The notes beneath the pieces are model-generated. The model made no database searches. It had not been told where the DNA came from and saw only the letters and a program-made list of their open reading frames with translations. From assembly GCF_964355755.1 (NCBI RefSeq), contig NC_092673.1, forward strand, positions 32,361,648 to 32,425,647: 64,000 nt of DNA, written 5' to 3'. This document shows positions 1-64,000 of this stretch, in pieces. This DNA is from Antedon mediterranea. Lineage: Eukaryota > Animalia > Echinodermata. The translations under genes were made by a program, and so were the position numbers. The first letter of the stretch is position 1. Every line of letters begins with the position of its first letter.

Positions 1-1094
1 ACATATGCTTAATATCATACACATGCCATATTTACATTGTTTATTCCTGAATGAACTTTGTTACGTCAGCTGTAGTGTATCTTTCGTAGAAAATGATTTC
101 GCGTATATATTTACATATATAAGTTGTGCCCCATGCACATACATTTCACATGTTCCGGATCTAAAAATACTTTTTTACATTTATTTACTTACATTGTCAT
201 GAAGTTAAGGAAAATATGAATACGCGTTTGGACATTGAAATACGATTATTAAGAACTTTGTTTCACGGAAGCGAGTTATAATTGGGATCATATCTTCGTT
301 TGCGATTCAAATCGACATCTTTTGTCGCTTCAAACAAAATCTTCGCGTATATACACATTCAACATCTTTCATATACAGGATGCAGTTTCACACATTACAC
401 AAGTTGGAGAATTTAAAAACAAAATATTCACATTATAATCTACATATCAGTCTTGAAGATCACCAAATTCTATTAATGCTTTTGCTGGAAGCCAAATTGG
501 ACTTTTATTAATGATTCGTTTGACGTAAGAAGATGTGCCTAGCGTGAAGGCTGGTTTAGTTGCACCACCGCGTCTCGGATGAAGTAAACATCATTACCTG
601 TCTAAGAAGGTATTGCATCTATAAATTGTTTGTTCGTCTTGGCGATCCTAGTCGTTACACAATCAAGAATAGAACGATCATTTCGCGTTGTTGCCTTGCC
701 TGCCACTTACTATCAAGATGGTTTTGTTGTCTGAAGTGTATTCTACTAATGCCAGTAATGGAAATCCCGTTATCATCATGATGTGATTTGGGTGGTATAT
801 ACACTACACAAGACTACCTTGTGTGAAGGAATATTTTTCAGTTTATTTTAAAACATACTGTAGTTTTTGAATAATTCAAACTATCCTATCCTTAACTAAA
901 TTCTTCTAGTTTGAATTAAATTTTGAACAATTTCATTCAAAACTATTTTTTAATAATATAAACAAAATGATTGTACTTTTATTTGGACTAAAATACCACT
1001 ACTACCAATATGTACAATTTAGTACACATGTCCATTGAACATATTTGATTTCAAATCCAATATAAAGGTTAGTCTATGAATAATAGTAATATAA

Positions 1095-3437
<2,343 letters not shown>

Positions 3438-4568
3438 TGTATCTCTGTGTAACAACTTTAAACAGGCAGAAACCTTATCAAACTATCAACTGGCAAAGAA
3501 GATTGGATTTTGTCTACTCGTGTTTTAGAAAATTACTTAAATTATTCATAATCATAGGCTATTTTTAGCCCGTTGAATGTCCACTCAAAACTAATAGTAA
3601 TTTGTGAGCAATTATTTTGTACAAATGATGTTTCTGACTTAGTTTTGTAAAATGTTCCTTTCTGCCTTAGAATCTTGATTTTTCCACCAATATGGTGTTT
3701 TACTGGTTGTACAGCTTCTTTCTCTACACTGGAATAATTGTATTTTTTACTATGTTGCATTTAGTTTGGTTAAAATAATTATGTATATTCCAGCTTGCTT
3801 AATATTAATTTTCTGACAATTTAACCATGGTTTTTATACTAATATATTTTACTTTTCCATTGTCATGGAGTAGTGAACATAGGTAATGAAATAACTCCAG
3901 AGGGCAGCATTGTAAACTGTATAATGTAACTGAAATTAAAATGTCAAACCCACAATCATTTCTTATCTTGGTAAATATAATTATAAATGGTCGTCAGGCC
4001 TATTGTGTACAGTTGTTGAATTAGATTTACATTTTTTTTTTTCTTTTAATGTTTTCCACATTGAATAATGCTTTTCAAGCATTTTATGTGTATGTAAAGT
4101 TTTCACTAATAAAACAAACAAAAATCTCACTATTTGTAATTTTTGTTTGTTGTAATATGCATTCTAAAACAAAATTAAGTAGCTATTTGATTTAAAAAAA
4201 AAAGATTTACGAAAAAGAAAATCATTCAATCATTGGTGCAGTATTTGAGGAATTTCCAGGCATGTACTGTACATACAATGGATTATTCCCACACCTTTGA
4301 AAATTTTTTATATACAGTATTATGTAAACATGCATGTGAATCATACTAACTTAATACGTTTTATTTGTAAAAAAACATTGCCGTAGCCTGCATACGGTTT
4401 ATATCAAATGTGTGTTGCGTAACACTGGCCTATAGCCCTACAGTGAAGTGTATTCTAAGCCACTTCCTTGAAAAAGTTTTCGATTTTCACACAGCATTGT
4501 GCTAAGAAAAATTTCAAATTTTAAGCACGCTTCATTTTTAGAGTCAGTTGTGCATCAGTAATTTAAAA

Positions 4569-7489
4569 TCACTTTGCGCCTTGATGTGTGTTTACCGCAT
4601 TTTTGGTTCGCTCGTACCATGGTCCAATTTTAGTTTCACGAACCATGTCGTTAAAAGCATCGAGGCCTTCAATGGAACTCAACACACCATACACCGCCTA
4701 CAATAAAAAAAAAATTGGAAAAAGTGTTTTTAATTTAAAACAAAATGGTCTGATTCTAAAAGCGTAATTTATATTTCAATAACATTTTACCAAGTCAGCC
4801 ATGTTAGGCTCTGTTCCACCCTGGAAGGAATTTTTCCCGACGGATTTCATCCAGTCATTTGCCGCACCATACAAGGAGGATCGTACATCATCTGGTAAGT
4901 TGTATCTACAAGTTCAAATACAGTACTAAATTAGCTATGTATTTTGAAGTAGCAGTATTTTGTAAAGAAGAAAAATTTATTTTAAAACATGCATTCCCAT
5001 TTGACACACATGCACAAGTGCTTTGACCAATCACAAACACTGGTTCCAATTGTTATGTATTGTTTGAATGTTTGCATCATCTAATGTTGATATAAAGTGT
5101 GCGGTACACCACGTGTATTAGTTCTGTTCTGCTTTGATCGTCCTCATTCTCATTCCTGAAGACGATCAAACTCATATTGATCGAAACATCGAGAAACTCA
5201 ACATTTCTTTTTCATACACGTTGTGTACAGCAAACTTTATAGAACAATTGTTAGTTAGTTTCGAAGCCAAGCTTTGTACAAGATTGCAACCACAGTGTGT
5301 ATTGGATTATTATAGAACCAGGACCTCTGACAAAATAAAATTGCACTCACTTCTTTTTCAACTTTTTACTAACAAAATACATTCCAAGAGCTCCTATGTA
5401 TTGAATAACAAACTTCTCGTAACTTGTAAAGTGCGCCTTTTCCGCTATGTAACTGAACGCCTGTACGGATTCATTCCAGGTGCGATAGATATTTGGAGGA
5501 ATGTTGTGAACTAAAACATCGTCTACCCATATACGCCATTTTCTTTCAAGTCTAATATAAAGAAATTGTACAACATTATTGTTTAATTTGTAGAAATGTC
5601 ATGACAATGTATGATGAATGGCGTGTGTTGGGTAAGCAGGCATGCTGTCTTGTCGTATTCCATTTTTTAGGGTAAAGTGTGGTTGTCCAATTATTAATTA
5701 ATAGGCAGATCCCCCATCCCCAAGAAATCATACAGTATACATTTTGATTACATTAAAATATCTGTATAATATAATGTTTAATAAATTTAATTTCCATTTA
5801 TATATAGTGTATATATACAGTATTATATATATAAAAACAACAGGCAAAGAACATTAATTCTAAACCACATATAGTATATATACTGAAATTTAATTAATTA
5901 ATTTGAAACGATACAGATGAGGAAATATGTGAGAATGAGAAAAAGTCACCCCAACCGAGACTCGAACTCGGACAGTCTGCTGATTGATTGAAATATATAT
6001 TATACTGGGTAACCTCTTCAGTCAAAGACTGGTCTCCCAGAGGGCCCAGTTGGTGATCAGTGGCTATGATGTACTAATACACTAATACACTGCTTGATAT
6101 GCAGCTGTCCTAACCATTAGACCACTGGGGCTTTCATGGTATTGTTCAAACTCGATTGGATAGCGACTCTTTAACATTCTCGGCGTGGATAATATATATT
6201 ATATATTTTGTAGGTTTCTACTTATAAGCTATGCTATGCAGAGATTCCCCATTTCCATTCTTTTCTCTTTGTACTATGCTTATTTATGATGAATGGAAAT
6301 AAAAAAAAGTAATGAATAAATACTGCTATCAGAACTTTCATTACTTCATTTCATTTGTTTTTCCGGGTTTTCCCAGCATAATTTCATGACGATTACTGTA
6401 TTCCACAACTTTCCGGCTCATCCATCCCTTTGACTCGGTTTCAATTTTGGGGTAATACGTAACAATTTGACGAAGATCTTGATCCGTAAGCAGGAAGCTC
6501 TTCAAGGAGCTTATAATTACTGATGAATCATTCATTTGCTGAAAGTGAATTTAATCAAATTACTGTATTTAAAAAATTTATTTTATGGTAATAAAAAACA
6601 CCATGGACTAAAGAATAATAATATGCTTTACTCCATGAAAACACGCATTAGATCATCTATAATTACTTAACTAGGCCTATATCAAATAGTCGACAGCCAG
6701 TTTAGATTTTTTAATCAATTAAATTTTAATCTAACCCCTAACATCACTTAATAACAATTTATTTTATAAAAATGCGAATTTTATTGGCGGCCATAAATTA
6801 TTTATACTGTTGCATTTGCTGATTATATAAAATGTTATTAACAATAAACATTAATAAATACAATTTTAATTAGTTAATATTTGTTAATTTATTATTTAAA
6901 TATGAAATATAATTTAATTTAAAGGTTGAAAACTATATACCACTTGTTCATCTTCTTTGGCTCCTTCATACACAAGTATTGGAACTTTCCGATACACAGA
7001 AAACTTAAGTTCTTTTCTAAAAATAGGATCGACTTCAACTATGTTGTAGGATAAACCATGATAGTCCAGAAATGCTCGGACTTTACAGCAAAATGGACAA
7101 ACTTGATATTGGTACAATGTAAGCTTAAGACCTGTTGTATCAGTTTGTCTGGTGATATGTTCAATTTCACGCGCCTGTACGACACTAAGCCCTGAAGAAA
7201 AGAAACTTGCACTCGCGCCTAGGCCTAGGCCCCTTTCCGTAACAACCGACACGCGATTCCATAAGCTCCGGCCCCACGAAACTCCACCGATAGTGGCGGC
7301 TGTACCGAAGGTGAGTAGGCTAGCTCTAATAACATTAGATTTGTTGATGTTTAAATTATCATTGCTAAATCTATTAAATGATAACTGCCTGTTATTTCCA
7401 AGAAATATATTATGGTGATTTTTCTTTAAGATATAATTACGCCGAACAAGACTACGAAGAAAAACATTCTGACAACTGGAGGCTGCCAT
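4569..7489 (-). CDS. PTGES2: Prostaglandin E synthase 2 (mPGES-2; glutaredoxin/GST fold), 5 exons, 395 aa
   Basis: Exons 7489-6941 (LTLYQYQVCPFCCKVRAFLDYHGL...YRKVPIL, CxxC motif), 6538-6345 (QMNDSSVIISSL), 5551-5351 (ERKWRIWVDDVLVHNIPPNIYRT), 4905-4791 (DDVRSSLY...GGTEPNMADL), 4697-4569 (AVYGVLSSIEGLDAFNDM...IGPWYER, TGA). Phases are consistent and the total is 1188 nt. Confidence 0.96.
6005..6090 (-). mobile_element. SINE 3'-end fragment, same family as 50765-50925
   Basis: cttcagtcaaagactggtctcccagagggcccagtt..gatcagtggct.tgatgtactaatac is almost identical to 50776-50840. It interrupts a degenerate tRNA-like segment (gagactcgaactc ... taaccattagacca). Confidence 0.55.
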
Positions 7490-8162
7490 GTTTCCAGAAT
7501 CACGTGGTTGTTTTGTTGTTGTATAAAATTCATATTTATTCTTAAACTTAAAAGTGTATAATAATTTACTGTTGGATTATTTGTTAAAATTTAAAATTAC
7601 AGTGTTATCAAATAATTATTTTAATATATTTCTTTATTTTTTTATGTTTATACAATAAATAATATATATTATTTGATTTATTTTCACGACAAGACTGACC
7701 TCACGCAGTGTGTGGTAATCAATGTATGGTACTCTGGGCAAAGAACTTATATAACACAAGAATCTCCTGTTCGCGATTTTTTTTTCCGTACGAGAGTTCC
7801 TCCGTCGGTTCGTTTCGGACTCAATCGACTCTTCGGTAAGCCACCGATACTCACTGATGCGTGACAGCAACCACAAAACGTGAGCAGCTTCTTTAGGCCT
7901 TACGGTGAAGATGAAAACATTTTTTCTTGTTCCTCATTAAGCATAATAAGTGAACTCTCTTGATTCATATACATAAAAATAAATTAATCACGTATTAAAA
8001 AGTTCCACGAAAATTTTCCTGACATTTTAAAGAAATCTTGATTTTAAAAGTATAAAAGAATATATTTTCGCAGTTGCCATTTTGTATCACATGACATCAG
8101 TTAAACCAATCATACGCGACGTTTAGGCAGCAGACGTCAAAATCACACGATGTAAACACGAA

Positions 8163-10283
8163 ATGGCGTCCGACGAGGAAGGATCTTCTCGCTTAGACAA
8201 AGTAAAGTTGAAATGTTTTTTCCAAATTTACAAGCATTCAAATGAAATTATCAGTCCAATTACTGAGATTCGATGGAATAAAGTGTTGCTCTGTCCAAAG
8301 AGTTGGATAAAATTAGATGGAGACGGCAAGGAAATCGCCATACATTTGACGGAGCTTCTTGGTATGTCTGATGAAGGTAAATCGTTTGACGATGTCGTAC
8401 GCGAGCATCCAGGCTTAGGTTTTCATGCTACCTGTTACAGGCGATATACTGATACATCTCGACTAAAAAAGGTAATATTTGGTTTCGATTATTATCAGAA
8501 TACTCTAAGAGTTAATAATATAGTTAAATGATACAGTATATAGGGTGCTACTGATCTATATATCTATAGATAGGCCTAGATCTATATTGTGCTCTTAGAG
8601 TTTCTGTGCTTGGTTGTTGATTGGGCTTTCTACTACTGTAGTACCAGTACTACTACGTAGGCCTAGGCCCTAGGCCATATTATATTATACAGTATATATT
8701 ATTCAGTAGGCTACACAATTAATTTTAGTTAAATACCAATATAGGCTCTATATTCTGGAAAGTGAGTAAAACGTAACTTTCTAAAACTCTTGTTGGTTTT
8801 TTGAATTTACATTTTGAATTTTTTTTTTTATTTGCTTCAGTCTAAATGTTGAATTTTTAAACACCAAAATCTATAAAATATTAAAATATATTTTAATAAT
8901 ATTTATTATTATTTACAGGGAATTGGAAAGTGTTTTTTTAACATATAAGCAAAGCTATAAGGTATTTTGCAGAGATGTAATTGATAAACGGTTACAGTAT
9001 GGACAGGAGATACCAAGACTCGCAAAACTCCAAAAGCTTTTCATGAAATCAATTGAAAAAACAGAAAATGTTTACTTGTCAACTATAAGGTAGGCTGTCG
9101 ATCTCTTCTTAAAAACGATGAAATAATTGTAATATTTTTGAGATCCAGTTACTGTAATAATTTCTTCATTGTATCTGTGTAACAATTAATTATAATCAAT
9201 TAATCTGTTATTTATAGATCAGACGTGTTGAAGAAGAAGCTCAGGATGGATTATCCTAACCTAATTTTTCATTCACCCACAAGAAGGTTAGTTGCTTAGT
9301 GTGTTTATATTAAATGATTATTTCACCAGGGATAATTTAAAAAAAAATCTTTTTGTGGATTGGTCAAACTAAATATTTTGTTTATTTTTTCTTAATTAGA
9401 AATGAATCAGTTCTGGTGTACTTTAGCAATGTATCCCCTGGATTTGTGGCTGATCCATTTTTGTCATCAGGAAAAAGTACAACGGAGACAGATGAATCAT
9501 CAGAGTATGACATAGATATTCCAACTACTTCTACAACACACAAAATCTCCACTGATGGTGACAATAGAGACAAACTAAGGACTCTATATTTTGCAGGTAC
9601 GGTTAAAATACAATAACTTGTATATATTGGTTTATTTTTAAATAACAACAATAAATGTTATTGCATAATTAAGGAAATGCTGTGGATCAAAGAGGTGAAA
9701 GCTGTATGCACTCAAAAAACAAAACTGTTATGATAGTAAGTGGTGTCGATCATAAATGCTGTACACAATACAGTATATGCTTTATATAAATTTATTATTA
9801 CTATGTTTCATTCATCGAATGCTATAAAATATACTTGCAGGTACGATAGTAAATAATGCCATCAAATCAAACAAAGGTATGCAGAGTGAATGGCCTCCAA
9901 GAGCAGCAGACATTAATGATGTTGACATATCTGAAATTGTGCCATATGAGTTGTTTAATCTAATCGCAAAGTGTGTTGGTGCTGCAGAAGATACTATACA
10001 AACCTCATTTTCAGATGTTACTGAAGAAACTCGAACGAAAATTTTATCGATATGCCAGGAAATCCTGTACCTTGGAAAGGAAGAAGGCAGACTCCAAAGT
10101 CACTTGCTCTAGGATTAACTGTTCGAGTGTGAATGAGATGAGTGTGAAAACAGGACAAGAGAAGAAGAAGAAGAAAAAGAAGACACACCAGACTATGGCA
10201 TTGAAGATGATGAATTAGACTATGATGAATTGGACTATGAGGAATTAGACTATATGAGGAAGATGAATATGAAATATACTGTA
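8163..10283 (+). pseudogene. Spliced Academ-type transposase remnant, frameshifted, catalytic core deleted
   Basis: Exon-like blocks 8163-8471 (WIKLDG...GFHATCYRRYT), ~8919-9089 (YKVFCRDVIDKRL), ~9218-9286 (LKKKLRMDYPNLIF), ~9400-9596, 9841-~10125 (WPPRAAD..VPYELFNLIA..KILSICQEILYL, then shifted frame GRRQTPKSLALGLTVR). This is fused to ECEN plus an acidic tail, resembling the end of the Cys-rich C-terminus. Family recognised from memory of motifs only. Confidence 0.68.
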
Positions 10284-10439
10284 GTTTATACGGTTTTGAA
10301 TGCAACAAAATCATCATAAAAAGTAACTGTAATGTAATAGGCCTACACTATAACCAATGTGAAACACTACCATGGTTAAGCAAACAGAAACTGTGAGCAT
10401 GTGAATAAAAAAAAAGATTTAAAAAAAATGAAAACAAAA

Positions 10440-10730
10440 TGGAAACCATGAGAATATAAATAAATAATATAACCATGAGAATATAATAATAAAAACTGTA
10501 ACCATGAGAATATAAATAAATAATGTAACCATGAGAATATAATAATAAAAACTGTAACCATGAGAATATAAATAAATAATGTAACCATGAGAATATAATA
10601 ATAAAAACTGTAACCATGAGAATATAAAGAAAAATAGTAACTATGAGAATATAAAGAAATTGTGTAACCATTAAAAGAAATTGTGTAACCATGAGAATAT
10701 AAAGAAAAATATTAACCATGAGAATAAATA
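10440..10730. repeat. Minisatellite, ~26-30-bp unit aaccatgagaatataa..., about 10 copies, inside the Academ-like element
   Basis: Repeated taaccatgagaatataa(a/t) with two alternating spacers. It accounts for the spurious ORFs at 10348-10752 and 10376-10588. Confidence 0.9.
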
Positions 10731-11960
10731 CAATTACATTGAAACAAAACAAATATTTGATGTTTGTATTTTATTTAATAATTTAAATTTACTATTGCAT
10801 TGGTGTTTATTACTAGGAATATGTGTTCTATATTTTTCACAGTTAAATCATATCAGTCACTATGTACATCCTACGGTATAAACTTAGCATTATTGCTGCT
10901 GTATTTCTACTGCTATTAATAGCCTACCTGTCGGGAGAAACCATTATACGAACAGTTGAAGCCATTTGTAATTATAAATGTTTTAATGTCGGGGGATAAT
11001 TATTAACTCTAAATTTCAATTTTAGAGTTAATATAAATTTGTATTCACCAAATTTATTTAAAAAAATAAAGAATAAATCTATTTTGATAATAAATAACTT
11101 GCCTATATATTTCTTATAAACCGTGAAAATAATAGTACAGTCTAGTTATAGTGCGCCACCAGTTGTTTCAGCCTCGCTATTTCGTAAGAAATCGTTGGCA
11201 TATTTACCAACTTTAACGGTAATTTTCTACCAAACGCCAGGTATTTTTTTGTGGAACTTTTACTTTTTGTACTATTAGTATTTATTTAGAACAGAATATG
11301 TGGTAAAAAAGTATTATGCTTGATGAGGAACGGGATTGCTTTTCCAGGCATCATTTCAGCTTCGCCGTAAGGCCTACTTTGCACGAGTGACAAATTTATA
11401 CATACTATACTAGAGGCCTAATACTATACTCACTGTAAATATAATAGTAAATATTAATAGTAGTACTGAACGTCATTGTAATAATAATAATAGTCCTAGA
11501 ATTTTAATAATATAATACTGTATAGGCAGCCACAAACCAATGTATGTACACCATCAGATTCACAAACAGTAACACACACACACAGCAGCAGCACTTTGTT
11601 GGTCGTCACACTAGCAACTTAGGCCAGCTAGCCTAGCCCTACGTACGTGTGCTTCAATGTAGTACATTCCATCTACAGTACTATTTTTTATTTTAATAAA
11701 ATGAAGTAGTAGGTTAGAAATTATATGTACAGAAGTAACACTAACAGATGTTTTTATCAAAAAAATTACAATTTTCTTCAGGTTTTTAAGTGTAACATTT
11801 GAAAAATTGTATACATTTAGGCCTAGTATTAGTAACATGTATTCTTGTAAGTTGTAATGTATAGAAACACATGCTTGCTTATAAAGCGTTTAATATCGTG
11901 TTAATTTAATAATTGATGATAGTATCACATATAATTATAAGCTTCCTGGAAAATGTGTTA

Positions 11961-14900
11961 TTAGGTGATCATTTAGAATAAAATGATCACCTATTGTTAT
12001 TGTATGAAATCTTTATTGGTTATCCGCAACGAAGTTGCAGGATAACCTCTTGTGATTGTACGAAATCATCATCATTGGTTATCCGCAACGAAGTTGCAGG
12101 ATAACCTCTTGTGATTGTACGAAATCATCATCATTGGTTATCCGCAACGAAGTTGCAGGATAACCTCTTGTGATTGTACGAAATCATCATCATCATCATC
12201 ATCATCAACTTTTTATTCTTCTTCTTTCTTTCTGTATGATTTTTGTGTAACGCTTTTCTCTGAAACTTGCAAACATAACATTTTGTTAACTATGTTAACA
12301 TTTTGACATTTATGTAACGTCGTCAAGCGAAGCTTTTCATGATGTTTACAATTGCGCAACGTGACGTACGCGCGATTTAACGATTTTCTCGTATTTAACA
12401 TATGTCAAAAACCAAATAACATTTCAACTTGAAACTTTGCAAAAGTTTAATTTATATCATGCGCTAACTTTCTGTTGAAAAAAAATTGCGTGTTTTACAC
12501 AAAGTTACGCGCGCACGCGCATTTAAAATTTCAAAATGCGCGAAATTAATTTATAATCAACTTTCTACGCGTTTCATGTCGTTTTAAGCATGTCAAAAAT
12601 TCCCACGCGTGCGCACATTTTTACGTGTGCGGTGCGCACGTAGCATTGAAAACGTATTTTTTTCGCGTGATTTATGTTTTTCCAGCCTTTTCATGTAATT
12701 TTACCAAATTTTTAACAATTTCGACTTAAAGATACGTCATACGAGCACGTCGAATTGGACAATTTGCGCGCGTTTTTTATGAAAAGGTTAAAAAATTCGT
12801 TTAAAATATGCCTTTTTTTAAACAGTCGTAATTTCTAAACTAGACGGTCAACTTTTTGTGGATGGCATATTCTGGAAGTAGATGAGTTGTAGATATCGGA
12901 TCAGGTATTAATATGGCTAACCGGACATTGTGACGTCATCGTATGGCCACGCGAATATAAAATTTAGGATTTTTGTATCTTTCGTCATAGGTCATCACAT
13001 TGAATAGAGCGCATCTCCACTTATCCGTTTTCCATTTTCACCCCGATTTTGATATTGTCTAGGTCAATCAACTATCTTTCGCATGAGTGAAAAATATTTT
13101 AATTTTTATGACGTCATCATGCCTAAAAATTGAAATCACGTGTGGCATCAATTTCATCTTTACAGTAAATTTTAATCTGTTATAGCTCGTAAGAATAAAA
13201 TGTGATAATCACGATTAAAACTTTTTCTGGAAGCTATTGGATTGTAGATACGAAATTATGTCAAAATGTTGCCAATCGGATGTTGTGACGTCATCATATG
13301 GCCAGTTAAATAAAAAAGGTCGTATTTTCATCTTTTGCGTCATAATTCATTACATTTAAAAGAGCGCGCATCAATATTTCACGTATTCAAATTTCTTCTA
13401 CACGCTAATACGTTGTTGCTGAGATAATTTCCTTTCGGAATTGCTACCTTCGCGTTTCATTTTAAAACCGTCAACATGTTAAAAATTGCAATAAATAGCG
13501 GGTCCCGTAATTTCACCTATTCTACACTGTATGTGATATGGATACAGATTATACTGTGTATACTATATATGAATTTAAACAATAAAATTCAGCAATAACA
13601 ACATATCATATTCTTCAGTTCAGGTCATAATGCCAACGTGAACACTTCCTTTTGTCCTCAACCATCCCCTTAATGTTAATGTTGCACCACTTGCGCGGCG
13701 GATAACCAAACTCGTCAAAGTGACGAGTTACATGTCTAGTCTTTTTCTTAATCTTCTTTCTTTCTGTATGATTTTTGTGTAACGCTTTTCTCTAAAACTT
13801 GCAAACATAACATTTTGTTAACTATGTTAACATTTTGACATTTATGTAACGTCGTCAAGCGAAGCTTTTCATGATGTTTACAATCGCGCAACGTGACGTA
13901 CGCGCGATTTAACGATTTTCTCGTATTTAACATATGTCGAAAACCAAATAACATTTTAAAGTGAAACTTTGCAAAAGTTTAATTTATATCATGCGCTAAC
14001 CTTCTGTTGAAAAAAAATTGCGTGTTTTACACAAAGTTACGCGCGCACGCGCATTTAAAATTTCAAAATGCGCAAAATTAATTTCTAATCAACTTTCTAC
14101 GCGTTTCATGTCGGTTTAAGCATGTCAAAAATTCCCACGCATGCGCACAATTTTACGTGTGCGGAGCGCACGTAGCATTGAAAACGTATTTTTTTCGCGT
14201 GATTTATGTTTTTCCAGCCTTTTCTAGTAATTTTACCAAATTTTAAACAATTTTGACTTAAAGATACGTCATAAGAGCACGTCGAATTGGACAATTTGCG
14301 CGCGTTTTTTATGAAAACGTTAAAAAATTCGTTTAAAATATGCCTTTTTTAAAACAGTCGTAATTTCTAAACTAAACGGTCAACTTTTTGTGGATGGCAT
14401 TTTCTGGAAGTAAATGAGTTGTAGATATTGGATCAGGTATTAATATGGCTAACCGGACATTGTGATGTCATCGTATGGCCACGCAAATATAAAATTTAGG
14501 ATTTTGTATCTTTCGTCATAGCTCATCACATTGAATAGAGCGCATCTCCACTTATCCGTTTTCCATTTTCACCCTGATTTTGATATTGTCTAGGTCAATC
14601 AACTATCTTTCGCATGAGTTAAAAATATTTTAATTTTTTTTACGTCATCGTGCTTAAAAATTTAAATCACGTGTGGCATTAATTTCATCTTTACAGTAAA
14701 TTTTAATCTGTTATAGCTCGTAAGAATAAAATGTGATAATCACGATTAAAACTTTTTCTGGAAGCTATTGGACTGTAGATACGAAATTATGTAAAAATGT
14801 TGCCAATCGGATGTTGTGACGTCATCATATGGCCAGTTAAATAAAAAAGGTCGTATTTTCATCTTTTGCGTCATAATTCATTACATTTAAACGAGCGCGC

Positions 14901-17900
14901 ATCAATATTTCACGTATTCAAATTTCTTCTACATGCTAATACGTTTTTGCTGAGATAATTTCCTTTCGGAATTGCTACCTTCGCGTTTCATTTTAAAACC
15001 GTCAACATGTTAAAAATTGCAATAAATAGCGGGTCCCGTAATTTCACCTATTCTACACTGTATGTGATATGGATACAGATTATACTGTGTATACTACATA
15101 ATATATGAATTTAAACAATAAATTTCAGCAATAACAACATATCATATTCTTCAGTTCAGGTCATAATGCCAACGTGAACACTTCCTTTTGTCCTCAACCT
15201 ATCCCCTTAATGTTAATGTTGCACCACTTGCGCGGCGGATAACCAAACTCGTCAAAGTGACGAGTTACATGTCTAGTCTTTTTCTTAATCTTCTTTCTTT
15301 CTGTATGATTTTTGTGTAACGCTTTTCTCTAAAACTTGCAAACATAACATTTTGTTAACTATGTTAACATTTTGACATTTATGTAACGTCGTCAAGCGAA
15401 GCTTTTCATGATGTTTACAATCGCGCAACGTGACGTACGCGCGATTTAACGATTTTCTCGTATTTAACATATGTCGAAAACCAAATAACATTTTAAAGTG
15501 AAACTTTGCAAAAGTTTAATTTATATCATGCGCTAACCTTCTGTTGAAAAAAAATTGCGTGTTTTACACAAAGTTACGCGCGCACGCGCATTTAAAATTT
15601 CAAAATGCGCAAAATTAATTTCTAATCAACTTTCTACGCGTTTCATGTCGGTTTAAGCATGTCAAAAATTCCCACGCATGCGCACATTTTTACGTGTGCG
15701 GAGCGCACGTAGCATTGAAAACGTATTTTTTTCGCGTGATTTATGTTTTTCCAGCCTTTTCTAGTAATTTTACCAAATTTTAAACAATTTTGACTTAAAG
15801 ATACGTCATACGAGCACGTCGAATTGGACAATTTGCGCGCGTTTTTTATGAAAACGTTAAAAAATTCGTTTAAAATATGCCTTTTTTAAAACAGTCGTAA
15901 TTTCTAAACTAAACGGTCAACTTTTTGTGGATGGCATTTTCTGGAAGTAGATGAGTTGTAGATATTGGATCAGGTATTAATATGGCTAACCGGACATTGT
16001 GATGTCATCGTATGGCCACGCAAATATAAAATTTAGGATTTTGTATCTTTCGTCACAGCTCATCACATTGAATAGAGCGCATCTCCACTTATCCGTTTTC
16101 CATTTTCACCCCGATTTTGATATTGTCTAGGTCAATCAACTATCTTTCGCATGAGTTAAAAATATTTTAATTTTTTTTACGTCATCGTGCTTAAAAATTT
16201 AAATCACGTGTGGCATTAATTTCATCTTTACAGTAAATTTTAATCTGTTATAGCTCGTAAGAATAAAATGTGATAATCACGATTAAAACTTTTTCTGGAA
16301 GCTATTGGACTGTAGATACGAAATTATGTAAAAATGTTGCCAATCGGATGTTGTGACGTCATCATATGGCCAGTTAAATAAAAAAGGTCGTATTTTCATC
16401 TTTTGCGTCATAATTCATTACATTTAAACGAGCGCGCATCAATATTTCACGTATTCAAATTTCTTCTACATGCTAATACGTTGTTGCTGAGATAATTTCC
16501 TTTCGGAATTGCTACCTTCGCGTTTCATTTTAAAACCGTCAACATGTTAAAAATTGCAATAAATAGCGGGTCCCGTAATTTCACCTATTCTACACTGTAT
16601 GTGATATGGATACAGATTATACTGTGTATACTACAGTATATATGAATTTAAACAATAAATTTCAGCAATAACAACAGATCATATTCTTCAGTTCAGGTCA
16701 TAATGCCAACGTGAACACTTCCTTTTGTCCTCAACCTATCCCCTTAATGTTAATGTTGCACCACTTGCGCGGCGGATAACCAAACTCGTCAAAGTGACGA
16801 GTTACATGTCTAGTTGGTTATCCGCAACGAAGTTGCAGGATAACCTCTTGTGATTGTACGAAATCAACCTGTATGATTTTTGTGTAACGCTTTTCTCTAA
16901 AACTCGCAAACATAACATTTCGGTAACTATCTTAACATATTGAAATTTACGTAACGTCGTCAAGCGAAGCTTTTCATGACGTTTACAATTGCGCAACGTG
17001 ACTTACGCGCGATTTAACGATTTTGTCGTATTTAACATAGCTCGACAACCAAATAACATTTCAACTTGAAACTTTGCAAAAGTTTAATTTATATCATGCG
17101 CTAACTTTCTGTTGAAAAAAAATTGCGTGTTTTACACAAAGTTACGCGCGCACGCGCATTTAAAATTTCAAAATGCGCAAAATTAATTTATAATCAACTT
17201 TCTACGCGTTTCATGTCGTTTTAAGCATGTCAAAAATTCCCACGCGTGCGCACATTTTTACGTGTGCGGTGCGCACGTAGTATTGAAAACGTACTTTTTT
17301 CGCGTGATTTATATTTTTCCAGCCTTTTCTAGTAATTTTACTAAATTTTAAACAATTTCGACTTAAAGATACGTCATACGAGCACGTCGAATTGGACAAT
17401 TTGCGCGCGTTTTTTATGAAAAGGTTAAAAAATTCGTTCAAAATATGCCTTTTTTTAAACAGTCGTAATTTCTAAACTAGACGGTCAACTTTTTGTGGAT
17501 GGCATATTCTGGAAGTAGATGAGTTGTAGATATCGGATCAGGTATTAATATGGCTAACCGGACATTGTGACGTCATCGTATGGCCACGCGAATATAAAAT
17601 TTAGGATTTTTGTATCTTTCGTCATAGCTCATCACATTGAATAGAACGCATCTCCACTTATCCGTTTTCCATTTTCACCCCGATTTTGATTTTGTCTAGG
17701 TCAATCAAGTATCTTTCGCATGAGTTAAAAATATTTTAATTTTTTTGACGTCATCATGCCTAAAAATTTTAATCACGTGTGGCATCAATTTCATCTTTAC
17801 AGTAAATTTTAATCTGTTATAGCTCGTAAGAATAAAACTTGATAATCACGATTAAAACTTTTTCTGGAAGCTATTGGATTGTAGATACGAAATTATGTAA

Positions 17901-20900
17901 AAATGTTGCCAATCGGATGTTGTGACGTCATCATATGGCCAGTTAAATAAAAAAGGTCGTATTTTCATCTTTTGCGTCATAATTCATTACATTTAAAAGA
18001 GCGCGCATCAATATTTCACGTATTCAAATTTCTTCTACACGCTAATACGTTGTTGCTGAGATAATTTCCTTTCGGAATTGCTAACTTCGCGTTTCATTTT
18101 AAAACCGTCAACATGTTAAAAATTGTAATAAATAGCGGGTCCCGTAATTTCACCTATTCTACACTGTATGTGATATGGATACAGATTATACTGTGTATAC
18201 TATATATGAATTTAAATAATAAAATTCAGCAATAACAACAGATCATATTCTTCAGTTCAGTTCATAATGCCAACGTGAACACTTCCTTTTGTCCTCAACC
18301 TATCCCCTTAATGTTAATGTTGCACCACTTGCGCGGCGGATAACCAAACTCGTCAAAGTGACGAGTTACATGTCTAGTTGGTTATCCGCAACGAAGTTGC
18401 AGGATAACCTCTTGTGATTGTACGAAATCATCAACATCTTTTTCTTAATCTTCTTTCTTTCTGTATGATTTTTGTGTAACGCTTTTCTCTAAAACTTGCA
18501 AACATAACATTTTGTTAACTATGTTAACATTTTGACATTTATGTAACGTCGTCAAGCGAAGCTTTTCATGATGTTTACAATTGCGCAACGTGACGTACGC
18601 GCGATTTAACGATTTTCTCGTATTTAACATATGTCGAAAACCAAATAACATTTTAAAGTGAAACTTTGCAAAAGTTTAATTTATATCATGCGCTAACTTT
18701 CTGTTGAAAAAAAATTGCGTGTTTTACACAAAGTTACGCGCGCACGCGCATTTAAAATTTCAAAATGCGCAAAATTAATTTATAATCAACTTTCTACGCG
18801 TTTCATGTCGTTTTAAGCATGTCAAAAATTCCCACGTGTGCGCACATTTTTACGTGTGCGGTGCGCACGTAGCATTGAAAACGTATTTTTTTCGCGTGAT
18901 TTATGTTTTTCCAGCCTTTTCTAGTAATTTTACCAAATTTTAAACAATTTCGACTTAAAGATACGTCATACGAGCACGTCGAATTGGACAATTTGCGCGC
19001 GTTTTTTATGAAAAGGTTAAAAAATTCGTTTAAAATATGCCTTTTTTTAAACAGTTGTAATTTCTAAACTAGACGGTCAACTTTTTGTGGATGACATATT
19101 CTGGAAGTAGATGAGTTGTAGGTATCGGATCAGGTATTAATATGGCTAACCGGACATTGTGACGTCATCGTATGGCCACGCGAATATAAAATTTAGGATT
19201 TTTGTATCTTTCGTCATAGCTCATCACATTGAATAGAGCGCATCTCCACTTATTCGTTTTCCATTTTCACCCCGATTTTGATATTGTCTAGGTCAATCAA
19301 CTATCTTTCGCATGAGTTAAAAATATTTTAATTTTTTTGACGTCATCATGCCTAAATATTTAAATCACGTGTGGCATCAATTTCATCTTTACAGTAAATT
19401 TTAATCTGTTATAGCTCGTAAGAATAAAATGTGATAATCACGATTAAAACTTTTTCTGGAAGCTATTGGATTGTAGATACGAAATTATGTAAAAATGTTG
19501 CCCATCGGATGTTGTGACGTCATCATATGGCCAGTTAAATAAAAAAGGTCGTATTTTCATCTTTTGCGTCATAATTCATTACATTTAAAAAAGCGCGCAT
19601 CAATATTTCACGTATTCAAATTTCTTCTACACGCTAATACGTTGTTGCTGAGATAATTTCCTTTCGGAATTGCTACCTTCGCGTTTCATTTTAAAACCGT
19701 CAACATGTTAAAAATTGCAATAAAAAGCGGGTCCCGTAATTTCACCTATTCTACACTGTATGTCACTGAGCTGTATGTGATATGGATACAGATTATACTG
19801 TGTATACTATATATGAATTTAAATAATAAAATTCAGCAATAACAACATATCATATTCTTCAGTTCAGGTCATAATGCCAACGTGAACACTTCCTTTTGTC
19901 CTCAACCTATCTCCTTAATGTTAATGTTGCACCACTTGCGCGGCGGATAACCAAACTCGTCAAAGTGACGAGTTACATGTCTAGTTCTTATTCTTATTAT
20001 TTATTTCTCTCTGTACAGATTTTGTGTAACAAATATCTCAAAAAGTTTAATGTTAATGATTACCAAAATTTTACAATGTCTTTCAAATACTGTAACTTAG
20101 TCCTAATAAGCTTTTCAGCGTGATCACTCATCCATGACGTCGCGTATACGCCATTTTGTGAAATCACATTGTCAATCATATCTCCATAATTCATTATCAC
20201 ATATTAATGAAATTCACTACACGTAAACTTCAGGTCAAAGGTAAAAGTATTAGCAAATAAAAAATTGCGTGTTTCAAGGTCATGCGCGTGAAATCGCGCA
20301 TTAAAATTTTAAAAAGCTCAAATTTAAGTTTTGATCAATTTAGAGCATGAAATAGGCCATTTGCGTGTTTCAAAAAATTACTGCGCAAAAACACATTTTT
20401 GCGCACGCGATTTTTAAAAAGGGTAAAAAATAAAATTTGATGTATATATCATATTCTACTCACAATCCTTAGTACATTCTCCGACTTTGAGTCCATTCCG
20501 ACTTAAAATAACGCTATACGAGCACGTTAAAAATGACAAAATGCGCACATTAATTGTACAAAAGTGCTAAAAATGGTAAAAAATAAGGCCTTTTTAAAAT
20601 GAACATAACTCTTCAGAATGGCAGGTGACCCCCAATTTTTTAAACTTATTATGGAAGCCAATAAGTTGTAGATATAAATATATATACATATTAGACGTAC
20701 AAAATGGTATGACGTCATGAAATGGCCACTTGAATTTAAAAATTAGTAATTTTTATCTTTTTGTGTTGGTTATCACATTCAATAGAGGGCATCTCCGTTA
20801 TTTGAGCCCGATTTTTGCAGATATTTTAGTATGTGCTTGCTCAATTAATTATCTTTCTCGTGAGTTGTCAACATTTTTATTGTGATGACGTCATCACGCG

Positions 20901-21508
20901 TAAAAACTTGAATAACCTAGGTCGTGTAATTTCAGCTACACCATACATTTGAATATATTATAGCTCCTCAGAATTAAAGGTGACCTTGAAGATTATAATT
21001 TATTATGAAAGCTGATGAAATGTAGATATGAATTCATATCAAAATTAAGCCTATCGGATGTTGTGATGTTATCATATGGCCAGTTGAAGTTAAAAAGTAG
21101 TTTTTAAATTTCTTTAGTCGAAGTTATACAAATTTCAAAGAGCGCGCATTGCGCTTCTACGTGTCAAATTCTCTTCCAATCCTTATATTTATTTGCTCAA
21201 TTCATTATCTTTCGAAATTGTCATCTTCGAGTTTATTTTGATAATTCCATCATACCAAAAAATTTGAACTTGATGTGTGTCCCATAATTTCACCTATGCT
21301 ACACTGTATATAGATATACAGTATATACTGTACATTGTATATGGCATATAATAGGCATAACTCAGCACTATAAGCGTATAATAGGATGGCATACATCAAC
21401 ATTTTCCTATCGTATGTTAACGTACGTACATGTTTAAAAAAAATTAATTTCATTAAAATGATAAAAATGATCACCTATAATTCGTCAAAGTGACGAATTA
21501 AATTCTAG
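11961..21508 (+). mobile_element. Non-autonomous Helitron/Helentron-like element, family B copy 1, split by the family A block (head 11961-12015, body 19985-21508)
   Basis: 5' hairpin taggtgatcattt-agaata-aaatgatcaccta. 3' subTIR aaatgatcaccta, hairpin aattcgtca-aag-tgacgaatt, end CTAG at 21508. Rejoining 12015 to 19985 gives gaaatcttta|ttcttattcttatt. Confidence 0.82.
12016..19984 (+). mobile_element. Five non-autonomous Helitron/Helentron-like (HINE-type) elements, family A, ~1.55-1.6 kb each
   Basis: Heads ttggttatccgcaacgaagttgcaggataacc start at 12016, 12075, 12134, 16814 and 18378. Tails gcggataaccaa-actcgtcaaagtgacgagtt-acatgtCTAG end at 13739, 15276, 16813, 18377 and 19984. Features: 12-bp subTIR, 3' hairpin, CTAG end, microsatellite behind the head, no TSD. 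Confidence 0.88.
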
Positions 21509-21539
21509 TGAGAAATTGTTTTTGTAAAAAAAAAATGTT

Positions 21540-23064
21540 TCTTTGCAATTTCTTTCTGTACAGATTTTGTGTAACAAATATCTCAAAAAGTTTAATGGCA
21601 ACGACTACCAAAATTTCAGAATGTCTTTCAAATACTTCAACTTAGTCCTAATAAGCTTTTCAGCGTGATCACTTATCCGTGACGTCAATTATACGCCATT
21701 TTGTGAAATCACATTATCAATCATATCTCCTTAATTAATTATCACATATTAATGAAATTCACTACACGTAAACTTCAGGTAAAGGGTAAAAATATTAGCA
21801 AATAAAAACGCACGCGCACGTAGGGTAATGCGCGTGAAAACGCGTGTTAAAAATTTAAAAAGCTCAAAATTACGTTTTGATCAATTTAGAGCATGAATTA
21901 GGCCATTTGCGTGTTTTACAAAATTACTGCGCAAAAACATGTTTTTGCGCGTGCGTACATAGAAAGCGTAAAAAATAACAACTTTTTGTACAAATTGCAT
22001 TCTACTCATCTTCCTTGGTACATCCACCAAATTTGAGTCCATTTCGACTTAAAATAGTGCTATACGAGCCTGTTAAAAATGACAAAATGCGCACATTAAT
22101 TGTACAAAAGTGCTAAAAATGGTAAAAAGTAGGGCCTTTTTAAAATAAATATAACTCTTCAGAATGAAAGGTGACCCCCAATTTTTTAAACTTATTATGG
22201 AAGCCAATGAGTTGTATAAATAAATGTATATACACATTAGACGTACAAAATGGTATGACGTCATCATTTGGCCACATGAATTTTGAAAATAGGGGTTTTT
22301 CCCCTTTTGTCAAAGACCACCATATTCAACAGAGCGCAACTCGCTTATCTGTTATCGATTTTCTTTTAATTTTTAACACATTCTACCTCAACCAATTATG
22401 TTACTTATAAGTTGCCAATATTTTCTTTTGGATAACGTTATCATGTCTTAAAATTTAAATAACGGTGGTTACGTAATTTTACCTACAACGTATATTTGAA
22501 TACCTTACAGCTCTTCTGAATTAAAGTTGACCTCGATGTTTATAATTTAGTATGATAGCTGGTGAAATGTAGATATGAATTCATACAAAAATTAAGCCTA
22601 TCAGATGTTGTGACGTTATCATATGGCCAGTTGAAGTTAAAAAGTAGTTTTTTCATCTCTTTCGTAAAAGTTATACAATTTTTAAAGAGCGCGCACAGCC
22701 CTTCTACGTGCCAAATTTTCTTCCAATTGTTATATTTTATTGCTAAATTCATTATTTTTCAATATTGTTGTCCACAAGTTTTTTTTGATAATGTCATCAG
22801 TGCCAAAAACTTAGAACATGATGTGTGTCCGTAATTTCACCTATGCTACACTGTATATAGATATACACAGTACAGTATATACTGTACATATTGTATATGG
22901 CATATAATAGGCACAACTCAGCACTATAAGCGTATAATAGGATGGCATACATCAACATTTTCCGATTGTATGTTAACATACGTGCATGTTTCAAAAATAT
23001 GAATGTCACTAAAATGATAAAAATGATCACCTATAATTCGTCAAAGTGACGAATTAAATTCTAG
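21540..23064 (+). mobile_element. Helitron/Helentron-like family B copy 2 (no 5' head found)
   Basis: Colinear with 20010-21508. Same 3' end aaatgatcacctataattcgtcaaagtgacgaattaaattCTAG at 23064. Confidence 0.82.
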
Positions 23065-23826
23065 TTATTAAATGTATTTGTACTATTGCAGTCGTGTCAG
23101 TACCGTAATTGAATGTTTTTTACTTTGCATGTATTTTTTATGATTTTCCAAATTACATATAATAAACAATAATATTAGTTGTAGGCCTATAACTTAATTA
23201 AAACTCCAAAGTTGCCTATTAATATTATTAAAAGTCTGAAATCTTTTTTTCAAGATTGGGGATAATTAATACGTACACCTTTAACGTAAAATTTCCATTA
23301 CCTTACAATATAAATATTAATTTAATAATATTATTTTAAAAGGTATAAAAAACATACACTGTGCATAGGAATTCCTACTGTACATAATCATTTTAAATTC
23401 AAAAGTAATACCTTGCATAGGCTTACACAAGCTAGCCTAGCCATGGGCTAGCTACAATACCATAAACGATACTAGAAAAAGAGCCTCTCGTTCGTGACAA
23501 AGGGTCGTTCAACTTCAAAAAATAATATCTGATACGACCTACTATTGGGTCGTAGACCTAAATATCTTCAATATGCTATTGGGTTCTTAATGTAATTACT
23601 AAGTAGGCCTAGTATTTATTAATTAATGTCATCAAATCAAAACTCGTATTAGTGTAGATTTATTTTACTATTGTGAGAGCCTGTGTGAAAGTAAGCTCGC
23701 GGTTTGTAAATGTCAATTGTATTATGTTGTCACGCATCAGTGAGCTGACTTTACCGAATACCGAAGAGAGTCGATTGAGTCCGAAACGAACCGATGGAGG
23801 AACTCTCGTACGGAAAAAAAAATCGC

Positions 23827-24237
23827 CTCCTGTTCGTCCGAAGCGCGTAACAATTTCGAAAGGCATTGTGGGATAGAATAGAGCTATGGGTGGCGGCGCC
23901 ATGTGAGCCATGGAGTAGCGCGCCCGCATCAAATTAGAAAGTCAAAATCATAGAGGGGTTCTGCTAATACTTCTAGGGGGATAGAGTTAGTAACTGACTA
24001 AGGAGTAGGGCGCCCGCATCAAATTAGAAAGTCAAAATCATAGGGATCTGCTAATACTCTAGGGAAAGCGGGGATGGGGGGGGGGGGAGAGTAATTGACT
24101 TTCTAGTTTGGAGGGGGGAACTGCTCCACATGCTGTGAAATGGCGTCGCCCAGTTTGACCTTTTAACCCTGTACTTCCGATACTGTGTTTTGAATGCAAA
24201 TTGAAGAACAGGAGATTCTTGTGTTATAAGTTCTTTG
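23827..24237. mobile_element. ~410-bp MITE-like segment sharing the outer element's terminal sequence
   Basis: Starts ctcctgttc and ends gaacaggag-attcttgtgttataagttctttg. Contains a ~90-bp direct repeat (gcgcccgcatcaaattagaaagtcaaaatcatag at ~23920 and ~24010) and an inverted partial copy (ttgactttctagtttg at ~24095). Confidence 0.55.
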
Positions 24238-24929
24238 GTACTGGGGAAAATCGGGAAATTCCCATTTTTACCTCGCTTCTCTGTATCGATTCTCTGTTCG
24301 CCATATTTGTTTGTCACAAAGAAGTAGAAGACAAAACAATGTAAACGGTTTGCTATTTAAATTAGTATTTAAATGAAAAAAATATTATATTTTGAACTGT
24401 ATGTTAGGCTTGTTGTATTTTTAAAGGCCATTTGGAGAGCTAGATAATTAGTAATAAGACTAGAGTGGAGTTTCTTGCACGCGTACGTGGTGGTTGGTGC
24501 AGGGGGGTAGTTGCAACCCCCTGGTTGGTGCATGAAGGTATAATAAATTATACCTCCGTGGTTGGTGTGGGTATTCTGTAAGGACCATGTGTTACATGAT
24601 GTACTAAATCTGAGTTAAATACGATTTTGTATGAGAAGCTACCTGCTGTTTGTGGTTACCTAATTAATAGAGGGAAATATATAAAAATAAATACATTTTG
24701 AATGCTTGCTTAAAATCCAAGGAATTATAATTAATATAAAGAAAAAACATATGTTTATATTAGTTAAAAAAACTAAAAAAATCCTGAAATTGGCATGTTG
24801 TACAGTAGACCTAAGCTGATGCTGATGGATGTGTTTTGAAACTACTCCGTTGTCTATACTTATAGACTTAAAAAATCATTAACTAGAACAAACTTTTTTT
24901 TTATGTACAGAGGTTCCTCACCAAAATTT

Positions 24930-27900
24930 ATGATGGGCAAGCAGCACAGTAATTTGATTACAATGCTGCAATTTCTTCTGCTAGCTGGGTTTGTAAATGC
25001 CGACTTTATTTCTACTACTGGTGAGTAATCAACAATGTAAACAATATCACAGCAACAACAAATTTCTTTTTACAAATATATTTTTACAATATATTATATT
25101 TTTTCATCCAATGAAAAAAATAAAATAAAAATAACATCATGTACAGTAACAAAATTGAATATTCTATTATTAATTTAATTTACAGATATATAATGAAAAT
25201 CAGTTTCAATTTGTTACTTTAGCTACAGTACTGTACATGTTAGAATTAATCAACAGACAAAAATAATATTATTTTTACCATTAATTATTCTTTTTTAAAA
25301 TGATTTATTATATCAGTTTTTACTTTGTCATAGATTGTGGTGGAAAATTGACCAGCTCGAAAGGTGTCTTTATATCACCAAATTATGCTGCGGGTGGGCC
25401 TTACGATTCCAACACTGAATGTACGTGGTTTGCAACCATACCAGACGGAATGTTTCTAGTCTTTGATGAGTTTTATCTAGATGGTTCTGGTGATAAAATC
25501 GTTGTTGAGGATGAGGATGGCATCATTGGTACATACTTGGGAATCCAACGTAAGTTGTTCAAAATTATTGGTAAGATCACTGATGCAGAGGGTCTATTTG
25601 GGATTGGATTTTTTGTTTTGATCCAAGCATAGCATAATGCAATAAGCTTGAACCCCACACTCATGGTAATGATGTCCAGATGTATTTATTGTATAGCTTG
25701 ATTTTTACATGTATCCTACAGTATTGAACCTAGAATTTGTAATATCTTTTTTCTTATACAGACAATTTTATCATCCAAACATTGTCTGGCAAACTTAATA
25801 TTACATTTACAAGTGGCAACGACTCAAGGTCTGGTCTTAGCAGAAAATTCAAAGGTGCTGTCCAGGAAGGTGAGGGCTACAAATATTTTAATAGTAATAT
25901 TTTATTATATTACATAGCCTATGTAAATACGCTAACGTGATTGGTTGAAACTGCATCACATGACTACCGCTGCGAGGATCGTAAATCGTATATACCCTCG
26001 AGAACGATGATATTGACTGTGTAATTTTCGCGTAATTATCGTGTCACCTGTCATTAAACATAGATTCTCAAGTACGATGATATTGACTGTTCGTGTGCCA
26101 ACACTCGCGTTGCCGATAAATAAACAAAAGTCATCAACTCGATCTTGAACTCGGGTGGAATTGTCACTCCATCGCAAGACAACGCTTCAACCGCTGCGCC
26201 ACGGAAGTTGCTTGAAGAAATTAATCATCTAAACTATTTAAACTATGCATACATAGCGCCCTCATTTGTTATAAGTCCACCCTAAATGTGATGTAACACC
26301 GTTTGTGATTGGTCAATACTCACGGTAGTAACGTAGTAACTAGTACGCGCTGAACATCCGGTGATTCGGCTCCTCGAAGATCGAGAAGAAGACGAATTGT
26401 TTATTCGGCCTACCTGATTATATTATTATTTTTAATAGGCTTATTGATGGAAATTCTTCTGTTAATTTAAACGACCTAGGCCTAAGTGAATATTTTATTG
26501 CCAAGGAATCATTAATTAGTAATTATCTGTATATTATTCTTCGCAAGGTAAGGTGTCTAGGCAGGCTTGTTTAAATACAATACAAATACTATAGGAGGCC
26601 TAGCCTAGCTTCACCCAACCCAGCAGACTTGTTCTTGGCTATATAATATAACAGATATTGCCTTTTATATCGGTTAATTATAAGATTTGACATCCCCGAG
26701 GGAATGATATTAAGTTCGAGGGAATATATATTTCATGAAGCGCCAGCTGAGGGAAATATATATTCCCCGAGAACTTAATATCATTGCCTCGGGGATGTCA
26801 AATCTTATATTTAACCTCTAAGCAGTCAATATCTGTATAATATTATTATTGTACAATTAATCATAAAATCTAGAAATATAGGAGTTTATAAAATTACTAT
26901 TATTAATGGATAGGACAAGATTTTTAACGTTATTGTCTGTTTTTAAGAGGAACCTAAAATTAAATGCAGAAGACAATGGTGTTGTAAAACTATGCTAAAA
27001 AAAAAATACCAATTTTTGAGAGAGGGTTAATTTTGTCTGAGACTAGACGTAGAAATCGGATACTCGGATGGTATATTAGATTAGCCTGATATACAGTAAA
27101 AATGATGCAATCTATATGTGGTAGTTACTGTATTATTAAATTGAATAAGTATACAGTATATTATAAACTGGCCCTTTTGTGTCGATTTGACAAAAAATCG
27201 ACACTTAATTGAAATTTTATATTAGTAACTGTGCAGTTTTATCTTCATAGATTGTAACCTTCCACTTTCAACCCAATTCACTGTATAATGTAGGCCTATA
27301 TATCACCTTCAATTTTAATCTTGACAGAATGCAAGACTATCTTTTCTCTTGATACACCATTTGGATACATATCAACACCAATATTGAAAAATCAAAATGA
27401 AAGTCAGTCATTTGTTTGTACTTGGTTAGTATCAAGTCCACTTAAACTGGGCAGCATATTGTCATTTGACAATGCAAACTTCACAGATACAGCTGCTACA
27501 GTAATGGTATATGAAGGCATCAGTGAAGGAGGATTGTTACTAGCAAAATTCTCAGGTATTGCTAAATCTTCTTTAAACTCTGTCTACACTATCAAACTAG
27601 TTTGACAAAAAAAAGTGTGATGTGCCCAAATACAACAGTGATATGCCAACATATGGGAGTGATATGACATCATCGTGTCCATATATGGGCACATCACATT
27701 TTTTTTGTCACATAAAGTTTGATAGTGTAAACAAGGCTTTACATGATTAGTCACAACAAACTCTTCTGATTTCAACCATGGCCATCAAGGCAATCAACTT
27801 CAAACTAACATTGTTTAATTCAAATTACCATAATCATAATAATAATGTTGTTTTGTATAGCGCCATTCCAATGATCATTGCTCTAGGTGCTGTGGACTTA

Positions 27901-30900
27901 GATGTTACACTTTTCAACTTCATGTATCTCTCACATCACGTCTGCTACCAATTCAGCCTCATCTTCATTTCTACCAATGATAGCCACTAATTTCTGTAAA
28001 ACATTCCTCAATAAATAAAAAATGTTATAGTAAAATTATAGATACAAACACAATTATCTTTTTACTATTATTAACAAAAATCCATCAAATCAGCAGCTGG
28101 TATAAACTAATTAAAAAATTATATTATTAACTTATTATAGAAAATTGAGATTTACATTCTTTTTGCTCAATTAACAATTTGTCAAAACAATTTATAGTAA
28201 CTACTGTATGTCTATTTTTAGAATCCAATCCAGTGCATGCAGTTGTCACAAACACCAATCAGATGTTGATTGAGTTGACTTATCATGTTGCATCACCACC
28301 CGTAATAACGGGTCTGTTTAGAACCACTACAGGAGGTAAATTTATCATAATAAATAATATTCTACATAGTAGTTCTTTTTTTGCTTATATTGTTTGCCTG
28401 GAGTTGGAGAGACAAGTCCTTTGGTGATAGTTGTCTTTGACAGCTCTTGTCTCTCCTCAGTGCTCCCTTTGGCGATAGTTGTCTTTGACAGCTCTTGTCT
28501 CTCCTCAGTGCTCCCTTTGGCGATAGTTGTCATTGACAGCTCTTGTCTCTCCTCAGTGCTCCCTTTGGCGATAGTTGTCTTTGACAGCTCTTGTCTCTCC
28601 TCAGTGCTCCCTTTGGCGATAGTTGTCTTTGACAGCTCTTGTCTCTCCTCAGTGCTCCTTTTTTATGTTTCACTGAAAAGAATAAATAAAGAAATAAATA
28701 ACCAGTGTGTGACATTATGACCATTATGTAATGTTTCTATGTCTGTTGTGCATCTACTGGATGGAGGAGAGTAAACACAATAGGCATATTTACTTGCTTG
28801 TTTTGAGCAGACAGCAGATGTACCTTCTCACTGCTGTTTATTATCTAAGTAGTACCGTTACAGTAAATCGCTGCAAAATATGTGCAAGTGACCCACTGAA
28901 ATTTAGCTGTTATGTGTTGTGTGTAAAACAAACCACGGAAGAGGGAAATTTCACTCTTCCCAGAACAAACAAACCATTAGAATATTGTATGCCTTATACT
29001 GTTAATGTACTGTAAGAGTAGTCTATAAAGAGTATAAAATGCAATATCACAGAATGGGGAACAATAGAGTTACTTTTATAAACAATGCCGTTGTAAAAAA
29101 AAATACTGTATTCCATACAATTTAATAATAATTTAATATTAATATTTTGCAATAGAGTGCACTAAAGTTGTTAAGCTGACAACCAATGGAGAGCCAACTA
29201 CCATTTCATCGATTGGATATCCTAAACAGTATCTCAACGACCTCAACTGCTGGTGGCTTGTAGAAGCTGATGACAACTGCATGCTGGTTGTACAAGTGAA
29301 AGATGTCAACTTATCTGACGATGAGGACAGCTTAGTTTTTTATTCAGCTGCAAGTCGTAGCTCTGAGTATCTTGCAGAACTAAGTGGTCTCTCATTAGGT
29401 GAGTGGAACAGTTGTATAATGTAGTCCATGAATTAAGGGGACACTTTTTGGGACCTACCCTAATATGAGTATGCCCTAAATGGGGTTTGCCGTAGTGTTA
29501 CAATTAAGACTTACTGAACTGCTCTTCTTCCTTTCATGGGAAAGTTTTCCCTTAATAGAAATGTTCTTTGAATATATGTAGGATGTGTGGTTAAGGCCAA
29601 TTTACGATAACAATTGACATTAAATAGATAAATATGCATTTTCACATGTCCAATCAAATGACTGATTGATATGTCATGACAATATAACTATTTTATTGTT
29701 TTTATTAATCATAACGTCATTTTGATTGGGTTTTAAAACACATTATATATTTCATCAAAGACAGTATAAATGATTATCCTATAGTTCTAGAACGAAAAAT
29801 GTCCTAATTTCTTTTGTTTTATGTAAGAAAAATGCATGCTTATCTATTTATCATCGATCGTTTTCGTTCCAGTGTAAAAGGGCCTTTAAAATATAAACAG
29901 CCCTTTTGTTCCTTTTATGGTAAATTTTTCCCTTAATATGGATATCCAAAAGTAGGCCTTAAATCTACTGAAGCTCATTCATATGGAGTTTGATGTTAAA
30001 GCTGAGTTTTTAATATTCATTTTGTAAACTTTCAGTTTTGTTAAACTGTGTTTATCTTTCTAACAGAGCTCCCAGTGCTTGTAACCGATAGCAACATGAT
30101 GCTTGTCAGCTTTACCTCTAGTGACATGGGAATTACTGGAGGTTTTTCCTTTGACATATTTGCACAAGGTATGACTTGCATAAAAACCTCTAGCAGATTT
30201 ATTATAAATGAAAATTGCTATTGCAGGACATTTCACACCTGTTCTGGTACGGTTCCGGTCCAGCGCCGGCAAACATCGAACGCTAATGTTTCCTTTTAAC
30301 AACGCTCCATGTGCCAATCGATATGCATGTACAGTATCTGCGTCCTATTTGATTTGTCATTGATGGACCGGAACCGGAACTATTCTGATAATTCACTAGT
30401 GATGAGCGCAAATTTATGTACTGTACAAAATTAAAAGAAAAATTTTTAGTTTTAGTTTAACATTCATAAAGTACCACACATTACAATAATTTCCATTTAA
30501 TACAATTGTTTTAGATATTGGTGGTGTAATTAGACCAAGTGAATCAGAAGTCATGTAAGTATGAACAAACCAATTCTTTTAGCTTCTAAAACCTTAAAAA
30601 CTACAATTAATAGTAATAACAATCAGTGTAAAAACTCAATTTTCTTTACAAAGTTAACAAAAATTGCGAAACAATAAAAAACAAAAATAAACCAATATAC
30701 TTCATTTGTGTAATTTAGATTGTCATGATGTGCACTAATAAAAAAAATATTTTTATGCAGAGTTATGAATTATGAATTTCTCAACTTAATTTCTTTTCTT
30801 TCAATTGTCATCAGTATTTCTTCTTTCAGAATGCAACTTAAAGCTCTGTCTACACTATCAAACTAATGTGATATGCTCAAATATGGTAGTGATATGAAAT

Positions 30901-33900
30901 CATCGTGTCCATATATAGGCACATCACATTGTTTTGTCACATAAAGTTTGATAGTGTAGACAGAAAGAGTTTAAGAAGAATTAAAAATGTTTTGTAGTAT
31001 AATGTACGTCAGTAATTGTATGCAATTTGTTAAAATGTAAATTATTTGTCTTTTTCAATATTAGAAACATCACTCTGCAGGAAAACAATCGTATTTTCCA
31101 TCTAGTCCAGACAGACGGCCTCCTTCAACCAGTTGTTACACAACTACCACAAGGCAATTATCCCAACAATGGAAATATTTCTGTCAAGTTCTACCAAGAC
31201 TCGACAACAACCAACGATCCGTTGGTTAGCCAAACACCAGAAGATGGTATCGTGCCCGTGATATTTTCCAATACGCGAACGATGTTGATAATAGCAACTG
31301 GATTTGATGAACTAGTGAATGGGAGTTTGACAATGCAGGTTACTGCAGTAAAGTCCGGTAAGTATCAGAAATTTAGTCTGGAATAACATTTATGTAATTC
31401 TGCCTCAGTTTTAGAGCAATTTTTGTAAAAGGTAGCACTGCTTGGTGTTTAACGTTCATGCTTACCAATCTCAAGGTTCTTGGTTCAATTCACCTGACAC
31501 TCATTTATCATGAGAACAAAACATTTGGGTATTTCATGTTTACTATATTGTGGATTTAGGGAATGATTTTTGTTTTTTTTAGGAACACACCTTTATTCTA
31601 GGAATGTAATGGGAGCCAGCTTCAGTGGAGATGCTAAAGAGAATTACTGGATTGTAAATCCAAAAACTACTCAAGTTAAAGGTAAAGTATTACTAACCAT
31701 TTTTGTGATATTTAGTTTACTGTTGTTTATTATCTACTCAAATTAAGTGTAAAAGTATCACTATTAAATCCTATTTAATGTAGAGTACTGTATTCTATCT
31801 CGATTGTGAATTATTATGTAAATTATTATGTTGAATAAAGTATTTTTATGCTAATGACTAAATTCACTATTACTACCACCATTTGAATAATTGCATTAAA
31901 AAAGTCGTTTAATAGTACTGGGAAAAAACACACTTGTTTTCAATTTTTTGAAATTTTCCTATTGTAGTACACTGTATAAATAATACTTAATCAATTGGAA
32001 AAATACCAGTAATTTTTATAAAATCCATATAAATGTTATATATAAGTACAAGGTAATTTTCCAATTAAGAATTTATTACATTTTTTCAGACTCAACTTCA
32101 ATGATTGAGCTAACTTTTCAAGATCTCCCAGTCTCTGGCGTACCTCAAGTCACTATTGGTCAAGGACTTTCTACCAATACATCCCATAATATCGCATCTT
32201 TTTCTGGAAGCACGAAAGAACTGTCTCTTCACATTCCTCTTGCTGATCCTGTTCTGATTAAATTTGAGTCAGATGAACCACTTCCATTCTTTGCTAGCTA
32301 TCATATAATTGACAGTAAGTAGAATTCGTGATGATGTTGTAATTTGTAGTATAATTACTTTCTAATTTTAATGCATATGATTTTTGTATAAATTGGTTTT
32401 ATTATTATTAATCTACTATTATGCTGTTAAACCTTTTGGAAAATTTAATTTACATTTTTAGTCGCGTGGAAGCGACTCTATAGTTCACTATGTCGGTCGG
32501 TCGGTCTGTCTGTCGGTCTGTCTGTCTGTCGGTCCGGTATCACTATGCGTTTTATCGCTTTCTGACCTTATCTTGATATCAGTTTAATCTAGCTAGGTCA
32601 ATTTTTCACAGTATATTCCTTATGGCCAGGAATCAATGTGGTTATGTTTTCACGGTGCGCAATAAAAAATTACGCGGTCTACGCACGATTTAACGAAATC
32701 ACATTTGTAATCATATCTTCACAACCATGAATCACAATTAAATAAAATTTGGTACTCATAAATTTCAGGGCACAATTACGTGCGTAGCGCATGTAACGCA
32801 TGCGTACGCGCGCTTAACATTTTCAAAATTTATTTTCGATGAAATAAGAGTACATTTCAGGCAATTTTAAGCGTTTACAAAATTGCCAGATTTCTGTTTT
32901 CTTGACTTACTTTTCAACTCGAAATTACGTTATACGAGCACGTCGAAAGTGACAGGCTACGCACGTGTAAATTTAAAAAAAATAAATGTTTTTAAACATT
33001 TTCAACATTTTTAAACATGTTCAGTAATTTCGGTCAGTATAGTTCACTATGTCGGTCGGTCGGTCTCTCTGTCTGTCTGTCGGTCTGTCGGTCTGTCTGT
33101 CGGTCTGTCTGTCGGTCCGGTATCACTATGCATTGTAGCACGCGACTTAATGGCTGTTGGCCTTGTTATATATAGTATGCAAATTTTTCATTTTATGTGT
33201 AAATTCTTTGCTGTAAAAACCAAGTTATATTGTAGTCATTCCGGATATTTCTATTGTATTATTAAGCATACATAAATTAAAATGGAGTTATGGTATTACA
33301 TGTTATTGTTTTGTAGACTTTTGGTTATTGTTTTAACTTGCCACCAGCAGCTGTTTAAATGTTGTTTCCATAAATTTCCATAAATTCTTAAGTGGAAATG
33401 ATTTACACAAAAATGAATATTAACAAAAAAAGATTATGAATAGGCCATTTCACAGAGTAACATTTTTAACAATATTTCTTTCAGGAGGCAATATATCTTT
33501 AATGATTAACTTGCTATTTTTGGCATAAATTATTGTACTTTTGTACATCCCCCACCTTCTTGTGGTGCAATATGTAGAAAAGAGGTTGTAAATCAAATTT
33601 ATCTTCTAATATTCATTGTGTGCTTCTTTGTTTCTTTTTGCTTAAACAGGCTGTAGTGAGATGGTAGATTCCAGCATGGGATATGGCTCTATTACATCAC
33701 TGCATTTCCCAAGTGCCTACCCATTGAATTCAGTCTGTGACCAAACCCTCAAAGCAAAAAGCGCCAACCAGAAGACGTACTTGACCTTTGACATCTTAAA
33801 GTTAGCTCAGAGTCATTCAGTTCAAATCACAGAAGTGGCAAAAGGCGGTTTTAATGCAATGTATAAGGCGGGAGATTTACCCAATGATATTGTCCTAAGC

Positions 33901-35589
33901 ACCTCCAACTTCAAAGTTACTTTGAACAGTGAGATGAAGATGCCCATAACAAATGCTGCGACAGACCAAGGCTACAAAATTGACTTTACTGTCCTTGGTA
34001 AGTTTTACACATTTAGTTTTTTCATATTGAGTAAAGAAGTTAAACATTAATAAAGATGTAAAAACGAAACATACTAAATCAAAATTTATTTTAGATTGTG
34101 GTGGAAACTTGACTGCAACAAAAGGCAAGATGTCCTCTCCAGGTTTTCCAAAGAAGGCCAGTGCTTCGGTTACTTGTGTATGGATAGTGACTGTTCCTTT
34201 AAAGGTCAAAGGTTCCAAAGCACTTCCTAGCACAGCAGTGTTGCAGGTCAATGGAACTCAACTTAAAGGTCAAACGAAAAGGTGTGTTGATGAATTCAGA
34301 AAAGTAATACCATGGCTCAAAGGCCTGTATTCAACAGTCAAATATTTCCCAGCTTAAATAATAATGACTTAGTATTTAAGCTGGGCAGCATTCACTAAAT
34401 AGAAGGAATTTGATTTCCCTTAGCATAATAAGTTTAATTGGTGAATACCACCACTAGGGCCCCTATTTGAAAATCCTGGATCTGTCACTGCGGCCACTTA
34501 TAATGAGCTATATAAAAATAATTTTTAAAAATATATTTATAATATTAATTAAAATAGTCGTATTTACTTAAGTTTTTTTTAATGAATGCTCTTAAAAATC
34601 TTTAGCAACTATATTGAGATATATGATGGGCCAAGTGTGCGTTCAGCGCTGGTAAACACCTCCACAATGACTTCGGAGAAAGCAACATTTGAAAGCAGAG
34701 GTCAAAGTATCATTGTTAAGTACGTCAATGGGAAAGGTCAAACAGGCTTTCCATTTGAGATTTCGTACTCAACTCATGGTACGTGTTTGAACCTTTTAAT
34801 TCAATTTTTTAGATTTTCACCTAAATTATTTTGTTAACAGAAAAGGTCTCCACAAATTAATTAAGTCTAATTTAAGTACACTTTTTTCTTTTATTCATAT
34901 TATCCCATGTTTTGATTTTCATGTGGCATCTATATTTAGTATATGTTTGTTTTGTCTTGGCTACCCTCCTCAAGCTTTGATTTTTGAGTTTGCAAACAAT
35001 TTCATGAGTTACAGTAGGCCTCTTATACTAGAATTTTTACTGCTGGTTTTGTTTGAAGGGCACTGGAAAAAAAGAGGTTCTATCGACCCTACAAACTCCC
35101 CAGGCTACGGGCTTGTACAACATACTGAACATCAACTATTTTTCCTTATTAGATTGCACTGCTGATGAAGTCTGCCACAATGGGATCTGCCTGCATGAAG
35201 ATTGGAGATGCGATGGTATAGATCAGTGTGGAGATAGCACTGATGAACAGAACTGTGATACAGGGCTAGGTTGGTAGTGACTGTTTAAAGGGACTTTTTA
35301 TTTGTTAATTTCATCAGTGAACTGCTATTTCAAATGAGGCAAAATTTAAAGAATAGACATTACTTCAGTATTTTTACCAAATAATTTCCAATTTATAGAA
35401 CAATCAAAAAATCAAATTTTATTTAAATTAATGTTTCTTTTTTTTCCAGTTACAAAGAAAACCCTTGGTTGGTCAATTTTTGGAGGTATGCTAGCAACAG
35501 TTGTCCTTATTGTTGTTATGACGATTGTGTACATAAAATACAAACAGAGAAAAAACAACTACGGACGTCTTGAAACAATAAATACTTAA
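24930..35589 (+). CDS. Type I membrane protein: signal peptide, ~7 CUB/CUB-like domains, LDL-receptor class A module, TM, short tail (16 coding exons, 907 aa)
   Basis: Exons 24930-25020, 25334-25549, 25762-25869, 27328-27555, 28222-28335, 29156-29398, 30067-30168, 30515-30554, 31065-31357, 31583-31681, 32090-32314, 33650-33997, 34095-34281, 34606-34778, 35153-35269, 35450-35589; 2724 nt in frame. CUB starts [17 protein letters not shown] and [18 protein letters not shown]; LDLa [28 protein letters not shown]; [24 protein letters not shown]; tail [17 protein letters not shown]. Confidence 0.88.
26641..26846. repeat. Long imperfect palindrome (~95-bp arms, ~17-nt loop), probably a foldback MITE
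   Basis: cagatattg..ataagatttgacatccccgagggaatgatattaagttc..gggaatatatatttc pairs with gaaatatatattccc..gaacttaatatcattgcctcggggatgtcaaatcttat..caatatctg. Confidence 0.85.
27575..27739. mobile_element. Harbinger/Tourist-like MITE copy
   Basis: ctctgtctacactatcaaact...agtttgatagtgtaaacaaggct with TAA/TTA flanks. Confidence 0.78.
28419..28660. repeat. 48-bp minisatellite x5 (intronic)
   Basis: Unit cgatagttgtctttgacagctcttgtctctcctcagtgctccctttgg, copies almost identical. Confidence 0.95.
30843..30972. mobile_element. Harbinger/Tourist-like MITE copy
   Basis: agctctgtctacactatcaaact...agtttgatagtgtagacaga. Confidence 0.78.
32455..33167 (+). mobile_element. DINE-1-like Helentron-associated element (HINE)
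   Basis: T-run then subTIR agtcgcgtg, short 5' IR (gcgact), (GTCG/GTCT)n microsatellite, 3' subTIR cacgcgact, GC hairpin ggc-tgttg-gcc, end ttgtt. The microsatellite block is duplicated at ~33039-33131. Confidence 0.8.
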
Positions 35590-35619
35590 GTCATTTCATT
35601 AAGACATGTTGATTTAAAC

Positions 35620-35945
35620 TATTTGCCAACAAGCTGAATGTAGTTAAGCTGCAACATTTAGTTAAATTTAGTTTTTAATTTTTGAAAAACCTTACTACAA
35701 TTTTAAGATTGTATAGGGTATTCTAAAGTCATTTATCCTCCATTCAAATCTTTAGTTTCTTTGATAAGACAATGTTGAATGTTTTAAATATTTGCCAACA
35801 AGCTGAATGTAGTTAAGCTGCAACATTTAGTTTTTAAGAAGTTAGTTTTAATTTTGTTTTTAAACTTTTACTACAATTTTAAGATTGTATAGGGTATCCT
35901 AAAAGTCATTCATCCTCCTTTCAAATTTCTTTGATAAGATAAAGT
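35620..35945 (+). repeat. ~169-bp tandem duplication in the presumed 3' UTR of the CUB gene
   Basis: atttgccaacaagctgaatgtagttaagctgcaacatttag at 35621 and 35790; downstream blocks are also duplicated. Confidence 0.88.
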
Positions 35946-37295
35946 TGTTACTCATTTTAAGTCAAGTCAAATAAATAGTCTTTCACATGCTGCTTTAGTT
36001 TATGAGACTGATCATTTTTTAGAGATATAGCATTGCTGTCGTATGTTTCTATTATTGTAAAAGCTTTAGTTTTATACACAGACTTGTTTTCCATAAAATA
36101 AACAGATAAATAGAGAGTACATTGGGTTAAGTGATGCACTTTTTTGAACAATTGTTTATTGTATTCGATACTTTTGTCTAGTAGTTTTTAGTTCTTTTAA
36201 TGTGTCTTGAATAGATAGTTTAGCAATTATTTAGTATTTTTATTTTCTAGTTTTAGGTCATTATTGTATCTTGAACACATGTGCATTCATACAAATTTTT
36301 GTAATTCCATTGTATTCCATATTGAATGATTTGAAATCTTTCATTGTTTTTTTGCAATAAATCCGCACAATTTGTGTCGACCAATAAAGAGGCAAGCTTA
36401 ATGGTGTTGACGACCAAAATGTTCATAAAAGTACTGTATGGTAATTATGCAATTATCTTGTCAATGTTTGTGCACAACGATGTGAAATTCATATAAAAAG
36501 TATTTGTGAAACTCAAATTTGCCTTTTGTTGATTATTGATTTTCTGTAGTAATTTGGATAAACACAAAACAAAGTGTAAGTATTTTTTTGCAAAGGGCAA
36601 GTAAGGCTTATCACTGGTTATAATTGACATGTGGTACATCTTAAAATTAATTTCCATCTAATGTGACACTAAATAATTTTCAACAAGCAAAAAGTGGGAA
36701 GGAGTACGAATTCAACCGCCTCCTCAACCGTAAATTCCTATATATGTACTAATCGATAATGGCAACACTAAAAGTATTTAAATATAATAATGTAGTATTT
36801 TTTGTTCTAGATTAATGGTGATATATTTTTGTAAATTGTGCTCTAATTTTGTAGAGAGAACAACCCCATTAGGTGTATCTGGTTAAATGATGTTGAACTT
36901 TGAACTACTGTATGTGGAACATGAAAACCATTCATAGAACTTGGAATGAAAAACAACAAAAAGATAAAGTATTAAGAAACTATTATTTTTACTGTATTTA
37001 CCAAATAAACATCTCCAACTATAATTTTGTATATACAGCACAGGTTCAAGAGATGGACAACAAACCTGTGACATATCCGAGTGTTGGACTTGCTTTCCAA
37101 ATTGGAATAAAAAAAAAACAACAAAAAGATATTTAAAGTAAGAAACTATTTTTACTGTATTTTGCACGTATAAAATTGTTTTTCATAAATAACTTTTCTT
37201 TATTCTTACTATTACTTTGAAATTCATTTTTTATACCTGATGTTCATTATTATTTCTATGCTACATTAATTACAGCTTGCAGAATACATGCCAGT

Positions 37296-40200
37296 TTAAT
37301 CTTTAACCTCTGCTTTTTTCTCTTTACTACTGGCATCATTTTCGGTAACATCAATAGTTTCTGCTGTCACTTCATTGTGTAAAATGTCTTTTTCATCTTT
37401 TACATTCACATCATCTTCGTTTTGTACATTGACTAAATCTTTTCTATTGACTACATCTTTTTCTTTGACTACATCTTCAGCAATGACTATACTTTTTGCG
37501 TTGACTACAATTTCATCATTGTCTACACCTTTTGCGTTGACTACATCTTCATCTTTTCCTTTGATTACATCTTCATCATTGCCTACATCTTTTGTGTTGA
37601 CTACACCTTCATCTTTTTTTTTGACATCTTCAGCAATGACTACATCCTCTGCATTGCCTACAAACTTTGCGTTGACTAAATCTTCATCTTTTCCTTTGAT
37701 TACATCTTCATCATTGCCTACATCTTTTGTGTTGACTACACCTTCATCTTTTTTTTTGACATCTTCAGCAATGACTACATCCTCTGCATTGCCTACAAAC
37801 TTTGCATTGACTAAATCTTCATCTTTTTCTTCAGCATTCACTACATTGCCAGCATTACCTGCACCTTCAGCATTGACTACTTCTTCTTCCTCCTCTTCGT
37901 GCAAAGGAGCAAGTGAAGTAGTCACTACGCTTCTTACAGCATCTTGTAGTTCATCAAGGTTGCCTGGTTCATGTCCAGTATTTTCTGGCTCTGGTGAAGG
38001 TGGCGGTGCAGCAGGAGCAATGTTCTGATCCTCTACCAATTTTTCTGCTGGGGAGTTCAAATACTCATGTTCATCAACGGAAGGCCAGTTATCTGGTGTT
38101 GTCATGCCTGTTAAAGCAGGAGTTGCCACCAGTACTGGAGGCGAGTTCATCTTTTCTGAAGGTTGCACCAAAATGCTGGTTGATTCATCCCACTGATGAT
38201 CATGTATACTTGTAGGTATGTTTACACTATCAGCCAGTGACGTTGTGTCACTACACCCCTCTTGAATTGTTCTCAGATTTTGTGCTGGTTCCTGCTGCTC
38301 TGCGTGGAATGGTGTATTTACAGGAGTTTGAGGAAGTGATCCAGGCATATCATTCTCAAACTTGACAATTGTAGAATGCTTTGAAAGAGCACTGTCTGTG
38401 TTGAAACTCTGTTTTGTTGAATAAGCTGGTGTTCCCAGAGGGGCCAGTGGCACTCTTGCTGAAAAACTTGGAGATATAGCATGAATTGGCTAAAATTGAA
38501 AGAAAAAGATGTATACACAGTATTAAAAAGAACAGCTAATTCTAAAATAATTCTCTATTGCTTTTTCGGCAGGCGGAAACCATAGAGTACTCAAGATTCA
38601 AAGACTATAATGAAAGTTGAATTAAACATTAAAGGACAGAAGAACAGAAGCAATTAAAAAAAAAATGATGAACCAGTAAAGAGAGCTTGAAATTTAGAGA
38701 CAACATGGTGAAGGAACAAAAAAAGATTAATCAGTGTACAAAAAGTGAATAGATGGCACAGCGAAGGCACAGCAACATGGAATTATCAACAGTCGGTTAT
38801 CCCTTGTAAGAGAGTGGAAAGATGGTGTAACAGCATATGAATGGTAGTAAGTAAGCTTTTCAAAGAGGAAGAAGAATGGTATAGTACACAATTTCACAGC
38901 AAGCAGAAGATAATAAGTTACCTCATAAATATACCAATGTGATGAATCAAACTGCATGCAAAATGGAGAAAATTATAGAAAAGCATGCATTAATAAAATA
39001 AAAATTTATGTGAATTTATGAAAATGGTGATAATAAACAGGGCTCAATTTTTTACTAGCCCAGCATACAATGGCTAGTAAAAAGTCTAAGTCTAGTGAAC
39101 AAAAGTATGGTAGGTCTAGTCAAGTTGTGTACAAGAGTAATGATGAATGTTAACTTGAGGCGAGGTTTCTAGGCTTAATTCTTCATTGCAATCTGTAACA
39201 CAATTTCTTAATAACTCTTACATTTCCTTCTGCAGCTGGGCTTGAAAGTAGCGATGTAGAGCGTCGGTAAGGAGACCTTGTCTTGGATTGATCATATGGG
39301 CTTTTGTTTCTGGGAGTGACGGGGGTTGTCATTGAAAGCCTATCTGATGACATGACACTTGGAATTGTCACATGAAGAGTGGATGCCTTATCTGAATGTA
39401 CTGGTGTAACAGGTTTAAGTACAACCTTCTTTTCTTTTATTGGTAATGGACCTAAAATAAAAAATAAGTTTCTGAATGAATATTATAAGAAAGAGTTTGC
39501 ACGCTTGTTTGTCCTACTGCTCGCTTCCACAAGCATTGGGTATCAAAATGGCCATAATTGTACTGGTAAGGTTTACACTACATTTGAAAATTATCCAAAA
39601 TCTTTCCTATTTTCAATTGTTTACACCCAGGATGGGGATTACTTGCTCTGGTGTGGGTATTTTGAGAGTGGATAATATATAATGCAATACACCTGCTCAG
39701 GATATGGTACTTACACCATATTTTTTGAGGGCAAGCAAAATATTTATCTGCAGCCCTTAAGGTGACAGACACTTCATAACACAGTATTGACATTTATATT
39801 TAGAAAAATAACTAAAGAATATTTACCAAGAGTCCAGTCCAGCGGTTTTGCTCTGTATGTAAATGGTTTAGTTGGACTAATCCCAGGATGCAATGGTGAT
39901 AGCTGTCTGGTGGCTACAGATGTTAATTTAGTCATGCTTCTCGTTGCTTCTGGCTTGACACCTGGATATTTAAATTAGAATAATTATTTATGCATAGTGC
40001 ATTATAAAATGATCGTTGTTTTAATATTATTCCTGTTTATTTGCAATGCATCATAGTTGAAAGAACTGTGTTTTGGAACAAAGCCAAATTAGTTGAAACA
40101 GAGGAGTTGGAAAGAGTCCACTGTTGCCTTATAAGCAACAGGCCCTGAAAACAACAGAATAAGTGATGATGATCATAGATATTATGTATTCAGTTTGATT

Positions 40201-42699
40201 TGAAAAGAAAGGATTCAAGCCTAGATCCCTTGATTGGTAATTAATGGTAAATTACACCTTAAATAGTTACCCTTAAGTGGAGCTAATGTTTTATTTGGTG
40301 ACTTTGCTGTTAACTCTTTCAACTCAATAACTTTTTCAGCAGCAGGGTCTTCTTCTACAACCTCTTTGACGCGCACTTCCTGATCTTTCTCCAACGTTAT
40401 TTCATCTCCTTTCTTCACATTTTCATCAAGGACAAATGGTTTGGTATGTGTAGGTATGGATTGATCACCAGATGTAAGTTTAGGGCCTTCTTTCAGTTCG
40501 ACCTTAATTTAAAAAAAAAATAAATTTGGAGTTTTGTAATTTTCAACATACTAATATTATGTCATGTAAAAATATTTTTAAATGGTACTGTACTGTATAA
40601 CAAAGGTATTACCTTTCTATTTAGGAGTATTCCCCTGTCCTCAAGGGGTGTTCCTGTTGCATTCCTTTTCTTTGCCAACAGTTTCTCTTGATCACGAATA
40701 TGTTGTTGGAAGTGTACTTGTGGCAAAACCTTTTCTAATAATTTATGCAACCTTTCTTTATTATAAATATCACTTGAATTGGAAACAAAAAATAAATTTG
40801 TTATTCCTTATCATAATGTGCAGTGGTTTAACTCAGGGCGCAAAGGCCCCTTAGCACTAAGCGCTTTTAGCAGTTACATCACTCATGCTATGACTCTTTA
40901 CTTAATTTTGATAATATAGTAGTTAATATGGTCATTGTATTTTTTCTTACCTATTTTGAGCATGTTCAATTACTTGAAGTAGCACCTCTTTTGGAAGATT
41001 CAAAAGCTGTGATATTCTATTGAAAAAAGGGATAAATAATATTACACTAAATTTGAAACTAAAAAGGTCATTTCAAAATGTATCTTAAATGCATACAATT
41101 TCATTATTAACTTAATTAACTTATAATAACAAATAATGTCAATACCTGTAGATCAAAAAGTATTTTAATTTGGCTTTTTGACTATTTTGATCAGAATTAC
41201 AAGCTTTTAAAATATATCCTGTTTAAACTTACTCATCCTCCCGTGGAGACTTGAGGTAGGATCTGTGTAAATTGGTTTTTGATGCGTTTGTATATGGGCG
41301 TCCACCTGTTGGTGGTTTATGCTTCTTCTGTAGAAAAAAATAAAAAATATTATAAATAATAATAGTAGACCTTATTAAGGGGATGCCTTCAGGACCCAAC
41401 AATAGGTGTTATGAGCACTGTATTCTTTTAAAAATGGGTCATCACACATGCTCAGTAACAACACTCACCTTTTCTTGTTTACGATGTTTTTGGACTTTCT
41501 TTGGTAGTAGATCTTCTGTCATATCTTTTATTTTCACATGCTCTGGATGGATTGAGCTTAAAGAGCCGGTGCTATAAAGGTAAACATAGATTTAGGTCAA
41601 ATATATACAGTATTGTGGTGTAGCTGTATGTATTTTGTATTCTGTATTTGGGCATGAGTACTTGAGAAGTAAGTATTGCCATACCAAGAAAAATTCTGAG
41701 GTGGTAGCGCATCTAGAAGAGTCTGAATTTAAGTGTTAATGTTTACACATTTTTCAGTTAACAAATAGTTTTCAAAATTGACATTATTAATCTTGGCCTT
41801 CCCAGATCAAACACTAATTAATTTTACATTGATAGAAACAATGTTGAAGTCAACACTACCTTTGAATGAATTTAGTATCAAGTTGACTGTTTGCTTTTGC
41901 TGATCTTTTTCTAGTGCACCACAAATAAAAGTGAGAACCCACAAAATTATCACTCCAGTCTTCAGGCCATTCCACTATCTCGTGCACTTCTATTTTCTTG
42001 AGAGTTGGTGGTTTTGATTGGGGTTGCTTCTTGCTGAGTGATGTTGATGTGTTAATAGCTGGTGATCCAGTTGGTGTAACTGAAGCTGTGATTGGGTGGG
42101 TTTCACTAAAAATTGAAGTTATTAATATAAAATATGATGAATTATAAAAAAATACTTTTTTATTACTGTGGTATGGTATTATTAACATCTTTGAAAAAGG
42201 AAACATTTTGTTTATTATCACTTACCGTAACATATTTGTTGAGGGCGCAGAGGAACCTCGGTAATGTTGCCATGTAGCAAAACCACTTTCACCCGCAAAC
42301 AAATCGCAAATCTTTAATGTTGGAAGACCTAAAAAATAATTATTCAATAAATTGTATACAAACTATTTTTAGTCAGTATTTTAAAGAATGGAAAAGAGAA
42401 ATACCCTACTCTCTATTTGTAAAAAAAGGGTTTTATTTTGAATAATATATTTGAATATATGATATTGTTATCAAAACATAACATTTAGATACTACAGTTA
42501 GTAATATATGTATGTAATACAACTATGTACCATCTGTTTCAGAAATTTCTGAATTTTTGTTTGAAGATTTTTCAACAACTCTGGGTAGTCCTCGTTCAAC
42601 ACGTCGATTGGAAGCCCAACATAACGGATGCTGACACAAAGGTCCACATGCTGTTTCATCCATGTGTTTTCCAGCAGATCTGCTGCTCCGTTCTTGCAT
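37296..42699 (-). CDS. C9orf43/DUF4647-like protein with a long low-complexity acidic C-terminus (about 11 coding exons)
   Basis: Exon 42699-42531 reads [40 protein letters not shown] in a frame missing from the ORF track. Exon 42328-42226 reads [10 protein letters not shown]. These match my recollection of the human C9orf43 N-terminus (DETTC..VCQHPQCWA.IRRIERGHPR..LPVL.VVDI). Further GT-AG exons at 42105-41860, 41571-41469, ~41347-41234, ~41017-40951, ~40760-40612, ~40503-40271, ~39963-39826, ~39450-39222 and ~38489-37296. Probable upstream (UTR) exons near 43130-43420. Internal boundaries are approximate. Confidence 0.75.
37548..37825 (-). repeat. In-frame 135-bp (45-aa) tandem duplication in the acidic last exon
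   Basis: [45 protein letters not shown] x2, set among degenerate EDVVNAK repeats. Confidence 0.9.
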
Positions 42700-43419
42700 C
42701 TGAAAAAAGAATTAAAGTTCTTCAATATGTTTTTTTTTTTGGTTTAGAGGGACATTTGGTCTAAAAAAGGATGATCCACGACCTCGTGCTAAGGATCTTT
42801 GGAAACAAATGGTTAATAATAATATTATTATTAATAATAATAATAATATATATTTTGTGGTAACACTACAGTCATCCATATTTTATTATACATAATTTAC
42901 ATTGTTCAATTCTTTGATGTGAAAACAAGTTGATAAGTCGATCCATTATTGAATATAACTACTGTAGGCCGCGCCTATAAAAAGAATTTGGCTAGGCCTA
43001 ATAAATAACAATACAATAACAAATATCAATTTATTTTAAAATATCGGCCTTTTATTTAAATAAAAATATAGTACTGTTGGGTCCTGCACTTTGATTTATT
43101 AATTTTAAAAAATTGTTGTATTCACACGTACTCTCCTATGCAACTACCGGTGTCCGAATCGTCTCTCGAAACTTGCTTCCGGGGCGGAACGTCCACCCAT
43201 GACCCGAAACGTCCTTCTCAGTCCCTTTGTTTGCCAAGCCACAACAACAAAGAAACTGAACGAGCCTTCCTACATTCACTACATACAAAGAGTCTGTAAT
43301 AAGCCTATCCTTTTTATTATATCACTCTTTGTAGTCTAATTAATTATGTGCGTTTATACAAACCTTGCTCCGGACCTACGTTTCCAAAACCATGCTTAAA
43401 TTCACGTCATGTTCAAGCA

Positions 43420-43885
43420 TGTAAGCCTAGGGGCTAGGCCTACTTCGTGTTTACAAACAAATATCGCGTGTGTGGTAGTCATAACGACCATCTGACGTAA
43501 CATTTTGTGGTTGCCGTGAAGTTCATACTTTTAGTACCCAATTACGTTTTGATTGTAATATGTGAGGTGGTACGGTGTAAAAAACGGAGCTATGAATAAT
43601 ATTTTCCAGTATAGTTTTAAAAGTAATGGAGAATTTTATGCAATCCTATTCGAGACAGTATATAATGGATAAATAGTAAAAAAAAAAAGAGGGGAGGAGT
43701 CACTGAAACGATGATTGATGAATATGTATTACTTGACATTTGACCTTTCTTCTTGCACAAAAAACAAATGTGTTTTGTGTTTTTGAAAGAGAACGAGAGA
43801 TCGAGTAAAGACTAAAGTAATGCTGAATTATCACTCATAAAGAATAATATAATGTGAGTGTACACTGTTTTGTTTTTGAAAGAAA
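43420..43885. promoter_or_regulatory. Putative bidirectional promoter of the C9orf43-like gene and WDR31
   Basis: Divergent genes with under 500 bp between their presumed first exons. Forkhead-type tgtttac at 43448-43454, X-box-like gtagtcataacgac at 43475-43488, half X-box gttgcc at 43510. The motifs are degenerate. Confidence 0.45.
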
Positions 43886-46800
43886 ATGGGGAAGCGTCAT
43901 AGTAAACACAAACGTGCACGTTCACCTTTGTACGAGTAAGTAAAAATCATCAATTAACATGCAAAAAAGAGGTATTGTTGTTTGTTGTTATTAGGCCGAT
44001 TAAACTGCAGATTCGGTACAGTGCGGCGCATACAGAAAAGGGGATAAATGAGGTGGGTGTGAGAGGAGGAACCCTTTTCATGCCATCACTGAAATTAAGA
44101 AGAATTAACAAACTGGGCCTAAGACTAGGTTAGTGTAGCCTACACTATTATAGTATTAGTGTGGGGCCGTGGTGCGCAATTTGAAAAAAAAAAATGTTGG
44201 TGCAGTTCCAAAAATGGTCCAAATAAATCCTTGCAGGTTGAATGTTGGATTGCGTTCTGGAATCTATAGCAAGGTATAAATTGAGCAAAGTATAACAAAG
44301 CGACTGCCACTTATTTCTGGTTCCCACTTTGGCGCAACGCAACGTCATAGCCTACCGGGCACAACGCAAGTGAGTTGACCAATCTCAAGAGATTTTTTGG
44401 AAGATCCATTGCATTCATTGGTGGTCAACTCATTCTTGGCCGTTGCATAAAAATGGGAACTAAGATGAAATAAACATACAGTACATCCCTATTAATTTTA
44501 TCTAGCGTCTATGAATAGTCTTTTTATTAAGCGTCTTTTTATATTAAATTATTACATGCATTTATGTTTATAAATAACAATATAAAACTTTAGAAAGCCA
44601 CTCCGTAAGTGCATACCTCCTCCGCCTACTGTAAAATTCTCCAAGTACTACATACGATTTCTCCGGGAAAATATATATTTGTGTGTGTCTTAGTGCTGTG
44701 TGTGATTTAGGCTAATTTCACTACAAACATGTGTATGCGAATTTGGTGTAATGGTTATGTAACCAGCCTTTCAACAAACAAATAGTTTCAGTTGACAAAC
44801 CATAGAACAGCAACGCGAAAAACAAACGTGTGAATTTGAAAAAAAACAGGTTTTTACTACTTGTATCAAAAAATTAAATCAAATTATGTTTTGAAATTAC
44901 AAATCAAAAATTATAACTCTTGCCTCTTGTACAAATATTTTGTGGACAAGTAGTTCTTGAGAAAATGCAATTTCGGTTTTGTTACTTTATTATACTGCTT
45001 CGTTAGCTTTTGAAAATTCTGTCCTATCTTTTAACACTAGCAGGTCTGAAAAGTACACTAAAAAGTGTTCCAAAATTGATACCGTGGTCTGGATCCCCTC
45101 CAAAATTTAATGGAGTGGTCCATATCTATCTGTATTTAAATTTTTTGGTATATATATCTTGTAATTACTTTTTGAGTAATCCTGCTAACAAACAAACAAT
45201 CACACTCGATCGTCTACATATACTTGGCGGCGGTTAATAATAATGTTCACATTTACAAGTGTTGGCTGTTATATACAGTATATTTTTCTCTTGTACAAAC
45301 AAGGGGTGTTCTGACAGCTGTGCCAGTGGACGATGTGAGACGTTATACGCCAGTTCACACTGAGGCTGTTCAGAGTCTTTGCTTAGTCAAGGATGACATT
45401 TGTCTGTCGGGAAGCTCTGATAAGGTAATGAATGTATTGTAAGGCTCTGTCTACACTATCAAACTATTTGGACAAAAAGTGTGATGTGCCCAAATATGGT
45501 AGTGATATGCCCAAATATGGTCCATGTATGGGTATCACATTGTTTTGTCACGTAAAGTTTGAGAGTGTAAACAGAGCTTAAAGTTTTCAAAGAGTCCAGT
45601 TATTGGAAAAGTCAACTTTTATTACCAATTTTCTTATAAATTTATAAATAATGTGTAATTTATTCAAAATATGCTTACACTGTAGTCCCATTAGAAAATT
45701 TTGCAAAAGTAGAGATTATACTACTACTATAATTAGACTTGTACAGTGGTGTAAATTTAGTGGACAAATATCATATCATCTATTAAAAAAAATGTTTGCA
45801 AAAGAAAGATGAAATTGAAAAGTTGGTTTGCAAAACCAATTTCTTTATTGATTGTTTGGAAAATATAAGCCAAACAAATCAGAAATTAATATCTAAATGT
45901 TTTTTTTCTTTAGAATTTTGCTATAATATGAATCATGCACCTCCCTCCCCTCTTGAATTCCCAACTTTCATCCAAGCACCCATCTTAAGGATAATGTGCA
46001 ATGTTTTTCAAACTAGATATTTAAAAAAAGCCATGTACTGTATTGAAAGTCTTTGTTCGATTGCATCAGATAATAAGAGCAAACGGATGTCATAGTAGCA
46101 GTGTTAAATTAAAATATCTGTTAATATGCTTGAAGCATTTTGCAGAAAGCAGTTGTAGTTATTATTATAATTAGCACTGTTGTAGCAATGGAAATGTGAG
46201 TGGACTTGCAAAAATATGTAGCTTTTATTTTGTGGGAGAATGAGCCAATACCGCTTGTTGATAACAAGCAGTGATAGATAAATGATGTGATAAAGTGTTA
46301 ACAATAATTTAAGTGCTAAAAAAAACACTGAAGGAAATACTTGCAAGGTGCATTATTTAAAAAAAAACCCTCTTTGGGACACCTCTATTCAGGGGACACT
46401 TTCCCATTAAAATAATACCTGGCAGGGTGCGTAAGTTGTTTGATAAAACCCCTCATTTGGACACCTCTATTAAGGAGACACTTTTCCATGAAAATAATAC
46501 TTGGCTGGGTGCGTAAGTTGTTTCATAAAACCCCTCCTTTGGACACCTCTATTAAGGGGACACTTTTCCATTAAAATAATACTTGGCAGGATGCGTAAGT
46601 TGTTTGATAAAACTCCTCCTTTAGGACACCTCTATTAAGGGGACACTTTTCCTTTGAAACGAACAATTCCTTATACTATATGTTTTTAAAATAATTATAC
46701 CACTATGACCAACCCAATAAAGAGGATACCTGTATTACAGGGATACTGAAGGTTTTCCCTTAATAGGGGTTCTACTATTGTATTTTGGTCTATATACAGT

Positions 46801-49800
46801 AGAATATCTAGATTTTAATTAATAATTTAATTATAAACTTTTGTGTCATTAATATTGTATAATTCCTGATTAAAAATATTCATGTTGGTATACAGTAGCT
46901 AGATATGTACAATAAAAATTCAGGACAATAACTTTAATACAAATTGTGGATGTTTATTGTTATGCAAAACAATATAATCAGAGCAAAATATTAATATAGA
47001 AAAAGCTTTTTTAAAGACATTACAGAAGAGAAGAGAAGAATAATATTGTTAGCAACTTATGGTTTCCTTTTATTCTTCAGAGTCTTGTTCTTTATAAATG
47101 GAAAGATGGAACAATTATGCAGAGATGGACAGGACACAAAAAAGAAATTACTAAGGTATTTAAAATATATATAGGATGGATGTACAGCCACATTCAACAA
47201 GTGCAAAATGATAAGTACATAAAATTGAACTATAAAATCTACTGGATAATTGCCTTAAAACTTATTTTGCAAAAATACAGTACAAGAAACAAAATAAGAT
47301 ATGAAATGGTACAAAATATATTAAAGAGAATAATCATTACATAAATCTTTCTAGCGGAATGCTTTTCCCAGTTGAGTAGTCGTCTAGATAATATGTTGAG
47401 TGTAATTACCTTAATGATTTAAAATGAAAATAATGAGCCAGAGAATTATTAGACTAATTGAAAGGCGGAGGATTTGCAGAGCAACGCATTCATAATGGAC
47501 AGAGCGTTTATTATATCATTGGACAAAAATTGAAGGCAAAATTGTTTAATGCATATCGCATTCTTTAATTAATGAACATGATGATGAACTCAATTATTGT
47601 GATGCGATGAAAAAGAACCGGTGATTAGTTGGAAATCTTTCATTATTCTTGCATTTTTGTACTTTATTATTATATTTCTTTCTCCTATTATCTTCTTGCT
47701 TCTCCCTACTTTATTATTTTTTTCCTACCTATTTTATTCTTATCCTTTCTTCTTCTTAATACCTGTACGTATTCTTCCTTTCTTTTTTCCTACTTTATTA
47801 TTCTTGCTTCTTCCTACTTTTATTCTTCCTCCTTCTTCTTCCTACTTTAGTATTCTTGCTTCTTCCTACTTTTATTCTTCCTCCTTCTTCTTCCTACTTT
47901 AGTATTCTTCCTTCTTCTTCCTACTTTAGTAATTCTTCTTTCTTCCTACTTTAGTATTCTTGCTTCTTCTTCCTACTTTAGTAATTCTTCTTTCTTCCTA
48001 CTTTAGTATTCTTGCTTCTTCTTTCTTCCTGCTTTTGTATCCTTCCTCCTTATTTGTTTCTACTTATTCTTCTTTCTTCCTACATTTTTTATTCTTCTTT
48101 CTTCCTACTTTAGTAATAATATTCTTCCTTCTTCGTTCTTCCTACTTAGAATTCTTCCTTTTTCTTTCTTCCTACTTTATTCTTCTTCCTTCTTTCTTCT
48201 TCCTACTTTAGTATTCTTCCTTTTTCTTTGTTCCGACGATTATTATTTCTTCTTCCTACTTTATACTTCCTTATTTTTTCCTTCTTTTTTCTTTTTTCCT
48301 ACATTATACCTCTTCTTCTTACTACTTTCCTTCTTCCTACTTTATTCCTCCTATTTTTCTATAATTCCTTCTCTTCATTCTTCTAACCCAATTCATTGGG
48401 GCTATTGTACTATTTATGTACATTTTAATTTATTAATACTGATCATATTTCAAACGGTATAAAATTACATGGACATGTAGACAAAAATTTGCAATAAAAA
48501 TTAATGACATAACCAGCAAACATAATACTTTATAATCTCATGAAATTTGTTAGAGCTAAACATCTCTTCTTGCAAACAGAATTTGTACGAAATTTCATTC
48601 AAGGCCTCAATATAAATTATATGAAAAAAATCAGTGTGGTCTATTGGAATCTTAAGAATTCCTTTATTTGTCTAAAAAAATATAGTTAGTAGTTTATAAA
48701 AAACAGAAATACAAATTGCAAAAGATAACGAATTAATCAATATAGCATGATGCCTGTATGTTTTATAAAAAAACATAAAACAAGATACTGTACAAATGCT
48801 AAAACAGTAAGGCAAAATAACCCTCATGCACAGCCTAAAAGGGCTTGTTACATTTTTTCATTTATTCCACATTTATTTAGTCATCAATTACAGTACATCA
48901 TAATTACAGTACAACTGAAAACAGGGATCCTGCATAAAAAAGCTGTAGCTTCGTTTTTTTGTAGGACCCTTTTACATAAGAACAAGTATATAGAACTTAA
49001 ATAAACAAAGGTGTTGTTAATCAGCATATAGTGATAAAAAGTATTTTTTGACCTGTTTTTTTATACATTTATTTTGTTTCTTTAAAATAACCGGTTTATT
49101 ACCACCATTACTGAATTCTTTCCACAATTTTGGTCCATATTATGTGTATAAACTGTTGACTGCAAGTTAGTCTTGTGAAGGGAATTTCGAATTCAGTTTC
49201 TGTTCTGAGGTTATGAGTAGGCCTAATACTGTCACAGTAATTAAAAATATTTAAAATGTGATGTGGTAATTCATTGAATTTTACGTTTGCCATAAATCCT
49301 ATGACGTTTACTTTGTAAATATCATAAACGTTTAATATTTTTAGTTTCTTAAACAGTGGCTCTGAGGCTTGTCTGGATTTAGAGAAGGTAATGCATAACA
49401 TAGATAGAGAGAGAGAGAGAGAGTGCCAAAAAATGCAACAACGTCTGTATTCCATCATTTAATTTGTTGTAAAAAATACAACAATAGTACAAAAACATGA
49501 ACATTAACAGATGTTTTCAAATAAGGCAGAACTCTACAAAATGTTACCTAACATTTTTAATCTACAAATATTTGGTTGATTTATTTAATTCAATCCTGTT
49601 ATTAGCAACTCTGCTCGCTTTTGGATGATGTTGAAATATTAATCAATTAATTCTACAAATATTTTTAAGGAAATTAAAAGAAAAAATAGGTTAATTGTCT
49701 GCATTCACTATAGTGCAAGTATGAAGTGTAAATTTCAACTACTGTACTGTGTTTGATAAAAAAAAAACACAACGACATGCAGTTGAGTACGCCATAATTC

Positions 49801-52800
49801 CTTCTTTCTCATGACGTTACTCAACAACTCATTTGAAGAATGACTGATTATGATATATTTATATAGTCTATAAACTATAAATAATAATTACTTGATGATC
49901 CTACAGTATATTTGCAGGTTAATATTAACTGTTGATCAATATGTAATCAATTGTCTGTTATATTTCTTTTTATTTTATATATAATTATTAAGGAAATTTT
50001 TTTTTAAAAGAAGAACACATGAATTGGTTTGATATTTTAAATTTTACATCTTGTCTTTTCTCTTCGATAATTGTGATGATTGCAGTAAAGCAAATGAAGA
50101 TGAATAAACTGATTTATATTTTATTTTTGTTTATAATTTGTATTCACAAGTTCAACCATAAACAAATTCTGATTTTGGGGATCCGGTTTTTAAAGAGTTC
50201 AGTGGTGGAGGGTTGAGACTGTATTTTAACCATGGGAAAACTTAGTTCCTTGTAAGCTACAGTACATATATAAACAGCAAGTTTATGACTTTCAAAGGTC
50301 ATATTGTTCTGTAAAATTAAATGAAGCATCTCAGAATATAAACAACAATCAAGAGGTTACTGAATTGAATCGTTAGATCTTTGATCTTTGTCTGAGCAGT
50401 AGTCTTTATTCAATAGAAATACAGTCCTTGTCTCATAGTATTCAATACTGTATTAACTTTAGAAAAATCGGAATTAAACAGTTGTAATACAAATGTATAT
50501 TCTGTAAATAATTGAAACTAGACATTTTTTGACAAGATAATGAAAATGAAAAATCTAATATTAAATTTCAATTTGTTCAGAAATTAATTGCCAGAGGCTG
50601 AAAAGGAGTTCCTTTAATAATAGATTAAAAATTGTAATTTTACTGTAAATTATCAAAGATAGAAATTTAAAAAATATATTTGACACTTTTTATACAGTGA
50701 ACACCTCTTTTTGCATCTGAACCCTTCATGAATCGATTGATTCAAATTGAAATATTTTATTTATACTGGCGACTTCTTCAGTCAAAGACTGGTCTCCCAG
50801 AGGGCCCAGTTATGATCAGTGGCTGTGATGTACTAATACACCGGGGTAACCCCCTACTCGTCTCGAAAGATGTACTAGGTTCTTTAAAGTGCACATGAGC
50901 TAGATGTGTACACTGGACCTACGGTTCTTCTTCTTCTTCTTCTTCTTCGTATTAGGAGCCAACTTCATATGTGAAGACTCTGCTCCTCCAACTCTGTTTT
51001 GCTAGCTCTACTGTATTTGGTTGTGTATTATTGTTCTATTTAGTTATTCTTTTACAGAGAGAAACTGACTGCCTTATTTATTTATAATTATTATTATTAA
51101 TTATCATTATTATTATTTTTTTTATTTTTTTTATTTTTTTTTATTTATTTATTTATTTATTTTTTTTTTTTTTTTTTAATTTTTTTTTTTTCCTCTCTTT
51201 TTTTCCCCTTACTTCTCCTTTCACTTTTCTTTCTCTCTTTTCTTCCCTTTCCCTTATCTCTTTTTTAAAGCAACACATACCTCAATTTTCCTCTCTCCTA
51301 AAGGGTCCCTTTGTTTTACCTGTTCGTCTTTCCACAACGACAGGGGCTGAATGGACCAGTACACCCTGGTACCCCCAACTTTTGTAGGATGATATACTAC
51401 TAGTTCATTATCTGAGAAGACTATAAAACCACCAGAACAATGGTCGAGGAATGTCTTGAACATGTGCCGCTTGTATAGCTATGGTTTACGGCGCCCCTGC
51501 CTTAACTGCTTGACCACAAAACTGAAAACTAGAAACATAAAGTCGTAGAAACAATTGTCAATTGTTATTATTATGAATTTCTACATTTTAAATGATGTTT
51601 AATGATAATTACAGGTGTCCCACGCTGTGGACTCTGATGCTTTCTTTAGTGCGTCGAGGGACACAACTGTAAATATGTGGAAACGAGGAACAACACAGGG
51701 TGGAGTGTGTCAAAATATAAGTCAGACGTTTGAAGGCCATGACCTGGTAGTTACCGGGTTAGCAGTTAGTCTACTCAGTAAGTTATCTTTTTTGTTCAGC
51801 CACACATCGTCTTTTGATAAAAAGACAAATTAGAGGATACCTTTAGTCACAACCAGTTGCATTACGGAAACATGCTTTATTGACGAAAGACATTAGTTCA
51901 GAACCTGTGTAATCATCACCATCAATTTTAAATCACTGATATCCTGAGTTGGAAATGTCTCATTTTAAAATTTTGAACAAAAGAATGCATCATAAACAAT
52001 TAATATGAAGACATACAATTTTTCCCTTTACATTTAATAATAAACCAACTGATTTTATTAACCATGAAAGTTGAACATAAAATTCAGGCTATAGTGGTTC
52101 TACACCCCTCCCACATCTCCAACTTCAATAATAATTCAAAAAGTAGGCCCTGTGCTAATATGTACAGTACAGTAATTTATTAAATTTTAACTTCAAGATC
52201 AAAACAACATCTCACATGTATGTTTAACATTAATGACATTGACAATCCACAAGTCAGACCTGCCATCTGAAGGATTATGTACTCTGGATGAATAACTTAG
52301 TCATTGAGAAGTAGATGCGTAAAACAAAATGGACATTTTCAACATTTCCCATGAATTTGAAGTAGTCGGCTAAGTGGCAGATTATTGAAGATGAGACTTT
52401 ATGTTCTTATGTTACTATCCTCCTTATCTATCTTTCTATTTATAGTTACATGCAAATGAAGAAAATGATTGCATTTTCTGTCTGCTAAAATTGTTTTTGG
52501 TAACATGCATGTAATACTGTACCATACAAAATTGTAAACAATTCTCTGACAGTCCATAGCCTTTGCCAATACCGTGTACCCTGTATATTTGCCATTTAAA
52601 AAATAAATGATGATTAAAAAGATACTCAGGAATTGAACCAGGGATCTCAACTGTGTAAGGCTTGATATATAACCATTACACCATTACAACAAAGCCTAAT
52701 TTACACTCAGCAAAAAAATATTTAAAAAATAAATGATGATGAAAGAAAAAAGATCTTCAGGAATTGAACCAGGAATCTCAACTGTGTAAGGCTTGATATA

Positions 52801-55800
52801 TAACCATTACACCATTACACCAAAGCCTAATTTACACTCAGCAAAAAAATATTTAAAAAATAAATGATGATGAAAGAAAAAAGATCTTCAGGAATTGAAC
52901 CAGGGATCTCAACTGTGTAAGGCTTGATATATAACCATTACACCATTACAACAAAGCCTAATTTACACTCAGCAAAAAAATATTTAAAAAATAAATGATG
53001 ATGAAAGAAAAAAGATCTTCAGGAATTGAACCAGGAATCTCAACTGTGTAAGGCTTGATATATAACCATTACACCATTACACCAAAGCCTAATTTACACT
53101 CAGCAAAAAAATATTTAAAAAATAAATGATGATGAAAGAAAAAAGATCTTCAGGAATTGAACCAGGGATCTCAACTGTGTAAGGCTTGATATATAACCAT
53201 TACACCATTACAACAAAGCCTAATTTACACTCAGCAAAAAAATATTTAAAAAATAAATGATGATGAAAGAAAAAAGATCTTCAGGAATTGAACCAGTGAT
53301 CTCAACTGTGTAAGGCTTGATATATAACCATTACACCATTGCACCAAAGCCTAATTCACACTCAGCAAAAAAATATTTAAAAAATAAATGATTATGAAAG
53401 AAAAAAGATCTTCAGGAATTGAACCAGGGATCTCAACTGTGTAAGGCTTGATATATAACCATTACACCATTACACCAAAGCCTAATTCCCACTCAGCAAA
53501 AAAATATTTAAAAAATAAATGATGATGAAAGAAAAAAGATCTTCAGGAATTGAACCAGGGATCTCAACTGTGTAAGGCTTGATATTTAACCATTACACCA
53601 CACCAAAGCCTAATTCACACTCAGCACTAATACACAAAAATAAAAAAACAATTTCTGGGAAAATCATATGTAGGGGAATTATATTTTATTTCTGATTAAT
53701 AATATACACTGCCAAAGACACATATTTGGGTATATCACTACCATATTTAGGCACTTTTTTTGTTAAACTAGTTTGATAGTGTGGACAGAGCTTTAGTTAT
53801 GTTGTTTGTTTGTCTTTGATATGCTTTAACCAAGACTTGTTATCTGACAAATACTTGAAAGGATTAACAACATAGCTATACTATTTTTAGTCAAAGTTAA
53901 CCAGAATTGGCTAATGTGCCAAATTTAATCAAAATTTACTCCAATATTCACAACTTTTGCTGCTGTTAAATCCCAATAGAATATCAATTTTGACTCATTA
54001 TTGTGTCTTGATAATTGACATCTAATTTTAGAAACAGTTTATTCAAGCAGATGATTGTATTCTGACTGAAATTTATAGACCGAAAAACATATGCTATTGG
54101 TAATATTTAAATAGAATTCAGATGTACTAAATTTTTACCAGTGGTTATTCACACACGTTCCAAAATCAATTATGTTTTTATACCAATTCAGTTGAGTTCT
54201 AATTTTATTTTAATAGGGAATATTTTTGTAGCAAAGTAACATTGCATGACTCCAAAATTATATTTTGCATCAAAATTAAAACTTGGGCTTATAAATTGAG
54301 TACTCCAATGTGGGCTTTACATGGGTCTATGAAATATATTTTGAGGAAAACGTGTTGGTAATTGCCACTATATACACACATTAGTATATTTTGCTGCTTA
54401 TGTAACCATTTTATGTTATCAGCTCTTAGATCTCTCTATAACTTACATTAACTAGTTTAATAATTATCTTAAAATTCTTAAAAAATAAAAATGATTATTC
54501 ACAAAATTGAAAATTTTCTTTCAGATAATCAAATTATATGTACAGGGTCAAGAGACAACTTTCTACGATTATGGGATGTAGAAACTGGCGTTTGTACGAA
54601 GCAGAGTGCTATATCAAGGAACTTAGTAACAGATGTGAAATGGGTGCCTGATCAACACGCGGTAGCCCAAACTAGCGAGGATAAATGTCTACGGTAAGGA
54701 GTTTCGTGTATGCGGATCCACGATGTTGAAATAGGGGTTTCTTGGTGCCTTTGAGTTTTGAAAATGTTTGTTAATAAAGTGCTGCATTGGATTTAAAAAA
54801 TCAAATTGGGATTCTAGCTAAAGAAGCTATTAAATATATGGTCTTTTAAAACTAATATGACCATGGATTCATTTTGGAAAATTGGAAATAGGTGTACAAT
54901 GGTAACCAAAATGGCACCACCTGAAGTATACAATAGTATCATTGAGTACCGTTATTGTACTATAATTCATCCCTGCTACTACTAGTCTCTGTTAGCCATG
55001 TAATATGTTGTATTTCTTAATTCTCTTTTTTTCTTCAGCTTGTGGGACACTAGATCTCTTCAAGAAAGTCAAATATTTCCTAGGAAAAATTACATTCAAA
55101 CCTGTTGTGATGTTTCAAAGGATTCTCTTTACTGTGTTACGAGTAGTAATGGGTTTAGCGAACAAGGCTGCGAAGCTACAGTAGGTATATGCCAAACCGG
55201 TATTTGTTAATAAAATGAGGTAAAATGGTTGAGTGTTTAAGGCAGGGATGCCGTTTACCATATATAAAGAGCCAACTATATTAGCATAAGTACAAGGCCT
55301 ACTCGCTCCTAGTTCTGATGGTGGAACAAGTGCTTTAGAATAAGGACTATAAACCGTAGGTCCAGTGTACACAGTTTGTCCATGTGTACTTAAAAAAACT
55401 CAAATCATCATTCAAGTCGAGTAGGGAGGTTATCCCGGTGAACTGGTTAAAAAAATAGCCCCTGTATCAGGAGGATTACCACCTATCTGATAGGACATAT
55501 GACTAATTTACTATTGGTAATCCTTGGCCACATGTGCCTGGAAAACAACTTATTATAGATGCATAATATCCTGAAAGATAAATTTATGAGTTTTTAGAAT
55601 AATTTTGAATGAATTAAAAGTGGGTGAAATATATATAATAATAATAAATATTTCATTTTATTTCCTTTATTTATTCAACATCAAAAATGTCCTTGGACCG
55701 CAAAAGCAAAAAAGTCACCATAACATGTCTGGGGCCCTAGAAGAACTTAACTACATTTTTATAAATATAAATTTAAAAAAAACATATAAAACTGGTAAAA

Positions 55801-58456
55801 TAAAATAAAATGATGGCACACAGGATTCGAATCAGTAAAATGTTGTTTATATATATATATATTCCTTTGGTTGGTTGCTTAGTAATTTTACAGAAAGCAT
55901 CTTGATAATCTAAATCTTTTATAGTCAAATTTAAAGTTCTCAATTCATTGATCTTTTATTGCTTGTTGAAATTACTTGATCTTAATTTCCGCAATTAAGC
56001 AATTTGTGCAAAGCCCAGAATTGTCCGAGAGTAATAAGTCCAAGACGTTTATAGCCTTCAGATCGCCATGAAACAGAATATTTATTGCATCATTATGGTT
56101 ATATATTATTAACTGATAGCCAAAGCGTGAGGCGATTTACTGGTCTATTAAAGATGAAGACATTATAAAGCATCGGTAAAACGCATTTGTGAGTTTGTTG
56201 TTGTTGTAAAGGTCAACTGTTCAAGTGAAAGTATTGATTAAAATATTACAATGAAATGTTGAGGATTCTAAGGCATCATATATTTATTGCACTAAGTGAT
56301 ATGTTGTGAAATCAGTCAAGCGTAACATACTTTTGTGATCTCACTCAATCTGCATGATTGGATCACAAGATTCTTGTTGATATTTAAAACTTTTACAGTA
56401 GAATCGCTATTAGGAGACACCTTTGGGACCCAAAAATGAAACAAGTGTCCTTTTTAAAGGCCAATTTACACAGACGAGCGGTTACAGAAATAAAAATATA
56501 GAATTTGTTATTCCTTATGACCATTTACAGACAATGCGGAGGATAGATACAGATTGTACATGGAACAAGCTACATGGTTTTCCACTTACTGTTAACACTT
56601 GTCTGTGTAGATTGGCCTTAATAGCGGAGTTCTTAAATGACAAGATTTACTGTATGTATCAATTATCGTTTCGGTAATTTTTACAAAATGCATTGTTTTT
56701 TTTAACTGTGACACAAATTTTCTTTTTAGTTATGGGATTTAAGGACAGGCAAAATTCTAATGGAGTATAAAGGCCACACACAGACAACCTGTGCGTGTGC
56801 ATTTGCTAAAACAGAACGCCCTCTTGTGGTAACTTGTTCTAACGATTCAACTGTTAAAGTCTGGGATAGAGATTCCTCAGGTAATTTGTTTTGATAAATC
56901 AGCAAATGCAAATGAAATTAGAAAAGTTTTATCCTAGAACCAGAGGATAATAATTCTAATAATGCTGTCTTTAATGTTTTTATGACATTTGATAAATTGG
57001 TCAATTTATTTTCATTGAAGACAATGATTAACTCTACAATGAAAACATTTTCGATTTCTTTTGCTTTTACTTCTTCTATCTTCTTTTCCCCCTTCTTGTT
57101 TTTTAGAATGTCTTTCAACTCATTACCTTGATGGAGCTGGTTCTCTTTTATCATTGGCTGTTTTTCCTGATACAAGGTAAATTTAAATTTCTAAAACAAA
57201 ATTGTTTGTTAGAGTGTATACGAACATGGTATATTATTAGGAACGAGTTTTACTTTTTTATTTTTAATAAAAATAATCTATTCATTTGTAAGGATTAAAC
57301 AAACGAAATAAAATGTAAAATATAGATTTTATTGAATATGAAACATATTTATGCCCTGGACAGCTTTTTCCTTCTCTCATAATCCTCATGAAATAGGTCA
57401 TAAAAAACATACTGTTATTCATGTGACGTGTATAAATGTGTTTTGTTAAGATTTATTGATGACATTAATTCTCTTCAACTCTGTATTCATTTTACTCTGA
57501 TTTATCATGTATTGTTTAAAATAACAGATGATACTTCAGTTTTTTCCCCTGAATCTGGAAATAAATAAATTTGTATTCAATAACAATAAAATATAACAAC
57601 TACAGTTCTCTTCTAATATCCTTTAGCTGGTAGCAATTTTTTTTTCCCAACTTGTTGAAGCAGATATCATGAATAATGCATAGGATAATTATGGCATAAA
57701 AATTAAATCCATAGTATAGAGGGCATTATGTTTGAATTCGGAGCGATGGATCAAGAAGCCATTTATTTGCAGCACATTTTCTTTTGTCCAATCAGAAGTG
57801 AGCATGAATGACCTCGCTTGACAACGGATATGCTTGATATGAAGGCATGCTCAACGCTTGCGATTTTTTTCTCAGGGCGCCGGATCGAATCCGGGCACAA
57901 TTTGAATGTAGCTTTAACACTACAGCCAACACATATTCAGAGTGTACCCCTATTAAGGGAACACTTTGATGGGCCAAATAATAGGAGTTATACTGTAAAT
58001 TAAATATTTAAAGATGTTGTCCCTTTTATTGTTACTTAAAAGTTAAAAAACTAAAATTTAAAGCAAAAAATAGTCAAATTGGCTGCCAGCCAATTGTGTT
58101 TTGGTTAAGTTTCACCGTTATTTTGTCTTTTTATAAGTGAAAACATTATTTTTTTGGCATGTTTTTCTACAAAAGTGATTAACTTTTTTAAAGCTGAAAA
58201 ATGGACTATTCAATGTCTGATTTATTAATCTTCATTTTTTATGATTTGGGGGACAATACATCTTTAAGTATAATCAATCATTGTGTTATAATCAATCATT
58301 GTGGTATAATCAATCATTGTGGTATAATTTTTACATAATTTTTATTACATTTTTGTTTGCAGTATCTGTGTCGGAAGTGTGAATACAGGTGTTCATGTTC
58401 TTTCATTTGGCACAGAAAGTGGTAAAGTTAGTCTGAAAAAAACAGCGACGTACTGA
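43886..58456 (+). CDS. WDR31: WD repeat-containing protein 31, 9 exons, 344 aa
   Basis: Exons 43886-43935 (MGKRHSK), 45304-45424, 47081-47155 (GHKKEITK), 51615-51777 (FFSASRD..GHDLVVTGLAVS), 54525-54693 (CTGSRDN..WDV..SRNLVT..QTSEDK), 55039-55180 (LWDTRSLQ..IQT.CDVS..SNGF..GCEAT), 56730-56880 (LWDLR..EYKGH.QT), 57107-57176 (LDGAGSLLSLAV), 58363-58456. 1035 nt in frame; motifs are colinear with human WDR31. Confidence 0.93.
44588..45240 (-). mobile_element. Degenerate Helentron/Helitron2-type non-autonomous element
   Basis: On the minus strand the 5' end is attaaccgccgccaag followed by (GTTT)n, and the 3' end is ggcggaggaggtatgcacttacggagtggctttcta (subTIR, hairpin, end). Confidence 0.62.
45442..45578. 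mobile_element. Harbinger/Tourist-like MITE copy
   Basis: ggctctgtctacactatcaaact...agtttgagagtgtaaacagagct, followed by TAA. Confidence 0.78.
46365..46782. repeat. ~81-bp tandem repeat x4 derived from a TA-flanked MITE (gggacacctctattaaggggacac family)
   Basis: Units start near 46365, 46445, 46527 and 46609; right end aataggggttcta. Related fragments occur at ~1100, ~29430, ~41365, 56394-56655, ~57945 and 58622/62927. Confidence 0.72.
47680..48380. repeat. Pyrimidine-rich degenerate minisatellite (ttcttcctacttt motif)
   Basis: Many copies of ttcttcctacttt(a) within TCT-rich sequence. Gives spurious F/L/S-rich ORFs. Confidence 0.9.
48930..49400 (-). mobile_element. 3' fragment of a CR1/L2-group LINE
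   Basis: SEPLFKKLKILNVYDIYK...HNLR...RLTCSQQFI..GPK.W parallels the C-terminus of the LINE ORF at 59692-60990 and is frameshifted near the end. More decayed pieces flank it (~48400-48870, ~49590-49660). Confidence 0.75.
50765..50925 (-). mobile_element. SINE fragment with conserved central domain
   Basis: Minus strand accgtaggtccagtgtacac...gtgcactttaaagaacc...gagtagggggttaccccggtg matches 55353-55440 (+). Its tail matches 6005-6090. Confidence 0.65.
52601..53626 (-). repeat. 131-bp tandem array x8, each unit carrying a degenerate tRNA-like head
   Basis: caggaattgaacc starts at 52627, 52758, 52889, 53020, 53151, 53282, 53413 and 53544. Minus strand reads tggtgtaatgg (A box) ... ggttcaattcc (B box). 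Confidence 0.9.
53703..53792. mobile_element. Harbinger/Tourist-like MITE, partial
   Basis: catatttgggtatatcactaccatattt...ctagtttgatagtgtggacagagct followed by tta. Confidence 0.65.
55290..55445 (+). mobile_element. SINE fragment related to 50765-50925
   Basis: aaggactataaaccgtaggtccagtgtacac...gagtagggaggttatcccggtg. Confidence 0.6.
56458..56618. mobile_element. Second Harbinger-like MITE family, nested in a TA-flanked MITE (56394-56655)
   Basis: taa|aggccaatttacacagacgag...cttgtctgtgtagattggcct|taa: 21-bp TIR and TAA TSD. The host begins tacagtagaatc and ends gatttactgta. Confidence 0.82.
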
Positions 58457-58767
58457 GCATGACAGGTACTCCAACCTTTCTACGTTTAATTTATACTCTT
58501 AGGTTCGATCTTTCACGATTCATATTCTGCGAAATTTGATAACATCTCAACTAAATGGTTTATTTATCGAATTGTCGGGAATTAATTGAATTGAAATTGA
58601 AAACAGCTTGATATTTTATAATGCAGTAGTAGTATGGGAACACCGTTGGGACCAGCCAAAGTGTCCCCAAATGAGGGTGTTCTGTAAACAGGGGTGCGTG
58701 TGCCCCTAAATAGTAGTTTTAAAATACATTCCTGTGTTGATTTCGCAGGAAAGTGTTTCCTTATATA

Positions 58768-61700
58768 TAGTCCATGGGATTTAGACTTTTAACTCACACA
58801 AATTGCAAGAAAAGGTTTTTTTGATGAAATGTGTTCTTTAGACCATACTGAACACATTTATCAACGTTAGGACATTTTTCGACAACAGGAAGTAGCCTAA
58901 TTTGCATAATTAAAAATGGCCGCCATTTTTAATAACGTACTCTGTATCTTGGAAACCGCTAGTCACAGATACTTAATTATGGTGTCAAAATCATTAGAAC
59001 ATATGTTTTTATATTAACTTTAATGACAAAGTTTGTCCAAAAATGAATGGAAGTGCTATTTCTAACATTATTGACCTTTGACCTTGATTTATCATATCTC
59101 AGCAACCACTAATCGGAGATATACAAATTAGGGCTTAAATTGTTCAGAAACTACACATTTATATCCAGTCTAATGGCATGTTTTTGCAAAAAATGGCGGA
59201 TTCTAACATTATTGACCTTTGACCTTGATTTATCATATCTTAGCAACCACTAATCTGAGAGACACACAATATGGCTCAAACTGTTTAGAAACTACATATT
59301 TATATTTAATCTAATGGCATGTTTTTGCAAAAAATGGCCGATTCTAACATTATTGACCTTTGAACTTTGCACTACATAAAATCGCATAACTTTGAAAATA
59401 TTGTACATATGAAATTATTTTTAGTGTCAAATTATTCAGAACATACATGTTTCTATAGAGTCCAATGACACATTATGTCCAATAATGACCTATTGTATGG
59501 TTATTAACATTTGAACTATATTTGAAAAGGATTTTTAAGCCCGGAATCTTCTTCATGTAGGCATTCATTAGAACATGTGATTTGGCACTACTTGTTTAGA
59601 ATATGGTGGTAATTTAAAGTGCATGTAACCAGTTGATTTAAATTAAATTTAAAAACTGAAATATTCACTTAAAAAAAAAATATTAGACTATATGTATACA
59701 TACATTACATTTTCCAAAATATTTGAGAGGATTGTGTATGATCAAACGATTTGTTACCTCTCAAAATATAACGTACTGAGTAAAACACAGTATGGATTTA
59801 GACAACACCATTCAACTAGTCATGCTTTAATACAATCGATTGAAAAAATCACAAACGCTATTGAGAATAAAGAGTTCACACTAGGAGTTTTCCTTGATTT
59901 ATCAAAAGCGTTTGATACAATCGATCATGATATATTATTAGATAAGTTAAGATTTTATGGTATAAGAGGAGTACCGCTAAACTGGTTCTCAAACTATCTT
60001 AAAAAAAGACTACAATACACATTTATTGTTAATACTGCATCTAGTAAAATGACAGTAAACACTGGAGTTCCTCAGGGATCCATATTGGGTCCATTATTAT
60101 TTCTTATATTCATTAATGATATTAGTCTAGCATGTAACCATGTAGACATGATTATGTATGCAGATGACACAAATGTGTTTTATAGTCACAATGATATTAC
60201 TCAAGCTTTTGATACAATGAACCAGGAGTTATCTATACTTTCGGACTGGTTTATTGCTAACAAATTAACGCTAAATGTAAACAAATCAAAATATGTTATA
60301 TTTAAGGCTAGAAATAAGTCAGCTGACACTACCTCACTAGAATTGAGGATGGGAAATGAATGTATAGTAAAAGCTACTGAAGTTAAATTTCTAGGCTTAT
60401 TTCTGGATGAAACTTTATCGTTTAATTTTCATGTAAATGAGGTAGCAAACAGTATTTCTAGAATAATTGGTGTCTTAAACAAAGTGAAGTCTATGTTATC
60501 AAGTAAAATCTTGTTAACGGTATACAATGCACTTATATTACCTAGAATAACGTATGCTATCACAGTATGGGGTGCTACTTCTGCTACAAACTTAAACCGT
60601 ATACATATTCTCCAGAAAAAAGCACTTAGAAATATTTGTCATGTTCATTTTATGCATCCTTCTCATCCACTTTTTATTTCAACCCAAACATTAAATATTT
60701 TTGACCTTTATACGAAACACACTGCTATATTTATGTATCAATATAAACATAATCTATTACCTGAATCATTTAATAACTTATTTAGTACATCTGCCTCATT
60801 CCATAATTACTCAACTAGAAACAGGTCAAACTACTGTCCACAACTAAAACGCACCAAAGTCGGACAGCAATGTATTTCCTACCAAGGAACACATATTTGG
60901 AACAATTTAACAGACTATATAAAACAATCCCCCACTTTAAGTTTGTTTAAACAGAGATTAAAGCAATATTATAACAATAGAAATATTTAAGTTAAGTAAA
61001 TCACATTATGTTATTTTGGTCTGTTCTTTTTGTTTGTACTAATTGTTTGATCTTTTTGTTAGGGTTACATGCTTAAAGCACTTGTGCTTATTTTGTATCC
61101 CATTCCATTATCTTATTATTTGTATTGTATTTGTATATGTTTTTATTTTGATTATGGAATAAAAATGTCGATGAATTGAAAAAAAAAAAAAAAAAATTGA
61201 ATTATAGGTTTGGATTATTAATAAATTTTTAATTAGGTCTTACATCTTACTCAGGAGAAAGTTGGTGTTGACACTATTAACAGAGCCAACAAAAATGTAG
61301 TTTTTTTTATGATATATTGTTACATTGTACATACTTTAAATAGGCCATGCCATTTTGCAGGTTTATTAACGTTTTTTTCAAGTTAGTAATTTATATTTTG
61401 ATCAAATTAAATTGCCATTAAATGGCATATTCAAAAAACAAATTTCTAAAGATTATTTAGTTTATATTTTGCTAAGGATAGCATCACTCTTGAGGGCATT
61501 CTTTTAGGTTGAAACATAGTCTTATTAAGAAGGCATTTTCTACTAATAGACGCATTGTTGACAACTGGAATTTTAAAAGATCGATATTAATGCAACATAT
61601 TTAGTTTAGTTTAATTAATTGGCTATCGAGACTCATAATTAGGCTGACCACCACTTGCAATATTTTCGCCGTATACAGTAAAAACCTCAGTTTCTTATGG

Positions 61701-62876
61701 AATTTATTTATTTATTTCAATAACCATATACAGTACGACTACTAGTCGTGTATAGTTTTTAACCTTTTATTACTTGTTTTTGTACTTTTTTTACGTGAAT
61801 GTATTGTGTATGTACCATGTTTCTATGTGGTTTAATTTTTACCATTTTTTAACCATCAATTTTAATGCTTTTAATATAAATATATTGTAATTCAGCTTCA
61901 GCTGCGAAAACGATAAGAAATAAAATAAACAAACGTGTAAACTTGTAGGCAGTTTATGGATGAATGCAATAGTTTATGCTTATAAATTTAGTGTACCATG
62001 GCCTACTTTAAACTAAACATAATAAGTCAACATTGCAACTCTTACATTTTAGAGTGCCAAATCACATGTTCTAATGGATGTCCACATGAAGGAGATTCCG
62101 GGTTTAAAGGCTTTTCAAATATAGTTCAAATGTTAATAACCATACAATAGGCCATTATTGGACATAATGTGTCATTGGACTCTATAGAAACATGTATGTT
62201 CTGAATAATTTGACACTAAAAATAATTTCATATGTACAATATTTTCAAAGTTATGCGATTTTATGTAGTTCAAAGGTCAATAATGTTAGAATCGGCCATT
62301 TTTTGCAAAAACATGCCATTAGACTAAATATAAATATGTAGTTTTTGAACAGTTTGAGCCATATTGTGTGTCTCTCAGATTAGTGGTTGCTAAGATATGA
62401 TAAATCAAGGTCAAAGGTCAATAATGTTAGAATCCGCCATTTTTTGCAAAAACATGCCATTAGACTGGATATAAATGTGTAGTTTCTGAACAATTTAAGC
62501 CCTAATTTGTATATCTCCGATTAGTGGTTGCTGAGATATGAGAATTCAAGGTCAAAGGTCAATAATGTTAGAAATAGCACTTCCATTCATTTTTGGACAA
62601 ACTTTTTCAATAAAGTGAATATAAAAACATATATTCTAACGATTTTGACACCATAATTAAGTATCTGTGACTAGCGGTTTTCAAGATACAGAGTACGTTA
62701 TCAAAAATGGCGGCCATTTTTAATTATGCAAATTAGGCTACTTCCCGTTGTCGAAAAAATGTCCTAACGTTGATAAATATGTTCAGTAGGGTCTAAAGAA
62801 CACATTTCATCAAAAAAACCTTTTCTTGCAATTTGTGTGAGAAAAGGGTCATTTTTTAGCTAAATCCCATGGACTA
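58768..62876. mobile_element. Non-autonomous Academ-like element with ~820-bp TIRs
   Basis: Ends tagtccatgggatttag / ctaaatcccatggacta with exact 3-bp TSD ATA (58765-58767, 62877-62879). Arms 58768-~59588 and ~62053-62876 are nearly perfect inverted copies with internal ttgaccttt repeats. It is inserted in a gggacac-family MITE (58622...62927). Confidence 0.88.
59705..61196 (+). mobile_element. 5'-truncated non-LTR retrotransposon (CR1/L2 group, Crack/Daphne-like) with intact RT and C-terminus
   Basis: Open frame to 60990 with YGFR, FLDLSKAFDTIDH, GVPQGSILGPLLFLIFIND, YADDT, KFLG and LQKKALR. 3' UTR has a stem-loop-like segment (61062-61100), AATAAA at 61158 and an A-tract at 61179-61196. 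No endonuclease domain and no clear TSD. Confidence 0.93.
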
Positions 62877-63704
62877 ATAGTGGTGTCCCCTGAATAGGGG
62901 TGTCTCACAGGAGGAGTTCTATTGTATTTATTTACATTCAAATATTGATGAGGAGATCTGTACTACTGAACATCATTTATTCTACTGCTCATCTGTATTC
63001 AGAGTAAATAAACCACCACAACCTTGATAATGTATATAATAATAACAGAGCATCATCATTTTGATATTTTTAATTATTTTTCTTGCCAAGCACAGCCCTG
63101 TTGAATGTGGGTTAGCCCTATTTTGAAATGGTTTATTCCATTGTGAGTTTAATCAATAATTACCTTATTTGTGATTGTAACATACTGTATGTATGTATAA
63201 ATGTTGTATTATATAAGTGTGTTCGACATAATTTTACATTTTATATATTATTTAATGTATTAGATGTTATGATTCCAAGTACTGTGTTTGAGCATGGAGT
63301 AAAGTACTCCATGGTTTGAGTGCCAATGGTGCAAGGGTACGCTACACGCAGGCATAGAAAATAATATGTAAATAATATATGTATATGTATGCTTGAAAGT
63401 CTTTAGGTCACAAATGTTGAGCATTATAGTATGATTTACAAATTAATAATCTGTACAATATAACTAAATGCCCATTACATTTTTCAATTACAAATAATTA
63501 TTGTAATCTGTTTACTGTATACAAAATGGACTGCTTTAAGTTCAGAATACTTATGTTTAAAGAGCATGATATGGTGACATTAATTAGTATTTATGTTGAG
63601 TAAAAAGAGAAAGCTAAATCATGCAAACAAAGTGACTATTCAGTAAAATCCATTAATTTACAGTAATCGGCTGATTATGCGAAAGAAGCTGTGGTCACAC
63701 GAAC

Positions 63705-63865
63705 ATGTTAAATGTGTATGCATGCTTAAGATGTGTAATTCATACAATCTTGTTCCCCTCTGTATGCATGCTTAAGCTGTGTTCACACAAACTTGTTAAC
63801 TCTGTATGCCTTCTTAAGCTGTGTTCACACGATCTTGTTAACTCTGTATGCATGCTTAAGCTGAT
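63705..63865. repeat. 42-bp minisatellite x3-4
   Basis: Unit ctctgtatgcatgcttaagctgtgttcacacaaacttgttaa and variants. Confidence 0.8.
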
Positions 63866-64000
63866 CAGAACGTCCGATGTAAATGCCTGTGTGGTCAGTA
63901 CCTCTTCTGTGTTAATTAACTCTAATATAATGTTAACTCTGATAAGGATCAAAATGTAATTGGTAATTCAGCCCATGCCATCAGGAGTATGCTGTATGAA

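What the first reader, a model, noticed from the sequence alone, without database searches (positions are those of the whole stretch)
11961..19984. Russian-doll nesting: rolling-circle elements that appear to target one fixed A|T site inside their own family
Seen: the block is not a plain head-to-tail satellite. Three family A heads are stacked 59 bp apart (12016, 12075, 12134). Three bodies follow (ending 13739, 15276, 16813), of which the second and third have no head. Two complete units come next. Heads (5) equal tails (5). Removing 12134-13739 rejoins gaaatcatcatca|tctttttcttaatc, essentially the sequence of the uninterrupted unit at 18378 (gaaatcatcaacatctttttcttaatc). Removing 12075-15276 does the same again. 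Removing 12016-19984 restores the family B element at the homologous position (gaaatcttta|ttcttattc). All three nested junctions are A|T with no TSD, 55-59 nt from the host's 5' end. Established: Helitrons insert at A|T without a TSD, and HINE/DINE-1 elements form tandem arrays. Inference: a self-targeting insertion preference, guided by the 5' hairpin or the adjacent microsatellite, builds multi-kb arrays at a safe-haven site. I do not recall this being described, but I have not searched the literature.
Basis: partly seen in the sequence, partly recalled or inferred. Interest (0 to 1): 0.85.

Follow-up and report, generated by a model that had tools for sequence, protein, structure and literature searches.

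The report
Helitron-like elements nested behind own start
In an animal genome, non-coding rolling-circle-type jumping elements form an 11-kb stack whose joints rebuild cleanly into copies sitting inside one another just behind their own start; other samples show such joints at several neighbouring positions, so this is likely a habitual self-insertion zone of a kind already reported in fungi and maize, not one fixed site.

Summary
The layout is exactly as described: three identical 59-bp heads, one full and two headless bodies, two full units, all inside a split family B element, with A|T joints and no duplication. The units are HINE/Helitron2-like (subterminal inverted repeat, two hairpins) but end in CTAG. 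Public read contigs show the family at high copy, with head-to-head and tail-to-headless-body joints of several kinds in 3 of 5 samples laid, all at about +56 to +76 and none strand-changing. Self-insertion near the 5' end therefore likely recurs, but in a 20-nt window, not at one fixed site. That window is the start of the element's own longest pyrimidine tract, which suggests a built-in landing pad. Against the neat picture: the two headless bodies are 99.4% identical, so the third layer may be a duplication; family B has one head and two tails; this locus's own +59 joints were not listed in the reads. Stacked 5' termini from self-insertion are published for Fusarium FoHeli1 and maize (PMC5148889, PMC13342296, PMC3288121). 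Verdict: a real, well-preserved new example of a known process. Safe haven untested.

The parts
11961..12015 (+). Family B head: 5' hairpin holding the subterminal inverted repeat; cut at +55 (A|T)
   Evidence: fold and alignment; 13-nt inverted match to both B tails
12016..12074 (+). Family A head 1 (59 bp); pairs with body 15277-16813 in the nested reading
12075..12133 (+). Family A head 2 (59 bp, identical); pairs with body 13740-15276
12134..13739 (+). Complete family A unit (innermost), with a longer ATC run and a different pyrimidine tract
13740..15276 (+). Headless A body 2, starting at +60 of the unit
15277..16813 (+). Headless A body 3, 99.4% identical to body 2
16814..18377 (+). Complete A unit 4, head-to-tail; lacks the pyrimidine tract behind the head
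18378..19984 (+). Complete uninterrupted A unit 5 (reference unit); longest stop-free frame 86 codons
18380..18409 (+). 5' hairpin of A (predicted, head folds at -14.0 kcal/mol as DNA); its first arm is the subterminal inverted repeat
18433..18453 (+). Insertion window (+56 to +76): end of the ATC microsatellite and start of the unit's longest pyrimidine tract (26 nt from +60)
19943..19984 (+). A tail: 12-nt inverted copy of the 5' end (19943-19954), 9-bp-stem hairpin (19954-19974), CTAG end
19985..21508 (+). Family B body 1, continuation of the head at 11961; about 65% identical to A
21509..23064 (+). Family B body 2, headless, with no matching head in the window; its joint to the B tail recurs in read contigs

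Best explanation
These are non-coding HINE/Helitron2-like elements whose array likely grew by repeated same-direction insertion into a roughly 20-nt zone just behind the 5' hairpin of an earlier copy, where the element's own pyrimidine-rich tract begins. Shown: the end structures, the clean A|T joints, the rebuildable layers, and several different joint types in other samples. Inferred: a RepHel transposase encoded elsewhere prefers a W|T step followed by a T/C-rich strand, and because each copy carries such a tract at +60 it supplies its own landing pad. Because no target duplication is made, an A|T step is re-formed in front of each new head, so later copies can also stack head-to-tail (units 4 and 5). 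Also inferred: nested copies are then copied as composites (several heads, or several tails after read-through), which explains deep joints and the orphan B body. Likely order: B (already two-tailed), then A5, A4 and the outer A at B +55 in an order that cannot be fixed, then the inner layers at +59.
For: Base-exact rebuilds., all 7 of 7 joint rows shown: 5 join a tail to the body at +71/+72 with 0-4 letters between, 1 joins +56 back to a head, 1 is a depth-2 internal deletion, and none changes strand. 12 of 14 rows with letters between add head joints at +68 and about +73 to +76. One search shows a tail, a 9-nt piece of the tract and a second head (insertions at about +56 and +65 of one host). 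The head and tail joints of run X1 together rebuild the tract of the innermost unit (12206) if that head starts with three extra T, and variable terminal Ts are reported for HINEs (PMC4067079). Only 12 of 45-46 testable A|T or T|T steps lie at +50 to +80. The +59 site ranks first of 166 A|T sites of the unit for pyrimidines in the next 20 nt (18 of 20); 57 of 11190 (0.5%) sites outside the array reach that. Body 2 follows body 3 rather than body 1 at 41 of 45 informative columns, up to column 1452 of 1528, so a simple unequal crossover would have to fall in the last 5%.
Against: Bodies 2 and 3 share 28 private columns and differ by 0.6%, so the third layer may be a whole-unit duplication. B has one head and two tails. 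The +59 joints of this locus were not among the rows listed for any run, and run X5 listed no such joints. 20 contigs of X9 have unrelated AT-rich letters before the head, so dispersed insertion also occurs. The outer B flank is not pyrimidine-rich, and the B +55 site scores 16 of 20, below two neighbours. The tract mutates fast, so different joint strings need not all be separate events. could not see self-insertions beyond +183, and one search showed only 15 of 189 and 12 of 146 joint rows.
Confidence: 0.6

Rival explanations
1. One nested insertion at this locus (two heads, two bodies), then a separate duplication of the 59-bp head and a separate whole-unit duplication of the headless body, for example by rolling-circle copying from the tail|T joint. 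The 3 = 3 match is then luck.
For: Bodies 2 and 3 are 99.4% identical with the same joint. The heads are identical and so uninformative. The orphan B body shows that head and tail counts can come apart.
Against: It needs two further events, each cutting at the exact unit border. Ordinary unequal crossover is confined to 76 of 1528 columns. Recurrent joints elsewhere make a second insertion at the same place plausible.
Confidence: 0.25
2. Site choice is positional: the transposase docks on the 5' hairpin or subterminal repeat of a resident copy and integrates about 25-45 nt downstream of it, whatever the sequence.
For: A and B are hit at the same distance although their heads differ. Fusarium duplicated 5' ends are also short, 31-85 nt (PMC5148889 section 10). 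All listed joints keep the orientation.
Against: The window coincides with the most pyrimidine-rich A|T context of the unit. T-rich targeting is the known habit of HINE/DINE-1 (PMC4067079, PMC2374699). Two loose tail flanks seen are also T/C-rich (X3 and X5).
Confidence: 0.3
3. There is no special preference: a few chance nestings near the 5' end made composites that were then amplified as subfamilies, and microsatellite slippage diversified their joints.
For: A few joint types are very deep (5804, 4725 and 2292 in X9; 2730 for the B joint in X10), as amplified composites would be. Composite transposition is shown for FoHeli (PMC5148889).
Against: Joints before the tract (+56), inside it (+65, about +70) and in family B (+55) cannot come from one event by slippage. 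No joint was listed at the other 33-34 testable steps.
Confidence: 0.2
4. The order is an assembly artefact of a high-copy repeat.
For: No read spans the locus, and its own +59 joints were not listed.
Against: The five bodies are distinct sequences with unbroken private variants. Joints of the same kinds, and the B tail-to-body-2 joint, occur in independent contigs.
Confidence: 0.05

Closest known systems
FoHeli1 (Helitron2) with multiple 5' termini, Fusarium oxysporum (PMC5148889; PMC13342296)
   Same: Short 5' ends (31, 65, 73 or 85 nt) repeated, two to five deep, attributed to self-insertion; composites transpose; inverted repeats and hairpins at both ends.
   Different: There the reported forms have several 5' ends and one 3' end. 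Here the matching headless bodies are still in place, so the predicted nested intermediate can be rebuilt base by base. Animal host, CTAG end, insertion across families (A into B).
HINE / DINE-1 non-autonomous Helentrons (PMC4067079; PMC2374699)
   Same: 12-13-nt subterminal inverted repeat, 5' inverted repeat, microsatellite behind it, 3' stem-loop after the repeat, no coding frame, no target duplication, T-rich targets, variable terminal Ts.
   Different: HINEs insert at T|T and end in Ts; these end in CTAG and mostly sit at A|T. That mixed anatomy resembles lepidopteran Hel-2 (PMC4344730) and the termini of proto-Helentron.
Maize Helitrons with multiple termini from nested copies (PMC3288121)
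   Same: Preference to insert near or inside other Helitrons; nested intermediates give elements with several 3' ends and remnants with several 5' ends.
   Different: Canonical Helitron1; internal 3' ends mostly lose CTAG, whereas all seven tails here keep it; no narrow window was given in the parts I read.
Tandem TE dimers by double insertion (McGurk and Barbash, PMC5932611)
   Same: Repeated use of one preferred site seeds arrays that can expand later.
   Different: Their mechanism relies on the target duplication; here the A|T step is re-formed by the element's own first T, and the site is carried inside the element.

Membership tests
HINE / Helitron2 (HLE2) non-autonomous | Short (sub)terminal inverted repeat, 11-18 nt, at the 5' end and some tens of nt from the 3' end | tested here: met
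   A: 12 nt, 18378-18389 against 19943-19954; B: 13 nt
HINE / Helitron2 (HLE2) non-autonomous | Stem-loop after the 3' repeat and hairpin at the 5' end | tested here: met
   DNA folds; stems of 9 and 10 bp
HINE / Helitron2 (HLE2) non-autonomous | No target-site duplication | tested here: met
   in-silico empty sites; no true paralogous or allelic empty site was available
HINE / Helitron2 (HLE2) non-autonomous | Insertion at T|T with T-only termini | tested here: not met
   ends in CTAG; 4 of 4 rebuilt sites in the window are A|T; some read joints read T|T or have extra Ts
HINE / Helitron2 (HLE2) non-autonomous | Autonomous partner with HLE2-clade RepHel sharing the termini | not testable with these tools
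   no genome held; no long frame in the units; no RepHel-sized frame among the 28 frames of 100 codons or more in the window
Canonical Helitron (HLE1) | 3' hairpin then CTRR, insertion at A|T | tested here: met
   7 of 7 tails end hairpin-CTAG followed by T
Canonical Helitron (HLE1) | 5'-TC start and no inverted repeats | tested here: not met
   starts TT and has inverted repeats
DINE-1 (Drosophila) | GTCY microsatellite and conserved 90-bp core | tested here: inconclusive
   A carries an ATC run instead; a related element at 32461 has the GTCY run; the core was not compared
Head-to-tail satellite / rolling-circle concatemer | All units joined tail-to-head with one repeated joint | tested here: not met
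   2 tail-head, 2 head-head and 2 tail-headless A joints

The most novel reading that the evidence does not exclude
This family carries its own preferred integration site behind its 5' hairpin and uses it for a large share of its insertions, across related families. In two low-coverage samples the nested joints are as deep as or deeper than the head-to-tail joints. Self-homing would then be a main mode of spread of these animal rolling-circle elements, would build multi-kb arrays without a concatemer, and would give the first natural handle on how a Helitron2 transposase picks its target.
Probability: 0.3. Interest if true: 0.65.

Novelty: new member of a known kind. Interest (0 to 1): 0.4.

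Why it matters
How Helitron2-type transposases choose targets is poorly known. Stacked 5' ends were explained by self-insertion in Fusarium, but mostly from elements that had already moved on. This locus keeps both halves, and the read joints narrow the zone to about 20 nt, which makes two mechanisms (sequence landing pad or hairpin docking) testable in one genome. It also shows that arrays of rolling-circle elements need not be concatemers. The process itself is known, so the value is that of a clean case.

Tried and rejected
No genome is held for the window, so the genome-wide flank table could not be made. The tail pattern in viral contigs (1 hit) and metagenome contigs (4 hits) gave only chance matches without similarity to the elements. 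Rfam found nothing in 11900-23100. No earlier scan finding matched the unit by sequence or the first word set. A head for B body 2 was sought across the window and not found. Simple unequal crossover as the source of body 2 is disfavoured. Contig depth was not used as copy number: there was no single-copy calibration and the tool warns against it. The absence of the +59 joints in X9 is no proof that the allele is missing. Run X2 held one near-complete A unit and no joints. One paper search returned nothing.
Full report
Setting. The window is AT-rich animal-type DNA with scattered exons: a glutaredoxin/GST_N-domain exon at 6914-7576 on the minus strand, CUB-domain exons from 25285, and a reverse transcriptase fragment at 59653. 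The array lies between them, from 11961 to 23064. No whole genome is held.

Observation. The three stacked 59-mers are identical. Taking out 12134-13739 leaves a 5' end that matches the uninterrupted unit at 18378 at 109 of 110 bases. Taking out 12075-15276 gives the same joint, and taking out 12016-19984 rebuilds a B 5' end that aligns with A. Taking out 11961-23064 also leaves an A|T step. Two additions matter. First, a second B body without a head follows (21509-23064, 85.5% to the first), and no head for it exists in the window, so head and tail counts match only for A. Second, bodies 2 and 3 differ at 9 of 1512 sites and share 28 private columns, while the other nine pairs differ by 1.7-3.9%.

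Anatomy. Each unit has a 5' hairpin whose first arm recurs inverted near the 3' end (12 nt in A, 13 nt in B), then a 9-10-bp hairpin and a CTAG end. The longest stop-free frames are 74-91 codons, and Rfam has no match. Behind the A head lie an ATC microsatellite and the unit's longest pyrimidine tract, 26 nt from +60. Of 166 A|T steps in the unit, +59 ranks first for pyrimidines in the next 20 nt (18 of 20). Outside the array, 57 of 11190 steps reach that value. In rebuilt B the +55 site scores 16 of 20, just below neighbours at +49 and +61.

Other samples. Twelve public runs hold part of the region, all as short contigs; six were laid. On 18378-21520, 28256 contigs of run X9 were laid, so the families are highly repeated. 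On 18290-18560 all 7 joint rows were shown. Five join a tail to the body at +71/+72 with 0-4 letters between (X9 depths 5857, 2341, 711, 98 and 3.8; X1 4.6; X3 7.6). One joins +56 back to a head (X9 4725). One is a depth-2 internal deletion. None changes strand. The rows with letters between (12 of 14 shown) add head joints at +68 (622) and at about +73 to +76 (X9 13; X1 5.6). (15 of 189 and 12 of 146 rows shown) has a tail, a 9-nt piece of the tract and another head (530), which reads as two insertions at about +56 and +65 in one host; it also has the B tail-to-body-2 joint (X10, 2730). The two joints of X1 fit together into the tract of the innermost unit (12206) if that head begins with three extra T. 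Only 12 of 45-46 testable A|T or T|T steps lie at +50 to +80. By my arithmetic, four or five independent events all falling there would have a chance of about 0.005 to 0.001, but independence is not shown. Nested joints appear in 3 of 5 samples laid (two studies); X5 and X2 list none. Against my reading: the +59 joints of this locus were not among the listed rows; 20 X9 contigs have unrelated AT-rich DNA before the head; sites beyond +183 were barely visible; and depth is not copy number.

Mechanism. Shown: structure, clean joints, recurrence of several joint types in a 20-nt window, and same orientation in all rows listed. Inferred: a RepHel transposase made elsewhere favours a W|T step followed by a T/C-rich strand, and every copy offers one just behind its head. 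With no target duplication, the first T of a new head re-forms the A|T step, which also explains head-to-tail units 4 and 5 without a concatemer. Nested copies are likely copied on as composites, which would give the deep joints and the two-tailed B. For the third layer, body 2 follows body 3 rather than body 1 at 41 of 45 informative columns up to column 1452 of 1528. That disfavours ordinary unequal crossover but does not separate a second insertion by a sister copy from whole-unit duplication. Docking on the 5' hairpin remains a live rival, because hairpin and tract are linked in every copy hit.

What is known. PMC5148889 (abstract, passages including the self-insertion discussion, and section 10 whole) reports Helitron2 copies repeating their first 31, 65, 73 or 85 nt, explains them by self-insertion followed by composite transposition, and mentions a three-copy case in Metarhizium. 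I did not open its Table S6 or Figure S11, which may hold closer cases. PMC13342296 (passages) finds two, three and five 5' termini. PMC3288121 (passages and section 12) derives multiple termini in maize from nested Helitrons and cites a preference to insert near or inside others. PMC4067079 and PMC2374699 (passages) define HINE/DINE-1 and their T-rich targets. PMC11417382 (passages) defines HLE1 and HLE2. PMC4344730 (passages) shows inverted repeats together with CTAG and A/T flanks in Hel-2. PMC5932611 (passages) shows tandems from double insertion. PMC13085455 (passages) proposes strand-specific insertion into telomeric repeats. PMC12001565 (passages) lists Helitron-derived arrays in Xenopus. 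Coates 2010 on (GAAA)n disruption was seen only as a title in reference lists. In nine searches, judged from listings and the ten papers opened, I met no description of a defined self-carried insertion window in an animal HINE; the library lacks most subscription journals. Unchecked notes of this scan describe end-biased Helitron2 nests in other genomes; I use them as leads only.

Verdict. A real nested stack of HINE/Helitron2-like elements with mixed HLE1/HLE2 ends, which cannot be filed under either group without the transposase. Recurrent 5'-proximal self-insertion is likely (about 0.6 for the full model). A single fixed site is not supported, and the process is already published. Interest 0.4.

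Noticed in passing
window 32461-33150: A third, shorter relative of A and B (62-74% in patches) inside the CUB-gene region, with a 5' hairpin, an inverted end repeat and a GTCY microsatellite block present twice in direct orientation (32479 and 33038), the DINE-1 hallmark.
   Followed up: partly
window 16814-16870: Unit 4 lacks the pyrimidine tract behind the head. Such copies are the natural control for the landing-pad idea; contigs with shortened head regions occur in X2 and X3.
   Followed up: no
window 21509-21556: The start of headless B body 2 is unlike the B1 start, and its joint to the B tail is deep in run X10 (2730), which suggests a two-tailed composite subfamily.
   Followed up: partly
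window 58768-59589 and 62053-62876: An inverted pair of about 830 bp (94%) with 141-bp subrepeats surrounds a 445-codon reverse transcriptase frame (RVT_1, E 1e-31).
   Followed up: no
window 2340-2466, 3221-3311, 27575-27741, 30839-30964, 45437-45577, 53721-53795: A dispersed short, partly palindromic repeat family with at least six pieces.
   Followed up: no
window 52594-53626, 46363-46659, 28418-28662, 47639-48384: Tandem arrays of 131, 82 and 48 bp, and a 750-bp T/C-rich array of 52-mers; no A or B end lies in the T/C-rich array.
   Followed up: no
window 37296-38489 (-): A 397-codon acidic frame with 135-bp internal repeats and no Pfam match.
   Followed up: no
window 6914-7576 (-) and 1095-1442 (+): An exon with a glutaredoxin/GST_N domain that resembles prostaglandin E synthase 2, and an exon resembling the DEAD-box helicase UAP56/DDX39; both names are recalled, not from a call.
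   Followed up: no
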